Origin: Nitrosopumilus sp.
GTDB taxonomy: Archaea; Thermoproteota; Nitrososphaeria; Nitrososphaerales; Nitrosopumilaceae
Assembly: GCA_965205215.1 (NCBI GenBank)
Contig: OZ242041.1
Coordinates: 1,568,001-1,632,000 of the forward strand
Length of the DNA stretch: 64,000 bases
Direction of reading: 5' to 3'
The notes beneath the pieces were generated by a model, which was not told where the DNA came from, ran no database searches, and worked only from the letters and a program-made list of their open reading frames with translations. Numbering within the stretch: position 1 is the stretch's first letter; every line of letters begins with the position of its first letter. Positions 1 to 64,000 of this stretch are shown here, one piece after another. A program made the position numbers and the translations under genes.

Positions 1-893
1 ACGGCGAGATGAAGAAAAGTGCAGAGGAGAGGGCGCTCCAATGCTTTGAGTGCTCCGACATGGCCAGGGACGACCAGGAATTCAGGAGTCACGTGATGGA
101 GATGGGCAGGTACCTGTCCGTCGTTGACCGCATGAGCGGATACGCCCTGGGCGACTTTACAAAGGCCATGGAGATGGCAAAGATGAACGCCCACGCCCTT
201 GGATGGAGCCCCTCGCTGATAGTGCGCAGGGCGGTCACATACTTTGAGGACCTGCTGAATAACGAGGACGACATGATAGGGGCCATAATGCAGATACTTC
301 CAAAGCAGATGAGGGTGAACTTTTACAGCACCGTGCTGTCGTTCTTCCAGACCAGGCAGGAAGAGATCAAAATACAGGCCGAACACGCGTACGAGAACCT
401 AAAGCTGATACCGACAATCGAGTCGATAAACACCAGGGCCGATCCGGAGTTTATCAGCGCGCTGTACAGCATATTTGAGCAGCTGCCCTCCCCGCTCCAG
501 TTCAAGCACGCTGCATTTGGCGAGTCGGTGATGGATCCGGGCACCGTACTGACTACGCTGCGCGTAAACGGCCGGAACGGCAAGATTGTCGGGTATGCAA
601 AGGGAGGGCCGCTTGAGAGATACAATCTCAGAGAGGAGATACACGACGAGAACCACGGCATGTCCAACACCATATTCCTGGAGCCAATGGGACTCAGCAT
701 AGGGTACTGGGGGCTGGGCGGCGGAAGCGGCATGCGCAACATGTTCATCATGCAGGCGAGCGCCAAGAAATACACGTACCTCACAAGCTTTGCGCTGCGG
801 GACGTGGTCAGCGCCAGAGTGAGCAAGGAGGAGGCCGAGTTCGTGGCCCGGTTTGATCCCGAGAGGTGGGACTATTACCGCATAGGTCTGTGA
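1..893 (+). CDS. Conserved thaumarchaeal protein, C-terminal part (possibly HD-domain associated, with a GNAT-like C-terminus); 5'-truncated by the window
   Basis: Frame is open from the window edge through ORF 9..893. C-terminal GKIVGYAKG...IFLEPMGLSIGYWGLGGGSGMR resembles an acetyltransferase fold. Confidence 0.6.
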   Translation, partial: GEMKKSAEERALQCFECSDMARDDQEFRSHVMEMGRYLSVVDRMSGYALGDFTKAMEMAKMNAHALGWSPSLIVRRAVTYFEDLLNNEDDMIGAIMQILPKQMRVNFYSTVLSFFQTRQEEIKIQAEHAYENLKLIPTIESINTRADPEFISALYSIFEQLPSPLQFKHAAFGESVMDPGTVLTTLRVNGRNGKIVGYAKGGPLERYNLREEIHDENHGMSNTIFLEPMGLSIGYWGLGGGSGMRNMFIMQASAKKYTYLTSFALRDVVSARVSKEEAEFVARFDPERWDYYRIGL

Positions 894-1084
894 CGGATAC
901 GGGCGGCAACTGAGCAGGGTGCAGGCAGGAACGCACGGGACGGGCAGGACGCGGGGCGGCCGATACGATCAAGGGGGTTTATGACGGTGAGAGGGACGGA
1001 GCATGGCACGAGGGAAGCGGCAGCCGCACGGGCGGCGGGGACGGGAAAGCGCGCCGGCGCCCCGAAACGCGGGGCGCGGTTGCA

Positions 1085-2647
1085 ATGACCACGTATGACG
1101 CGGCGCGCCTCGTCTCAAAACTAGAGTCTGCCATATCAGGCGATGTGGGCTCATCCCCGCACCACATAAGATACTATTCAGTCGACTCGAGCTCGTATGC
1201 AGTCAGGCCCGACGTCGTCGTGATACCGCGGGACGTGGAGGACGTGTCGGCCGCCGTAAGGGTCGCAGCCGAGATGGGAGCCCCCATAACGGCAAGGGGC
1301 GGAGGGACGGGGCTCGTCGGAGGGGCGCTCAACTGCGGGATAATACTTGACATGAGAAACATAAGCGGGATCAGGATCGTGCGGCTCGGCCCGGCAGGCG
1401 GCTCGGTCGAGGCCGGGGCCGGCGCCACTAGGGGAAGGCTTGATGACGTTTTGCGAGCCGCAGGCATGATGTTCGGGCCAAACCCGTCGGTGGGCCCATT
1501 TTGCACGGTAGGCGGCATGGTTGCAAACAACGCGGCCGGCAGCAGGAGCCTAAAGTACGGAGCCACCATAGACAACGTGTCTGGAATCACAATCGTAGAC
1601 GGGACGGGCGGCCTCACAAGGCTGCCGGAGGACGCCGACGCGGCGGCCGGGATATGGGACATTGCAAGGCGAATAGACCGGTCCAGGTATCCCGACGTTC
1701 CAAAGAACTCGTCTGGATACAGGCTTGACGCCGTATCGTCGGCCGCGGACGCCCACAGGGCCATAGTCGGCTCCGAGGGCACGCTCGGCGTCATCGTATC
1801 GGCCACAATCGACGCAGTAAGGCGTCCCGAATCAAGGACGCTGCACATCCTAGAGTACGAGACGGAGCAGGACGCGGCGGCCGATTGCATGGAGCTTGTA
1901 GGCGCCACGAGGCCGTCGGCAGCAGAGTTTGTCGACAGGACGGTACTGGACAACATAGGCGGCGGCTTTGGCAGCAGTGCGCAGTGCCTCCTGTTCGTCG
2001 AGTACGAAGGCGGGGATCTCGCACCGGCAGGCATGTCGCGCGAGGGGGGCTCCGGCAGCGACGCGCGGGGGGCAGAGGGCAATGGCGGGAAGGGCGTAGC
2101 CTCGCTGGCGCGCAAGGCCACAGGGCAGACTGTCATAACCGACGAGCTTGAGATAGCAAGGTGGTGGGGGTACAGGGACTCGGCCCTGCACTATAGCCTC
2201 ATATCAATAGACGACGACACCGAAGAGGTGGTACCCCACGTGATAGAGGACGCGGTCGTCCCGCTCGGCGCCCTGCCGGAGCTCTTCGCGTCGCTGAGCC
2301 GCATACGGCGGAGGTACGGCGCTAGGATAGTTACGTACGGGCACGCAGGCAGCGGGAACATACATGCGCGCCTCGTACTAAAAAAGGGAGAAGTGGGGCG
2401 TCTGGGAAGGATAGCGGCAGAATACTTCGAGAGGGTAATTGCGCTGGGGGGCAGCACGACCGCAGAGCACGGGGACGGGCTGGCCCGCTCGGAGTTTGTT
2501 GAAATGCAGTACGGTCAGGAAAACGTAAGGCTGTTTGCAGAGCTCAAGAGCCTGCTTGATCCCTCGAACGTGATGAACCCGGGCAAGATCCTCGCCGGCG
2601 GTAACGGTGTAACGGACGTTTTATCTGAAAACTTCCAAGTCAGCTAG
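1085..2647 (+). CDS. FAD-binding oxidoreductase (GlcD/D-lactate dehydrogenase family)
   Basis: ARGGGTGLVGGA, CTVGGMVANNAAG, VGSEGTLGVI, GHAGSGNIH, AEHGDG and LDPSNVMNPGK motifs. Confidence 0.92.
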   Translation: MTTYDAARLVSKLESAISGDVGSSPHHIRYYSVDSSSYAVRPDVVVIPRDVEDVSAAVRVAAEMGAPITARGGGTGLVGGALNCGIILDMRNISGIRIVRLGPAGGSVEAGAGATRGRLDDVLRAAGMMFGPNPSVGPFCTVGGMVANNAAGSRSLKYGATIDNVSGITIVDGTGGLTRLPEDADAAAGIWDIARRIDRSRYPDVPKNSSGYRLDAVSSAADAHRAIVGSEGTLGVIVSATIDAVRRPESRTLHILEYETEQDAAADCMELVGATRPSAAEFVDRTVLDNIGGGFGSSAQCLLFVEYEGGDLAPAGMSREGGSGSDARGAEGNGGKGVASLARKATGQTVITDELEIARWWGYRDSALHYSLISIDDDTEEVVPHVIEDAVVPLGALPELFASLSRIRRRYGARIVTYGHAGSGNIHARLVLKKGEVGRLGRIAAEYFERVIALGGSTTAEHGDGLARSEFVEMQYGQENVRLFAELKSLLDPSNVMNPGKILAGGNGVTDVLSENFQVS

Positions 2648-2704
2648 GCGGCGCCAATGGCGCGCGACACATGCGAAAACAGGGGACGGCGCCGAGACGA
2701 TGCA

Positions 2705-3097
2705 CTATCGCAGGCGCCTGTAGATCTCCTTGAACTCCAGCGAGAGGTTAAACGAGAGGTTGAGAAGGTGTGCAAGCTCGTTCATAGAGGTCTTGTCATG
2801 GCCAAGCTGGCGCAGCAGCGTCAGCGCCTTTTGCGGCGAGCTTGGCACAAGGGGCGCGTCACCGGTCCACGTCCTGAACGCCTCTTCAACGTCCAGGCTA
2901 AAGTTGAGGACAAACTCGCGCCAGTTGGGCATGGACTCGAGAGCCTTCTCGGACAGGAGCTCCTCTGAGAGTGTCCGGAACTCGTGTCTGCGGTCCACGT
3001 ACAGCATCTCAAGCGCCTGCTCCACCTTTTCCTCGTCGTACCTGCTGGTGTTGAGCATGTACATTCCTGCTATGCTCATGTGCCATATACGCGGCAA
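2705..3097 (-). CDS. Conserved thaumarchaeal hypothetical protein (start possibly at an internal Met)
   Basis: 130-aa ORF with normal composition, preceded by an AT-rich promoter-like stretch at 3100-3165. Confidence 0.75.
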   Translation of the reverse strand: MPRIWHMSIAGMYMLNTSRYDEEKVEQALEMLYVDRRHEFRTLSEELLSEKALESMPNWREFVLNFSLDVEEAFRTWTGDAPLVPSSPQKALTLLRQLGHDKTSMNELAHLLNLSFNLSLEFKEIYRRLR

Positions 3098-3192
3098 TAA
3101 TTAATAAACAAAACCACATTATTACTTAAAATATTTTTAAATATTGAACATTTTAGATTACATTTGTATGGCGCGCTCCGCACCGTCAGTCA

Positions 3193-5475
3193 TTACTGGA
3201 ACGGATCGATAAATGGGCAGTTGACAATGTGATCGCTGTCCATCGGACGGGCCAGACTGGCAGTTATCAGCCCCTCATCCAGGAATGCTCTGATGTCGCC
3301 CGTAGTCTCAAGCAGCCTTGCGTCTGCAGGATCCTTCCACTCTATGATATAGATGCGCCACATGGGCGAATACCCCGCATCGCCAAGGGCGGAGCTTGCA
3401 ATGCCGGGCTGGAAGCCCAGAGGACCTGAACCGGCAATGCCGTTTGCAAACTGGTACAGGTCAACTGCGGCAGAGTTTGCAATGAGTGCGGCAGAGGTGT
3501 CTGCAGAGACGACCCCCATCATGTTGGCAGGCCCGCTCGGCGTGGCGTCTGTCACTATATAGTATATGGTACGACCGTCAGGGCCCCATCCGCGGTGGGC
3601 AACAAACGTTACGGTCATCTCCTCGGTGTCGATTTCAAGTATCTGTCCCCCTCCGTATGGCGTGTCGTCGTTTATGGATGCGTCCTCCTTTACCACCATC
3701 TGTCCGCCCGGCCATACGATGTGTGGCATGTTGATCACCACGCCGATGTCGTCAAGCGATACCTCGCCGGCGTCGGCAGCCTCCATTATGGCGGCCTCCG
3801 AATCAAGTATGCGCGGGGAGGCCGAGTCGGCCCACGTCACATGCGTCTGGGCGGCAAGTGCGCTGTACGTATCTGCCTGCTCCGGGGTGCTTGTAAACAC
3901 CTGGTTCTGGAATCCGTGTATGCCGTCACCCTCGACCCCGTTTGTAAACATGTACGTCGTGGAGAGCGCCGCATCGGGGGCGTTCCCAAGGAATGGTGCC
4001 ATCTCGACCCTCCAGTCTTGGAGTTCGGTGATTATGCCGGCATGGATCTCGTCATTAGTGTCCGTGATGACATAGTACACATCCTGTCCCTCATGGTATC
4101 CCATGTGCAATGGAATGTCTACGGCAACGTTGGCCCTCGAAAGCCTCAGCTCCATCTCTTTTGGCTCCTCCATCATTGCTTCCTCTTCCTGCGCCATCAT
4201 TGCTTCCTCCTCTTGTGGCATCATCTCCTCTTCTTCCTGCGCCATCATTGCTTCCTCCTCTTGTGGCATCATCTCCTCTTCTTCCTGCGCCATCATTGCT
4301 TCCTCCTCTTGTGGCATCATCTCCCCTTCTTCCTGCGCCATGGGTTCCATCGCGGCATCGTATGGGGCAAAGTTCTTTGGAAGCTCCATAATCTGCTCTG
4401 CGTCAAGCGGCAGCAACGGCATGCTGATTACAATAGGAATCTCAGTCAGAAGCACGTCGCCGGATCCCTCTGCGGCCATGATCGAGTCCTCGGACGTCAG
4501 GAGTCGCGGATCCGCGTCGTTGGTCCACGTCACGTGCACGTGCGTGGAGAGCGGACTATACGCCTCGTCGCCCGGAACCGACGTGAACACCTGCCTCTGG
4601 AATCCGTGCACGCCGGGTCCCTCTATGCCGTTCGTGAAGAAATACACCTTTGAGACGGAGGCGGCACCGACGTCTGCAAGCATTGGCACGTGCACAGAGT
4701 CAAGTCCCTGCAGCCTTGTCACCAGTTCGGAGTGCGTCTTGTCGCTGGATTCCAGTATCGTATTGTACACCTTCTGTCCGTCGTAAAATCCATAGTGGAG
4801 CGGCACCCGCAGTATCTTCTCAGGCGTCCTGTCCAGCGTTTCTGACTGCACCAGTGACATTGTGAATCGAGGCATGTTGATCACGACGTCAAGCTCGGTC
4901 AGTTCCAAGTCACCCGCCTCGGCGGCCGACAGTATGGCCTGCTCGGATGTCAATATCCTTGGAAGCACGCCCTCGTACCACGTCACGTGTATGTGTCCGG
5001 CCAGCGGCGAATAGTTGTCCTGTCCCGGAACCGACGTAAAGACCTCGCTCTGGAATCCGTGCACGCCGCTGCCGCGCACGCCGTTTGTAAACATGTATGT
5101 GACAGAGCGCACGTCCTCCGGGACCGACGCCAAGGACGGCACGTACTCGACAGTCCAACCCTGGGCCTGGGTGATCACGTCGGCATGCACGCGCTCACTT
5201 GCCTCCGTTATGATGTAATATGCGGACTGGCCGTCATAATACCCCTTGTGAAGGGGCACCGTGATGCCAGCAACGTCAACGTCCGGGGCGTCCTCGGCCG
5301 ACTCGCCTGCCTGCGCCGCAACCCATGCGTCGCGGCCGCCCTCAATCTCGGAGCAGAGCTGCAGTCCGCACACGTCGTTGTTTGCGCCAAAAGCCTCGGT
5401 CAAGGGACTTGGGCCGGAACCCGTCACTAGAAGAGGGGCCACGGATATTGCGGCAATAATGAAAAGGTAATTCAT
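3193..5475 (-). CDS. Secreted repeat protein with four copies of a DUF7482-like domain and a Met/Glu-rich linker
   Basis: Signal peptide. Repeated PLHxG(Y/F)(Y/H)xG...F(T/A)NG(V/I)xGxG(V/I)HGFQxxVFTSxP...YS(P/A)L...HVTW...PRIL units. Confidence 0.8.
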   Translation of the reverse strand: MNYLFIIAAISVAPLLVTGSGPSPLTEAFGANNDVCGLQLCSEIEGGRDAWVAAQAGESAEDAPDVDVAGITVPLHKGYYDGQSAYYIITEASERVHADVITQAQGWTVEYVPSLASVPEDVRSVTYMFTNGVRGSGVHGFQSEVFTSVPGQDNYSPLAGHIHVTWYEGVLPRILTSEQAILSAAEAGDLELTELDVVINMPRFTMSLVQSETLDRTPEKILRVPLHYGFYDGQKVYNTILESSDKTHSELVTRLQGLDSVHVPMLADVGAASVSKVYFFTNGIEGPGVHGFQRQVFTSVPGDEAYSPLSTHVHVTWTNDADPRLLTSEDSIMAAEGSGDVLLTEIPIVISMPLLPLDAEQIMELPKNFAPYDAAMEPMAQEEGEMMPQEEEAMMAQEEEEMMPQEEEAMMAQEEEEMMPQEEEAMMAQEEEAMMEEPKEMELRLSRANVAVDIPLHMGYHEGQDVYYVITDTNDEIHAGIITELQDWRVEMAPFLGNAPDAALSTTYMFTNGVEGDGIHGFQNQVFTSTPEQADTYSALAAQTHVTWADSASPRILDSEAAIMEAADAGEVSLDDIGVVINMPHIVWPGGQMVVKEDASINDDTPYGGGQILEIDTEEMTVTFVAHRGWGPDGRTIYYIVTDATPSGPANMMGVVSADTSAALIANSAAVDLYQFANGIAGSGPLGFQPGIASSALGDAGYSPMWRIYIIEWKDPADARLLETTGDIRAFLDEGLITASLARPMDSDHIVNCPFIDPFQ
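4168..4341 (-). repeat. Intragenic 48-bp tandem repeat (about 3.5 copies; AMMAQEEEEMMPQEEE)
   Basis: Unit gccatcattgcttcctcctcttgtggcatcatctcctcttcttcctgc repeated in tandem, built from 24-bp subunits. Confidence 0.9.
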
Positions 5476-5772
5476 ATGAGGATCACAGCAGTCCTAGGTT
5501 TAAAAGCATTTGTCCGTTTTTGGGGACGCCCCGCAGACGGGGGTATGCCAACTGCAGGCAATATAATCTAAGCATATTGAAATCGCACTACCGCCCCGCG
5601 ACAAACTCTCCTGCATGCGCCGCTTCCAAGGTCACCAATGGCGCACACTCCGAGCTGCAGTGGCAGGGGAGGGGGATCAGCCCGTATGGCGCCACGCCGC
5701 CAGTCCCGGCGTCGCCACCGCGGAGCACGGGCGGTTGCAAATTGATATACACGGCATGCCGCAACCACATGC

Positions 5773-6435
5773 ATGAGAACGCTCGGCACCATAGACCTGG
5801 AGGTACTGCAGCTTGCGGCGGCGTCAGGCGGCAGCATCAACGAGTCGGCAATCGAGCACTCTGCGCTCAGCAGGCTCGGAGTGGGCAGAATACTTGACGC
5901 CCTGGCGTCGCTCAGAGACAGGGACCTTTTGCGGCTTGACAAGGACAGCGGCTCGTTCAGCATGACAGACGCCGCACGCGCCATACTGTGGTCAGACTCG
6001 ATACCGCTCTGGGCAAGGATACTGCGCCTGCTTGAGATACGTTCGTGCGGCATCGTAGACATGATGGCCATATTGCGGATCGGCCGGAACGGCCCGCTTG
6101 AGGAGGCGCTCGGGGGCCTCCAGAGGGAGGGGTTTGTAATGGTGGCCCCACAGGTACGCGACGGCAGCCCTCAAAAGGTGTACGAGATACTCCCAGAGGG
6201 GATCGAGAGGATAGACGCCACATCAAAGGAGGGGGGCGGCGCGTACGCGAGTCAGATCCCAAAGGGTCCGGGCACGTACAACCTCATAAACGAGATAGAG
6301 CGCATCGTATCCGCGTCGAGTACGATGTCAGCAGACGAGCGGCGCGCCGTATTACAAAAGATATCGGGCCTCCGCGACATGATAGGGGCGTCGCATGCAG
6401 AGTCCGAGACGGGTGCGGCGCCAGGCGAGTCATAG
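5773..6435 (+). CDS. Hypothetical protein with tandem winged-helix-like segments
   Basis: 220-aa ORF with two wHTH-like endings (SFSMTDAAR; VYEILPEGIERI). Confidence 0.65.
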   Translation: MRTLGTIDLEVLQLAAASGGSINESAIEHSALSRLGVGRILDALASLRDRDLLRLDKDSGSFSMTDAARAILWSDSIPLWARILRLLEIRSCGIVDMMAILRIGRNGPLEEALGGLQREGFVMVAPQVRDGSPQKVYEILPEGIERIDATSKEGGGAYASQIPKGPGTYNLINEIERIVSASSTMSADERRAVLQKISGLRDMIGASHAESETGAAPGES

Positions 6436-6467
6436 CGGCGCAGCGTGTGTGGGGGCGGCCCCCCGGC

Positions 6468-8198
6468 TTACCGCCCGCCCGTCTTCAGCCTGTCCTGTAT
6501 CTGGGCCAGTATGAACTCCGACTTGTTCCTGTTCTCAAAGTTGTCCGCAGTCGCGTCCATTATCTCGTCAATCTCATAGCTCTTATCCACAAGCACGCCG
6601 GCCACCTGGTCGTCAAGCGTTCCGCTTCCTATCAGATAGTACGCAAACACGGTGTTCTTCTGCCCTATGCGGTGCAGCCTGTCCTCGGCCTGCCTGTGGA
6701 CGGCCGGACTCCAGTCGAGCTCTGCAAATATCACGTATTTTGCAACGGTCAGGTTTATCCCCACGTTGCCGGCCCTGATCCCGGCGATCATCAGCTTTGA
6801 ATCGCCGCGCTGGAATTTCGAGATCTGATCGTTGCGCACCGCGTCAGTCTGTCCCCCGATTATGGAGACCGGCGAGAACTCTTTGAGGCTGTCGTTGAGC
6901 ATCTTGTGAATTATCTTGTGGTGGCAGAACACCACCACGCTCTCCTCGATCTCCATGATGTTCTTGACGAAGTTTATGACGTGCGACAGCTTGGCAATGC
7001 CTGCAACCTGCCGCTCGCTCTTGATTGCACGCTGGTACGAGGCCGAACGCTCAAACTCGTCCTTTGCGACCTTCTGCTCGGCCGTAAGCTTTGCCCATAT
7101 CTTGTCAAGTTCCTCCAAGTAGTAGTCCGAGTTTGACGCCACCATCTCCTTGTACCGCACCTTGTCCTTCAGCTCCTTGAGCACGTCGGACTTTTTGCGG
7201 CGCAGCATGACGTGTTTTTGCAGCTCGTTCCGGAGCGAGGCCCGCTTGCTCTCGAGGACGATCGCCTTTCCCTTCGTGTCGACGTAGCAGAAGTACTCGC
7301 AGAACTCCTTGAAGCTGCCAAGCAGCCCGGGCTTTATGATGTTGACAATCGGCCATATCTCCGAACCGTGGTTGTATATCGGGGTGCCGGAGAGCCCTAT
7401 GCGGTACTTGACAGAGTCGAGCGCCGCAAGCTCCTTGACGGCCTTGTATTTCTGGGTGGTCTTTGAGCGCAGGTTGTGCACCTCGTCGCATACTATCATG
7501 CGCAGCCCCGTCTCGGCAAGGTCGGCGCGCCGCTTGTAGAGGAGCTCATAGTTTATCAGATAAATGTCGGATCTCGGAAGCGCGTCACGTTTGCCCGTCC
7601 TTATCATTGCAACAGAGGGCGAGTCGCCGTCTACAATCCGGCCGTTCCGGCTCTTCCTCTTTAGGAACTTTGCAATCTCGGCCTCCCAGTTGTTGAGCGT
7701 GACCAGGGGGGCCACCACCAGCACCGGAAACGACTGCTTTTCAGTTGCCGCGTATGCCAGCGTCTGGACTGTCTTGCCGAGCCCCATCTCGTCGGCAAGG
7801 AGCGCGTTTCCCGATGATTTTAGCAGAAAGTCCAGCCCCTCCTTTTGAAAGTTCAGCAGCTTGCCCCGGAACTGCTGGCCTGCTTTTGCACGCTTGAGCT
7901 TGTGCGAGATGGGCTTCAGCACGGGGCGCGGAGACAGGGTACGCGTCAGCTTTCGCTGCCATGCGGACTTTGACCGTATGACAAGAGGGTACCTGTCAAG
8001 CATCATCTTGATGTGGCGTACGCTCTCGGCCGTATCGGGTATGATCACCTCGCTTGCGTTTTCGCCATACCACGCGTTTGGAACAAGCCTTGAGATCATG
8101 TTGACGGCCCTGTCGCCTGTGACCTTCCACGTCCAGTCTTTGGAGTACCGATCAAGCACATACTCCAAGGTGCCGATGGATTCCAAAGACGTTTTCAT
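6468..8198 (-). CDS. SNF2-family (SF2) helicase/ATPase
   Basis: LLADEMGLGKT, DEVH, LSGTPIYN, GVGINL-like and QAEDRLHRIGQ motifs. Confidence 0.95.
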   Translation of the reverse strand: MKTSLESIGTLEYVLDRYSKDWTWKVTGDRAVNMISRLVPNAWYGENASEVIIPDTAESVRHIKMMLDRYPLVIRSKSAWQRKLTRTLSPRPVLKPISHKLKRAKAGQQFRGKLLNFQKEGLDFLLKSSGNALLADEMGLGKTVQTLAYAATEKQSFPVLVVAPLVTLNNWEAEIAKFLKRKSRNGRIVDGDSPSVAMIRTGKRDALPRSDIYLINYELLYKRRADLAETGLRMIVCDEVHNLRSKTTQKYKAVKELAALDSVKYRIGLSGTPIYNHGSEIWPIVNIIKPGLLGSFKEFCEYFCYVDTKGKAIVLESKRASLRNELQKHVMLRRKKSDVLKELKDKVRYKEMVASNSDYYLEELDKIWAKLTAEQKVAKDEFERSASYQRAIKSERQVAGIAKLSHVINFVKNIMEIEESVVVFCHHKIIHKMLNDSLKEFSPVSIIGGQTDAVRNDQISKFQRGDSKLMIAGIRAGNVGINLTVAKYVIFAELDWSPAVHRQAEDRLHRIGQKNTVFAYYLIGSGTLDDQVAGVLVDKSYEIDEIMDATADNFENRNKSEFILAQIQDRLKTGGR

Positions 8199-8294
8199 AG
8201 TTTGGAGAATGGAAGAATTATTGCCTTATGAATCTTGACATAAAAGTTCGGGCTAAGCCCCTGCCCGGACGCCCATGGTAACACCGGAGCGTGC

Positions 8295-8915
8295 CTACCG
8301 GTTTTTCCAATCTTGCATCCGGTTCACGCCTAGGCTGGGCTGGGTGTTGCTTACATCTAGCGCCGGGGTCAGTCCGTACATGTGCACGCGCAGTGGCCAG
8401 TCCTTGTCCCGGTGCCTTTTTTGCATCCCGGACAGCTTGCGCCTGTACAGATCCTCGCTTTGGACGGCTTCGGCATCCATCTGCTTGTCAACCTCCACAA
8501 TCTCGCCTGTAGTGCCTTATCCTTCTGACGCACTGCCTCGGCACAAGATCGTCTTGCGCGTCGCCGGGACTGAGCGCGTCCATCCGGGGCAGCACCTTGT
8601 GCGGGTACACGTTGGCCGCGCGCACCGCCTTGCGTCCGCTTGCGTGTTAAGGCACTGTCCCCGCCCCAAGACCCTTCCCCTTCCGTCTGCTATGCAGTAA
8701 TCACGTACTATCTTTTCAATGTCGATTCCCATGCTCACCTTCATCCTTTCTTCTCACCTCCCTTGCGGATGTCTCTAATGAAACGGAAGCTGCGTGAATC
8801 ATCAAAGCGCGCAGCCCAGTCATACAACAGCTCGGACTTTCCCATTCTGTCCCAGAGGCGCTTGGCCCACAGTACCCCAAGGGTCGCTCCATCGCGGCGC
8901 GCACTGAGCAGGCGC
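8295..8915 (-). pseudogene. Possible decayed small-gene cluster (fragmented ORFs)
   Basis: A start-less fragment ...LWAKRLWDRMGKSELLYDWAARFDDSRSFRFIRDIRKGGEKKG* overlaps the start of ORF 8517..8744 (ATGA). ORF 8295..8498 follows. No family recognised. Confidence 0.25.
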
Positions 8916-9104
8916 CATCATGCATTCTGTCGCGAATTCGGAATCTGCCAAGCGACAGAGCTGCATTATTGTACACATGCAGATCAATGCGCCCGGACAC
9001 TGTTATTATGATGTTTGTTATTTGTGCCATTATGTCGGCCCCCCGAATTCGCAACAGAACCAGAATTCTGAATATTAATATACACAGCATATAAGACCAT
9101 ATCG

Positions 9105-11894
9105 TTGAAAATAACTGCCATATCTCTTCTTGCGGCCATGCTGGCCGTTGGCGTCTTAAGCGTGACATTTTCAAGCTCGTCAGCAGCATACGCCGCCGCC
9201 GATTACCTCCCTCCTGCAAAGCAGGTTGAGATGGATGTGGACCCAGAAGACGTGACATGCCAGGGTGAGCGCGTGCTGTTGCTCAGGACAAACGGTGCGC
9301 CGATTTGCGCACTCCCGGGATCCGTGGACATGATCGTCGAGCGCGGCATTGCAACGGTAGTGGAGCGTGATCCGGCAGACGAGGCGCCTGCCGAATCCGA
9401 CCCGTTAGCCTCCGACCTGCGGGTCTCGATGACCGTATTCTCAGACCGGTTTGCCGTAATGAAAGAGGACGTAGTCAAGATCACGCGCGACGCCATTGCG
9501 GCGTACGAGTCAGACGGTGACGCGTCCCTGGATGCAATGACCGCGGGCTCATCGATGTATGACGGCAGCGGCCCGTATCCGTTTGTGGTAGACTCCGAGA
9601 CCATGATCATTGTGGCCCACGGGTTCATGCCCGAAAGGGTCGGGATGGTCGCCGAGCCGTTCCTAACCAGCGGAATGACGTTTGACGAGCTGAGGTCCGA
9701 GCTGGAATCCGAGGGCAGCCTCTGGCTGATGTACACGTTCATAGACCCCGAGTCCTCGCACAACGCGACCAAAAAGGCATACCTTGAGCTGCACGACGGA
9801 CTGATCTTTGGCAGCGGGATTTACCCCGATGGCCTAGAGGTGCAGATGATGAAGGCCATGTGGGTTGTCAGCAATGCCGTTGAGATGTACGACGAGTCCG
9901 GCATTGACGCGTTTGGTATGATAAACGATGCCGCCGCCGACTACGTGCCCGGCGACATCTATCCGTTTGCGTCCAGCCTCACTACGATGAACGTGGTTGC
10001 GCACGGGGCGGATCCGAGCCGCGTCGGGGACAAGTCCGTGGTGCTGACTGGCGCCAACAAGGATCTTGAGCGCATACTGCTGGAGTCTGAGATGAATGGC
10101 GGGACGTGGGTGGCGTATACCTTTAACAACTTTGAGACAGGCGCCGAGGAGACGAAGCTTTCCTGGGTTGTGGCCCGGGATGACTATATCCTTGGAGCCG
10201 GCTTCTACCCAGACGGGTACCAGACCTCCAAGGTACACGCCATAATGTCGACGGACAACGCCCTCTTCCTGTACGCGCAGTACGGCGAGGACGCATTCCC
10301 AAAGATCACCGCCCTGAACGTGACGGAGGAATGGTACCCGTTTGTCAGTGATGGCGAAATCGGACTTGAGATAGCAGACGGCTCGATTCTGGACAGGACC
10401 GGCGTCCTGTACTGGGAGGCGCACGAGTTTAACGCGGCATACGGGCCCGTGATGGACGTACTGGAATCCGGACACGGGGCGTACATATCGTACGTGTTCC
10501 TAAACCCCGAAACCGGCATGCAGCAGGCCAAAAAGGCCTGGATCGTCCTTCACGACGGGTACATCTTTGGGGCCGGTTTCTACCTTACAGGCGTGCACGG
10601 GGATGTCACGGCCGTAAAGTGGTCGATAGACACTTCAGTCGAGCTGTACAAGCTACAAGGCGCGGAGGACACGTTTGCGGCCATAACCTCGGCGGAGCCT
10701 GCCTCTGAATCATATCCGTTCGTCATAGACTCGGACAGCTTTGATCTGACGGCCCACGGGGCAGACCCGGGCCTGGTCGGCTCCAACTTCTTTGACCTGG
10801 TCACCCCGGACAAGGACGAGGAGCAGATCATGGCCGACCTGTCAGACGGTGACGGCGCCACGACATGGGTAAAGTACGTGTTTGTCAACCCGGAGACCGG
10901 CATGGACGCGGAAAAGACCGTGCTACTAAAGATGCATGACGGCTACATATTCGCTGCAGGGTATTATCAGGACGACGACGATATGACCTCGACAGACGGC
11001 GCAGCCGAGGCGGCGGTAGTAAAGCTCAAGTGGACCGACTCGGCTCAGTTTGCCGGCATCTACACGGCAGACCAGAACGGGTACTATCTGGACAACGGCA
11101 TGACAGTCGCCATAGAGCCGTTTGGATTTGAGAGCACGTCCATAGAGGACGTGGTTTCCGGCGCGGCAGACTTTGGCATTACGGGCGCCGACGAGCTCTT
11201 GGTAGCGCAGTCCAACGGAGCAGATGTGCGCGCCTTGGCAGTCATATACCAGCAGAGCCCGCTTGTGGCGATGGCGCTGGAGGAGTCCGGAATCACAGAG
11301 CCAAGGGACTTTGTGGGAATGAAGTTCGGGGCGCCCGGAGGCGAGTTCATCATAAGGAGCATGCTGGCCAGCCAGGACGTAGACTATGACAGCGACATAA
11401 CCGTTGTCCCCCTGGAGTTTGACATATCGCCTCTGCTAGACGGCGAACTGGACGTCATGGCAGCGTACCTGATCGACCAGCCGCTCATTGCAGAGGATCT
11501 CGGACATAAGACCGTCACAATACACCCGGCCGAGTACGGGGTGAACTTTTACGGCGACGTCCTGTTCACGAGCAACGGCCTGATCCAAGACGATCCGGAG
11601 CTGGTGCAGGGATTCGTCGATGCGACGCTGGCCGGGTGGGAGTACGCACTGGAAAACGTCGACGAGTCTGTACGCCACACGCTGCTCTATGTGGAGGACG
11701 ATGTCGGCATTTCCGAATCCTACCAGCAAAGGATTCTACAGGCCTCCATCCCGCTGATCAAGCCCGATGGAACGGAGGTCGGGCAGATGAGCCACGACAA
11801 ATGGATGCAGTCGTACGAGCTCCTGCTGGACTTCGGCATTATAGACTCTGAGCTTGACGTAGGCGAGTCGTACACGACGGAGTTTCTAAACTAG
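9105..11894 (+). CDS. Secreted protein: thaumarchaeal PPxKQ/Cys-pair N-domain, 4 single-Cache-like domains and an NMT1/THI5-like ABC substrate-binding domain
   Basis: Signal peptide. Four ~125-aa units YPF...A(H/D)G...Y(T/V)F...K...(H/R)D(G/D)(L/Y)I(F/L)(G/A)xG(I/F/Y)Y. C-terminal LKWTDSAQFAGIYTADQNGYY...ADFGI...YGVNFYGDVLFT...GFVDATLAGWEYA. Confidence 0.85.
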   Translation: MKITAISLLAAMLAVGVLSVTFSSSSAAYAAADYLPPAKQVEMDVDPEDVTCQGERVLLLRTNGAPICALPGSVDMIVERGIATVVERDPADEAPAESDPLASDLRVSMTVFSDRFAVMKEDVVKITRDAIAAYESDGDASLDAMTAGSSMYDGSGPYPFVVDSETMIIVAHGFMPERVGMVAEPFLTSGMTFDELRSELESEGSLWLMYTFIDPESSHNATKKAYLELHDGLIFGSGIYPDGLEVQMMKAMWVVSNAVEMYDESGIDAFGMINDAAADYVPGDIYPFASSLTTMNVVAHGADPSRVGDKSVVLTGANKDLERILLESEMNGGTWVAYTFNNFETGAEETKLSWVVARDDYILGAGFYPDGYQTSKVHAIMSTDNALFLYAQYGEDAFPKITALNVTEEWYPFVSDGEIGLEIADGSILDRTGVLYWEAHEFNAAYGPVMDVLESGHGAYISYVFLNPETGMQQAKKAWIVLHDGYIFGAGFYLTGVHGDVTAVKWSIDTSVELYKLQGAEDTFAAITSAEPASESYPFVIDSDSFDLTAHGADPGLVGSNFFDLVTPDKDEEQIMADLSDGDGATTWVKYVFVNPETGMDAEKTVLLKMHDGYIFAAGYYQDDDDMTSTDGAAEAAVVKLKWTDSAQFAGIYTADQNGYYLDNGMTVAIEPFGFESTSIEDVVSGAADFGITGADELLVAQSNGADVRALAVIYQQSPLVAMALEESGITEPRDFVGMKFGAPGGEFIIRSMLASQDVDYDSDITVVPLEFDISPLLDGELDVMAAYLIDQPLIAEDLGHKTVTIHPAEYGVNFYGDVLFTSNGLIQDDPELVQGFVDATLAGWEYALENVDESVRHTLLYVEDDVGISESYQQRILQASIPLIKPDGTEVGQMSHDKWMQSYELLLDFGIIDSELDVGESYTTEFLN

Positions 11895-12331
11895 TGTTGC
11901 ACTGGCACGGGCAGGGCCCTGTGCCGGGGTTATGCGCCCGTACCCGTACCGTGTCCGGTCAAGCCGTGCCCGGGCGGAGCCCCCGGCAAACCGGCACGTC
12001 ATGCCCTCGATTGCAGGGCCGCGGCAGCACACGATGTGACCTCCGCACACGACGCGGCCCCATGATGCCGAGCACAGGCCTTGCGCCACCCTCGCTTTTT
12101 ACAAGGCATTCCGGCGGCGACAGGGCCCCGGTCTGAAATCTCAAAATGCAGACTGGCAGGCGCGGGTTTTCAAGGAACACGTGACCATGCAGCGGCGCGG
12201 GTCGGCGGACAAGTGCGTGCGCCAACGGGGCTCATGCGAGGCATGCGGCACATCCATGAGACCCCCGCTCTGCGGCATCCCGTACGGATGGCAGGCATGC
12301 CAGATCAGGACGCGTGCGGGGAGTGTCCGCG

Positions 12332-12460
12332 TCACTCTACCGTATCGTGCGGCTTTGTGTTCTCATCATGGCAGTCGCATGAGCACAGGTAGGTGGAGTG
12401 GTTGTTCTTGCAGTCTATGCATTCGTAGTGTTTGCGGGCCTCACATGCGGCGCAGATCAT
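12332..12460 (-). CDS. Small Cys/His-rich microprotein (42 aa)
   Basis: MICAACEARKHYECIDCKNNHSTYLCSCDCHDE..., preceded by an AT-rich element near 12478-12495. Confidence 0.6.
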   Translation of the reverse strand: MICAACEARKHYECIDCKNNHSTYLCSCDCHDENTKPHDTVE

Positions 12461-12644
12461 TGCTTGCTCTATGCACGCTTTGAATTTTAGCTTTTCTAGG
12501 GTAGGTGCGCGGCACGTATTGCGCCTTGTGCTTGTTGAAGACATACCTGACCCCCCATCTTTCCAGTTTCAGTCCGTAACCTCTCCACTTTTGGCCAGGC
12601 CGGCGCCTCTTTCCAGCGGCCGCGGCGGCAGAACAGCGACATCA

Positions 12645-15600
12645 TTAGCGGCAATAAAGCGTCGGCGGATCCGCGGAGGGCAGAACGCCGCCCGGGACAA
12701 GTATGTCAGACAGATAGTATCCGGACCCAAACACCAGGCCGTCATACATGACAAGCCATGCGCGCTTGGTCTCCTCCTGTCCCGTTACGGGGTTCGTGTG
12801 CGTGTAGTCGACCCACGTGCCGACCCCGCGGCTTGTCTTATCCAATATATCCCGCGCCGGGAGCGCCCCGACGATGGCATCCCAGTCCGGCGTGCCGCCT
12901 ATCCGGCCCGGATCCGCGCTCTGCGCCAGCGTGCTTCCGGTCTGCGGGTCGACTACAAAGCCGTACGTGGAGACCGGCGCAGGCGGGACTGCGTTTATCG
13001 AGGCGAGGGCCGAGATCTGCCCGTCGCGCTGGTACTGTAATATGTTGCCGTACACTATCGACTGCACGCTAGAGTCCACCGTGTAATAGCCGGAGCCAAA
13101 GACCAGCCCGTCGCGCATCTGGAGGTAGCTGCGCTTGATCTGCTCCACGTCCGTGGCCGGGTTGTGGAATATGTACGTGACCCACAGGCTGCCCTCCCGC
13201 CTGAGCTCTGCAAGGACGTCGGCGACGGACCTGCTGGAGGTGTCCAGGATGGTCTCGGGCTGCCCCACCCTGGCGGGCACGACGCCGTCGGCCAGCCTCG
13301 TCCAAGTTGCCGCATCAATCACGAACGGGTACAGGGCGTCGGTGGTGATTGGCGCGTCAGGCGTGATTATGTCCACCCACGCGTCGTTGGCCTTGTTGGC
13401 CTCGTAGACGCGTATTGCGTTGCTTACGGCAAACTTGACGTCGGACTCTGATACGTCAGACGAATAGTGCCCCACCCCGAATACCAGGCCCCGGTGCAGG
13501 ACCAGCCATGCGTGCTTGATCTCCTCCTGGCCCGTTATGGGATTAGTGTGCGTGTATGCAACCCATGTGCCGGCTCCGCGGCTTATTTTATCCACCACAT
13601 ATTGTGACGAGAGTACGGATGTGATGGCACTCCAGTCGGCTGTACCGCCTATCAGGCCCGGGTTCACGTTCTGCGCCAGCGTGCTTCCGGTCTGCGGGTC
13701 GACTACAAAGGCGTACGAGGTGAACGGTTCGGGCGGTATGGAGTTTATCGAGGCCAGGGCCGCGTCCTGCCCGTCGCGCTCATACGACAGTATGTGGCCG
13801 TGCAGTGTAGACTGCACCTGGGAGTCCAGCGTATAATAGCCGGAGCCGAAGACCAGCCCGTCGTGCAGCTCAAGGTAGCTGCGCTTGATCTGTTCTATGC
13901 CCGTGGCCGGGTTGTGGAACGTGTACGTGACCCACAGGCTGCCCTCCCGCCTGAGCTCTGCAAGGACGTCGGCGACGGACCTGCTGGAGGTGTCCAGGAT
14001 GGTCTCGGGCTGCCCCACCCTGGCGGGCACGACGCCGTCGGCCAGCCTCGTCCAAGTTGCCGCATCAATCACGAACGGGTACAGGGCGTCGGTGGTGATT
14101 GGCGCGTCAGGCGTGATTATGTCCACCCACGCGTCGTTGGCCTTGTTGGCCTCGTAGACGCGTATTGCGTTGCTTACGGCAAACTTGACGTCGGCCTCTG
14201 GTATGTTGGATGAATAGTACCCCGATCCAAATATCAAGCCCCGGTGCAGGACAAGCCACGTGCGTTTTGCCTCTTCTTGTCCTGTTATCGGCTCCGTATG
14301 CGTGTAGCTGACCCACATGCCGGGCTCGCGGTTCAGTTCACCCAGGATGTCCTGCACGGAGAGCACTTGGAGAATGGCACTCCAGTCGGTTGTGCTGCCT
14401 ATCAGGCCCGGATCCACGTTCTGCGCCAGCGTGCTTCCGGTCTGCGGATCGACTACAAAGCCGTACGTGGAGGTCGGCTCCTCGGGGACGGCATTTATGA
14501 GGGCGATGGCAGCGTTCCTGCCCTGGTTGTCGTGTTCCAATATGTTGGTATACGCTATGCCCTGCACCTGGGAGTCCAGCAGGTAGTAGCCTGAACCGAA
14601 GACCAGCCCGTCGCGCATCTGGAGATAGGTGCGCTTGAGCTGCTCCACGCCGGTGGCAGGGTTGTGGAACGTGTACGTCAGCCACGTTCTGCCGTTCTGC
14701 TCAAGATCTGCAAGGACGTCGGCAACGGACCTACCGGAGGTCTCCAGGATGGTCTCGGACTGACCCACCCTGGTGGGCACGACGCCGTCGGCCAGCCTAG
14801 TCCAAGTTGCCGCGTCTATAACGAACGGGTACAGGTCGTCAGTCACGACGGGTTCGTCAGGCGTGATGATGTCCATCCACGCGTCGTTCTCACGGTTGGA
14901 CTCGTAGATAAACCGGGCATAATCGGTCACCGACTGGGTGTCGGCGTCTGCAATAGTATATGGAGATATGAAGGCGTAACCGTCGTGAATGGTAACCCAG
15001 GCGCGCTTGATCTGGTGTATGCCGGTATATGAGTCAAAAAACGAATACTGCGACCAGTACGAGTCCCCATCCTCAAAGCCGCTCAAATCGTAGCTGCCGA
15101 TTGCCAGTGCCACATCTGGAAGTGGTCCGACTAGACCAGGCACCGTGCCATGGGCAAGTATGTGCGTGCTGCTTCTCACCAGCGGATAGAGATCTATTCT
15201 GTTGAGCGCTCCGGAATTAATCAGGTCAAAGGCGGTTGTGGGATCGTTTCTGTACGTATAGATGGCGCCGTCTACCACAGACTGGGACCGAAGGTCCGGC
15301 AGCGAGTAGCTTGCGCCAAATATGTAACCGCCATGCAATATGATGTAAGTGCGGGTGAGTTGGTTCGTCTGGGTTGCGGGGTTTAGATCCATGTGCCATA
15401 TCCAGACGCCGCCGTCCCGTAGTTCCGCCAGGATGGTCGCCAGGGGCTTGTCGGCCTCCTCAAGGTGCGTGCTGGTGGTCCCCACCAAGTTGGGCGTCCT
15501 GGCATGGGCCACCACCTCGAAGGTTGCCGCATCCAATACAAAGGACGACTTTGTTGACCGCGGATCAGGCGCATCCGGCGTTATCATCCCAAAGGCACTC

Positions 15601-16556
15601 GTGCCGTGGGCCGTATACAGGATTCTGGCCGAGTCCGCCTGTGCCTGCGCCCGGGAGTCGCTTGGGTAGTAGCCGGTGCCAAACACATAGCCGTCGTGCA
15701 GGTATAGCCAGGTGCGCTTGATCTGGCCCATGTCGGTGCCAGGGTTGTGGAACGTATATGTCGCCCACGTGCCCTCGTTTGCCCCGAGATCCGCACGGAC
15801 GTCGGCGACGGACCTGCTGGAGGTGTCAAGGATGGCATCCGGCTGCCCCACCCTGCTAGGCACCACCTCGTCGGCCACCCGCATCCAAGACGAGTAGTCT
15901 ATCACAAACAGGTAGAGTTCGTCCGTAAGGACGGGATCATCAGGAGTAATACTGTCAAAAAAGGCCTGCGCATTACCGTACGATTCGTACTGCCTTACCT
16001 TTTCCTCTATGAACAGCTGGACCTCGGTGTCCGGCAGGTAGTGCCCCGCGGCAAATATGTAACCGTCGTGCAGGTACAGCAGCGCGCGTGTCGTCTGATC
16101 CTCCAGGTTGGCAGGGTTTTTGTCTATGTACGTGACCCACACCCGGTCATTTTGCGCCAGATCGGCACGGATTTGGCTGATGGACCTGTCTGCCGCCTCC
16201 AAGGCTTCCGCCCGCTGGCCCACCTGTCCGGCATCCGCACTATGCGCCACTATCCTCAGGGTATTGAGATCCGCCACGAACGAGACCGGTGCGCCGGCGC
16301 CCGCCGATCCTGCAGACGTGATTGCGGTAAACGCGGCCTGTCCTTGCGCCGCGTATAGCGCCTGGATCCTGTCCACCTCTGTACCGATCCGACTGTCAAT
16401 GCTGCTTTGATCATACAGCGTACGTCCTTGCTGGGATTGGCCATGGGCGTCCGCTGCGGGAGCAAGGCATGCTACAAGCGCGATCAGCACCACTGCGGTG
16501 ACGGCAGTCGACACTGGGGTTGTACTTGAGCGTAACAAGGATTTGGGCATCTCCAC
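12645..16556 (-). CDS. Secreted poly-Cache protein (10 tandem single-Cache-like domains, no TM or output domain)
   Basis: Signal peptide ending AADA. Ten ~125-aa units ending (H/R/Y)(D/G/R)G(Y/L)xFG(S/T/A/V)GYY-like. TTTATA box at 16586-16581. Confidence 0.85.
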   Translation of the reverse strand: MEMPKSLLRSSTTPVSTAVTAVVLIALVACLAPAADAHGQSQQGRTLYDQSSIDSRIGTEVDRIQALYAAQGQAAFTAITSAGSAGAGAPVSFVADLNTLRIVAHSADAGQVGQRAEALEAADRSISQIRADLAQNDRVWVTYIDKNPANLEDQTTRALLYLHDGYIFAAGHYLPDTEVQLFIEEKVRQYESYGNAQAFFDSITPDDPVLTDELYLFVIDYSSWMRVADEVVPSRVGQPDAILDTSSRSVADVRADLGANEGTWATYTFHNPGTDMGQIKRTWLYLHDGYVFGTGYYPSDSRAQAQADSARILYTAHGTSAFGMITPDAPDPRSTKSSFVLDAATFEVVAHARTPNLVGTTSTHLEEADKPLATILAELRDGGVWIWHMDLNPATQTNQLTRTYIILHGGYIFGASYSLPDLRSQSVVDGAIYTYRNDPTTAFDLINSGALNRIDLYPLVRSSTHILAHGTVPGLVGPLPDVALAIGSYDLSGFEDGDSYWSQYSFFDSYTGIHQIKRAWVTIHDGYAFISPYTIADADTQSVTDYARFIYESNRENDAWMDIITPDEPVVTDDLYPFVIDAATWTRLADGVVPTRVGQSETILETSGRSVADVLADLEQNGRTWLTYTFHNPATGVEQLKRTYLQMRDGLVFGSGYYLLDSQVQGIAYTNILEHDNQGRNAAIALINAVPEEPTSTYGFVVDPQTGSTLAQNVDPGLIGSTTDWSAILQVLSVQDILGELNREPGMWVSYTHTEPITGQEEAKRTWLVLHRGLIFGSGYYSSNIPEADVKFAVSNAIRVYEANKANDAWVDIITPDAPITTDALYPFVIDAATWTRLADGVVPARVGQPETILDTSSRSVADVLAELRREGSLWVTYTFHNPATGIEQIKRSYLELHDGLVFGSGYYTLDSQVQSTLHGHILSYERDGQDAALASINSIPPEPFTSYAFVVDPQTGSTLAQNVNPGLIGGTADWSAITSVLSSQYVVDKISRGAGTWVAYTHTNPITGQEEIKHAWLVLHRGLVFGVGHYSSDVSESDVKFAVSNAIRVYEANKANDAWVDIITPDAPITTDALYPFVIDAATWTRLADGVVPARVGQPETILDTSSRSVADVLAELRREGSLWVTYIFHNPATDVEQIKRSYLQMRDGLVFGSGYYTVDSSVQSIVYGNILQYQRDGQISALASINAVPPAPVSTYGFVVDPQTGSTLAQSADPGRIGGTPDWDAIVGALPARDILDKTSRGVGTWVDYTHTNPVTGQEETKRAWLVMYDGLVFGSGYYLSDILVPGGVLPSADPPTLYCR
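12700..14950 (-). repeat. 750-bp tandem triplication inside the poly-Cache gene
   Basis: 13172-13444 is identical to 13922-14194. The block ctgcgccagcgtgcttccggtctgcgg(g/a)tcgactacaaag recurs at 12921, 13671 and 14421. Confidence 0.92.
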
Positions 16557-16602
16557 CTGTCGGAGGAGGGAATTGCGAACTATAAAGCAGTTGTGCCATG
16601 AG

Positions 16603-18095
16603 AACTTTGTTTCCTAATTCCCCCCGTGCACGCCGGCCAAGTCCAAGTCGGGCGGCGGCGTGGCCGTCATGCCGTCATGCCGTCCCCCTCCCGCCTCCCG
16701 GGCAATCGACTCGTCCCTCCACCTGTTGTACAGGGCCACCTTGAGCCTCACCTCCTGCACGATGTTCTCCCACTTGAGGGCCATCAGATGCTCTCCGAAC
16801 AGGCGCTTGAATGCTGAAAACACGCTCTCCGCGAGCCACCTTTGGCCGTAGCCTATCCGGGTCTTCCAGTATGTCTGGTTCTCCTTCTTCTCCTCCCTGC
16901 TCATCAGGTCCAGGCGCGTCGCGTCTGGGCTTCCCCCCAGCTGGTCCCTTACGGACTCGCCCCACGCGTCGCCGGATCCCTTGCCGCGCGCCGTCACGTT
17001 GATTTTGTGCAGGATGCCGGGGACCATCTGGGCCCGCGCGCACGCGGCCGCGTTCTCCCTCGAGCCGTACGCGGCATCGCCGAGCACGACGTCGGGCGCG
17101 TCATGGGCGCCGCGGGGGGCGCCGCCTGCGCGCAACGACGCGAGAGGGGGGACGCCGGACGCGAGAAGGTTCTCGTATCCCGTGACGCTGCTGCTGCCGG
17201 CGGCTCCGGGAGGGGGTGCGGCCGGCGGCTCCAGACTGTCCCCCGCGCCGTCCCCGGCCCCCGCGACCTGCCCGAGCAGCGCGCCGAACATGGCCGAGTC
17301 ACCCACGGAGTCGTCTGTGACCTCCAGGGCCAGTATCTTCTTGGTCTCCGTGTCTACCAGAATGTGCATCTTTACAAAGCCCCGCCTCTTCTTCCACTTG
17401 GCCCTCATCCACTCGCCCCTGTTGTGCTGCTTGAGGCCGCTCGCGTCGAGCGCCAGTATCCTCCGGCTCTTCCTGTCCGATACCGTCACCACGCCGCCGG
17501 AACCCCGGCTTATGTCCGCGTCAAGCCCGGTGATCCGCTTGTACAGCTGGCTGTACGCGGGGGTGTTGGACCTGCCTGCCATCCTCCCGACCATCCCCTC
17601 GAGCTGCCTGTACTTGACCCCCAGCGCGGACCTGAGGGCGGCGGCCATCATTACGAGCGTCTCCGCGTACTGGTACGGGGCGCCCACCTTGCCCTCGTTT
17701 GCGCGCCTTACGTCGTCCTCCCACTCGGGATTGTACTCTATGACGAGGTCCGCCCCGCGCCTGACGTACTTTTCGTTGTCCGTCTTTGCGGCTGCGCCGT
17801 TACGCGCCTGGCTCATGGGTAGCGCCCCTCCACGCTCCTGCCTCCCCTGTGGCCGCGCCGCGCCCTCGGGAAAAGGGCCGGATCATGATTAAATACGGAC
17901 TCTGCGAACCGATGTTGACGTCTGTATAGGCACACCGATGTTGGATGCATCGTGTCTATCTTTCGTCATATACACTTCAAGGCGTGCATGAACGTTCCTT
18001 GCCCGTTTGGCCAGATTTTATTGATCAAATTGGAGACTGCGCCGCCGCAAGGCCGCCGTAGCAGGTGCCTACAGGCAGAATTAGGAAACAAAGTT
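16603..18095 (-). mobile_element. IS5-family (IS903-group-like) insertion sequence
   Basis: Perfect 18-bp TIR AACTTTGTTTCCTAATTC (16603-16620 / 18078-18095). TSD GCCATGAG (16595-16602 / 18096-18103; 9 bp if the adjacent T is counted). Confidence 0.93.
16614..17816 (-). CDS. IS5-family DDE transposase
   Basis: LDASGLK...GEW...GFVKMHILVD, LGDAAYG and YGQRWLAESVFSAFK motifs. The stop codon lies inside the TIR. Confidence 0.9.
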   Translation of the reverse strand: MSQARNGAAAKTDNEKYVRRGADLVIEYNPEWEDDVRRANEGKVGAPYQYAETLVMMAAALRSALGVKYRQLEGMVGRMAGRSNTPAYSQLYKRITGLDADISRGSGGVVTVSDRKSRRILALDASGLKQHNRGEWMRAKWKKRRGFVKMHILVDTETKKILALEVTDDSVGDSAMFGALLGQVAGAGDGAGDSLEPPAAPPPGAAGSSSVTGYENLLASGVPPLASLRAGGAPRGAHDAPDVVLGDAAYGSRENAAACARAQMVPGILHKINVTARGKGSGDAWGESVRDQLGGSPDATRLDLMSREEKKENQTYWKTRIGYGQRWLAESVFSAFKRLFGEHLMALKWENIVQEVRLKVALYNRWRDESIAREAGGGRHDGMTATPPPDLDLAGVHGGN

Positions 18096-18427
18096 GCCAT
18101 GAGCAGTCTTCCCAATGGTACGTCAAAAACAGGGCCACGCAGTAAGAGATCAAAAAAATGGCGGCCCCGTCGGCGTCCTGTGACCAAGAGTAGGCAGGCC
18201 AAGGCGCGACCTGTAACAACCCGGCTGAGCAGAAGCTCAGGATGCCGGCCCCAGAGAACCGACGCGCCGGGATCAGGCCGTCCCGGCGAGTGCGCCGCGC
18301 GCCGCACCGCGTCCTTGTACGGCATGCGGTTTTGCGCGCACCGTGCAGGAGGCCCGGCAAGCGTGCAACCGGCCGCGGGCGCCTCCGCACCGAGACTGTT
18401 ATTATATACAGGCGCCGCACCGCGTGC

Positions 18428-19483
18428 ATGGGCCTCAAGAGATACGCCGCCACCAGGGTTGCCACCATGTTCGGTGTGCTGATGATAACGCTGCTCATCA
18501 CAATCGCGCTTGTAGGCTCCAATATGGACAGCATACTAAAGCAGGGGATTGCATTCCAAGTGAGAAGCCAGATTACGGAGAACCCGGCCACTGCAGAGAG
18601 GTTCACGTCAGTGGAGGAGTTCGAGTTGTTCGTGCAGGAGCAGATAGAGGCCAGGACGGCCCTGCTAGGGCTTGACGAGCCGTGGTACTCGCCGCAGCGC
18701 ATAGGGATCACAATGTACAAGATAATGCTGCTTGACTTTGGACAGGCCACCTTCATCACAAGCGACTCGGGCTCCTCGGACGTCAGGGAGATAATACTTG
18801 AAAAGCTCCCAAGGACCATACTCCTGTTCACGACGGCCACTGTTGTAATCTCAATCGTGGGCATATTCCTAGGGGCCCTTGCTGGAAGCAGGACGGGCTC
18901 CGCAATAGACAAGCTGACCTCCAGCTTTGCCGTCGTCAGCTCGAGCTTTCCGGTATGGTGGGTGGGGATGATCATGATATTCCTGTTTGCATTCACATAC
19001 CAGGTGTTTCCGGCAAGGGCGACGCCGGAGATCCTGCCAGACGAGCCGGGATACGCCGCGGCCCTGCTGTACCACATGACGCTTCCCCTCATCACCATAG
19101 TGCTGATAGGGTTCGGGGCGTGGGCGTACCTTGTCAGGAACTTTATGGCGGGGATAATGCAGGAGGACTTCATATCGGCAAAGAGGGCCATCGGCATAAG
19201 GCGCAAGAAGATCATATACGCGCACGCCCTGAAGAACGCCGCCCCGCCCATAGTCACCATACTGGCCCTCAGCCTGTCCGGCTCGCTTGGCGGCGCCATC
19301 ATAACGGAGGCGGTGTTTGACTGGCCTGGCATGGGGCGGCTCTACTTTGAGGCCATAACGGTAATGGATCTGCCCGTAATCATAGGGGCCACGTACATGC
19401 TCACGGTGTTCTTTCTTGCCAGCATATTTACCGCAGACATACTGTACGGCTATTTCGATCCCAGGGTGAGGACGTCGAGTTGA
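18428..19483 (+). CDS. Oligopeptide/dipeptide ABC transporter permease (OppB/DppB-like)
   Basis: Multi-TM, EDFISAKRAIG EAA-like loop, TEAVFDWPGMGRLY, DPRVR. Start taken at ATG 18428. Confidence 0.92.
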   Translation: MGLKRYAATRVATMFGVLMITLLITIALVGSNMDSILKQGIAFQVRSQITENPATAERFTSVEEFELFVQEQIEARTALLGLDEPWYSPQRIGITMYKIMLLDFGQATFITSDSGSSDVREIILEKLPRTILLFTTATVVISIVGIFLGALAGSRTGSAIDKLTSSFAVVSSSFPVWWVGMIMIFLFAFTYQVFPARATPEILPDEPGYAAALLYHMTLPLITIVLIGFGAWAYLVRNFMAGIMQEDFISAKRAIGIRRKKIIYAHALKNAAPPIVTILALSLSGSLGGAIITEAVFDWPGMGRLYFEAITVMDLPVIIGATYMLTVFFLASIFTADILYGYFDPRVRTSS

Positions 19484-21084
19484 GCGCGGGTGACAGCGGG
19501 GCGGCGGGGCCTCCGGGAAAGGAGGGGCCGCACGAAAAAAAAGAAGGGGAGGTAGAGTACGCGGCACCTGCGCCGGCCGCGGGGCCGCGGCCGTCTCCTA
19601 CGTCACCGTCACACCCGACGCCGCCGTCGCCGCCGAGGACACCGGATGCGGTAGCTGACGCGGGAGGGTTGCGCGACACGTGGCGCGAGATCTTGTCAAG
19701 CCGCATGGGGGCGGCAGGCGTTGTAATACTCGCGGCCCTGATAATTACATCGGCGGCCACCATAGTTGCCATCCCAGTCGAGACCCTCCAGGAATGGAAC
19801 AATCCAAAGAGCTGGATATCATATCCAAAGGCCGCCGTCCCCGCGTGGACCAACGCCATCCTGCCGCAAAAGATACCCGAACACATGATGTTTGACGACC
19901 CCGCAGTGTCAGAACGCGCCGTGGCCGTGGACGGCGCCGCAGGTGCGATAACTGTCACCGAGCACGAATTCACGGTGGACTACGAGTACGACGACTTTCC
20001 AAGCGACTTCATCTACAGCTTTTCGGCAGGGTATGAGGGATCCCCGCTCCTAGAGGTGTCGGCGGACAGGCCGGACGGGAGCACGATCCTGCTGCTCTCA
20101 AAAGCCCTGCCGCGCCTTGCGGCGGATCGTGGAAGTGAGGGGGGGCTGGCAGACTATAGCGGCGGCCCCGCGACGCATTCGGAGCGCATATTCTCGACGG
20201 ACAGCACGATACGGAAGAACATTGCGATGCAGGCGCCCTCCATATTCAGGCACGACACGTCGGGCGCGTCGGCCGAAGATGTGCTGTTCTCTGACGCCGC
20301 GGACGGCTCCGTGCTGCGGGGCGTGTACACGTTCCGCGTAACCGTGTCTAGTTTGGAGGGGTTCGACATGCTCGAGTCACGGCTCGTGGTAGGCGGCAAG
20401 GCGTTTGGAATAATGGGCACCGACGAGCTGAGGCGCGACCTTGCAATAGGGCTGCTGTGGGGAACGCCGCTTGCCCTGTTCATCGGAATCACGGTGGCCG
20501 TGGCGTCGGTGGTTGCGGGGCTCCTGTACGGGGTCTACGCCGGATACCGCGGCAAGAAGACCGACGAGGCCATGATGAGGTTCAACGACGTGATATACGC
20601 GTTGCCGGCGCTGCCGTTTCTAATCATACTCTCGGTTACGATCAGCAACAGTATACTGCTCATGGTCGGGTTCCTTGCCATGTTCGGATGGGTCGGGGTC
20701 GCAAAGGTGGCGCGCAGCATGTCGCTCCAGATAAAGACCAGGGGATACGTGGACGCGGCCGAGACGATGGGCCAGAGCCGCTCCAAAATAATAACAAGGC
20801 ACATAGTCCCGCAGCTGCTGCCGTACGCGTTTGCAAGCATAGCGATATCGGTTCCGGCCGCCATCACGACGGAGGCGGGCCTGAGCTTCCTGGGGCTGGG
20901 CGACCCGAGCTTCCCCACATGGGGGCAGATACTGCACGATGCAAACACGTTTGGCGCCGCGGCGAGGGGGTTGTGGTGGTGGATGGTGCCGCCTGGCGTC
21001 ATGATAGCGATAACGGGGCTCGCCTTTGTGTTTATAGGAAACGCCCTAGACAGCATAGTAAACCCGCGGCTCAGGCGGCATTAG
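19480..21084 (+). CDS. Oligopeptide/dipeptide ABC transporter permease (OppC/DppC-like) with large extracellular loop
   Basis: MGTDELRRDL, YVDAAETMG, TEAGLSFLGLG, PTWGQIL and WWW motifs. Confidence 0.92.
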   Translation: MSAGDSGAAGPPGKEGPHEKKEGEVEYAAPAPAAGPRPSPTSPSHPTPPSPPRTPDAVADAGGLRDTWREILSSRMGAAGVVILAALIITSAATIVAIPVETLQEWNNPKSWISYPKAAVPAWTNAILPQKIPEHMMFDDPAVSERAVAVDGAAGAITVTEHEFTVDYEYDDFPSDFIYSFSAGYEGSPLLEVSADRPDGSTILLLSKALPRLAADRGSEGGLADYSGGPATHSERIFSTDSTIRKNIAMQAPSIFRHDTSGASAEDVLFSDAADGSVLRGVYTFRVTVSSLEGFDMLESRLVVGGKAFGIMGTDELRRDLAIGLLWGTPLALFIGITVAVASVVAGLLYGVYAGYRGKKTDEAMMRFNDVIYALPALPFLIILSVTISNSILLMVGFLAMFGWVGVAKVARSMSLQIKTRGYVDAAETMGQSRSKIITRHIVPQLLPYAFASIAISVPAAITTEAGLSFLGLGDPSFPTWGQILHDANTFGAAARGLWWWMVPPGVMIAITGLAFVFIGNALDSIVNPRLRRH

Positions 21085-21091
21085 CGCCGGA

Positions 21092-21409
21092 TCAGCAGTT
21101 GCGATACGCGCGTATGGCAGAGATTGCGGAGCTGCTGAGTCGTATCGTATAGTTCCCAGAGTTGGGATCCGAGTCCTTTGACTGGGCAAGGGTCTCGACA
21201 AACTGCGTCTTCTTCTCGTCGACTGCCCCCGCCTCATGGGCGCACAGGTTGAACGCCTTGAGGTTGAGTCCCTTCTCCAGCAGGTACGCGATGAATTTCT
21301 TGTACCCCTCGGGGTCGTCCCATTCCTCTCCGCGCTCCCCACATGCAGCTATCCAGACGTCGACTGAATTATGAAACGCCACCTTTTGGCGCAGGTCGTC
21401 AAGGGACAT
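21092..21409 (-). CDS. Conserved hypothetical protein
   Basis: MSLDDLRQKVAFHNSVDVW..., translationally coupled to the upstream gene. Confidence 0.7.
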   Translation of the reverse strand: MSLDDLRQKVAFHNSVDVWIAACGERGEEWDDPEGYKKFIAYLLEKGLNLKAFNLCAHEAGAVDEKKTQFVETLAQSKDSDPNSGNYTIRLSSSAISAIRAYRNC

Positions 21410-21747
21410 CAGAAATCGGCTCGCTGCATCTTGGAGCCGCACCGGGGGCAGGATCCTCCCTTGTGCTTGTTGTTGCACACGAGGCAGACATACCTCACGC
21501 CGCCGGAGCCACCCTGTGAGCCCAGTCCAAAGAATCCGCCGGCGCGGCTTCCCGTACCGGACGGGCCGCCCCCGCCGTAGCCCCCGCGCATACGGTTGAG
21601 ATACTGCCTCCGGAGCAGCAGCGGAAACGCGATGAACAGGCCGATGGCCGCCACAAGCCCGTACGGAAACGGAAGCACCATCTGCAGCCCTATGCTGACA
21701 CCCAGCGACACGAACAGGAATATCAGGTACGTCTTATAGTTGAACAC
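21409..21747 (-). CDS. Small membrane protein with C-terminal zinc ribbon
   Basis: Two TM helices, Gly-rich linker, CLVC...CPRCGS. Confidence 0.8.
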   Translation of the reverse strand: MFNYKTYLIFLFVSLGVSIGLQMVLPFPYGLVAAIGLFIAFPLLLRRQYLNRMRGGYGGGGPSGTGSRAGGFFGLGSQGGSGGVRYVCLVCNNKHKGGSCPRCGSKMQRADF

Positions 21748-21978
21748 AGATGTGACACGTCCAAAAAAGGTTATAAAGTTTTGTCAAACCCCGGCGGCAC
21801 CCAATCCCATACGCCATGCCCGAAATGTACCCATTTAACGAAGCCCTCTGGACTGCAAGAGTGACACCGCAAACACGGCGCGCGACGGCCGAGTCACGGC
21901 TTTGCCAACGGTGCGCAGAGGGGTTGCTGCCGAACATGCAAGGGCGTCGCGTATCGGCCCCGGCAGTTGTGAGGCACG

Positions 21979-22275
21979 TCATTCGGCGGTGGGCGCGTCC
22001 GACTCGTCGGGGATGTTCTTGGACTCCTCGGCCCAATTCGGATCGACTGAATCCCAGAGTGAGCTGAGCGCCGCAGGATCAAGCTTGGTCTCGCCCAGTA
22101 CCCTGTTTCGCACCGCAAAGAAAAAGTTCACCATGGCGTCAAGTCCCCCGTCGGAATGGATCTCGCGCCCAATCTCAGTTATGCGCAACTTTTGCGCGGC
22201 GGCATCCGCAGAATCCGGCGCCTGCAGGCACGACGTAAACAGATCCACAAGTTCCTCCTCAAGCATAAAGTCCAA
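21979..22275 (-). CDS. Conserved hypothetical protein
   Basis: 98-aa ORF (IGREIHSDGGLDAM). Confidence 0.65.
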   Translation of the reverse strand: MDFMLEEELVDLFTSCLQAPDSADAAAQKLRITEIGREIHSDGGLDAMVNFFFAVRNRVLGETKLDPAALSSLWDSVDPNWAEESKNIPDESDAPTAE

Positions 22276-22467
22276 ACAAGTGTCGTACCATAGGTTTACT
22301 TTTTAGCGTTGCGGATTGGCCCAAGAACCGGATCCCGCGAGAGGCCACGCGTGCAGTCCGTCACGGGGGCCGCGACAGGGCCAGGATCAGGACAGTGCAC
22401 GGGCACATGCATGCCCGCCTCGTAGGCGCTGCAGGAGGGCGCAGGGGGCCGGGGCCAAAGTACGCAG

Positions 22468-22869
22468 TTACGGCCCTACCTCAAGTGGGATTTGCTTTCC
22501 ACCGCTGTCCCATGCAAACACCGACTTGTCCTCGTACGGAAAGCCCACAATCACGGAGACAAGCCCAAAAAAGTTGTGCAGGTCGGTCACGGACGGCGTG
22601 GCAGGCCCGCTTGGATGCGAGTGGACCATGCCTATATAGCTCATGTCAAACGGCAGAAAGGAGTGCGGAAACCCCGCAAACGTGGGCCCCGAGTGGCTGA
22701 ACGGAGGAATTACAAGTCCGTCCACTGTGATCACGCCGTTTTTTGACTTGCCCTTTAGTATCAGGACGCCCTCGTTTGGGTGCTTCATCTGGCAGTACGA
22801 CAGTATGCTGTCGAGTACCTCGCGGTGCAGCACCACGCGTCGCTCGTATTTCGTCCTCTTGAAGAACAT
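22468..22869 (-). CDS. JAMM/MPN+ (Mov34) metalloprotease
   Basis: HPNE...HSHPSG...PSVTD JAMM motif. Confidence 0.9.
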   Translation of the reverse strand: MFFKRTKYERRVVLHREVLDSILSYCQMKHPNEGVLILKGKSKNGVITVDGLVIPPFSHSGPTFAGFPHSFLPFDMSYIGMVHSHPSGPATPSVTDLHNFFGLVSVIVGFPYEDKSVFAWDSGGKQIPLEVGP

Positions 22870-23232
22870 GCAGGCAGTAGACGGTGCGCGTTTAAGAGTA
22901 TGGCGCTACAAGGATACATGCATATGGTTTGGAGCGGCACCACGAGCACGCCGTGCGCGACAACGCCGGGCCAAAATGGCGTCCCGCCGCCAATCACGCC
23001 GGCGCGGACGGAAGGCCACAGAACACCCCCAGAATCGAGGATATGGCAACCGTTGAGGAGTCACCAACGGCAGACGCAACATCCGCAGGCTTTCTGAGCA
23101 AGGCGAATCAATACGCGTGCAGCAAGCATCAGGCACCCTGCACACCTGCACCTCGGCGTTTGCAAGTGCGCGCCATGTCAGATTCATCAGGCCTTTTCAC
23201 CGTCAAACGCGCAGATTTCCAGCAGACAGGCA

Positions 23233-24612
23233 TCATGTGGGGGGGTCTATGCGCGGCGGATCGATCTCATACCTGACCCCGGTGTGCTGGCGGAGCCGCA
23301 TCTGGAGGTCGGCAGACATATCCAGGATGGCAGAGCCGTCGTCCTTGATCTGGGCCCGGAGGGCCTCCATCCTATGTCCCGTATCCTTGTGCTGCGAGGC
23401 GGCTTTTGACAGTTTGGCCTCGCATTCATCAAGGTCGGCCGGCTTTGCAGCGCGGGCCTTGCTTTCAAGATCCCCCCGGCGCCCGTCGCATTCGGCCACC
23501 CTGTCGGCAAGGGGCCCTACCATGTCGGCCGTCTCCGCGAGCATGGCAATCGTCTTTTCCACGTCCTTGGCCGAGATGGAGCCCGTTGCCACCGCGCGCC
23601 TTACGTTTGAGAATATTACGGATATGGTCTCCACGTTCTCAGGGTGCACGGTGCCGGCGGGGTCGGCCACAAGTCCGGCAAGTACTTTCTGCTGCGCCTT
23701 GTCAAGCGAGGAGCCGTACTCGTACCTGCCAAGCGGCCGGGATATCTTCGAGAACTGGGCGCCTATCTCGGCGCGTATCTGCGACATTTGGGCGTCGCAT
23801 TCTTCAGCGTCAGACAGCAGTCTCAGGTATTCGGCATGTTCCTTGGACGACTTTATCTTGGTGAGCTCTGATCTCGACTTAGAGACGCGTGACTCAAGCA
23901 GCTCAAACTCAGCAGACATGTCGCGTACCCTCTGTGTTTTCTTGCGCAGATCGTCGCGGCGCCTGGCCAGCCCGTCTGCAATCGCGACGATCTCGCCGGA
24001 TTCTGAGTCGGCCTCGCTGTGCCGGTCCAGGATGGCCCGCATCTCCGAGTGCCGGGAGTTCATCACCTCTAGGTTGCTCTTGAGTTGGTTTGCGTGTTTT
24101 TTTGCAAACAGGTGTATGACGCGCGTCTGCCGGCCAAGCACATCCCCCATCTTTTTCAAGAGCTGCCGGAGTTCGGACTCGGCCTTTGCGGCGCTCTCAA
24201 TCGAGGCCACCGCGGGAAGGGGGGCCACGCTGCGCCGTATCACGTCGATGACCTGCTTTTTTCCGCGCACCACTATAATGGCAAGGTGCCTGTCAATGGA
24301 GTCCACGTTGAGGTCGTCGTGCTCAAGGGCCCGTCCCATTCCCATGAGTTCCTCAACCATGGGCTCTACAGAGTCGCGTATGTCCCTGATCTCGGATACG
24401 GCCCGTTTTTGCCTGCGCCGACCATACTCGGATACAATCTCGGAGACCTTGTCAGGCGGAATGCGTAAGTCAGGAGCGTCGCCGCGGTTGTCGCTGCCGC
24501 CGCCGGCGGCGGCGTCATGGCCGAGGCCGTGCGGTTCGTTGCGCGGGGCTCGGCTGCCGTCGCGGGGGCGTCCGTCGTCCTTCTTTCTCTTTCTTCCAAA
24601 CCCGAATACCAT
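23233..24612 (-). CDS. Thaumarchaeal coiled-coil hypothetical protein
   Basis: Likely start MVFGFGRK at 24612. The upstream part of ORF 23233..25443 is antisense to tnpB. Long heptad-rich helices. Confidence 0.75.
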   Translation of the reverse strand: MVFGFGRKRKKDDGRPRDGSRAPRNEPHGLGHDAAAGGGSDNRGDAPDLRIPPDKVSEIVSEYGRRRQKRAVSEIRDIRDSVEPMVEELMGMGRALEHDDLNVDSIDRHLAIIVVRGKKQVIDVIRRSVAPLPAVASIESAAKAESELRQLLKKMGDVLGRQTRVIHLFAKKHANQLKSNLEVMNSRHSEMRAILDRHSEADSESGEIVAIADGLARRRDDLRKKTQRVRDMSAEFELLESRVSKSRSELTKIKSSKEHAEYLRLLSDAEECDAQMSQIRAEIGAQFSKISRPLGRYEYGSSLDKAQQKVLAGLVADPAGTVHPENVETISVIFSNVRRAVATGSISAKDVEKTIAMLAETADMVGPLADRVAECDGRRGDLESKARAAKPADLDECEAKLSKAASQHKDTGHRMEALRAQIKDDGSAILDMSADLQMRLRQHTGVRYEIDPPRIDPPT

Positions 24613-24689
24613 GTATGCCTCTGAGACACACATGATTAAAAATTGTCGCCAAGGGTTCCACTTCCAATCCATGATATGTCCGGACTGAT

Positions 24690-26157
24690 GCTCCGGCCAA
24701 TGGACAGGGCGCAGCCGGCAGCCATACGGCGGCGCGCCTGTCACGTTATAAACAAGGCATAATAACATGATCACCTTGCGTGTTACGTGTTGCATGCATA
24801 CCGCAAGTACCGGGTCGCCATATCGCTGGCGGCCGACCAGGTGCGCCTCATCGACTCGTACCGCGCTGCCCAGCGCCACGCGTACAACTGGTCCGTCGGG
24901 AGGATCATGTCGGGCGGTGCCGTAAGCGAGTACGGGCTGTACAAGGAGCTGACGGCCAGGCGCCGGGAACATGAGTGGATGCGCGCCGCTCCCGCGTGGA
25001 TACAGCGTGCGGGCATCCAAGACGCATGCACCGCGCACAAACTGGCAGCGAGGTCCGGCGGCGGCCTCAGGCACCGCACGAGGAAACGGCATTCCGCAAT
25101 CTCCGTGAGGTGCGCGCTCGCGCCGCGCACAGTCGACAGGCACGGCATCATGCTGCCGTCGTTTGGAACTGTCCGCGCGGCCGTACCCAACGAGGTCATG
25201 GAGCACGAACCAAGATCGTACGAGTTCACCAGGACGCGGAGCGGCCGGTACGTGCTGTACGTGTCGTGCCGCGTCGGGATGCCGCCGCAGCGGAGCGTGC
25301 CCGCGGACGCGACGGTCAAGGGGGTTGACCGCGGCGTCGCGGAGCCCACGGTGGTCGTGACCATGGACCGCGGGGGAAGTGCAGTCGCAAAGGACTCCTA
25401 CGGCACGGCCGCGCCGTTCAGGGACGGCCGCGCGGAATACCAAGAAATGCAGTCAAGGATGTCCAAGATGAACAGGCACTCCAACAGGTTCAGGAGGCTG
25501 CACGCGCGGCTCCGCAGGCGCCTGCAGAAGACCAGAAGCCGCCGCCAGTACGCGGAGTGCATCGCGGCCAAGCACGTGTGCGACGACCACGCACCCGGCG
25601 TGATCGTGCTCGAGGACCTCAAGGTATCAAGCATGACCCGCAGGGGGCGCGGCTCCCACAAGAGGGGGCTCAACCGCGAGATGCGCTTCGTGCGGCACCG
25701 CGCCGTCGAGCAGCGCATACGAAACCGCGCCGAGCTCGCGGGCATACAGATCATCACGGTCGACCCCAGGTACACGTCGCAGGAGTGCGCGAGGTGCGGG
25801 CACGTCGACAAGTCCTCGAGGGTGACGAGGGACATGTTCAGGTGCACCAAGTGCAGTTACGTTCAACAGGCCGACGTCAACGCGGCCATGGTAATCGGGG
25901 GATACGGCCTGCCGCCCACAGACCCCGGTGACACGACGAGAAAATGGCAGGCCACGGGGGCAGGAACGGCCCTCGTAAGACGCGAACTGGACGCGCGCCT
26001 CAACTGCTTCTCAGAGGCGGTCGGGGGCCCCGCGAGGGGGCACGAGAGCCAAGTGCCGGCGCGTTCCCTTTCCCGCAGCGGAATGAAGAAAGAACGTCAG
26101 AGTGCAGGCGTGGTGTTTGGCCGGGCTGCCGATTACGGCATGCCCAGCTAATATCAC
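24690..26157 (+). mobile_element. IS200/IS605-type solo tnpB element (IS1341-like); ends approximate
   Basis: tnpB with no tnpA. Hairpin gggctgccgattacggcatgccc (26123-26145) followed by TCAC (26154-26157). Related gccatacggc at 24721 and CTGAT at 24685-24689. Confidence 0.6.
24787..26151 (+). CDS. tnpB: RNA-guided endonuclease TnpB
   Basis: RuvC-I GVDRG, RuvC-II VLEDL, PRYTSQECARCG...FRCTKC zinc finger, RuvC-III ADVNAA. Confidence 0.92.
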   Translation: MLHAYRKYRVAISLAADQVRLIDSYRAAQRHAYNWSVGRIMSGGAVSEYGLYKELTARRREHEWMRAAPAWIQRAGIQDACTAHKLAARSGGGLRHRTRKRHSAISVRCALAPRTVDRHGIMLPSFGTVRAAVPNEVMEHEPRSYEFTRTRSGRYVLYVSCRVGMPPQRSVPADATVKGVDRGVAEPTVVVTMDRGGSAVAKDSYGTAAPFRDGRAEYQEMQSRMSKMNRHSNRFRRLHARLRRRLQKTRSRRQYAECIAAKHVCDDHAPGVIVLEDLKVSSMTRRGRGSHKRGLNREMRFVRHRAVEQRIRNRAELAGIQIITVDPRYTSQECARCGHVDKSSRVTRDMFRCTKCSYVQQADVNAAMVIGGYGLPPTDPGDTTRKWQATGAGTALVRRELDARLNCFSEAVGGPARGHESQVPARSLSRSGMKKERQSAGVVFGRAADYGMPS

Positions 26158-26175
26158 GGACTGGAAGCAGTTCCT
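25900..26175 (+). ncRNA. Putative omegaRNA/reRNA overlapping the tnpB 3' end (boundaries inferred)
   Basis: Position follows the established TnpB architecture; GC hairpins are present. Not folded computationally. Confidence 0.4.
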
Positions 26176-26217
26176 CGCCAAGCAAGGCATATAACCGGAC
26201 GGGTGACATTCACGCAA

Positions 26218-26709
26218 ATGCGGGGTTCCAAGACCCTCATAACGGCGGGCAGCGGCGCACACCACAGCGCCACCCTCAAGAGGAGGTCACCAAGGATAAG
26301 GGCAACCCCCCAAAAGGCATGGAGGATACTGGGAGACATCGCATCCATGCCGCGGTGGGCTCCGGGTGTCAGCAGGGTCACCATCACGTCAGGCTCCAAG
26401 AGGGGCGTGGGTGCGGTCAGGAACGTGGCGTTTGAGGACGGAAAAACCATAGAGGAGCACATAGTGTCATGGAGCGCCGGCAGGAGCTTCACGTACGTTG
26501 CGACGGACGGGCTCCCCCTGCGCGCGTACGTGGCCACAGTCGCCATCAGCTCAAACGAGAGGGACGGCACCATAACCATAACTTGGCAGTCATACATGAA
26601 CAGCGTCAGGATGCCAGAGGCGGAGTTCGCCCGGCTGCTGGACGACATGGGCAGGTTTTATGATGGATCCCTTGCCAACCTTGCGGAGATGCTCCAAGGC
26701 CGCAAGTGA
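26218..26709 (+). CDS. SRPBCC (polyketide cyclase/START-like) family protein
   Basis: AWRILGDIASMPRWAPGV...GVGAVRNV...EEHIVSW motifs. Confidence 0.85.
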   Translation: MRGSKTLITAGSGAHHSATLKRRSPRIRATPQKAWRILGDIASMPRWAPGVSRVTITSGSKRGVGAVRNVAFEDGKTIEEHIVSWSAGRSFTYVATDGLPLRAYVATVAISSNERDGTITITWQSYMNSVRMPEAEFARLLDDMGRFYDGSLANLAEMLQGRK

Positions 26710-26759
26710 CGCCCGGCGCAACTAGGCTAAATATGGCGTGTCGCATACAGGCTGTGGCG

Positions 26760-27194
26760 ATGGGCGACATCAGGTTTTCCATGATCGGCATAGGGCTGAT
26801 CTTTGCGGGGTTTGTCGTACTCGGCATATTTGGTGGGAACTACCAGTCGGCCTCCATCGAGTCGGAGGAATTTGGCACGTGCTACAGGTACTCTGAGGAC
26901 ATGGAGCCGGTCAGCGTGAGCTGCGCCGAGGCAATGGCCGAACAGGCCGGATTCCTCGGGGGGATAACGGCCCTTATCGCGGCAGGAGTTGCAGCCTTGG
27001 TAAAGGGCGTGAGGGGCGACTGGGACAGCAGGGTCAGGCCGGAAGACATGGTAGGCCCGAGCGGCGGAGGGGGCGGTGCGGCAGGGCACCATGAGGACAA
27101 AGACGGGGACAGAGGCTCCGGGAAAGAGAACGTCGGAGCGGGGGATGCCGGCGACAACGACGGAAAGAGACACGATGACGGCACCCGGGATTAG
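26760..27194 (+). CDS. Conserved membrane protein with Gly/Asp-rich tail
   Basis: Two TM helices, KGVRGDWDSRVRPEDMVGP. Confidence 0.75.
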   Translation: MGDIRFSMIGIGLIFAGFVVLGIFGGNYQSASIESEEFGTCYRYSEDMEPVSVSCAEAMAEQAGFLGGITALIAAGVAALVKGVRGDWDSRVRPEDMVGPSGGGGGAAGHHEDKDGDRGSGKENVGAGDAGDNDGKRHDDGTRD

Positions 27195-27252
27195 ACGGAT
27201 GAGGGCTCCGGCTACGCGTCACCGGCCATAACATGCATGTGGAACTCCTGCG

Positions 27253-27316
27253 GCCGTCATCATCATCATCGTCATCATCGCCATCGCCATCGCCATCGCC
27301 ATCATCATCGTCACCA
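27253..27316. repeat. (CAT/CGC)n low-complexity microsatellite
   Basis: catcatcatc...ccatcgccatcgccatcgcc between convergent genes. Confidence 0.8.
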
Positions 27317-27343
27317 TTAACAACAATGCAATAATGGTGCGCG

Positions 27344-27577
27344 TCAGGCGTCTTTTTCAATAAGCGTGGTGGTGGAGCGCACCTTTGGCAGGTTCTTTAT
27401 GCTCCATGCCACGATTTCGCGTATCTTTTCAAAATTCTCCGCCTCCAGCTTGACCAGCATGTCGTGGGCCCCCATCGTCTCAGACACGTGCGACACGTTC
27501 TCCAGCTCGCGGAGTTTTTCCACAAGTTCGGCCTCGGCTCCAAGATCGCAGTTGAGCATGACGTACGCAACAGTCAT
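27344..27577 (-). CDS. Lrp/AsnC ligand-binding-domain protein
   Basis: AYVMLNC...GAHDMLVKL...VRSTTTLI. Confidence 0.9.
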   Translation of the reverse strand: MTVAYVMLNCDLGAEAELVEKLRELENVSHVSETMGAHDMLVKLEAENFEKIREIVAWSIKNLPKVRSTTTLIEKDA

Positions 27578-27773
27578 GTCAGTACGACGGCCGATGGGCG
27601 TTTAAATATTTGGCAGCATCTCGTGTACAGGCCTGCCTTTTGGAATGACTCTCCCCGCACGGCTTCCTGTGGGCGCGGTCAAATCCGGCCGCCGATAGTA
27701 CCGCGCCCTCGATCCTTTGCCAATCACGGGCGTTACGCTCGACGTCGGATCCACGCGACGGCGGCAGGGGCCG

Positions 27774-27959
27774 TCATTCCGCCTCAAAGGACTCACAGCC
27801 AGAGTTGCACGGCTTGTTCATCACGCCCTCACAATACCCACCGGCGTCGTGCATTATGCGGTGGTGGCCGCACTCCCTGCACCGCTCCCTAAAGTGCGAG
27901 ATAAGCTCGGGCAGCCCTATGCCAGAGTCCCGGATTTTAGACTCAGTCGGCATGCCCAT
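27774..27959 (-). CDS. Small Cys/His-rich protein
   Basis: CRECGHHRIMH...C...C...C. Confidence 0.65.
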   Translation of the reverse strand: MGMPTESKIRDSGIGLPELISHFRERCRECGHHRIMHDAGGYCEGVMNKPCNSGCESFEAE

Positions 27960-28106
27960 GGCCCGTGGCCGCGCGGGCATTCTTTAAAGATTTCCGGTCG
28001 CCCGGGCCAATCGGCGCGGCGCCCGCAGGTAGCCGGACCGCGCCAGATGCGAACGCAGCAAGGTATATTGCCGTCCAAAGGCTGGCAGGCGCAGGTATCA
28101 GGCCGC

Positions 28107-28592
28107 ATGGACAACAGCAAGAATAGCCGCAAAAAGATCATCTATCTTGCAAACCCGTACGGGTTCTCCAAGCAACAGAAAGCGGGCCCGCTGCAAGAGA
28201 TAGTCGGCGCCTTGAGGGGCATGAATCTGGAGGTATGGGAGCCGTTTGAGCGCAACAACCAAACAGACATGTCCAAGGACGGGGCCCCGTATACGGTCGG
28301 ACAGGCCGACATGCGAGACGTCAGGAATTCTGACGGCATATTTGCAATAGTCAACGGCACGCCGCCTGACGAGGGCGTCATGGTGGAACTCGGAATGGCA
28401 ATTGCGTGGGGCAAGAGGGTTTTCCTGTTCAGAGACGACTTTAGAAGGTGCACCGACAGCGCCGCCTACCCGCTCAACCTCATGCTGTTCACAGGGCTCG
28501 GATACGACGACTGGACCGACAGCTACTATACAAGCGTGGACGAGATAGGTAGTCCGGACAAGGCCCTAGCAAGATGGGCCTCGGGGAAATAA
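28107..28592 (+). CDS. Nucleoside 2-deoxyribosyltransferase family protein
   Basis: IYLANPYGF...DEGVMVELGMAIAWGK...NLML. Confidence 0.88.
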   Translation: MDNSKNSRKKIIYLANPYGFSKQQKAGPLQEIVGALRGMNLEVWEPFERNNQTDMSKDGAPYTVGQADMRDVRNSDGIFAIVNGTPPDEGVMVELGMAIAWGKRVFLFRDDFRRCTDSAAYPLNLMLFTGLGYDDWTDSYYTSVDEIGSPDKALARWASGK

Positions 28593-28814
28593 GGGGCGCA
28601 GCAGGCAGGGCGCGCGAAGCGTAACGCGGACACAATGGGCGCCATTAGCAGCCAATGCCGCGCATATGCGCATGGGAACGCATCATCCTGATAACGGGGA
28701 GCCCATACAGGACGAAGACGCGCCGAATATGGCATCCGCACGGCATCAGGCGCCGGACTCGAACAGGAGCCCGGCGCCAAATCACATAATTACCGGTACG
28801 TCCCGAGCCAAGTC

Positions 28815-28943
28815 ATGAGCAAGCGATCAATGCCGGTCTGCTTTACAAAGGACCAGTACAGGGCGATCGAGGAATATGCAAGAAGGCACGGAATGCTCAA
28901 TGCAGGCCAAGCCCTCGAAAGGATTCTGGGCGACCGCGCTTAG
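28815..28943 (+). CDS. 42-aa ribbon-helix-helix (CopG-like) microprotein, not in the ORF track
   Basis: Manual translation MSKRSMPVCFTKDQYRAIEEYARRHGMLNAGQALERILGDRA*, with AT-rich cataattta about 25 nt upstream. Confidence 0.65.
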   Translation: MSKRSMPVCFTKDQYRAIEEYARRHGMLNAGQALERILGDRA

Positions 28944-29121
28944 AATACCGCCGCTATTCCTTGGCTGCGTGTACGCGACATGTGGTGATTGCCGCCCCGC
29001 ACGGGCGCGGTGGCGACTCGGGCTGGCCCGCGTTGCATCCGGGCGTACGCAGGAGAGAGGCCGGAGCATATAGTCAGAACAATCCGCATTGAAATTTATA
29101 GAATCCGGCGCGTGACACGGC

Positions 29122-29544
29122 ATGGGAATCCTGTTTGATAGAAAGCCCACGTACTGCGCCGTGTGCAAGACGCAGCTCAAGCACAAGCACAAGCCGAAAC
29201 GCGAGTGGGGCATCAAGGGGCGCCTGTGCGGCAACTGCCACTATGAAAAGTCAGTAGAGTACTACGAGGGCAAGGTGCGCCAGCCGTGCACCGTGTGCGG
29301 CACCACCAGGCAGATCAACGACCTCTGGGAGCCCAGATGGCAGTGGGACATGGACGGGCTTCTGTGCAAAAAGTGCTTTGATAAAAAGGAGGAAGACCAC
29401 AAGAGAAAGAAGGGCCACTGCGCCATCTGCAACGCGGAACTGGGCTTCATAAGGCACAACCCAAAGAGCGGCTGGAAGATAGACGGCCAGCTGTGCCGCG
29501 ACTGCTGGGACGAAAAGGCAGGATATGGAAAGCGGCGGCAGTGA
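29122..29544 (+). CDS. Triple zinc-ribbon protein
   Basis: Three CxxC...W...GxLCxxC units. Confidence 0.8.
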   Translation: MGILFDRKPTYCAVCKTQLKHKHKPKREWGIKGRLCGNCHYEKSVEYYEGKVRQPCTVCGTTRQINDLWEPRWQWDMDGLLCKKCFDKKEEDHKRKKGHCAICNAELGFIRHNPKSGWKIDGQLCRDCWDEKAGYGKRRQ

Positions 29545-29582
29545 CGTCACGCGCGGTGTTCAGACAGGAGGCAGACGGCAGA

Positions 29583-29807
29583 ATGATCGGCGACGTTTTC
29601 AAGATAAAGAAAGGAGGGAGGAAAAAGAAGAGGTGCGACGTATGTAACAGAACGTTTGCGACAGACGCGGACCTCATGAACCACAAACAGGTATTCCACG
29701 GCAAGGACCTAAAGTACGACTGCCGCAAGTGCGGCAAATACTTTGCAAGCATGGAGGAAATGAGAACCCACCTGCAGCGCGAGCACAAATACGAGGGTGG
29801 CAGATAG
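29583..29807 (+). CDS. C2H2 zinc-finger protein (two fingers)
   Basis: CDVCNRTF...LMNHKQVFH and CRKCGKYF...MRTHLQREH. Confidence 0.85.
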   Translation: MIGDVFKIKKGGRKKKRCDVCNRTFATDADLMNHKQVFHGKDLKYDCRKCGKYFASMEEMRTHLQREHKYEGGR

Positions 29808-29912
29808 CAGCATGTCTTGCACGGACGGCGTGCACCGCGTTCAGTCCGGGCGCAGCAACGTGCAGAGAGAGAGCAGAGGAGCGAAGAGAACAACGCAGGA
29901 CGCGCCGGCCGA

Positions 29913-30176
29913 TCAGATGGCTCGAATCGACTTTACTACCGGGGGGCGCACCTTTGTAAACACCTTGAACCCGCAGATGCACTTTATCTCGGGAAGCCGG
30001 GATATCTCGGTGCCGGACGTGACGGTCCCGCACCTCAGGCACGAGTAGTGTACGTCAAAGCGCTCCACGGCAGGATCGTCCGCGGCAGCCAGTACGTCGT
30101 CGCTGTCACTGTCGTCATCCGGCGCCTTTCTGGCAAACACTGCAGACTCTCCGGCGTTAAGGGTCATAATCAACAC
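29913..30176 (-). CDS. rpoP: RNA polymerase subunit P (Rpo12) with acidic N-terminal extension
   Basis: YSCLRCG...IKCICGFKVFTKVRPPVVKSIRAI. Confidence 0.85.
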   Translation of the reverse strand: MLIMTLNAGESAVFARKAPDDDSDSDDVLAAADDPAVERFDVHYSCLRCGTVTSGTEISRLPEIKCICGFKVFTKVRPPVVKSIRAI

Positions 30177-30209
30177 ACCTTGTTTCAGTCATAATTTAAG
30201 AATTCCCAG

Positions 30210-30518
30210 TCATCCCGTAAGCGAGAGCTCTATGTACACGTCGTCGGGTATCTTGAGCCTCATAAGCTGGCGGATGGCCTTGTCGTCTGCGTTGATGTTG
30301 ATGATTCGCCGGTGCATCTTCATCTCCCACTTCTCATAGGTCTCGGTGCCGTTGCCGCACGGCGACTTGCGGGTCGCGACGTGGAGCCGCTTTACAGGAA
30401 GCGGGGTGGGCCCCTTTACCTTTATGCCGGTCTTTTTTATGCTCATTATCTCGTTGCAGACCCCGTCCAGTTTCGGGAGGCTAGTGGAGGTAAGCTTTAC
30501 ACGGGCAGTCTGCGTCAT
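30210..30518 (-). CDS. rpsJ: 30S ribosomal protein uS10
   Basis: GPTPLP...RKSPCGNGTETYEKWEMKMHRRII; lies downstream of tuf. Confidence 0.97.
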   Translation of the reverse strand: MTQTARVKLTSTSLPKLDGVCNEIMSIKKTGIKVKGPTPLPVKRLHVATRKSPCGNGTETYEKWEMKMHRRIININADDKAIRQLMRLKIPDDVYIELSLTG

Positions 30519-30540
30519 AGCAACCAACAGCCACGCAAGT

Positions 30541-31839
30541 CTAGGGCTTGTATTCCTCTGTAATCTCTTTTACAATCCCCGCCGCAATGGTGGCGCCCAT
30601 GTCCCTGAGCGCGAACCTTCCCATCTCTGGAAATTCCTGGAACGTCTCAATGCACGTGGGCCTGACGGGTCTGATCTTTACGATTGCAGAGTCGCCGACC
30701 TTGAGGAACTTTGGGTTCTCCTCCTCTACGGCGCCCGTTGCGGGGTTTATCTTCTGAAGGAACTCCGTCACGGTTGCGGCGACCTGCGATGTGTGCGCGT
30801 GCATGACCGGGGTATACCCGGGCGCAATCGCAGTCGGGTGGTGTATGACGATAATCTGCGCCTTGAACTCCTTGGCGACCATCGGGGGCGCGTCGGGTGT
30901 GCCAAGGACGTCGCCCCGCTTGATGTCCTTCTTCTCTATGCCCCTGAGGTTGAATCCGATGTTGTCGCCGGCCTCGGCAGACGGCATCTCGGTGTGGTGC
31001 GTCTCGATGGACTTTATCTCGCCCGTGGCGCCCGCAGGCATTACTATGATCTTGTCGTTGGTCTTCATGGTACCGGTCTCAACCCTTCCGACTGGAACCG
31101 TGCCGACCCCGGTGATGGTGTAAACGTCCTGGATGGGCACGCGCAGGGGCTTTCCAACCGGCTTTTCTGGCACGGCAAAGTCGTCAAATGCCTCCAGCAG
31201 GGTCTTGCCCGCATACCACGACATGTTCTCGGACTTTTTCACCAGGTTGTCGCCCTTCCATCCCGACACTGGTATGAATGGGACTGAGTCTAGCTTGTAG
31301 CCTACCGAGCGGACGAGCTTTTCGCCCTTTTCCTTGGCCGCCTTGTATGCGTCCTCCGAATAGTTACTGTCGTCCATCTTGTTGATCGCAACAATGAGCT
31401 GGTTCACGCCGAGCGTCTTTAGCAGGAACGCGTGCTCCCTAGCCTGTCCGCCGGCTGCGACCGCAGTGTCAGTCTCGCCTTCCTTGGCGGAGAGCACCAG
31501 GATGGCGGCATCCGCCTCCGACGCGCCCGTGATCATGTTCTTGATAAAGTCCCGGTGTCCCGGGGCGTCAATCAGGGTAAAGAAGTACTTTGGTGACTCG
31601 AATTTTTGAAATGCAAGATCAATCGTAATGCCGCGCTCCCTCTCGTCCTTTATGTTGTCCATGACCCAGGCGTACTTGAAGGTGTCACCCTTGCCGGTCT
31701 TTTCAGACTCAGTCGCGTGGGCTGCGATGGTCCTCTCGTCGACCACCCCTAGGTCCATCAGAAAGTGTCCCATTGTGGTGGACTTGCCGTTGTCGATGTG
31801 CCCTGTCACTATCAGGTTCAGGTGGGGCTTGTCTGCCAT
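30541..31839 (-). CDS. tuf: Translation elongation factor EF-1 alpha
   Basis: GHIDNGKST, ERERGITID, DAPGHRDF, NKMD and GRFALRDMG motifs. Confidence 0.99.
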   Translation of the reverse strand: MADKPHLNLIVTGHIDNGKSTTMGHFLMDLGVVDERTIAAHATESEKTGKGDTFKYAWVMDNIKDERERGITIDLAFQKFESPKYFFTLIDAPGHRDFIKNMITGASEADAAILVLSAKEGETDTAVAAGGQAREHAFLLKTLGVNQLIVAINKMDDSNYSEDAYKAAKEKGEKLVRSVGYKLDSVPFIPVSGWKGDNLVKKSENMSWYAGKTLLEAFDDFAVPEKPVGKPLRVPIQDVYTITGVGTVPVGRVETGTMKTNDKIIVMPAGATGEIKSIETHHTEMPSAEAGDNIGFNLRGIEKKDIKRGDVLGTPDAPPMVAKEFKAQIIVIHHPTAIAPGYTPVMHAHTSQVAATVTEFLQKINPATGAVEEENPKFLKVGDSAIVKIRPVRPTCIETFQEFPEMGRFALRDMGATIAAGIVKEITEEYKP

Positions 31840-32214
31840 ATTGGGAGTCCTCTTGGGGGGTATTTATTACTGTTATGAAAAAAACCGCGATTTCCAGGGC
31901 GGATTTTAGAAGATGCGGCATCGTAAAAAATTTCATTTCGTGCGGAATGCGGTTACATGTTATGGCGGCACATACCAAATATGCCAAAGAATCACACCAT
32001 AACGCCGCATATCTTGGAGATCGTCAAAGATGATCACGGCGTTGGGCGGTGGCATCGGCGGCGGACGGGCTTCGCGCACCGCGATCGCATGAGGGAGGGC
32101 GAGGGCGAACAGCATTAAGGTGCAGCCGGCGGCGGTGGCGGCGCCCGCGTACAGGGTGGCGCGCGGCAGAAGAGAGCCGGCAAGGACCTGCCCGGCGGTA
32201 CGGGCCGCCTCCAC

Positions 32215-33480
32215 GGCGCTGTCCAGTTTGGATTTTTTTGCCCCAGATCTGTGCTCGTTTTGATGCGTTCGTGCGCGTGGATGTGTCGAAATTTTCGCAG
32301 ATCCGAGGGGCCGGCGGGGGGAAGACCCGGATTTTACGCGGCGGCCGTCGGTTTGTGCGCAGCATACGCTGGGCGTGGCCCGTCTGCGGGCCGAATGGAC
32401 TATGCGACGAGGTTGTAGCAGATGCACCTGAGCACGAGCTGCAGCTCGCGCATGGCAAACGTCTTTGCGCGCGCGACCGCGCCGAACCTCTCCTTGATGA
32501 CTGAGAACGCCGTCTCGACCAGGCTGCGCCGGTGGTATGCCTTGCCAAACCCCTCCGGGTCGTCGCGGCGCCACTTGAGCATCATACCCATGGCATGGAA
32601 GCCGTTGGTCTTGGAGTTCTTTCTGGGGCATATCACCGGTGTGCGTCCGCTGCGCGCAATCATGTCGCAGTTTGCCCTGGCAAGGTATGCCGCGTCCAGT
32701 ATGACGTGGCCATCACCCCGCGGCACCCGCCCGTACATCTCCCTGAATATTGGCGAGTCGTGCGTGCGGCCTGCAGTCACCATGCACGTGACTATCGCCC
32801 CGTGCGGCGCCATCAGCACGTGCAGCTTGTCAAACTCGCGCCGGGATATGATGCCGCGCTTGGCGTCCTCCCAGTCCGCGTACTTTATGATGGAGAACCC
32901 CGACGAGTCTCCCAGCAGCGTCCCGTGCGCGTCGTCCCCGGACTGGGCGCCCAGCAGCGCGATCACCGCGTCGATCCTGCCTGCAAGGTCCCTTGCCCAG
33001 CCGTGAAGCCCGGACTTTGATGGAACTTTTTTTAAGCCGTACATGTTTACAGAACCTGAGTGTTCGTTCATGTACGCAACGTGAACTCTGTACGAGTGGC
33101 TGTGGGATGTCATGTCCACGAGGCATGCGATCCTTGCAACCCCGTGCTCGTTGGCATCGTGGAAAGTATCGCGGATCAGATTGCGTAATCTCTTGATCCT
33201 GATCCTTTTCACCTTGCCTTCTTCTTTCCGCTTCCTCTCGTACATCTTGTAGTCCCGGCATCCCCTGATCTTCAGTCTGCGCTGCTCTGCCCTGCATGTC
33301 CGCACGTGTGCGTCCTGTCCCTTTCCATCGCTCGTTCTGCGTCTCTTGCCGCTCTTCTTCCTGCTCCTTTTGGAAGTCATTGGCGTAGCGGCTACAATAT
33401 GATCAATAAGCTTTGCCACACGGGCGCGCCGTGATCTTTAAGCTTTTCGTGACTTTGTCAGTAAAAAGTTGGACAGCGCC
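32215..33480 (-). mobile_element. IS5/IS4-superfamily insertion sequence
   Basis: TIR GGCGCTGTCCA (32215-32225 / 33470-33480). 9-bp TSD CGCCTCCAC (32206-32214 / 33481-33489). Confidence 0.92.
32400..33419 (-). CDS. DDE transposase (DDE_Tnp_1-like)
   Basis: GDSSGF, KLHVL, HDSP, ILDAAY and YHRRSLVETAFSVIK (YREK signature). Confidence 0.88.
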   Translation of the reverse strand: MAKLIDHIVAATPMTSKRSRKKSGKRRRTSDGKGQDAHVRTCRAEQRRLKIRGCRDYKMYERKRKEEGKVKRIRIKRLRNLIRDTFHDANEHGVARIACLVDMTSHSHSYRVHVAYMNEHSGSVNMYGLKKVPSKSGLHGWARDLAGRIDAVIALLGAQSGDDAHGTLLGDSSGFSIIKYADWEDAKRGIISRREFDKLHVLMAPHGAIVTCMVTAGRTHDSPIFREMYGRVPRGDGHVILDAAYLARANCDMIARSGRTPVICPRKNSKTNGFHAMGMMLKWRRDDPEGFGKAYHRRSLVETAFSVIKERFGAVARAKTFAMRELQLVLRCICYNLVA

Positions 33481-33526
33481 CGCCTCCACTAAAAGCACAT
33501 AAATCAAAGGCACGTACAGCAGCCTC

Positions 33527-34681
33527 GTGAAGGTTACGGTATCGGCCATAAAGGCCGACGTGGGCGGAGTCGGCGGGCACACGAGGCCCAGCGACGGGCT
33601 GATTGCGGCAGTAAGGGGCGTGGTGCAGTCCTCAAGTGACATGCTCCTTGACCACTACATCGGATACTGCGGCGACGACGTCCACATTGTAATGTCCCAC
33701 ACGCACGGGACCGACAGCGAGGGGATACACAAGCTTGCATGGGACGCGTTCATGGCTGGCACGGAGGTCGCAAGGGCCGAGGGACTCTACGGCGCGGGCC
33801 AGGACCTGCTGAAGGACTCGTTTTCCGGGAACGTAAAAGGCATGGGCCCAGGCGTGGCCGAGATGGAGTTTGAGGAGAGGCCCAACGAGGCGTTTACCAT
33901 ATTTGCGGCGGACAAGACCGAGCCAGGGGCGTTCAACTACCCCATATACAGGATGTTCGTGGACGCGCTCAGCAACACCGGACTCATAGTCAACAAGAGC
34001 CTGGCAAGGGGCGTCGTGATAAACGTGATGGACGTGGAGGGTGGCAGGATTGCCGAGCTTGAGATGTGGCAGGACAAGCCGCTTTTGGAGGCGGCCCTGA
34101 TGTACCCCGGCAGGTACGTGGTGGACTCCGTGTACACAAAGGACGGCGAGCCGATACTATCGGCGTCCACCGACCGGTTGCACAACATAGCCGGCACGTA
34201 TGTCGGCAAGGACGATCCCATCTGCATGGTGAGGACGCAGAAGATGTTCCCCGCCACAGAAGAGGTCGGCAGCGTATTCAACAACCCGCACTACGTGGCC
34301 GGGAACACGCGCGGCAGCCACAACATGCCGCTGATGCCGGTAAGGCTCAACTCGGCGGCCACGATCAACTTTTGCATTCCAATTGTAGAGGCCCTGGTGT
34401 TCAGCATGCACGAAGGGAGGCTGACGGGGCCGTTTGACGGATTCTCCACGCCGGACTGGGATCTTGTCAGGGAGCGCGCCACGGCAAAGGCGCTCGAGAT
34501 GAGGAGCCAGGGCTTTATACACCCGGCCACACTGGTCCCCTCCGAGCTTGAATACGCCGAGGGCTACAAGGCTGTCATCAGCTCGCTGGACGAGAAGATG
34601 GTTCCAATGGACAACGCGTCAACCGGCGCAGCCAAGGCCGACGATGACGGCAGTGGAACCAAGTACGAGGATCCCGACTAG
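33527..34681 (+). CDS. fbp: Fructose-1,6-bisphosphate aldolase/phosphatase (class V)
   Basis: IKADVGGVGGH, GLYGAGQDLL, GNVKGMGPG and YVGKDDP motifs. Confidence 0.97.
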   Translation: MKVTVSAIKADVGGVGGHTRPSDGLIAAVRGVVQSSSDMLLDHYIGYCGDDVHIVMSHTHGTDSEGIHKLAWDAFMAGTEVARAEGLYGAGQDLLKDSFSGNVKGMGPGVAEMEFEERPNEAFTIFAADKTEPGAFNYPIYRMFVDALSNTGLIVNKSLARGVVINVMDVEGGRIAELEMWQDKPLLEAALMYPGRYVVDSVYTKDGEPILSASTDRLHNIAGTYVGKDDPICMVRTQKMFPATEEVGSVFNNPHYVAGNTRGSHNMPLMPVRLNSAATINFCIPIVEALVFSMHEGRLTGPFDGFSTPDWDLVRERATAKALEMRSQGFIHPATLVPSELEYAEGYKAVISSLDEKMVPMDNASTGAAKADDDGSGTKYEDPD

Positions 34682-34795
34682 AGGCAGCAGGACAGGCGCG
34701 CGCCACCCGCTTTCGAGCCAAATGCCAGGATTCGGCGGGCAGATCGGCAGAAAATGCGGGAAATAGTTAAATCAAAAAGGCACAAAGGCCATTTG

Positions 34796-35209
34796 ATGAG
34801 CAAGGTCGGCTGGATCTTTGAGTGGAGGACGTACCTTGCTACCGCACTGGCCGTGATCTCATTCTCGAACTTTATGGCGGTGCTGTTCGGACAGACCATA
34901 CCCGGCGTGGTCGTCGACTTTTTCAGGGTGGCAGGCGAGTACGTGGTGCTCGGCGCCGTCTTCGTGTTCGCCATGGCCTGGCTCCTAAAGGCAAAGCCCC
35001 ACAACCGCCCAAAGGCGTACCGCATAGTGGTCTTTGACGTGTACGGCAAGCAGGTGGTCGTCGACGGGATACGCACCGAGTTCAAGACGCACGACGTGGC
35101 ATGGAGCTACATGAAGCAGTACAAGGCGGCGTACCCGCTGCACAACTTTGCGCTCATCTCCGACATGACGCCGGGGCCTAACAAACCCACCATACTCAGG
35201 TACATCTGA
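34796..35209 (+). CDS. Conserved thaumarchaeal membrane protein
   Basis: Two TM helices and a small soluble C-domain. Confidence 0.75.
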   Translation: MSKVGWIFEWRTYLATALAVISFSNFMAVLFGQTIPGVVVDFFRVAGEYVVLGAVFVFAMAWLLKAKPHNRPKAYRIVVFDVYGKQVVVDGIRTEFKTHDVAWSYMKQYKAAYPLHNFALISDMTPGPNKPTILRYI

Positions 35210-35242
35210 ACTGTTTTTATTCGGCCCCGCCGCAAAAAGGCA

Positions 35243-37000
35243 GTGGAGTTTTCCGTTCTTGCAGACGCGTTTGAGAAGATGGAATCCACCACAAAGCGTA
35301 ACGAGCTCACCCAGATACTGATAGCGCTGTTCGAGCAGACGCCGCATGACGTGGTGGCAAGGGCCGTGTACCTCCTGCAGGGAAAGATCAGGCCGGACTT
35401 TGAGGGCGTCGAACTCGGGGTGGCAGAGAAGCTTGCCATAAAGGCCCTCTCAAAGTCCTCCGGCGTCCCCACGAAAAGGATAGAGGAACAGTACCGCAAG
35501 GACGGCGACCTGGGCCGCGCGTCAATCGATATAATGGGGCAGAAGACGCAGACCACGTTCTTTGTGCAGGACATTACGGTAGAGAGGGTGTACGATACCC
35601 TCTTCAGGATTGCGAGGCTCGAGGGGGCGCGTTCGCAGGGCATGAAGTCGAGGTACATATCAAGCCTGCTGAACGACGCGCGTCCGGCAGAGGCCGGATA
35701 CATACTGAAGATACTGCTCGGGACGCTGCGGTTTGGCATAGCCGAGAACACGATAATGGACGCGCTGGCCGCCGCGTTCACGGGGGACAAGGCAAACCGC
35801 GGCGCGGTCGAGCGCGCATACAACGTGTCAAGCGACCTCGGGGCCGTCGCCGAAGCCATCGCCGCGGACGGGCTGGAGGGGGCAGGCAGGTTCAAGGCCG
35901 AGCCGTTCCGCCCCATACGGCCCATGCTCGCCGAGCGCGTCAAGAGCGAGGAGGACGCCATATCGAAGATGGGAGCCGGACTCGCCGCAGAATACAAGCT
36001 TGACGGCGAGCGGGTGCAGGTGCACATGTCAGGCAAGAGGGTCGAGATGTTCTCGCGAAGGCTCGAGAACATCACCGCCCACTATCCGGACATCGCAGAG
36101 AGGCTGCCTCAGGACGTGTCCGCGGGAGAAGCCATACTGGAGGCCGAGGCGGTTGCAGTAAACGAGAAGACCGGCGAGTTCCTGCCGTTCCAGGAGCTCA
36201 TGCACCGCAGAAGAAAGCACAAGATCGAAAAGGCCGTGTCCGAATACCCGGTTACGGTCAACTTTTTCGACATACTGTATCTGGACGGCAAGAGCTGCCT
36301 GGAGGTTCCGTATGCAAAGAGGCGCGCCATACTGGAGGACACCATAGCGGAGGGGGAGCGCGTGAGGTGCGTCGCGATGGCCACGATAACCAGCGCGCAG
36401 GAGATGTCGGAGTTTATGGAGAGCGCAATAAACGCAGGGAGCGAAGGCCTGATGCTAAAGATGCCGGACGCCACATACCAGGCGGGGGCGCGCGGAAGCA
36501 ACTGGCTAAAGCTCAAAAAAGAGTACAGGAGCGAGCTCGGCGACAGCCTCGACCTAGTGGTGGTCGGGGGATTTTTTGGCAAGGGCCGGAGGACGGGCAT
36601 ATACGGCACGCTCCTGCTTGCGGCGTACGACGACCAGCTCGACACGTTCCCCAGCGTATGCAAGGTGGGCACCGGATTCACCGACGAGGAGCTTGACAGG
36701 CTCTACCAGATACTGCATCCCAAGGTTACGATAAGGAGAAACCCGCGCATAGACAGCGCGATGGAGGCCGAGGTGTGGTTTGAGCCCGAGCTTGTTATAG
36801 AGACGGTGGCATCGGAGATAACGCTCAGCCCCGTCCACAGGGCCGCGTGGGACGCGGTAAGGAAGGATGCTGGACTCGCGCTCAGGTTTCCAAAGTATAC
36901 GGGCCGCACAAGGGACGAAAAGCACCCGGAGAGCGCGACTACGACGCGCGAGATAGTCTCAATGTACAGGAGCCAGAAAAAGACCCTGCACGTAGAGTGA
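35243..37000 (+). CDS. lig: ATP-dependent DNA ligase
   Basis: EYKLDGERVQVH, EGLMLK, WLKLK and ALRFPK motifs. Confidence 0.98.
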   Translation: MEFSVLADAFEKMESTTKRNELTQILIALFEQTPHDVVARAVYLLQGKIRPDFEGVELGVAEKLAIKALSKSSGVPTKRIEEQYRKDGDLGRASIDIMGQKTQTTFFVQDITVERVYDTLFRIARLEGARSQGMKSRYISSLLNDARPAEAGYILKILLGTLRFGIAENTIMDALAAAFTGDKANRGAVERAYNVSSDLGAVAEAIAADGLEGAGRFKAEPFRPIRPMLAERVKSEEDAISKMGAGLAAEYKLDGERVQVHMSGKRVEMFSRRLENITAHYPDIAERLPQDVSAGEAILEAEAVAVNEKTGEFLPFQELMHRRRKHKIEKAVSEYPVTVNFFDILYLDGKSCLEVPYAKRRAILEDTIAEGERVRCVAMATITSAQEMSEFMESAINAGSEGLMLKMPDATYQAGARGSNWLKLKKEYRSELGDSLDLVVVGGFFGKGRRTGIYGTLLLAAYDDQLDTFPSVCKVGTGFTDEELDRLYQILHPKVTIRRNPRIDSAMEAEVWFEPELVIETVASEITLSPVHRAAWDAVRKDAGLALRFPKYTGRTRDEKHPESATTTREIVSMYRSQKKTLHVE

Positions 37001-37215
37001 CGGGACGGGCGCGCCCCACGACGATTCTCAACAGCCGGGGCGAAGGATCATGCGGGCCGAATGATCCGCGCCGTCGCGCGGCGCACGTGCAAGCAGCTAC
37101 GCCGTCGCCGCCACCCCGACGACGACGGCGGCGCCGCAAACGAGGCTGCCCAGGAAGAGGCTGCGGCCGCAACCATACACAACTTAAATTACAGAATCGC
37201 CTTTTACTCTCTGTT

Positions 37216-37869
37216 ATGTATAGTGGCGAGTTGGAGGTACAGGCAAAGCGCAAGGCGATTGCCGTGCTCCAAGACGAGATTAACCGCATACTCAACGCGT
37301 CAAGAGAACTCGCCACCCTGCCGGACCTGATGATGAAGAGGGACAAGCAGGGAATCAAGTCCGCGCTAGAGCAGATATCGTCCATAGAAGAGGACGTGGA
37401 GAACCTGCGCCGGAAGATAACAAGGGAGGTCGCCGACGTAGGAGGCCTGATAATGAACAGGGAAAACCTGCTCAACACCGCGTACACCATGGACGAGATT
37501 GCAGGATACATCACCGGCATATCGTTCAAGCTCTCAAACGTAAAGCCGACCACCCTGCGAAACGCGAAGATCGACAAGGATATCACGGATCTAATCGACC
37601 TGGTAGTCGACGAGGTGTACAAGCTCAACGAGATAATACGGAGCCTGACCACAAACACGGCAAACGCGATAGAGCTTGCACAGGAGACCCAGACCATAGA
37701 GAGGGAGATCGACATAAAGTACAGACAGGCCACGATGAAGCTGCTAACGGAGATAACCAACACGAAGGAGATGATGCTGATGAAGGACGTGATAGAGGGA
37801 ATAGAGGAGATGGCCGACAAGTGCCAGAGGGTCTCAGACTCGTTCATACTGCTTGCCCTCAGCCTCTGA
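37216..37869 (+). CDS. DUF47/PhoU-like phosphate transport regulator
   Basis: Two helical repeats, ERExDIKY...IEEMADKCQRVSD. Confidence 0.85.
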   Translation: MYSGELEVQAKRKAIAVLQDEINRILNASRELATLPDLMMKRDKQGIKSALEQISSIEEDVENLRRKITREVADVGGLIMNRENLLNTAYTMDEIAGYITGISFKLSNVKPTTLRNAKIDKDITDLIDLVVDEVYKLNEIIRSLTTNTANAIELAQETQTIEREIDIKYRQATMKLLTEITNTKEMMLMKDVIEGIEEMADKCQRVSDSFILLALSL

Positions 37870-37975
37870 GTCCGCGCACGTGTTTTGGGACAGGGCGTGG
37901 CGGCGGGACGGATCATACCGCGTCGGGAAACAGGGAGAGTGCAACCCATATACGCAGGCAGTGCGCACGCCACGC

Positions 37976-38530
37976 ATGGCAAAGAGAAGGGCCATACCCT
38001 GCGAGCTTGTCGAGAACCGCGTGATGGTGTGGGACAGGGACGACGCCAAGACGGTGTTCTCCATGGGATATTATGGCAAGCCCGTAGGCATGCCAAAGCC
38101 GAGGATAGAGGAGATAGACGTGCCGCTCGTGCTGGACCTCATCGAGAGCCTCTACCTGCTTGAAAGCAACGTAATCAAGGTAACGATGTCGCGGCGCCGC
38201 GTGTCGGCGCAGCAGATGGCGCAGATGTGCCGCGGCCAGTACCACGAGTTTGACAAAAAGTACATCGTATACAAAAAGTTCAGGGATCTTGGATATGTCG
38301 TCAGCTCCGGCATAAAGTTCGGGTGCGACTTTGCAGTGTACGAGAACGGGCCCGGGATCGACCACGCGCCATACATGGTGCACGTATACAGCAGGGCGGA
38401 TCCAGTGACGTCCACGGGGGTGGTGCTGGCGGGCCGGCTCGCATCTACCGTCAGAAAGCAGTTCATACTGGCAATACCGAGGAGCAGCAAGAACGTGGAC
38501 TTTGTGTCACTGGACTGGTGGAAGGCATGA
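37976..38530 (+). CDS. endA: tRNA-intron endonuclease, catalytic subunit
   Basis: GIKFGCDFAVY...GPGIDHAPY...GRLASTVRK. Confidence 0.95.
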   Translation: MAKRRAIPCELVENRVMVWDRDDAKTVFSMGYYGKPVGMPKPRIEEIDVPLVLDLIESLYLLESNVIKVTMSRRRVSAQQMAQMCRGQYHEFDKKYIVYKKFRDLGYVVSSGIKFGCDFAVYENGPGIDHAPYMVHVYSRADPVTSTGVVLAGRLASTVRKQFILAIPRSSKNVDFVSLDWWKA

Positions 38531-38917
38531 CTCCCTGACGTGCCCGGCTATGCGGTCGTAGATCTCAAACATGTCACGGCCAATGCCAAACGAAGCCTCG
38601 TCTCTCCACCTCCCGTGTATGCGTATGTTCTCGCCGGTCTGTTCGACGAATATGGCCGCGTCCCATACGGACTGCCCCGCGATCATCTCGTTGAGTTCAG
38701 CATCCTGGTTGAGGCGCGCCAGCAGAGGATGGCTTGGCCCCTCCCAGCTGACCGACTCGACCCTTTTTGCGGCAAAATGCCCGCGGGTCTCAAGCCTTGT
38801 CCTTGCAAAGACGTCGGCACCCTTGTGCGCCCTCTCGTTATAATCCGGTATGCTCACCAGAAAGTGGGCCTGGTACCTGTCGAGCGCCCCCCACGGCGCG
38901 ACGTTTGGATCCTGCAT
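38507..38917 (-). CDS. Conserved hypothetical protein
   Basis: 136-aa ORF (FEIYDRIAGHV). Confidence 0.7.
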   Translation of the reverse strand: MQDPNVAPWGALDRYQAHFLVSIPDYNERAHKGADVFARTRLETRGHFAAKRVESVSWEGPSHPLLARLNQDAELNEMIAGQSVWDAAIFVEQTGENIRIHGRWRDEASFGIGRDMFEIYDRIAGHVRESCLPPVQ

Positions 38918-38971
38918 CCCCGCTCATCGCCTACCCTTCGATATTGCCATCACTCGATAATCACCACAGCC

Positions 38972-38997
38972 GTCATCATCATCATCATCATCATCAT
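38972..38997. repeat. (CAT)n microsatellite
   Basis: gtcatcatcatcatcatcatcatcat, intergenic. Confidence 0.8.
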
Positions 38998-39021
38998 TTG
39001 TCACTGCCATTAACTGTCAAG

Positions 39022-39258
39022 TCATCCCTTTTGTACGAGGTGCACCGCGTCTATATTGCACCCCTTCAGCACGGCGCACCCGCGATTCGTCACCATACGC
39101 GGCGTGCTTGCCGCATACCTAGAGTAGTAGTCACCTGACTCCGCAGGTGTGGTGCCCACACCGCAGGCCTCCGCCTCGACGCCGATTCCGGCAAGCATGC
39201 CGGCAAACCTTTCGGGCCAAGTCATCGCCTCAAACGTGTCAGGCTCGTCGTCGTGCAT
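39022..39258 (-). CDS. Conserved hypothetical protein
   Basis: Likely start MHDDEPDTFEAMTW. Confidence 0.65.
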   Translation of the reverse strand: MHDDEPDTFEAMTWPERFAGMLAGIGVEAEACGVGTTPAESGDYYSRYAASTPRMVTNRGCAVLKGCNIDAVHLVQKG

Positions 39259-39488
39259 AACGAAGCTGTCGCACTCCCACAAATAAATATTGGCAGCCGG
39301 CGCGCGCCAGGCCCCGGGCAGGCCCGTGTCAGTCCCCGGGAGACCCATCTCACGCGCAACGGCGTGCGCCGCGCCCGGGGCGTCCCGCGGACTGCCTCGT
39401 TCGCGTTCGAGGCGTTCGGCGCGCGACAATGTGGGCAGGCAGCCCTGCCAATCAATCAAAATAAATATCAAAGCGAAACCGAACAGCC

Positions 39489-41321
39489 ATGGGTTTTGCA
39501 GGCAAGACCGCCCTGATCACGGGCAGTGGCACCGGGATAGGCCTTGCAATAGCAAAAAAGTTTGCCAGGCACGGGGCAAACGTGATCATACTGGGAAGGC
39601 GAAAGGAGCCGCTGGAGTCCGCGGCGGCGGAACTCAGGGACATCGCGCGGCAGCAGGGGCACGGGGATGCCAAGGTTACGATATTTCCCGGGGTGGACGT
39701 GGCCGACGAGGCGGGCGTCAGCTCCATGTTCGACAGGCTGGCCGCAGACGGCACGACGGTAGACTACATGATAAACAACGCCGGGGTATCGGGGCCGGTC
39801 ACCTGCTTTGCGAACGCGTCAATAAAGGACTTTGAGAGCACCGTAAACATACACCTGACAGGAACGTTCTGGGGCTCAGTCCAGGCTCTCAGGGTGATGG
39901 GGCGGGGCGGCAAGATAGTCACGATATCGACCTTCTTTACGGAGGAGAGGCCGCTTGAGCAGCGGCCCTACAGGTTCAGGAGCCCGTACACCGCATCCCA
40001 GGGCGCAAAGAACAGGCTCGCGGAGATGATGTCATGGGAGCTTGCCGGGACGGGCATCGCGTCCATTGCAACAAACCCGGGGCCCGTCCACTCGGACAGG
40101 ATATACAAGACCGTATACCCAAAGGCGGCGGCCGAGTTCATGAGGGTGAGCGGGTACGAGTCCATGAGCCCCGCGGAGGTGGAAAGGTACGCGTCTGAGA
40201 GACTGCTGCCGTTGCTAGGCGAGGACGAGGGGACGGTATCGGCCGGAGTCGCGTCGGCCGCAAGGGCAATGTCGCATGAGAAGGGCATGGCGGAGGATGA
40301 GGCCTCCAAGATCCTCACGGGCCTGCTAGAGAAGATACAGTACATTGCAGAGAAGGTGCAGAAGAACACGTCGCGGATGATTGCAAACCAGGAGTTTCTA
40401 TCGCAGGACCAGGTCGCAGAATCGGTGCTGAACCTGTGCGGCGACGAGATGTCGGCAATACTCGACGGCAAGGTCGTGCCAGGCGACAGGGTCTTTTATC
40501 CGGTAAAGCCGCACGTTGCAGGCGCGCTCCCCGCGCCAAAGGCAAGGCAGGACCTGTCGGGCGGAAAAGGCATCATCGTAATCACGGCCGATCCCACAGA
40601 CATGGAAGACGTGCGGCACATAGAGCACATGGCGTCCCACATACAGGACGACTGCGGGGGGGACGTGGTGTGCTTCGTGTCAGAAGCGGCGCCCGCCGAG
40701 GCCGCGGAGCGCATCGCCAAGAAGATGCATTCGCACGTGATAAACCTGGCCGACCCCGAAGAGGTCTCCAGGTGGCTTGGAACCGCCCAGCAGAAGAGGG
40801 GGAAGATACTGGGGGCCGTACACTACACGGGCAGCGTCCCGGCAGTCGAGAAGCTGATCAAGGTTACGCGCAAGGAGTGGGACGGGCTCGTCTCAAAGTT
40901 TGTCATCAGGCCCGCCGTATCGGCGCAGGGCGTGCTGGACGCGTTCGTGCCCGGAGGCGGGGAGGATCCCAGGCGGTTCAAGGATACGGACGGCACGATC
41001 ATGATCGTGGGGCCCCGACTGCCATCCGGCAAAAAGACCACGGGCATACAGAGGGCGCAGGCAGAGGTGTTCAGGGGGGCTCTTCGGCCGTTCGTCACCA
41101 CGGTCAACCAGGAACTCAGCGACGTGCTGGGATCCAGGATCAGGGTGTTCGCGGCCCTGCCAGGCTCCGTGACGGGGGCGGAGCCCGACCCGCAGAGGAT
41201 TGCAGACGTGTTTGATACGGTAATCTCGCCGGCAGATGCCGACGGCGGCAAGGGGGCAGAAGGGGGCTCGCCGGCAACATCCCTGTCCACGGTCATATTC
41301 TGCACAGACGAGGCGCGCTGA
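39489..41321 (+). CDS. Two-domain SDR oxidoreductase resembling the N-terminal (alcohol dehydrogenase) half of Chloroflexus malonyl-CoA reductase
   Basis: TGSGTGIG, NNAG, ISTFF, RSPY and PGPVHSDRI motifs, plus a second degenerate Rossmann domain. Confidence 0.8.
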   Translation: MGFAGKTALITGSGTGIGLAIAKKFARHGANVIILGRRKEPLESAAAELRDIARQQGHGDAKVTIFPGVDVADEAGVSSMFDRLAADGTTVDYMINNAGVSGPVTCFANASIKDFESTVNIHLTGTFWGSVQALRVMGRGGKIVTISTFFTEERPLEQRPYRFRSPYTASQGAKNRLAEMMSWELAGTGIASIATNPGPVHSDRIYKTVYPKAAAEFMRVSGYESMSPAEVERYASERLLPLLGEDEGTVSAGVASAARAMSHEKGMAEDEASKILTGLLEKIQYIAEKVQKNTSRMIANQEFLSQDQVAESVLNLCGDEMSAILDGKVVPGDRVFYPVKPHVAGALPAPKARQDLSGGKGIIVITADPTDMEDVRHIEHMASHIQDDCGGDVVCFVSEAAPAEAAERIAKKMHSHVINLADPEEVSRWLGTAQQKRGKILGAVHYTGSVPAVEKLIKVTRKEWDGLVSKFVIRPAVSAQGVLDAFVPGGGEDPRRFKDTDGTIMIVGPRLPSGKKTTGIQRAQAEVFRGALRPFVTTVNQELSDVLGSRIRVFAALPGSVTGAEPDPQRIADVFDTVISPADADGGKGAEGGSPATSLSTVIFCTDEAR

Positions 41322-41369
41322 CCGGACATGCAACCCACTGTCACCACCACCACCAGCCGCGGATAGAAA

Positions 41370-41870
41370 ATGAAGAGATTCGACGAGTTTAGCACGGGCG
41401 ACAGGCTGCAGTCCGAGTTTACCATCTCCGAGAAAGAGCTTGACATGTACATGGAGTTTGCACGCGTAAAGAACGCGTTTTTGGAGGAGGGCCGGGGAGC
41501 CGGCGGGCGCCTCATACCCGGCAGGGCGCTCCTCTCCAGAATCGAGGGCGAGTTCTCAAGGCTCGAGGAGGTATACGGCAACCACATCATACTGGCCGGC
41601 TACGACGGTGATCCGGACTGGGACGGCCGCGGCACGAGGTTCCTCGCACCGGTTTACACGGGGGACACGCTGAGGGCGACCTATGTCATATCTGGCGTGG
41701 AGGACGTAAGCGACGAGTACGGCAGGATCTCAGTGGACTACGAGGCGGCGGGCGAGGGGGGAAGACTCGTGCTGCTCTCAAGGCGCAACATCTACAGGGT
41801 GAGGAAGAGCCCGCCGCCGGCAGCGGGTCACGGCACGACCGGCTCGGGGGTCTCGAGCGTCGAGTCATAG
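41370..41870 (+). CDS. Hot-dog fold (MaoC-like) protein
   Basis: FDEFSTGD...RFLAPVYTGDTL. Confidence 0.8.
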   Translation: MKRFDEFSTGDRLQSEFTISEKELDMYMEFARVKNAFLEEGRGAGGRLIPGRALLSRIEGEFSRLEEVYGNHIILAGYDGDPDWDGRGTRFLAPVYTGDTLRATYVISGVEDVSDEYGRISVDYEAAGEGGRLVLLSRRNIYRVRKSPPPAAGHGTTGSGVSSVES

Positions 41871-42634
41871 AACATCTTTGCAGACGCCGCAAGAATCACG
41901 CCGAATGTCAGCAGGCGGAGGTTGTGCTCCTTTGCCTCTATCGACAGCCGCGCCCCGGTTATTCCCCCGGCAAAGGCGCCAATCGCCATAAACGAGGCCT
42001 GCAGGAGATCGGGATTGCCCAGGAACCCGTGCACCGTAATGCCGGAGAGTGACGCGAACAGCAGTATCATCTGCGACGTCGGGGCGGCCCTCTTTATCGA
42101 CATTCCAAGGCCCGCGACCATCAGAGGGACGAATATTATGCCCCCGCCTATGCCAAAAAAGGACGAGGTCATGCCAGCAAAAAAGCTCACCCCGGCCAGG
42201 AACACGATCATCAGCCCCGGAAACGAGTACAGCGGGTTCTTGCCGCCGGGCGTACTCTCCCCCGAGTTTTTCGTAAGCCTCGGCTTTAGCAGTAGGTACG
42301 CGGCCGATACGACGAGCACCAGCCCGAACAGGAACTGAAAGTTGTGGTGCGCCACGTCTGACGTCACCCATGCCCCCACCACCGTGCCCGGAAGCGACAG
42401 CAGCCCGAGCTTGAGTCCCAGAGTGTACTCGATGCGCTTCTGCCTGGAGTATGAGATGGTCGAGGCGACCGCGTTGCTGAACGTGGCAAGCAGGCTGTTG
42501 CTGGCCGCCAGCGTGTGCGGGAATCCGAGGAACACCATCACCGGTACCGTAATTATCCCGCCGCCCAGCCCGGTCATAGAGCCAAGCAGTCCCGATGCAA
42601 ACCCGAGCGGGATGAGCCAGAGGTGCTCGATCAT
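41828..42634 (-). CDS. TauE/SafE family (sulfite exporter) membrane protein
   Basis: Two GxGGGxIxVP repeats, multi-TM. Confidence 0.9.
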   Translation of the reverse strand: MIEHLWLIPLGFASGLLGSMTGLGGGIITVPVMVFLGFPHTLAASNSLLATFSNAVASTISYSRQKRIEYTLGLKLGLLSLPGTVVGAWVTSDVAHHNFQFLFGLVLVVSAAYLLLKPRLTKNSGESTPGGKNPLYSFPGLMIVFLAGVSFFAGMTSSFFGIGGGIIFVPLMVAGLGMSIKRAAPTSQMILLFASLSGITVHGFLGNPDLLQASFMAIGAFAGGITGARLSIEAKEHNLRLLTFGVILAASAKMFYDSTLETPEPVVP

Positions 42635-43051
42635 GCCGTGCCAAGACGGCCAACTGTTATTAGTTTTGTCTGGTGCGGTTACGCGGCTGCGTCCCCTTTT
42701 GCACTCCCACTCACCGCCCACTCTAATCGTCCCGGCCCAAGGCCGAGTGTTCGCGCATGCGCGCTATAGCCGCGCGCGGACGCGGCATCAGGGCCGTCCA
42801 GATTGACAGACGGGCGCTCCCGCCGGGTTCCTCACAACGCTGCCCGAAGGGCCGCAACGCATTTTTCAGTAACGGGACCCTGCGCGTCCAGAAGCCAGAT
42901 GCCGCGCCCGGTTTGCGCGCAGTGCAGCATCATCGGGAGCTGGCCTCCAGAGTCACGCCGGCCGCCACCAAGCTGCCAGAGGCCGGGTCAGTTGGCGCGA
43001 AACCAAAAAAGGATCCATAACGTATAATTGAATGGCGTCCGTAGCACGCCC

Positions 43052-43402
43052 ATGGCGGAACTCAGGCTGTTTGGCTCCGGCGGCAGCATAGTCGCGGACC
43101 TGACTGAGGAGCAGGCAAAGGCGGCGGACCTGGGCGTCGGCAAGCTGTTTCTAGCGCCAATCGGAAAGATAGAGCGGTCCAAGATGTCAGGGCATGCGTG
43201 CAACGACTGCAAGAAAGAGTTTGACGGGCCGCCCAAGATAAGCCCTGAGAGCGGCAGCGAGGGGCCCGAGCAGGTCTCCGAGAACCTCCTGCTCGTCGAG
43301 CGGGGGCAGTACCAGTGCGGGGGATGCGGCTCAGTAATCGGCGAATACAGGGTGTTTGAAAAGAAGGACGATGACGCCGGGCTTGCAGTGCCGTCGGCCT
43401 GA
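43052..43402 (+). CDS. Conserved zinc-ribbon hypothetical protein
   Basis: CNDC...CGGC. Confidence 0.75.
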   Translation: MAELRLFGSGGSIVADLTEEQAKAADLGVGKLFLAPIGKIERSKMSGHACNDCKKEFDGPPKISPESGSEGPEQVSENLLLVERGQYQCGGCGSVIGEYRVFEKKDDDAGLAVPSA

Positions 43403-43443
43403 CGTACAGGCAGAGGGACGATGAGGAGGGGGGAGACGGCAGG

Positions 43444-43959
43444 ATGCCAAAGACCTCGGAGCAGATGAAGCAGCTGGTGGAGGAATACATCAAGATAACA
43501 AAGGTAAAGTACGAGGATCAGACCCAGGTCGTCAGGTCCAAAACCCAGACCATCGATTGGCAGTTCTATGTGGGCGACAACATCATAGTAAGCAAGAATA
43601 CAAACAGGGAAGACCGCATACACATCAACGTGAATATGAGGTTCACGCCACAGGACACAAAGCTGCTGGTGCCAAGCAATCCCGCGTTTGCAAAGGCGGC
43701 AATCGAGATAAGCGGCATATGCACCGCCTGCGGCGTGGGACACCAGTGGGTTAACGCCGGGGGCGAGGTGGTGGGACTTGCGATATTCTCGCACGTCGAC
43801 GAGCAGGTTCTTGACAGGGTGACGTTCCACAACGCGTGGGACAACGTGGCCAGGGTGTCAGGACACATGCAGAAGATACTTCGCGCCAACCTAGGCAACC
43901 TCGCAAAGGGGACGGCGGCTCCAAGCGGCGGACCCACAGAGTCGTCGATATACGGGTGA
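43444..43959 (+). CDS. Conserved hypothetical protein
   Basis: 171-aa ORF with normal composition. Confidence 0.75.
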   Translation: MPKTSEQMKQLVEEYIKITKVKYEDQTQVVRSKTQTIDWQFYVGDNIIVSKNTNREDRIHINVNMRFTPQDTKLLVPSNPAFAKAAIEISGICTACGVGHQWVNAGGEVVGLAIFSHVDEQVLDRVTFHNAWDNVARVSGHMQKILRANLGNLAKGTAAPSGGPTESSIYG

Positions 43960-44001
43960 GCAGAGGCGCGTCGCAACAGGGGGCGCGTGGCGGCGCGCAT
44001 G

Positions 44002-46083
44002 CTACATCACGTCTGGCGCCGAGATCCCCACAAGGCCCAGGGCCCTCGTGACGGCGAGCCGGAACGAGCGGACCAGGTACAGGCGCGCGTCCTCCAAGCC
44101 AGGATCGCCTAGCCCCAGCACCCGGCTGCGCTCGTAAAACGCGTTGAACGACACGGCCAAGTCATGGCAGTACCTTGCAACGACCTTGGGCGAGAGGTTT
44201 CTTGCCGCGTCCTCTACTGCCATCTCAAAGGAGCCAATCGCCCTGATCAGTGCAATCTCGGCATCCTCCCCCCCAAGCAGCCCAAAGTCAATTTTGTCGG
44301 GAGGCTCCCGCCCCGCCTTCTCAAGGATCCTCGATGCCCTTGCTCCCGCGTACTGTATGTAGGATGCCGTGTCCCCCTCCAGGCTCAGTGATCGCTCCAT
44401 GTCAAACGTGATTATCTTGTCCAGATCCTGCTTTATCATCTCATACCTTATTGTTCCAACGGAGATGTCGCGGGATATGCGCGCGACGTCCGAGTCGTCC
44501 ATGTCAGGGTGGCGCTTGAGCGTCTCGGCTGCCGCCTTTTTGCGCAGCTCCTCGTACACGGAATCCGCGTCCACATAGAGCCCGCGTCGGCCGGACATGT
44601 GGGCCTGCCGCTTGTCCGTCTCCATCCCGAGTGTCCTTGCCGTGTCAGAGCTCAGCGTGACTGACTCGTAGGCCAGGTGCACGTACGCGGACCCGCTTGA
44701 CTTGAAGCGCCCCATCAGATCCGAGACAATTCTCTGCAGCCCCGACTGCCGCGAGTCGATTACCGTAATTACGCGCTCCCCGGCAAAGTTCATCGCGTTA
44801 TCCGATCGGCCAAGGGCAGTCTGCCACAGGGTGGTGCCCCCGGGCTGCTCGACGTCGTACCTTACGTATCCGAACGGATCGTCGACCAGCCCCAGCTTCC
44901 ACGCCGCGTACGGAATGTCCTTTGCTATGTACGTGGCAGTCCCGTTGCTTCTCACGATGACCTTGTCACGGTTCTCCTCAGGCGGGCCCTCCTTTTTGGC
45001 GGCGCGCGCGCTGCTGCTGTCGCCGCTGTCGCCGTCGCCGCCACTGTCGCTGCTGCCATCACTGGTACCGACGCCCTCGCCCCGGCCAGCCCCGGCCCCG
45101 TGCGCGTCCCGTATCACCCAGCACCCGTCGTTCTTGCCCCCGCTACGGTCAAGGTCCACAAGGTTCATGGCCTTGAGCTTGTCAAACACCGCACCCCACA
45201 TGCCAGACCGTATTATGTGCGACTCAAAATTGAGGCAGTCGTAGTATACGGAGAGGCGCCAGCACGTCTGCAGCTGGTCGGCAAGCACGCGGCGCGTTAT
45301 CACGCCTGCAAGCTTGGCGGCCTCAGTCGAGCCGTCCTCAATCTCCTTCAGGGTGTCGTGCCTCAGCCCCTCAAGGGACGGATCCGAATCGTATCTCTGC
45401 GTGGTTTTCACGTAGACCTCGTCGCCGCAGTACTGTGCAAACGTCTTTCCCGGCGGCGGATCCATTGGGAACCCGAGGTGCCTGAACCCCACGACCACGT
45501 CGGCCACCTGCAGCCCCGAGTCGTCCACATAGTTGAGCACCTTGACCGCGTGCCCCGACTTTCTGAGTATCCGGGACACGGTGTCCCCGATTATGATGTT
45601 GCGGACGTGTCCTATGTGCAGGGCCTTGTTGGGGTTCACGCTGGTATGCTCTACCGTAACGGGTGTGCCGCCCCCAATCTCCGAGTCCCCGAACGTGTCT
45701 AGCCCGGCGCCAGACAGGATGATCTCAGAGAGCTGCGCCCAGTCGGCCTCAAAGTTGACGTGCCCGGACGGGTGCGGTACAGAGCGCACCACAAGCCCCC
45801 CGGGCGGGTTGCGCTCGTTGTACTTGGCAGATATGGCGCGCGCGATATCGGGGGGGCTCATCTTGAGCCGTCCGGCAAGCAGAAAGGCGGCGTTTGAGCT
45901 TGCGTCGCCAAATCCGGGCCTTGAAAGCGAGACGTCAAAGGGCAGGGTGCGGGCATGATGGCCGCCGTCACTGGCCCCGTCAAGTTCGGCGCATGCGTCC
46001 TGTATAACGTCGTGCAGTAGGCGCTGCCGTATCTCCTCAAGCAGTGCTTTCATAGACGCGGGTGTCATGATAGTGCCAATCAC
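44002..46083 (-). CDS. argS: Arginine--tRNA ligase
   Basis: EHTSVNPNKALHIGH, RSNGTATYIAKD, MSGRRG and SYIQYA motifs. Confidence 0.96.
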   Translation of the reverse strand: MIGTIMTPASMKALLEEIRQRLLHDVIQDACAELDGASDGGHHARTLPFDVSLSRPGFGDASSNAAFLLAGRLKMSPPDIARAISAKYNERNPPGGLVVRSVPHPSGHVNFEADWAQLSEIILSGAGLDTFGDSEIGGGTPVTVEHTSVNPNKALHIGHVRNIIIGDTVSRILRKSGHAVKVLNYVDDSGLQVADVVVGFRHLGFPMDPPPGKTFAQYCGDEVYVKTTQRYDSDPSLEGLRHDTLKEIEDGSTEAAKLAGVITRRVLADQLQTCWRLSVYYDCLNFESHIIRSGMWGAVFDKLKAMNLVDLDRSGGKNDGCWVIRDAHGAGAGRGEGVGTSDGSSDSGGDGDSGDSSSARAAKKEGPPEENRDKVIVRSNGTATYIAKDIPYAAWKLGLVDDPFGYVRYDVEQPGGTTLWQTALGRSDNAMNFAGERVITVIDSRQSGLQRIVSDLMGRFKSSGSAYVHLAYESVTLSSDTARTLGMETDKRQAHMSGRRGLYVDADSVYEELRKKAAAETLKRHPDMDDSDVARISRDISVGTIRYEMIKQDLDKIITFDMERSLSLEGDTASYIQYAGARASRILEKAGREPPDKIDFGLLGGEDAEIALIRAIGSFEMAVEDAARNLSPKVVARYCHDLAVSFNAFYERSRVLGLGDPGLEDARLYLVRSFRLAVTRALGLVGISAPDVM

Positions 46084-46811
46084 CGCCGCCTTCCCGTCAC
46101 CGAGAGTATCTCGGGGGCCAATTTATCCAGGGCCTCTAGCACCCCGTCGCCGGCGCCCGACATCGTGGTCATTGTGGCCTTATCTTTTACGCTGTCAGAC
46201 GCGTTTGCAAGCGCTATGCTCGTGCCGGCCTCCCCGAACAGCGGGACGTCGGTGGCGCTGTCCCCTATGGCAATTACGTCGTCCCTTGACACGGACAGCA
46301 TCTCCGCCACGCGCCTGAACCCAGTCCCCTTGTCGACCCCCGGCGAGTTGATGTGGTACGCGTACTGGCTGTCAGAAAGCTTCGCGCTCATGCCGCGACG
46401 CTCAAGCACTCTTGCCGCCCTGTCCACCTCAAACGTGCGCTCCAGCACCACCTCCGTCATGCGTGGGAATACCGGCTTTCGGTGCGCGCTCGGAATCTCT
46501 TGCCGGATGGCATCAAAGGCCGCCTCGCACTCGGCCCTGTCGCCTATCAGTATGTGGCTGTCGGGCCCGTCCGTTATGCAGCCGCCGTTCTCCCCCACGG
46601 CAATGTTGGTGGTGCCCCCAAAGACCGACAGTACGAACCCCTCCACCGACGAGCGGCCGGTCACGAATATCACGGTGTGCCCGCACTCCTCCAGGCGCCT
46701 CAGGGCCGACATGGCGCCCAGGTGTATGCGCCCGCCTCCATTCTCGGTTATGGTGCCGTCAATGTCCACCGCAAACACCTTACGGCCCCGTGCGGCCTCC
46801 TTTTTGCCCAT
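46080..46811 (-). CDS. Phosphoglycolate phosphatase (HAD, Cof-like)
   Basis: DIDGT, TGR, ENG, KGTG and GDSATD motifs. Confidence 0.9.
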   Translation of the reverse strand: MGKKEAARGRKVFAVDIDGTITENGGGRIHLGAMSALRRLEECGHTVIFVTGRSSVEGFVLSVFGGTTNIAVGENGGCITDGPDSHILIGDRAECEAAFDAIRQEIPSAHRKPVFPRMTEVVLERTFEVDRAARVLERRGMSAKLSDSQYAYHINSPGVDKGTGFRRVAEMLSVSRDDVIAIGDSATDVPLFGEAGTSIALANASDSVKDKATMTTMSGAGDGVLEALDKLAPEILSVTGRRR

Positions 46812-47059
46812 TTAACCAGGCCGTCGCGGCGCGCAAATAAGATGTTTGCCCGCGGCAGGACGGCAGGAAGCAAAAACCGCGCCACCGGAAAACTTCAGGA
46901 GCGTCCGCGTCGACGCCAGCGGCTACAGGAGGGCGGCACGCACGCGCTGCCGCGTCACGGGATCAGAGACGCGTCAAGAAGGCCGAGAGGCCGCGGGGCG
47001 TCCGCCAGCCCTCCAGCGAATCCAATAGTTTTATTTTAACAGGGTGGGACGGCGCCCTC

Positions 47060-48181
47060 ATGGGCATTCCCGAAAAGATAAAGGCCATACAGGATGAGAT
47101 GGCAAGGACGCAGATCAACAAGGCCACGGAGCACCACATAGGCCTGTTAAAGGCCAAGATTGCAAAGCTAAAGCGAGAGCAGGAAGAGAACACGATAAAA
47201 AAGTCGGGCGCAAAGTCGGACGGCTTTGACGTCAGGCGTACGGGAGACGCGACCGTGGTGTTCATAGGACTTCCAAGCGTCGGGAAATCCACGCTGCTAA
47301 ACAAGCTGACGGATGCAAAGTCAACCGTCGGCGCGTTCCAGTTTACCACGCTGACGGTTGTGCCGGGCATGATGGAGTACAGGGGCGCAAGGATCCAAGT
47401 GCTCGATCTTCCCGGAATCATAAAGGGGGCATCGTCCGGCAAGGGCCTTGGGAAGAGAATACTCTCAGTCGCAAGGACCGCGGACCTCGTGCTGCTCATC
47501 CTTGACGTCTTCCAGCCGCACCACGAGGACGTCCTGATAAACGAGCTTGGAAACATAGGCATACGGCTCAACCAGCTCCCACCAAACATAACAATAGAGA
47601 AAGCGTCGATGGGCGGCATCGCGGTTGCGCAGCAGGTCAAGCTCACCAAGATCACCGAGGGGCACCTCAAGGACATACTGCACCTGTACGGGGTGGTTAG
47701 CGCTAGGGTTGTTACACGCGAGGACGTGACGTCCGAGCAGCTAGCGGACCACATGGCAGGCAACGTGTCGTACTCCAAGGCAATTACGGTGCTCAACAAG
47801 ATTGACCTGGTGGACTCGGAGTTCCTGCAGGACCTGCGCCAGAGGAGGGCAAGCGAGTCGAGGACGCCGGCCGTCGAGGTTTCTGCAAACGCCGAGGTCA
47901 ACATAGACGCCCTCAAGCAGCAGATATACGAGAAACTGAGGTTCATCAGAATATACATGCGCCCGAAGGGCGGGCCCACGGACTACGACGAACCGCTTAT
48001 CGCGAGGGAGGGGGACAGCGTCGAGGACGTCTGCAACAAGATCCACCGCAGGATGCGCAGGGAATTCAGGTACGGGATGATCTGGGGAAAGAGTGTCAAG
48101 TTCGGGGGCCAGAGGGTCGGACTCGGGCACATACTGCAGGACGAAGACGTACTGACGATAATAAAGGCAAGGGGCGCATAG
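47060..48181 (+). CDS. DRG/OBG-family GTPase with TGS domain
   Basis: QINKATEHH, GLPSVGKST, FTTLT, DLPG and NKID motifs. Confidence 0.96.
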   Translation: MGIPEKIKAIQDEMARTQINKATEHHIGLLKAKIAKLKREQEENTIKKSGAKSDGFDVRRTGDATVVFIGLPSVGKSTLLNKLTDAKSTVGAFQFTTLTVVPGMMEYRGARIQVLDLPGIIKGASSGKGLGKRILSVARTADLVLLILDVFQPHHEDVLINELGNIGIRLNQLPPNITIEKASMGGIAVAQQVKLTKITEGHLKDILHLYGVVSARVVTREDVTSEQLADHMAGNVSYSKAITVLNKIDLVDSEFLQDLRQRRASESRTPAVEVSANAEVNIDALKQQIYEKLRFIRIYMRPKGGPTDYDEPLIAREGDSVEDVCNKIHRRMRREFRYGMIWGKSVKFGGQRVGLGHILQDEDVLTIIKARGA

Positions 48182-48819
48182 CAAATTGTGTGCGCGCCGC
48201 CGCACCGCCGCGCGCGCAAGCAGAACCACACAACGCCGGCCGGCCCTGAAATACAGGCGAATCATGCGCCGCGCGCACATGAAAGGGATGAGTCGGATCC
48301 GCGGGTGAAAATCCACCGCGGTTGCAAAAAACCCAAAAACGTCCCAAAACAGCAGTTTTTGCAACAAAATAATTTCATAGAAAGGATCGCACATAACCGC
48401 GCATACAGTATGCCATGCAATGTCATTGCACAATGGCGCGCTGCAAGTCACGCACAGGCTAAGATCGCAAAAATGCGAAGGCGCAAAAAAGCGCGGTGGC
48501 AGAATGGCACAGAGTCATGCGGGCGGGCGCACCTCCAAAAATACGCCCGCTTATTCGTAGAATTGGCACAAATATGGCCAGGGGCGGATATTACAGGGGA
48601 CGCGTGACACGGTACAGGCCCGGTCCGCACCGCGCGTGCAAGAAACACGATCGTATTTGGATAAAGCCGTTGTATTTTGGAAAATACCCATCCGCGTGCA
48701 TGGGTTTTGCGATCGTAAAAAACGTAGTTTCTACAAAAAACAGCTCTATTTTTTACGATCGATTTGTATAATTTTTTTAATATTAACCATTGAAAAATAG
48801 CCATAATTTCGATAAAAGC

Positions 48820-49452
48820 ATGGCAAGACCAAAAGCTACAAAGCGCAAGCCGGGCAGACCAGCCAAGAAGGCGACCGTTGCAAAGCGCAAGCCGGGCAGA
48901 CCAGCCAAGAAGGCTACTGCTGCAAAGAAGGCGACCGTTGCAAAGCGCAAGCCGGGCAGACCAGCCAAGAAGGCTACTGCTGCAAAGAAGGCGACCGTTG
49001 CAAAGCGCAAGCCGGGCAGACCAGCCAAGAAGGCTACTGCTGCAAAGAAGGCGACCGTTGCAAAGCGCAAGCCGGGCAGACCAGCCAAGAAGGCTACTGC
49101 TGCAAAGAAGGCGACCGTTGCAAAGCGCAAGCCGGGCAGACCAGCCAAGAAGGCTACTGCTGCAAAGAAGGCGACCGTTGCAAAGCGCAAGCCGGGCAGA
49201 CCAGCCAAGAAGGCTACTGCTGCAAAGAAGGCGACCGTTGCAAAGCGCAAGCCGGGCAGACCAGCCAAGAAGGCTACTGCTGCAAAGAAGGCGACCGTTG
49301 CAAAGCGCAAGCCGGGCAGACCAGCCAAGAAGGCTACTGCTGCAAAGAAGGCGACCGTTGCAAAGCGCAAGCCGGGCAGACCAGCCAAGAAGGCGACCGT
49401 TGCAAAGCGCAAGCCGGGCAGACCACCAGCAAAGGCCAAGAGCAAGAAGTAA
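48820..49452 (+). CDS. Histone H1/Hc2-like basic protein with AT-hook-like KRKPGRP repeats
   Basis: 210 aa from ATG 48820, almost only K/A/R/P/T/G/V. AT-rich promoter at 48760-48790 and T-rich terminator near 49495. Confidence 0.75.
   Translation: MARPKATKRKPGRPAKKATVAKRKPGRPAKKATAAKKATVAKRKPGRPAKKATAAKKATVAKRKPGRPAKKATAAKKATVAKRKPGRPAKKATAAKKATVAKRKPGRPAKKATAAKKATVAKRKPGRPAKKATAAKKATVAKRKPGRPAKKATAAKKATVAKRKPGRPAKKATAAKKATVAKRKPGRPAKKATVAKRKPGRPPAKAKSKK
48841..49425 (+). repeat. Perfect 60-bp tandem array (8 identical units, flanked by 42-bp truncated units)
   Basis: Units at 48901-49380 are identical: ccagccaagaaggctactgctgcaaagaaggcgaccgttgcaaagcgcaagccgggcaga. Confidence 0.98.
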
Positions 49453-49817
49453 TACGAAACAGTGGCAGACCCACAACCGTCGCTTTGGCGACGTGTTTTT
49501 CTTATTTTAGTATCAGACAATGAAGTTTGGATGTGAAGCGGTTTTTCAACTGGAAGTAGGAGCAAGTCATGGCCGTTACCTTGGTTTCAATCAGATAGCG
49601 TTATGAATTCAATCAGGGCGGCACGCACCTGTACTGCATTCATCACATCACCGCCTGTGCATGACATAGGATGCACCAGCACAATCCACATCACAGCAGA
49701 GTGGCAAGGAGGCAAACAGGGTAAGAAAGGGCATGTCCAGACGACGCGCGGCAAAACAGCGGCACGGCCGGTCCCACCGGTCCAGAAGGCGGACAGTGCC
49801 GCAAGTAGTATCGCGGC

Positions 49818-51770
49818 CTAGTATAGATAGCTCATGAGCTTGATCTGCTCCTCGGTGTTTATGACTCCCTTGTTGGTGAGAATCTCCAGCAGATCCTTGA
49901 ATAGCGCCTTTTGTTCCGCAGACATTCCACCCGACGGTCCCTTCTCCCCGGGTAGCCCCGGTGGCCCGCGCGAGCCCTGCGGTCCCATGGGGCCCTGGGG
50001 GCCTTGGGGGCCCTGCTCACCGTCAGGGCCTGGCTGTCCCTTCGGACCGCGCTCGCCCTGTAGTCCCTGAATGCCCTGGGGGCCTTGGGGGCCCTTGTCT
50101 CCGGGCGGTCCTGGCGGGCCTCGCTCACCTTGCGAGCCCTGTGGGCCTTGGGGGCCCTTCTCCCCTGTAGGCCCCTGAGTACCGGTCTCTCCCTTGTCGC
50201 CCTGCGGGCCTACTGGGCCCTTGTCACCCTTGTCGCCCTGCGGTCCAGGCACTCCGGTAAGCCCCTTTGCACCGGCAGGGCCCTGTGGTCCCTGGGGGCC
50301 CTTTTCTCCTACAGGCCCCTGAGTACCGGTCTCTCCCTTGTCGCCCTGCGGGCCTACTGGGCCCTTGTCACCCTTGTCGCCCTGCGGTCCAGGCACTCCG
50401 GTAAGCCCCTTTGCACCGGCAGGGCCCTGTGGTCCCTGGGGGCCCTTGTCGCCGGTAGAGCCGGCCTGTCCTGGCGGGCCTGGCTCTCCGATCGGGCCCG
50501 GGGGTCCCTGAGAGCCCTTTTCACCCGGGATGCCTACTGGACCAGTCGCTCCTTTTTCACCCGGGGGGCCTATGGTTCCTGTGATGCCCTTGTCTCCGGG
50601 CGGGCCAGAGGGGCCCTTCTCGCCCTTGTCTCCGACAGAACCGCGCGGTCCCACGGGGCCCTTGTCTCCGGGCGGGCCCGTAATGCCGCGCTCTCCCTTG
50701 TCTCCGACGGGGCCCTTGAGGCCCACGGGGCCCTTGTCTCCGGGCGGGCCCGTAATGCCCTTGTCGCCCTTGTCTCCGGGCGGGCCCGTAATGCCCTTGT
50801 CGCCCTTGTCGCCCTTGTCGCCAGCTACGCCCTTGTCGCCCATAACGCCCCTTTCGCCCGTGGGGCCCTTGTCGCCCTTGTCGCCCTGCGGGCCTGCGGG
50901 GCCCTTGTCGCCCTTGGATCCCTTATCACCGGTAATGCCCTTGTCGCCGACGGGTCCCTTGTCCCCCGCAGGGCCCTTGTCGCCGACGGGTCCCTTGTCC
51001 CCCGCAGGGCCCTTGTCGCCGACGGGTCCCTTGTCCCCCGCAGGGCCCGTGGGCCCAGTGGCGCCGCGTCTTCCAACAGGACCAGGCATGCCGGCCGGAC
51101 CCTGAGGCCCCGAAGGACCCATGCGCCCGGCAGACGCAGCTGCGGCAGAATCAGGGATAGTGGAAGGGCGAGTGGTGCCGGCAGTCGCGCGGGTTGGAGA
51201 GTCCCAAGACGGCGGGGCGGGCTGAGGTGGCTGCGGGGGGCGGACGGGGCGCGGCCCGGATTGCGCGCCGGAAGGATCCCTTTCCTGTTTTCCAAGGGTG
51301 CCTTGCAAGTCTGCGGAGGAGTCAGCGGCCCCCCTCTGGGCGCCGTCTGCCGTTGTTCTTGTCGACCCCGGGGCAGGAGGGGGCGGAACCGGCCTCTTTT
51401 TGGCGGGAGTGCCAGCTGCCGCCTTCTTCTTCTGTGTGTCTTTGTCCGCCTTTGCAGCTTTCTGGGAAGACTCCAGCGGCACGTCAAATACGGAGTTTGC
51501 CGAGGAGAATATGTCAGATACTACAATCCACACCGTCGTGGAATTCTTGAGTGAGTCCGGAATCGGGTTTCCCTCCGAACCCAGCGTCTCTGAAAACTTG
51601 CCGTCCTCTACGCGCAGGTGAAAATGGTCGCTCCACAGGCTGTCAAACTTGTTGCGCCTGACGTCCTCTTCGGAAGGCTTTGATTTTGATATGGATATCT
51701 TGACCTCGTACACGCCAGGCTTCACAAACGGAGCCTTGCCGCTAACCTTGAGGCCGGGCTTTAGTGACAC
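49818..51770 (-). CDS. Collagen-like protein
   Basis: Long G-X-Y tract (about 49930-51125) rich in GDK/GPx, a globular N-domain and a short helical C-domain. Confidence 0.9.
50169..50447 (-). repeat. 144-bp-period duplication in the collagen tract
   Basis: 50169-50303 is identical to 50313-50447. There are also 36-bp repeats at about 50937-51046. Confidence 0.85.
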
Positions 51771-52026
51771 AAGAGTCGTATGCGCAGCAAGTATTTTAGA
51801 TTAACCGATCGGGTTTGCAATAGCATTGGGCACGGCCGGCAAGGCATGTCAGCCAGGATGCCGCCGGCGCGGCACGCATGCGTGCGAAAAGTGCAGGCAC
51901 GGTGTGCGGTGTAGTCGCGCGCTCCATCCTTCTTATGCTGTTGTCACCGCTGCCACTCCTTCTTCCCTCTCCACCCGCCCGCGACGCGGGGGATGGTTTT
52001 TAACTAGAAATAACCCATACGGTGCG

Positions 52027-53232
52027 ATGAAGAGCCAGTTTCGGAGAGGCGGGGGACAGAAAAAATCAGAAGGCCACGACGAGTCCGTAACAGAGGGCGG
52101 CAACGACGCCAAAGGTGACGACCCCAAGCGCGGCGGCGCAGACATCGAGCTTGCAGAAGAGCAGTCCGGGATCCCCAAGGAGAGGAGCCTGGTAGACGTA
52201 GACTACAACCGCAAAAAGCTCTACAAAAAGGGCATCAACCTGATGGCCGACCAGAAGCTCGAGGATGCGGTAATGACCTTCGAGCAGGCGCTCAGGATAG
52301 ATCCGAGCAGCGTCGAGACGATGCTAAAGCTCGGGTACGCAAAGTTCCACCTGGACGAGCACAGCGAGGCGCTTGCAGTATATGACAAGATACTTGACAT
52401 CGACGTTACGAACCCGGAGGCCTGGAACCTCAAGGGGCTGGTGCACTACGAGCAGAAGAATTACGCAAAGGCGCTCGACTCGGTCGAAAAAGCCATCGAG
52501 TCGGATCCCACGTACGGCATGGCGTGGTACAACAAGGGGTGCTACCTCTCGCTCCTCAACCAGGTTCCGGAGTCGCTTGAGGCCCTCAAGCGCTCAATCG
52601 AGATCGACGTCAAGAATGCGAGAAAATCCGTCAGGGATAAGGACTTTGTCAACGTAAGGATAGAGGAGGGGTTCAAGCGCATACAGGAGGTCGTCGTACT
52701 AGAGTCCATAAAGCAGGGATACCATACGATCGGGGCCATCGTGTGGACCACGTTCCTTGACAAGGCCGACGCGGAGACGGCGCTCAGAAAGCTCCTCGAA
52801 AAGGGGCTCATACTGCAGAACGAAAAGCGCGAGGGGCTCAGCCGCATACCAATCTACGACCTTGCCCCCAGCGTGGCCGAGAAGATAGGCAAGGAGAAGC
52901 GCGGCCTGTTCGGCATAACCAGAAGGACGCTACCGCAGCCCATCAAGAACATGAAGGAGCTGATACAGGCCATACGGTCCGCAAAGGAGACCATATCGGA
53001 GGGCGATGCCGAAAAGTCCATCGCGGTGTTTGACAAGTTCACCGACCCCGACAAGTTCGGGGTGCAGATGATAGAGAGCTTCTTTGACGAGCACAGGGAG
53101 ATCAGGCTGTGGAAGATCCGGCTCAAGGACAGGGGCGACGACTACATCTCAGAGAACAGGCAGAGGATGCTGGACCTGTTTGACAACATAGAGGCCGCCC
53201 TGACAAAGAGAATACGCCGCGAGCTGGCGTGA
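52027..53232 (+). CDS. TPR-repeat protein with winged-helix-like domain
   Basis: AWNLKG / AWYNKG TPR units; start taken at ATG 52027. Confidence 0.88.
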   Translation: MKSQFRRGGGQKKSEGHDESVTEGGNDAKGDDPKRGGADIELAEEQSGIPKERSLVDVDYNRKKLYKKGINLMADQKLEDAVMTFEQALRIDPSSVETMLKLGYAKFHLDEHSEALAVYDKILDIDVTNPEAWNLKGLVHYEQKNYAKALDSVEKAIESDPTYGMAWYNKGCYLSLLNQVPESLEALKRSIEIDVKNARKSVRDKDFVNVRIEEGFKRIQEVVVLESIKQGYHTIGAIVWTTFLDKADAETALRKLLEKGLILQNEKREGLSRIPIYDLAPSVAEKIGKEKRGLFGITRRTLPQPIKNMKELIQAIRSAKETISEGDAEKSIAVFDKFTDPDKFGVQMIESFFDEHREIRLWKIRLKDRGDDYISENRQRMLDLFDNIEAALTKRIRRELA

Positions 53233-53273
53233 GTGCCAGGCAGCACGCAGCAATGGTGGCGGCGGCCGTCCGG

Positions 53274-54107
53274 TCACTCGGCGGACAGATCCCAGTAGTT
53301 TGCATCGGCCTGGGTGGCGGTGGGCTTTTGGAGGCTCTTCCACTCCTTGAACGACCTCACATACAGCCGGATGTTAGAGAGTCCCGCAGACTTCATGGCA
53401 TAGTATGCAAGCCCCGAGAGCGTCCCCACGCTTCCACAGTACGTGATGATCTCAGAATCGTCGCCGATTCCGCGGTTTGCAAGCAGGCGCCTCATGTCCT
53501 CGCGCCCCCGGAGTATGCGGTCGGGGCCGGCAAGCGTCCTGTAAGGCAGGCTGACGGCGCCAGGTATGTGCTGCTCCAAAAAGTTCAGCCTCTCCCTGTT
53601 GTCGACCAGGACCACGTCGTCGTCGCCGCGATCCGCGACGGCCTTCTCCAGGTACTCGTGGGTCGCAAGTATTCCGGGTTCGGGGGCCGCCGAGTGCTTC
53701 CGCGGCGTGACTGACGGCGCCGCGTCGTCAGTCTCCATCCCCATAGAAAGCCACTGTGCATACGTGGTGTCAAGCAGCGTGACGTCGGCGTGCCCGATGT
53801 ACTCCAGCGTCCACGCAATCCTCGACGCAAGGGCCCCGAACGAGTCGTCATATACGACGACCCGCGTCTCGTCGCCAATTCCAAGCGAGCCGGCGATCTT
53901 GGCGACCCTGTCGGGGCCGTCGTCGGACAAGAGATCTGCAAGCGGCAGGTTTACCGCGGTCGGAATGTGGGAGCGCCTGTAGTCCTCCGGCCTGCGGGCG
54001 TCTATCGCAACGGCGCTCCGATCCCTGATCTCGCCGCGCAGCACGTCCGCGTCCGTCGTGACTGCAGGCGCAGGGCCGGCGCCGTCGCTACCGCTCAAGC
54101 CGCACAC
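53274..54107 (-). CDS. Tandem rhodanese sulfurtransferase
   Basis: IDAR...HIPTA, HIPGA and YCGSVG active loop. Confidence 0.92.
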   Translation of the reverse strand: MCGLSGSDGAGPAPAVTTDADVLRGEIRDRSAVAIDARRPEDYRRSHIPTAVNLPLADLLSDDGPDRVAKIAGSLGIGDETRVVVYDDSFGALASRIAWTLEYIGHADVTLLDTTYAQWLSMGMETDDAAPSVTPRKHSAAPEPGILATHEYLEKAVADRGDDDVVLVDNRERLNFLEQHIPGAVSLPYRTLAGPDRILRGREDMRRLLANRGIGDDSEIITYCGSVGTLSGLAYYAMKSAGLSNIRLYVRSFKEWKSLQKPTATQADANYWDLSAE

Positions 54108-55996
54108 TCGCCCTTGCCGGTCTTTGTGTGGTAGCTGGTGTCGCTGCCATAGTCAAGGTAAAAGTCGGAATCGTCGTCCTTTGCAGGCGGGACCAGCAGC
54201 GGCTGCAGCTCCGCCTTGATGTCCTTTATCGACGACACGCCCGAGTCCTCCGCGTCGGACACCACCCTGTGTATCCAGGACTTGAGGGTGTCACCGGGCC
54301 TGCGGTTTGCCCTGAACATCTCGATTATCCTCAGTATCACGGGAATGACCCTCTTTGCAGGCACCCGGGTGCAGGTCTGGCCCAGCATGGTCAGTCCGTC
54401 AGAGCGCCCGCCAAGCAGCATCTGGTAGTTGGCGTACATGTCCTTGCCTACACGCGCGCCGCCGCCAAAGAACCCTATCGTGGCAATTCCGTGCTGCCCG
54501 CAGGAGTTGGGGCATCCGCTTATCTTTATCGTAGAGTCTGCAAGGTCGGGATCCTTGTCAAGTCCCAGCTCGAGGAACTTCCTCTGGATCTCCTTTGCAA
54601 GCCTGTGCGAATTGGTCAGGGCCAGGTTGCACGACGTCGTACCGGAGCATCCGATCGGGGCGGCCATCGTAAGGGCCCCGGACTTTGCAAGCCCCGCCCC
54701 CAAGAGCCCCGCATACAGGGCACCCAGGTCGTCAGAATGCACGAACCGCAGAGCCACGTTCTGCACAAACCCTATCCGGGCCACGCCCTCGCACGAATAC
54801 TTGCGCACCAGCTCCGCAAGCGAGTTGAGCTGGCCCGCCGTAATGTCGCCGGCCTCCAGCGTCACAAAGACCGTGTGGTACGGATCCTGCTTCTGCCTTA
54901 TCGTGTTTGTCGCAAGCCACCTCGAATAGCCGTCCTGGGCCGCCGCGCCGGGGCCCGACTCGTCGGATATCCTCAGTGGGCGCCGTATCTCCGCGGGGGC
55001 AAAGTCCGGCTTTAGGCGCGTGACCACCGACTGCGTGGCGCGGACAATTGATCTCTCCATCAGTATCAGGCTCTGGAACTTTTCCCATCCCATCTCGTCG
55101 ACCAAATAGCGCATGCGGTTCCTTGCCATGTTCTTGCGGTCCCCAAGCCTGTCAAATATCCGGATTGTGGCAATGGACGTGTACAGCAGATCGTCCTCAG
55201 GGGTGAACTCCTCAAGCTGGTGCCCCACAAAGGATCTGTTTCCGAGGCCCCCGCCCAGGAACACCTTAAAGCCGCGCTGCTCGCGCTGCCCGTTCCCGTC
55301 GGCGTCCGGGATTGTGCGGGTCTGCGGGATCAGCCCCACGTCGACCATGCGGGCCATCCCGTGCTCCTCGCAGCAGGTAAAGTTGAACTTGAACTTGCGC
55401 GGCAGGTTCTGGCACAGGGGGTTGCGCAGGAAGAACCGGGCGACGGCGACCGCATAGGGGGTGGAGTCAAACGATTCTGACGGGCAGACGCCGGCAAGCG
55501 GGCTGCACATCACGTTGCGGACGGTGTTCCCGCAGGCCTCGCGCGACGTGAGTCCCACCCGGGCCAGTCCCCTGAATATCTCCGAGACGTCCTCCAGCAC
55601 CACCCAGTGCAGCTGTATGTTTTCCCGGGTCGATATGTGCGCGCTGCCAATGGAGAACTGCTCGCTGAGCCGGGATATGGCCTCCAGCTGGTGCGGATAC
55701 GCCACGCCGGCGGGAATCTTTATGCGCACCATTGCATAGTCCCCGGTCATCCGGGTCCCGTATGCGCCGTGCTGCAGCCTGAAGCGCCTAAAGCTGTCCG
55801 CGTCGTACCTTCCCTGCCGGTACAGCTTTACGGTGTCGGCAAAATGGTCCGCCTCGGAGCGCCTGGCCCAGTTCTCGCGCGGCTTGCGCTCCTCGGGCCG
55901 CGCCGACTCCAGCCGCGGCTTTTGGCCGGACGCGGATAGAGATGCAGAATCATGCCCGGAGGCACGCGGCGTTTGAGACACGTAATAGTTTTGCAA
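54095..55996 (-). CDS. Ferredoxin-dependent sulfite/nitrite reductase (siroheme)
   Basis: STRENIQLH, NLPRKFK, CSGTTSC and SGCPNSCGQH motifs. Confidence 0.93.
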   Translation of the reverse strand: MQNYYVSQTPRASGHDSASLSASGQKPRLESARPEERKPRENWARRSEADHFADTVKLYRQGRYDADSFRRFRLQHGAYGTRMTGDYAMVRIKIPAGVAYPHQLEAISRLSEQFSIGSAHISTRENIQLHWVVLEDVSEIFRGLARVGLTSREACGNTVRNVMCSPLAGVCPSESFDSTPYAVAVARFFLRNPLCQNLPRKFKFNFTCCEEHGMARMVDVGLIPQTRTIPDADGNGQREQRGFKVFLGGGLGNRSFVGHQLEEFTPEDDLLYTSIATIRIFDRLGDRKNMARNRMRYLVDEMGWEKFQSLILMERSIVRATQSVVTRLKPDFAPAEIRRPLRISDESGPGAAAQDGYSRWLATNTIRQKQDPYHTVFVTLEAGDITAGQLNSLAELVRKYSCEGVARIGFVQNVALRFVHSDDLGALYAGLLGAGLAKSGALTMAAPIGCSGTTSCNLALTNSHRLAKEIQRKFLELGLDKDPDLADSTIKISGCPNSCGQHGIATIGFFGGGARVGKDMYANYQMLLGGRSDGLTMLGQTCTRVPAKRVIPVILRIIEMFRANRRPGDTLKSWIHRVVSDAEDSGVSSIKDIKAELQPLLVPPAKDDDSDFYLDYGSDTSYHTKTGKGECAA

Positions 55997-56088
55997 GGGC
56001 GGATTATAAATTTGGTGAGGTTCTCGGACTCCAGGTTCCGGGACAGCCGGGCGCGAGCGGCGGGTCGCAGCTCGCCTTCAGGCGCCAC

Positions 56089-56116
56089 GGGCAGAAGCGC
56101 GCTAATAATTCTGCCC
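56089..56116. promoter_or_regulatory. Inverted repeat (candidate operator) in the divergent sulfite reductase/thi4 promoter region
   Basis: GGGCAGAA-N12-TTCTGCCC upstream of the thi4 TATA-like tattaat. Confidence 0.35.
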
Positions 56117-56163
56117 AGATACTTTTGGCAAGGTATTAATTGTAAAGCCGGGGCAGCACACGC

Positions 56164-56985
56164 ATGCAGGAGGCCGCCGTCGTTGCAGAGGTGCAGCCCA
56201 AGATCTTCGCGGACGTAAGCGAGGTCGAGATCACAAGGGCCATCGCAAACGAGTTCCACGATGTCCTGATAGACAGGGCCGACTCGGACGTCATTATAAT
56301 AGGGGCGGGGCCCTCGGGGCTGACGGCCGGCAGGGACCTCTCAAACATGGGGTTCAAGGTTTTGATAATAGAGCAGAACAACTATCTTGGAGGCGGGTAC
56401 TGGCTGGGGGGCTACATGATGAACCCCGTTACGGTCAGGGAGCCGGCCCAGAAGATATGGGACGAGCTCGGAGTCCCGTACAAAAAAGCAGGGGAGGGCC
56501 TGTACATAACACCGGGCCCACACGCGGTCTCAAAGCTGATAGCGGGTGCCTGCGACGCGGGCGTCAAGTTCCTCAATCTGACAAAGTTTGACGACCTCGT
56601 AATGAAGAACGGGAGGGTCTCCGGCATCGTCGTAAACTGGATGCCCGTCTCGGCGCTGCCGCGCAACATAACGTGCGTCGACCCGGTCGCGTTCGAGGCG
56701 AGAATGATAATCGACGCGTCAGGGCACGACTCTGTGGCGGTAAAGAGACTGGTCGACAGGGGCCTCGTCACATGGAAGGGCATGAATCCGATGTACGTCA
56801 ACGAGGGCGAGGAGAGCGTCGTTGAAAAGACGGGGGAGGTCTATCCGGGACTGGTCGCCGCCGGCATGTCTGTGACCGAAACGCACGGGCTCCCGCGCAT
56901 GGGGCCCACCTTTGGTTCCATGCTGTTTTCAGGAAAGAGGGCGGCGGAGATTACGGCCGCAAAGATAAAGGAGCTGGAAAGATAG
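56164..56985 (+). CDS. thi4: Thi4 thiazole synthase
   Basis: GAGPSGL, GGGYWLGG, TCVDP, DASGHD and PRMGPTFGSM motifs. Confidence 0.95.
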   Translation: MQEAAVVAEVQPKIFADVSEVEITRAIANEFHDVLIDRADSDVIIIGAGPSGLTAGRDLSNMGFKVLIIEQNNYLGGGYWLGGYMMNPVTVREPAQKIWDELGVPYKKAGEGLYITPGPHAVSKLIAGACDAGVKFLNLTKFDDLVMKNGRVSGIVVNWMPVSALPRNITCVDPVAFEARMIIDASGHDSVAVKRLVDRGLVTWKGMNPMYVNEGEESVVEKTGEVYPGLVAAGMSVTETHGLPRMGPTFGSMLFSGKRAAEITAAKIKELER

Positions 56986-57047
56986 CAGGATGCCGGGGGC
57001 GGGAGGCAGATCCCGCGGCGCCGGTTTGAGGAATCGGCGGGGTGTAG

Positions 57048-57872
57048 ATGACAATGAGGGCGTCAAGGATTGCAATCAGCTGCGAGCCTCAGATATCAGC
57101 AGAGATCAACGCGCGGGGGCTGCCAGAGTTCGTACGGGGCATGTTTCCGGCGGTGCGGGTGGAACTGAGGCGGGACTGGTCATTTGCGGAGGGCGACAGG
57201 GCCAAGGCTCTGATATGTGGTACGGAGGGGGGGCGCCGCGCAGGACATGTGGCGGGAGGGCCAGTCGCGACTGCAGGCGACGGTGACAATGGTGGCAGGG
57301 GCGGCGACGGCCCGGACGGCGGTTCCTCGGCCATGTACGACGGGTTTGCCCTGTGCGATGCCGCGTCCAAGACGATCGGGGCGGGGCCCGGGCCGACACG
57401 CACGGATCCCGCCACGCTGCATGTCGTATTCACTGGAGTTCTTGCGTGCACGTTTGACGAGGGGGACCAAAGGTACCATGCAAGGACGCTTGTCGGGGCC
57501 AATCCGTTCCTGGTGTCACTGCAGGGGGTTGTCGAGGGCCCTGCAAGGCCCAAGGGGTACTATACGGAGCGCCTTGCGGGGCTGTACGCCGCGGCCATGG
57601 CCGGCGGCCGTGCGCGGGACGCAGGCGACGTGCCGGCCAAGGATGCCAGAAAATATGATTATGTGACACGCGGCGACCGCCGCATGCCGGACATTGCAAG
57701 AGGGTACCTGTTGCAGGCAGTCGCGTACTTTGAGACGGGGGAGGCGTTCTGCCAGGACGACGCGTGCCGCATGTATAACGCACACTGGCAGAGCGAGCTG
57801 ATACGCACTCAGGTGTCAAGCCCGCGGCTATGCGCCAGGCACCGGGGAATGGTCGACGAGATGAAGGCGTGA
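57048..57872 (+). CDS. Putative metallopeptidase-like protein (DUF6775-like)
   Basis: RYHAR, VEGPARP and FC...CRMYNAHWQ...LCARH. Confidence 0.7.
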   Translation: MTMRASRIAISCEPQISAEINARGLPEFVRGMFPAVRVELRRDWSFAEGDRAKALICGTEGGRRAGHVAGGPVATAGDGDNGGRGGDGPDGGSSAMYDGFALCDAASKTIGAGPGPTRTDPATLHVVFTGVLACTFDEGDQRYHARTLVGANPFLVSLQGVVEGPARPKGYYTERLAGLYAAAMAGGRARDAGDVPAKDARKYDYVTRGDRRMPDIARGYLLQAVAYFETGEAFCQDDACRMYNAHWQSELIRTQVSSPRLCARHRGMVDEMKA

Positions 57873-58073
57873 CTGGGCGTACGGTTGCCGCTGCCGCTGC
57901 CGCTGCCGCTGCCCCCCATGAATCTATACGCGCGGATGTTTTTGAGGCCTGCCACATCCGGTACCAAAAACCAGCCATCCGGGCCTACTTTTGGGCAGGC
58001 ATGCAGTGAAAAAAAAAGACACGGAGGGTCTTTCTTGCAGCCAGTGCCAGGCACTGCTCTTGTCCCTTCGACG

Positions 58074-58463
58074 TCAGTCGGGGCGCCTGCCCATGCCCTT
58101 TGCGTCAAGGGCGGTGTACACGTCGGGCATCGAATACACATAGCCCACGTGTATGCAGTCCGCCGCATCGCAAAGGAAGCAGTGCAGCTCGCCCTTTTGA
58201 AGCACTATCTCCACTATGCGGTTCTTCAGGTTGTCCTTGAGGATGACGCGGTCGTCCTCAACTGAGATGCTCTCGATCTTTGGCGCATACCGGGCAAAAG
58301 TCTCGTCGCGGTTCATGGCCTCCTCTAGCATGTACGAGACGTAGCCGGAGAGGCTCCTGACGCCCTTCGTGGCCAGAGTCTCCTTGTTGCCGTTGTAGAC
58401 TTCCTGGAACCGGTCGTAGATATAGTCAGAGACGGTTATCGACTTGAATCCTTCTTTTGGCAT
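58074..58463 (-). CDS. Small protein with RHH-like N-terminus and SWIM-like Cys/His C-terminus
   Basis: MPKEGFKSITVSDYIYDRF...CFLCDAADCIH. Confidence 0.7.
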   Translation of the reverse strand: MPKEGFKSITVSDYIYDRFQEVYNGNKETLATKGVRSLSGYVSYMLEEAMNRDETFARYAPKIESISVEDDRVILKDNLKNRIVEIVLQKGELHCFLCDAADCIHVGYVYSMPDVYTALDAKGMGRRPD

Positions 58464-58685
58464 TGTACCTTCCTTAACGGTACAATTAGGTACAAATATA
58501 AAAATATGCCGATCTAGCATGTATTCAAACGTATTATTACGGTTTGGATGCCCGCCTGGCGGCGCCCATCCTTTAGGCGGAGCAGAAGCCGCGCGGCGCG
58601 CGGCATCCGGCGCGCCCGCGGCAGGTCGGCTTGCGGAGGCCGCGCCAGCATTGGCTTTAAATTTGTCATGGCTCGGGTTGCATTC

Positions 58686-59732
58686 ATGATGGCGGAGGCA
58701 GAAGCTGCTGCAGAGTCGCAAGCCAGTGGCTCCGATGACGGCGCGGGCGGAGCAGGAAGAAAGCCAGATGCCGATGCAGGCCCTGCCAAGGACAAGACAT
58801 CGTACGATGTGATTATAATCGGAGGAGGCCCTGCCGGGTACACGGCCGGGATATACTGCTCCCGTGGCGGCTATGACACGCTCCTGCTCTCAGGCATACT
58901 GCCGGGAGGCCAGCTCGTGAACACCACGGACGTGGAGAACTATCCCGGGTTCAAGTCTGGCGTGATGGGCCCCGACCTGATGATCGACATGCGCGAGCAG
59001 TGTGCCAAGATGGGAACCACCATACTGGACCACGAGGTCACAAACGTGGACTTTAGGGGCAACCCACTCAGGGTACTGACGGGCAGCGCCGAATACGAGG
59101 CGCGGGCCATAATCATAGCGACGGGCGCGACCCCGAAAAAATTGGGGCTCGAGGGCGAGCAGACATTCGGAGGGCGCGGGGTCTCGTACTGCGCCACGTG
59201 CGACGGTCCGTTCTTCAGGGGGCAGCCCATTGTGGTAGTGGGGGGCGGAGACACGGCCATGGAGGAGGCGACGTTCCTGACAAAGTTTGGAACGGAGGTG
59301 CACCTGATACACAGGAGGGACGAGCTGCGCGCAAGCAAGGCCATGCAGGCAAGAGCCTTTGCAAACAAGAAGATGGTGTTTCATTGGGACTCGGTGGTGA
59401 CCGACATAAGGGGTGACGAGAACAAGGTAAAGCAGATCGTGCTAAGAAACACCAAGACCGGCGCCGAGGACACGCTCGATGTGGGGGCCCTCTTCGTCGC
59501 AATAGGGCACAAGCCGAACACGGACCTATTCGAGGGGCAGGTCGATCTCGACGCCAAAAAATACGTGACGTTAAAGGGTAGCGGACAGGGCACCAGCGCC
59601 AAGGGCGTCTTTGCCGCCGGGGACGTCCACGATGCAACTTACAGACAGGCCGTCACGGCGGCGGGGTTTGGCTGCATGGCGGCGCTAGACGTAGACGAGT
59701 ATCTCAGCAGCGGTGGCGGGGACGGCGCATGA
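58686..59732 (+). CDS. trxB: Thioredoxin-disulfide reductase
   Basis: GGGPAG, GVSYCATCDG, GGGDTAMEE and FAAGDV motifs. Confidence 0.97.
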   Translation: MMAEAEAAAESQASGSDDGAGGAGRKPDADAGPAKDKTSYDVIIIGGGPAGYTAGIYCSRGGYDTLLLSGILPGGQLVNTTDVENYPGFKSGVMGPDLMIDMREQCAKMGTTILDHEVTNVDFRGNPLRVLTGSAEYEARAIIIATGATPKKLGLEGEQTFGGRGVSYCATCDGPFFRGQPIVVVGGGDTAMEEATFLTKFGTEVHLIHRRDELRASKAMQARAFANKKMVFHWDSVVTDIRGDENKVKQIVLRNTKTGAEDTLDVGALFVAIGHKPNTDLFEGQVDLDAKKYVTLKGSGQGTSAKGVFAAGDVHDATYRQAVTAAGFGCMAALDVDEYLSSGGGDGA

Positions 59733-59806
59733 CGCGCCGCGGGCACGCATAGGAACGCACCGGATCAAGCCCCGGCGCCAGCATCAGTAAAATAGAGCGC
59801 GTACGT

Positions 59807-60001
59807 TTGGCATGCATGGGGGCAAAGACGCCGGCAGTGAGGCTCCGCACGTGCCCCAGAAGCTGCACGCAGCACCGCACCAAGTCAGGCAGGCTGGCAG
59901 AAAGGAACACGTTTGACGGGACGAGGTGCCGCAACTGCGGATTCGCGCTCGACAGGGACGACACGGACGTAAAGTTCGAAAGGGCGTCGGACTTTTTGTG
60001 A
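59807..60001 (+). CDS. Small zinc-ribbon protein
   Basis: CPRSC...CRNCG. Confidence 0.55.
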   Translation: MACMGAKTPAVRLRTCPRSCTQHRTKSGRLAERNTFDGTRCRNCGFALDRDDTDVKFERASDFL

Positions 60002-60099
60002 ACAGGGCACACACACCAAAGGGCGGAGATGCCGCGCACAGCGCAGGACCGCCGCGCCGTCTTTGCCCGTCACGGCATACGCCGCGAGGGGGATCTGTT

Positions 60100-61750
60100 G
60101 TATAGACTCAGGTCGCCACGTCTCATGATTCGAGCATATGTGAAGGACCGTCTCAGCATGTGGCGGCGACAGAGGGCACCGCCGTTGTAGCCTGTACCAG
60201 CCGTTCGACGCGCTCCGGGCAGTCGGGCGGTTTGAATATGCGCCAGTCAGGATCCTCGATCATGCGCTCCACCGCCATACGCGGGAACACACCCATCTTC
60301 TGGCACGTGCGCGCGACGGACACCAGCACGGAGAACACGTGGCGCCCGTCGGGTTCTGACAGCTGGTGGCGCACGTTGCGGTGCAGCACGACGGTATCGC
60401 GTATTTCCAGCTCGGCGGCGTTGTTATGGGGCGGCATGCCCGGACATCTGAGGAACGTGAACAGGTGCGGGGCGGCGTTCTCCAGCGTCTCGCGGAACCC
60501 GTGACCCTTTTTGTAGCCCGACGCTATGCGCAGCACGGCCCTCTCCAGGTTTAGGCACTCGGCGCCGTCCGCCGACTCGCGGCTTTTGATCCTCCGGTAC
60601 ATGGAGAGCAGCCTGCGGTAGCACGACAGGTCGTCCCCGCCGTTTCTCACGGCGTATTTCTCGGCCTCGCGCAGTATGTGGGCCCAGCAGCGCTGCCTGA
60701 CCGGGAGCATGCCGTACGCGACATATCCGTCCGTGACGGCCGGCATGCCCAGCAGGCCGCCAAAGTGCAGCTCCAGTACGGCCGCGGCCCTGCTCGGGGC
60801 CGCCACGATATACGTGGCGTCCCCTGTAGTCGCCAGCCATACGTACCCCCTCTTGCCGTTCATCCTGATAACCGACTCGTCGAACTGGACGAACGCGGCG
60901 CGCGAGATCCTCTCTAGGATGCCGTCGTACGCGGCCCCGAGCAGGTTCCTTATCGCCCTGCGCGCGTTCCAGACCGCGTTTGCGGACACCGAAAAGCCGT
61001 AGAGCGCCCGGAAATAGTACGATATGGTCGAGTCAGTCGACCTCTTGGCGTAGTATTCGAGTATGAACCCTAGGGCCCTCGGGCCGAACGACGTGCCGGG
61101 CGGCAGGGGAGCCGGGGCGGTGCTGACCGCGCTGCACCTCCTGCAGAATCCGCGCTCGAGCACGTACGCGACCGTCTCGATGCACCTGCTGCTTTCATCC
61201 GGAAAGTCGTTTACGATTCTCGTGACGGGGGCCGCGTACGCGAGGTGGCCACGCCCACAGTTCCGGCACCGGTACAGGCGCATGCGCTCCCTCCTCGAGG
61301 GCCTGTTACCGTGGGACGCGCCCTCGTGCCCCTCCGGAGGCCCGCTGCGCCTGCCCGCCGCGCTTTCTTTCGGTTCAGGTCCGCCCCCGTCCCCCTCCTC
61401 TTCTGCCAGCCTCTTCCGGAACGCGTCGCGCTCCGCGTTGTATATGGAACCCGTGGAGGACGGCGCGTTCGGGCTCTCGTATTTGGCCAGCCTCCTGTCC
61501 TGCTCTGCAATAGTCTCCATAAGCAGGTCTATCTGCTCCTCAAGGCCGGCCCTTATCCTGTCACGCTCGGCCTCCACCCGGGCGACTGCATCCTGCAGCC
61601 TCTTGATCTCCGCCATCATCTTGGCCATCTCCCGACGCAGCAGTGCCGTCTCGGAATCGCCCATGGACAATTTGCAGAATATATGATCTATAAGCTTGTC
61701 GGCCTGCCAGAGTTGCCAACAGGGTCACAGGCATGGACGTGAGTCCATAC
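60100..61750 (-). mobile_element. Single-ORF IS66-family element (ISBst12-like)
   Basis: Imperfect TIR GTATAGACTCAGGTC / GTATGGACTCACGTC. 8-bp TSD GATCTGTT (60092-60099 / 61751-61758). Confidence 0.92.
60153..61670 (-). CDS. IS66-family transposase
   Basis: N-terminal coiled coil, CxxC pairs, QFDES, VTDGY, QRCWAHILR and HNNAAELEIR. Confidence 0.93.
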   Translation of the reverse strand: MSMGDSETALLRREMAKMMAEIKRLQDAVARVEAERDRIRAGLEEQIDLLMETIAEQDRRLAKYESPNAPSSTGSIYNAERDAFRKRLAEEEGDGGGPEPKESAAGRRSGPPEGHEGASHGNRPSRRERMRLYRCRNCGRGHLAYAAPVTRIVNDFPDESSRCIETVAYVLERGFCRRCSAVSTAPAPLPPGTSFGPRALGFILEYYAKRSTDSTISYYFRALYGFSVSANAVWNARRAIRNLLGAAYDGILERISRAAFVQFDESVIRMNGKRGYVWLATTGDATYIVAAPSRAAAVLELHFGGLLGMPAVTDGYVAYGMLPVRQRCWAHILREAEKYAVRNGGDDLSCYRRLLSMYRRIKSRESADGAECLNLERAVLRIASGYKKGHGFRETLENAAPHLFTFLRCPGMPPHNNAAELEIRDTVVLHRNVRHQLSEPDGRHVFSVLVSVARTCQKMGVFPRMAVERMIEDPDWRIFKPPDCPERVERLVQATTAVPSVAATC

Positions 61751-61806
61751 GATCTGTTCGGCTCATACTTTATATAATTAGCAACTTTGCTCAGGCCAGA
61801 AGCCAA

Positions 61807-62487
61807 TTGCTGGTAATTTTTGACGTGGAAGGAGTGCTGTATGACGAGGAGTACCTGCCCATTTTGGCAGAAAAGATAAACAAGGAGAAAGAGATCTGGG
61901 AGATTACAAAAAAGGGAATCCAGGGCAAGATAGACTGGGAGCAGGGCCTCAGGACCAGAATTGACGCCCTGAGGGGAATAGACGAGCGCACGTGCAGGGA
62001 ACTTGCAGAGTCGCTTCCCATTATGACGGGGGCGAGAGAGGCGTGCAGGGCACTCAAGGCGGCAGGCTGGAGGCTCATGGCCGTGTCAGGCGGATTTACG
62101 ATAATGATGGACAGGCTCCAGAAGGAGCTGGGCCTCGACTACATATTCTCAAACGAGCTCGTGTTCTCAGACGGCAAGCTGGACGGTGTCAGGGTGAACG
62201 TGGATGCGGACAAGTCAAAGTCGGCCAGAATCAAGATTGCAGAATGGGGCGAGCGCAAGGAGGACATCGTGTGCGTGGTGGACGGTGCAAACGACATAAA
62301 GCTCTTTGACATATGCGGGCTCGGCATAGCATACAGGGCCCACGACATGGTAAAGGACAGGGCCACGGCCACGCTCGAGGTGAAGGATCTGAGGGGAATA
62401 CTGGACATCATAAAGCAGCACTACAGGATAAAGGAATTTCCAGAGCAGAATGTCAAGGCGCACAAGCCGGTCATGCGTCAAAAGTGA
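61807..62487 (+). CDS. serB: Phosphoserine phosphatase
   Basis: FDVEGVL, VSGGF and DGAND HAD motifs. TTTATATAA at 61769-61777. Confidence 0.88.
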   Translation: MLVIFDVEGVLYDEEYLPILAEKINKEKEIWEITKKGIQGKIDWEQGLRTRIDALRGIDERTCRELAESLPIMTGAREACRALKAAGWRLMAVSGGFTIMMDRLQKELGLDYIFSNELVFSDGKLDGVRVNVDADKSKSARIKIAEWGERKEDIVCVVDGANDIKLFDICGLGIAYRAHDMVKDRATATLEVKDLRGILDIIKQHYRIKEFPEQNVKAHKPVMRQK

Positions 62488-62541
62488 GTGCGGCTCAGGG
62501 GCGCATGCGGGCGGCGAGGGAAGGAAGCGCCGGCAGCAACA

Positions 62542-63456
62542 TTACAGCGCCTTGTAGAACATGGTGCCAAGGTTCCGCTGCTTCATGAACTGCGGGTCGA
62601 GCCCCTCAAAGTTAACCTTGTGCGATATGCGCCTCATTGCACAGACGCACAGCCTGTATATCAGCCCCCACATGGGGTTGTTCTGGTCAAGGTCGTACAT
62701 CCTGAGCAGCAGGCGCAGGAACCACTTTGCGTGCGGATAGTGCTCGGACATGTACTCGGTGACGTATTCGCGCGAGTTGTTCAATTTGTACCGCAGGTGG
62801 TCAAGCGTCTCGTCTCGCATCGCGTATCCGGCCTGGCATATCTGCGTACGGCCCCGCTTTAGCGCGTGCAGTATGTCGTCAAGCGCGTTCTCAGAGTCGA
62901 TTATGTTTACGCACCTTCCAAGAGTCGAGAGTACGTGCGAGTCGCTGCCGGCCACTGACACCATGTTATTCTCGGCCGCAAACTGTGCAGCCCTCGCATT
63001 TGACAGGACGTCGACGTTGTTGCTGTTGAACACCTCGACCATGTCACAACGTGCCGCGTCGTCCCGTAGCGCGTCAAGCAGGCTGAACGGGTGCGGGGCC
63101 GACGAGACGCCGCCCTGCTCCCTTACGGATTCGACTATCTCCTCAAGGGGGATTCCGGGGGGTATGGCCTCATGTATGCCGTACGCAAGGACGTGGGCGC
63201 CCCTGTCAGTGGTCACCTCCTCGGCAGGATGAATCCGTATGCCCGCAAACTTCTCATGGTCGTTCCTGTACTGGAGCATCTGCTCGTACCCGTCAAGCGT
63301 GTTGTGGTTTGTGACAAACATGGCGTCAAGCCCGAGCGCTCGCGCGCGTTCAAGCTGGTCGCGTATGGACACGTCGCAGTCGTACGGGGGCTCGTCCGAA
63401 CCCAAGTGAAAGTTGGAAAAAGAGTTGTGACAGTGGAGTTCAGCCTTGAGTGACAT
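62542..63456 (-). CDS. PHP-domain phosphoesterase
   Basis: ELHCH, TNHN, EEV, HP and GSDSH motifs. Confidence 0.9.
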   Translation of the reverse strand: MSLKAELHCHNSFSNFHLGSDEPPYDCDVSIRDQLERARALGLDAMFVTNHNTLDGYEQMLQYRNDHEKFAGIRIHPAEEVTTDRGAHVLAYGIHEAIPPGIPLEEIVESVREQGGVSSAPHPFSLLDALRDDAARCDMVEVFNSNNVDVLSNARAAQFAAENNMVSVAGSDSHVLSTLGRCVNIIDSENALDDILHALKRGRTQICQAGYAMRDETLDHLRYKLNNSREYVTEYMSEHYPHAKWFLRLLLRMYDLDQNNPMWGLIYRLCVCAMRRISHKVNFEGLDPQFMKQRNLGTMFYKAL

Positions 63457-63659
63457 GATGAGAGGAGGTGCGCCGCGTCGGATTATAATCCTATTGAAGG
63501 CGCGGGGCGGCGCGTGCGCGAGATGCGGGGCGTCAGACGGCGGGAAGTAGCGCGAGGGAGTATGCCGCATGACGTGGGGCGAGGAGCGTGTAGGTGATGG
63601 CTACAATGCCGGTTGCAACGGAGACGATAACGTGTACGACAACGCCCGGCATGCGGAAG

Positions 63660-64000
63660 TCATGAAAAGAGATCGTCTGAGCTCGGCCTCTGCAGCAGTG
63701 CGGCCCCGCCCCGTTCCGCGTCGTACCCGTCGCGGCCAGCCTCCGCGCGCATCACATGCGACGGGTCACACCCCCGCACAATGGCGGCGGGGCACTGGGC
63801 GGCCTTTTGCATTACAAGTTCGGCGGCGGCTGCAATCTCATCGGCAGTCGCAATCTCGGTGACGCGCAGGGTCCTGCCAAACACATCGTGCCGCCCGGCA
63901 TAGCTGGTGAGCGGTAGCAATCCCGCAACCCCTATGGCGCAGTCAGTCTGCCCCATGCGCAGCGGGCGGCCAAACGTGTCGGACAGTATCACGCATACGC
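63660..64000 (-). CDS. cofE: Coenzyme F420-0:L-glutamate ligase, C-terminal part (truncated by the window)
   Basis: SDTFGRPLRMG...ADEIAAAAELVM...DLF. Confidence 0.9.
   Translation of the reverse strand, partial: VCVILSDTFGRPLRMGQTDCAIGVAGLLPLTSYAGRHDVFGRTLRVTEIATADEIAAAAELVMQKAAQCPAAIVRGCDPSHVMRAEAGRDGYDAERGGAALLQRPSSDDLFS

Follow-up and report, generated by a model that had tools for sequence, protein, structure and literature searches.

Tandem Cache arrays lacking a signaling output in a Nitrosopumilus genome, candidate multivalent binders of small molecules

Two genes and their exported products

The window analyzed here is a stretch of 64,000 nucleotides from Nitrosopumilus sp., in which an earlier note had placed two secreted proteins built of repeated Cache domains. 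Both open reading frames sit exactly where they had been reported, P0001 on the plus strand (9105..11894, 929 aa) and P0002 on the minus strand (12645..16556, 1303 aa). Their translations and Pfam matches, together with NCBIfam and an AlphaFold model for P0001 and unit alignment and a unit profile for P0002, gave the domain layouts. P0001 consists of a signal peptide, a WING-49 domain, four sCache_2-like units, and an NMT1/ThiY-like substrate-binding domain; P0002 consists of a signal peptide, ten sCache_2-like units, and a short tail ending in YCR. Scanning the window for Rfam families and tRNAs gave no matches, and promoter and terminator scans stayed at chance level.

The four units of P0001, delimited by motif scanning, alignment, and the unit profile, span 9438..10973 on the plus strand (9438-9830, 9831-10211, 10212-10589, and 10590-10973), that is, residues 112-242, 243-369, 370-495, and 496-623. 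Those of P0002 lie at 12708..16409 on the minus strand and end at residues 175, 299, 420, 536, 660, 783, 910, 1033, 1160, and 1283 (motif scanning and alignment, complemented by an identity matrix, a di-unit model, and structural matches). Units are ~125 aa long and share from 23 to 91% pairwise identity. A profile built from the 14 units recovered all of them and 24 further units located in three additional ORFs of this genome (E values of 3.4e-53 to 3.9e-20), a recovery that at the sequence level is far beyond chance. The claimed repeat numbers, 4 and 10 units of ~125 aa, are thus confirmed by motif scanning, alignment, and profile search. Within P0002, units 5, 7, and 9 are mutually 70 to 91% identical and units 6, 8, and 10 are mutually 63 to 65% identical, units 5 to 10 forming three copies of a two-unit super-repeat.

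P0001 had been described as a poly-Cache protein, which overlooked two domains that make about a third of it non-Cache. The WING-49 domain (residues 37-84, 9213..9356, plus strand), with two conserved Cys, was recognized by NCBIfam NF058652 (E value 7.9e-11, 41.9 bits against a cutoff of 22); it is present in six ORFs of the genome, and we did not find its name in the literature searched. At the other end, residues 635-928 (11007..11888, plus strand) form a complete NMT1/THI5 (ThiY-like) ABC substrate-binding domain, identified by Pfam and PDB matches. PF09084 matched residues 647-854 (E value 2.4e-45, 155.5 bits against a cutoff of 20.5, profile positions 2-215 of 216), and the domain aligned end to end with the solved substrate-binding protein 4nmy (6-299 to 6-301, E value 7.7e-24) and matched ThiY 3ix1 (E value 1.9e-20). 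AlphaFold modeled this domain poorly (pLDDT < 50), because the alignment mixed in relatives carrying SBP_bac_3.

Near its N terminus each protein has one hydrophobic segment with an AxA-like site after it, and a Kyte-Doolittle scan found no second hydrophobic segment in either, in agreement with the claim of a signal peptide without a second transmembrane helix. In P0001, hydropathy (mean Kyte-Doolittle value of 2.05) and inspection place the signal peptide at approximately residues 1-31 (9105..9197, plus strand), ending in SSAAYA and followed by AAD. A lipobox at the Cys of the P0002 signal peptide was considered and rejected; relatives do not consistently have a small residue ahead of this Cys, and an AxA site comes after it, so the reading we adopt is that of an ordinary signal peptide.

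The proteins had also been described as secreted. The lack of a later hydrophobic segment agrees with this, but the C-terminal tail of P0002 (residues 1284-1303, 12648..12707, minus strand) makes free secretion doubtful. A genome-wide count found a CR ending on 25 of 1,517 ORFs of at least 250 aa, against 1.7 to 2.5 expected; most of the 25 ORFs with this [VIM]CR signature have a hydrophobic N terminus, and two paralogs of the Cache proteins (C3 and C4) terminate in VCR. We propose this ending as a candidate anchor signal, through which P0002 would probably be tethered. In PGF-CTERM-type signals a membrane helix and a basic tail come after the signature motif, whereas [VIM]CR consists of the terminal tripeptide alone; P0002 finishes in DPPTLYCR with no hydrophobic stretch, and a PGF-CTERM-like sorting signal was discarded for want of the helix. 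This ending may represent a new surface-sorting signal of archaea.

Fold and pocket of the Cache units

The Cache fold proposed for the units was supported by structure prediction. Residues 110-620 of P0001 were modeled in blocks at pLDDT 81-96, and a di-unit model of P0002 reached a pLDDT of 91.4, each unit being made of a helix, two strands, helices, and three strands, the layout of a Cache domain, whose N-terminal helix precedes a PAS-like sheet of five strands with helices in between. The top VIA match was 4k08_A (Z 11.8, rmsd 3.0 over 121 residues, 21% identity), followed by 4exo_A (Z 11.3), with dCache and CitA rows lower (Z 8-9.5); Foldseek gave TM scores of 0.59-0.64 to 4exo, 2qhk, 5g4y, and 4k08. 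As whole proteins, P0002 (54.1 bits) and P0001 (29.2 bits) both exceeded the cutoff of 25 bits for Pfam sCache_2 (PF17200), with scores that are sums of weak stretches, but none of the 14 single units matched Pfam at E <= 0.01; the units, ~125 aa against the 155 positions of the Pfam model, are individually too diverged. The 14-unit profile retrieved no Cache chain from the PDB sequences at E <= 1, only two chance matches. Scores for dCache_2 (PF08269) were also above the cutoff of 26.5 (35.9 and 41.2 bits); nevertheless, a bimodular domain was rejected, since the best stretches cover only positions 132-297 of 298 in the profile, every unit starts with a helix of its own in the models, and the best single-domain structures are of the sCache_2 type. 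On the basis of the models, the units are single-Cache folds of the sCache_2 type.

This fold and an extracytoplasmic location are shared with the sensor domains of sCache_2 chemoreceptors (PscD-SD 5g4y, Adeh_3718 4k08, and Vibrio parahaemolyticus 4exo/2qhk). However, in those receptors one module lies between two membrane helices and is joined to HAMP and MCP domains, whereas the family of P0001 and P0002 has 4 to 16 tandem modules behind an N-terminal signal peptide only and no output.

In PscD, the bound carboxylate is hydrogen bonded by Tyr90, His103, Tyr143, and Lys156 and sandwiched between Trp92 and Trp145, according to the passages covered of PMC5062169. The units carry the motifs Y-x-F...H and Y-x-F...(+13)K, which agree with PscD in spacing and with the model in strand register; the Tyr/aromatic/His plus Tyr/aromatic/Lys spacing of sCache_2 binders of C2-C3 carboxylates thus appears to recur here. 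The best PDB sequence match of P0001 unit 4 was 4exo, with Y and H aligned (phmmer, a weak match with an E value of 0.043). The residue mapping to PscD is thus one of spacing, strand register, and a single weak alignment, and not a superposition. Across 1,167 units of 184 proteins, a set that contains near-identical cluster members, the four columns hold Y (84%), H (51%, with D in 21% and Q in 16%), Y (85%), and K (83%). By this spacing-based mapping, all four PscD-like residues occur in 386 of the 1,167 units and the Y..Y..K/R combination in 864, so that the equivalent positions appear largely conserved. Four of the 14 window units have the complete set (P0001 units 1, 2, and 4, and P0002 unit 4), and P0002 units 1 and 3 have neither the first Tyr nor the Lys. 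The order of pocket types along the array (H, D, H, H, D, Q, D, Q, D, Q) is identical in all three 10-unit paralogs, which suggests a constraint on what each position binds.

These data bear on whether the Cache fold could be just a building block of a fiber or envelope layer, its pockets being vestigial. Long arrays with recent internal duplication (91% identity between P0002 units 7 and 9) would suit such a structural component, as would the degenerate pocket positions of several units and the multi-PAS rods, e.g., PpsR, among the top whole-model Foldseek matches. A joint in run X5 that omits 756 nt, the length of two units, but whose shorter side has only 29 nt, adds a weak hint of strain variation in repeat number. 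Nonetheless, the pocket columns rank among the better conserved ones, the order of pocket types is constant, and the domains to which the arrays are fused are binding domains; we regard a purely structural role as highly unlikely.

Lack of output domains and distribution of the family

Pfam and NCBIfam scans of P0001 and P0002 found no HAMP, kinase, MCP, or cyclase family, and no transducer domain appeared among the window ORFs scanned, in agreement with both claims of an absent output. The precomputed Pfam annotations of the 53 and 120 homologs listed contained none of the accessions that we take to be HAMP, MCPsignal, HisKA, HATPase_c, GGDEF, EAL, and cyclase. A terminal membrane segment with a basic tail occurs in only 3 of 313 proteins, and in none of them does a cytoplasmic region follow. 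In prokaryotic Cache sensors, as described in the passages covered of PMC4822843, the Cache domain makes up the extracellular part enclosed by two membrane helices and a signal-transduction output is attached, and all families but one are described in proteins with a signaling output; P0001, P0002, and their relatives differ in having one N-terminal segment and no output family.

Multi-Cache extracellular proteins without kinase or MCP output are nevertheless known in animals, namely the alpha2delta calcium-channel subunits and CACHD1, with four Cache modules and no enzymatic output, and Foldseek retrieved structures of these proteins (8s7c, 8x90, and 8fd7) with the P0001 model. In alpha2delta and CACHD1, two dCache_1 double modules are interleaved with a VWA domain, and both are membrane-tethered channel or receptor subunits. 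The arrays described here are instead of the sCache_2 type, form a simple linear series in an archaeal host, and have no VWA domain found by Pfam; the resemblance is one of logic, not descent. Amino acids and gabapentinoids bind in the dCache_1 pocket of alpha2delta, according to the part covered of PMC9901441.

The poly-Cache family was present in 26 of the 151 Nitrosopumilaceae genomes searched, belonging to 7 of 27 genera, and by these searches it is specific to this lineage. Arrays of 4 to 16 units per protein are repeatedly fused to four classes of solute-binding domain. Five of the six long representatives scanned carry SBP_bac_5, Peripla_BP_6/ANF_receptor, or SBP_bac_3, and PF00497 is found on many relatives. 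PF27194 is also listed for many of them. The exchange of partners is clearest between P0001 and its relative P0009, whose residues 1-625 are 81% identical but which then continue with NMT1 and SBP_bac_3, respectively. A search of five relatives with the NMT1-type domain of P0001 as a query did not find this domain, which indicates that this type of fusion is narrow.

The two genes had also been treated as one system. However, the three other paralogs of the genome are scattered and unpaired, and we therefore reject P0001 and P0002 as a conserved gene pair.

We found no description of a tandem Cache architecture without output in the literature searched. The genes themselves had probably been seen before as Pfam counts: three Cache Pfams are enriched in sponge Thaumarchaeota, two of them sponge specific, and were proposed as surface recognition candidates (PMC7848895, 2021), in a paper whose passages covered here contain no architecture, repeat number, structure, solute-binding-domain fusion, or pocket analysis.

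The arrays could accordingly be recognition or adhesion proteins of the host interface, by which a symbiont is recognized or retained and escapes digestion, rather than proteins of nutrient capture. The proposal just mentioned points in this direction, as do the finding of DNA of this window in sponge- and coral-labeled metagenomes and the patchiness of the family, although the count of 26 in 151 was taken over genomes without habitat labels. In some relatives the arrays are joined to BspA-type leucine-rich repeats, LVIVD repeats, cupredoxin, or surface Ig-like domains; giant surface-type ORFs also bear the C-terminal CR signature, and the window also encodes a collagen-repeat protein. Against this, the recurrent fusion partners are small-molecule solute-binding domains and the conserved positions appear to be those of a small carboxylate pocket, so we consider recognition or adhesion an unlikely main function. 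The conserved pocket positions and the repeated fusions favor the binding of small molecules instead.

Transport-type partners and possible roles at the cell surface

The Cache modules had been described as uncoupled. This is correct with regard to transducers, but the fusion of P0001 to an ABC-type substrate-binding domain (PF09084) means that part of the uncoupling is really a recoupling to a transport-type binder. Classical NMT1/ThiY members are stand-alone proteins of ~300 to 350 aa, encoded beside their own permease and ATPase, and ThiY itself binds a thiamine pyrimidine precursor. The last 300 aa of P0001 can be aligned with such proteins (3ix1 and 4nmy) from one end to the other, but here the domain lies behind 620 aa of WING-49 and Cache modules, P0001 has no transporter gene of any kind as a neighbor, and the window has no NitT/TauT-type permease or ATPase gene. 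The sole NitT/TauT-type system of the genome is located at 128953-131704, ~1.45 Mb from P0001, and has its own binding protein. Ammonia-oxidizing archaea of this kind have very few transporters, and we counted five binding-protein-dependent permease genes in the genome. No polar-amino-acid-type permease was found in it for the SBP_bac_3 domain of the paralog, which argues against classical uptake.

Upstream of P0002 there is an IS element (16597..18101, minus strand) with a DDE transposase (Pfam DDE_Tnp_1, 16614-17816) and 31-nt inverted repeats, lying outside the poly-Cache locus and followed by two Opp/Nik-type ABC permease genes (18242..21084, plus strand; Pfam BPD_transp_1, with the NCBIfam Opp/Nik families below their cutoffs). 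The insertion is strain specific: contigs of runs X5 and X7 depart from the window at 16592, and the continuation in X5 matches 18093-18122. Without it, the permease pair would be the divergent neighbor of P0002. Paralog C3 lies ~1.4 kb from an Opp-type ATPase gene. However, among the matches listed in five relatives (G110, G083, G100, G135, and G065), no permease ortholog was seen beside a Cache gene, and we dropped a conserved link between poly-Cache proteins and Opp/Nik transporters.

The same neighborhoods could be taken as a sign of sensing in trans, in which the Cache and solute-binding proteins, soluble or tethered, bind a ligand and then dock on and regulate a separate membrane kinase or transporter, much as solute-binding proteins act on certain chemoreceptors and kinases. 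Signaling that depends on solute-binding proteins is established in bacteria (passages covered of PMC8050422), and the genome has six HATPase_c matches, all outside the window, some of which are probably kinases. Yet there is no kinase gene near any of the five poly-Cache loci, the genome has no MCPsignal match, the permease adjacency was not seen among the matches listed in the five relatives, and chains of 10 to 16 modules are hard to fit to one-to-one docking. We consider such sensing quite improbable.

Our preferred reading, to which we give a probability of roughly 0.55, is that these proteins are exported multivalent binders of small molecules at the cell surface and not receptors. The arrays would be placed at the surface or under the S-layer, where their modules would capture and hold, or buffer, small organic molecules of the host environment. 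For the ligands of the Cache modules, a first guess is compounds with a carboxylate group, and P0001 may pass its ligand to the single, distant NitT/TauT-type importer. A wider proposal is more tentative, namely that in host-associated ammonia-oxidizing archaea the Cache module, the most common sensor module of prokaryotes, has become a nonsignaling "metabolite sponge," with 4 to 16 pockets and up to four solute-binding classes holding host acids, amino-acid-like compounds, and vitamin precursors, and fixed by an undescribed bare [VIM]CR signal found on ~25 exported proteins. These archaea are reported to use alpha-keto acids such as pyruvate against hydrogen peroxide, and the holding of such acids is a speculative use of the arrays.

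Output-less arrays of up to 16 modules, together with solute-binding domains, would show that the Cache module also serves plain ligand capture. The arrays also bear on how a symbiont samples host metabolites in these archaea with their few transporters, and P0001 and P0002 offer many small, well-folding domains suited to direct ligand screens.

Both genes are represented in RNA-library contigs. Two parts of the window have no such contigs (8200-9495 and 16300-17900), where their absence is uninformative. At least eight contig pieces of 188 to 407 nt, seven of them with 0 to 4 differences, lie on the P0001 and P0002 genes; such contigs may include carried-over DNA and their depth is unusable as an expression level, so we take them as a hint that both genes are expressed.

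Tandem Cache units in two convergent genes

The earlier observation on both secreted proteins is confirmed and extended here. The two genes form a convergent pair, with both ORFs exactly where the earlier note had placed them: P0001 (9105-11894, plus strand, 929 aa) and P0002 (12645-16556, minus strand, 1303 aa). The 4 and 10 tandem units of ~125 aa that it had counted were recovered by motif scan and alignment as 14 units. The C-terminal unit motif occurs ten times in P0002, at a spacing of 116-127 residues, and three times in P0001, in which the fourth unit carries the variant RDDYILGAG. Unit boundaries were set by cutting at these C-terminal motifs and then aligning the 14 units, which are ~125 aa long and share 23-91% pairwise identity. 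Within P0002, units 5, 7, and 9 are 70-91% identical among themselves and units 6, 8, and 10 are 63-65% identical; hence, its last 750 residues represent a two-unit block repeated three times. A contig of sequencing run X5 omits 756 nt (13862-14619), exactly two Cache units. The shorter side of this joint measures only 29 nt, and the skip could be variation in repeat number among strains or assembly collapse.

A search with the 14-unit profile found 38 units genome-wide in five open frames (E 3.4e-53 to 3.9e-20), including two further 10-unit ORFs, C3 (genome 1321255-1325229) and C4 (genome 1486637-1490665), and a 4-unit ORF, C5 (genome 1528290-1531052). The last of these follows the N-terminal plan of P0001 (55% identity over the residues 1-625 span) but ends in an SBP_bac_3-like domain instead.

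Fold and candidate pocket of the units

None of the 14 units passed alone against Pfam, and a search of PDB sequences with the unit profile matched no Cache chain, so the Cache assignment needed structure. The AlphaFold model of P0001 (41 homologs) reached a pLDDT of 81-96 in 10-residue blocks over residues 110-620 and was poor over the binding domain, since most of the aligned homologs have a different one. P0002 units 7-8, modeled with 19 di-units from the same genome, gave a mean pLDDT of 91.4 and a unit topology of helix, two strands, helices, and three strands. A search of 48,161 chains with VIA-align ranked the sCache_2 sensor domain 4k08 first (Z 11.8, rmsd 3.0, 121 residues, 21% identity) and the sCache_2 sensor domain 4exo second (Z 11.3), while dCache, CitA, and other PAS-like sensors ranked lower (Z 8-9.5). 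Foldseek concurred (TM 0.59-0.64, rmsd ~3.9 Å to 4exo, 2qhk, 5g4y, and 4k08). The predicted models thus bear out the proposed Cache fold, with sCache_2 sensor domains as the best structural matches. The whole-chain P0001 model also matched multi-PAS proteins and the animal proteins CACHD1 and alpha2delta, which have four Cache domains.

In the sCache_2 sensor domain of PscD (5g4y), a carboxylate is hydrogen-bonded by Tyr90, His103, Tyr143, and Lys156 and located between Trp92 and Trp145; of these residues, Tyr90, His103, and Lys156 are reported to show high conservation in the seed alignment for sCache (PMC5062169). By spacing and strand register, the unit motifs appear to follow the same geometry: a Tyr, with Phe at +2, lies at the start of strand 1; His, Asp, or Gln follows strand 2; a Tyr, again with Phe at +2, lies at the end of strand 3; and a Lys lies exactly 13 residues past the strand-3 Tyr, early in strand 4. 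The best PDB hit of P0001 unit 4 with phmmer was a weak one to 4exo (E 0.043), whose alignment pairs the Tyr and His of the unit with those of 4exo. Across a set of 1167 units, drawn from 184 of 185 proteins (window proteins, paralogs, and homologs, some near-identical cluster members included), these positions are Tyr in 84%, His in 51%, Asp in 21% or Gln in 16%, Tyr in 85%, and Lys in 83%. The order of His, Asp, and Gln along the chain is identical in P0002, C3, and C4. These sequence patterns suggest pockets that would have been retained while differing in specificity. All four residues are found together in 386 of the 1167 units (4 of the 14 in the window), and Y..Y..K/R in 864.

Solute-binding domains and transport genes

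The Cache-only composition implied previously does not hold for P0001, which also contains NMT1/THI5 and WING-49 domains. Residues 647-854 form a complete NMT1/THI5 substrate-binding domain (Pfam E 2.4e-45), with positions 2-215 of the 216-position profile matched. Over their whole length, the C-terminal 300 residues can be aligned with an ABC solute-binding protein of solved structure, 4nmy (E 7.7e-24), and with ThiY 3ix1, which binds a thiamine pyrimidine precursor (E 1.9e-20). WING-49 occupies residues 37-84 (9213-9356; NCBIfam E 7.9e-11) and has two conserved Cys. It occurs in six ORFs of the genome (the window one and those at 1884466, 940975, 1137748, 1828704, and 1530669), in several of them directly after the hydrophobic N-terminus; 14 control genomes gave no match to it. 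One of the six looks serpin-like when its sequence is read; no mention of the name WING-49 was found in the papers searched.

The architecture is modular. Over residues 1-625, P0001 and its homolog P0009 share 81% identity, and all similarity ends right after unit 4, with NMT1 in one and SBP_bac_3 in the other. Six long representatives were chosen for their large non-Cache portion: five of them contain SBP_bac_5, Peripla_BP_6/ANF_receptor, or SBP_bac_3, at times more than one per chain and accompanied by surface Ig-like domains, and one has no Pfam match. Further fusion partners among the relatives are BspA-type repeats, cupredoxin, and LVIVD.

The genome has only five binding-protein-dependent permease genes: PstC, PstA, a NitT/TauT-type permease (genome 130919-131704) that has a binding protein and an ATPase of its own, and an Opp/Nik-type pair in the window (18242-21084) of unusual length (413 and 534 aa). 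Therefore, a transport partner of P0001 would be at best distant, and the SBP_bac_3-like domain of C5 has no partner of its class. The genome's only Opp/Nik-type transporter is scattered, with the permeases in the window and two ATPase and three SBP_bac_5 genes at five other places (1318798, 1639445, 1140046, 1260174, and 104126); one of the two Opp-type ATPase genes lies ~1.4 kb from C3. Between P0002 and the permease genes there is an IS element (16597-18101; DDE transposase, 31-nt inverted repeats). Contigs of runs X5 and X7 lack it here and pass directly from 16592 to ~18096, so that it represents a recent, strain-specific insertion. Discounting it, P0002 and the permeases are divergent neighbors. 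Since this adjacency was not seen in five relatives among the matches listed, we set aside a link between poly-Cache proteins and Opp/Nik permeases and did not build on it. The ~2 kb downstream of the permeases (21085-23116) holds no ORF of at least 150 aa on either strand; it may represent non-coding DNA or the remains of a gene.

Output domains, distribution, and function

As had been claimed, no second transmembrane helix is seen: P0001 and P0002 have a single N-terminal hydrophobic segment each. For the 53 and 120 homologs listed, the Pfam columns contained no accession that we take to denote a usual output domain. When 313 proteins were scanned crudely for hydropathy, only 3 showed a terminal membrane segment with a basic tail, and none showed a cytoplasmic region behind the array. 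Genome-wide, MCPsignal had no match, and HATPase_c had six, all far from the five poly-Cache loci. We favor multivalent small-molecule capture at the cell surface, with no signaling, at slightly better than even odds (about 0.55). The rival roles are host recognition, sensing in trans through another protein, and a purely structural one.

The C-termini of P0002 (12648-12656), C3, and C4 are YCR or VCR. Among the 1517 ORFs of the genome that reach 250 aa, 25 have a CR ending, including 15 VCR, 4 ICR, and 3 MCR, versus 1.7-2.5 expected (binomial P ~3e-17). The N-terminus is strongly hydrophobic in most of the 25, and in many the motif is preceded by a segment rich in Pro; the set includes two SBP_bac_5 proteins as well as four ORFs that are 1932-3896 aa long. 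We regard this ending as a candidate signal, specific to the lineage, for C-terminal sorting or tethering; in contrast to the known C-terminal sorting signals, it has no membrane helix. A limited literature search, in the portions of text it returned, gave no account of a CR-type signal.

Relatives numbered 53 and 152 in word-indexed searches. When 1.84 billion representatives were searched exhaustively with a profile, 1790 proteins passed E <= 0.001, of which 623 also passed 1e-10 and 205 passed 1e-30. All except two of the best 150 of the 1790 show 2-16 matched stretches, and units per protein are mostly 4, 5, 6, or 8, with a maximum of 16 (184 proteins). The window's family has a match in 26 of 151 genomes (24 of 115 high-quality ones) and in 7 of 27 genera; one genus is matched in 9/9 genomes, where a single genome can hold as many as 114 candidate stretches, and the window's own genus in only 1 of 9 other genomes. 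Record titles of the relatives name Nitrosopumilaceae, Nitrosopumilus sp., or Cenarchaeum sp. MAGs, annotated as "cache domain-containing protein," "ABC transporter substrate-binding protein," or "hypothetical protein." The stretch-bearing runs with a readable organism field are sponge (studies P3, P4, P7, and P9) and coral (P5) metagenomes. Near-identical contigs were found in four runs compared with the window. RNA-library contigs from a sponge sample lie on both genes in at least 8 pieces of 188-407 nt (0-4 differences in 7 of the 8 listed), which is consistent with transcription of both, short of proof and at no given level.

One survey describes prokaryotic Cache domains in proteins with output domains (PMC4822843). 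Our literature search found no account of these Cache arrays or of their fusions to solute-binding domains. To that extent the earlier statement that no such system had been described stands; however, Cache enrichment in sponge Thaumarchaeota was already published, with no architecture given in the part of the paper available (PMC7848895).

Elsewhere in the window, a DUF7482 protein with 4 repeats (3193-5475, minus strand, E 3.8e-163), a TnpB/Cas12f-like ORF (24787-26151, plus strand), and an IS66-family transposase (60153-61670, minus strand), together with the IS beside P0002, indicate a mobile-element-rich region. Eukaryote-like repeat proteins, such as those with collagen repeats or TPRs, are reported in sponge symbionts. 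The window encodes a collagen triple-helix repeat ORF of 650 aa (49818-51770, minus strand, 8 stretches, Pfam E 8e-67), adjoined by a TPR protein (51826-53232).
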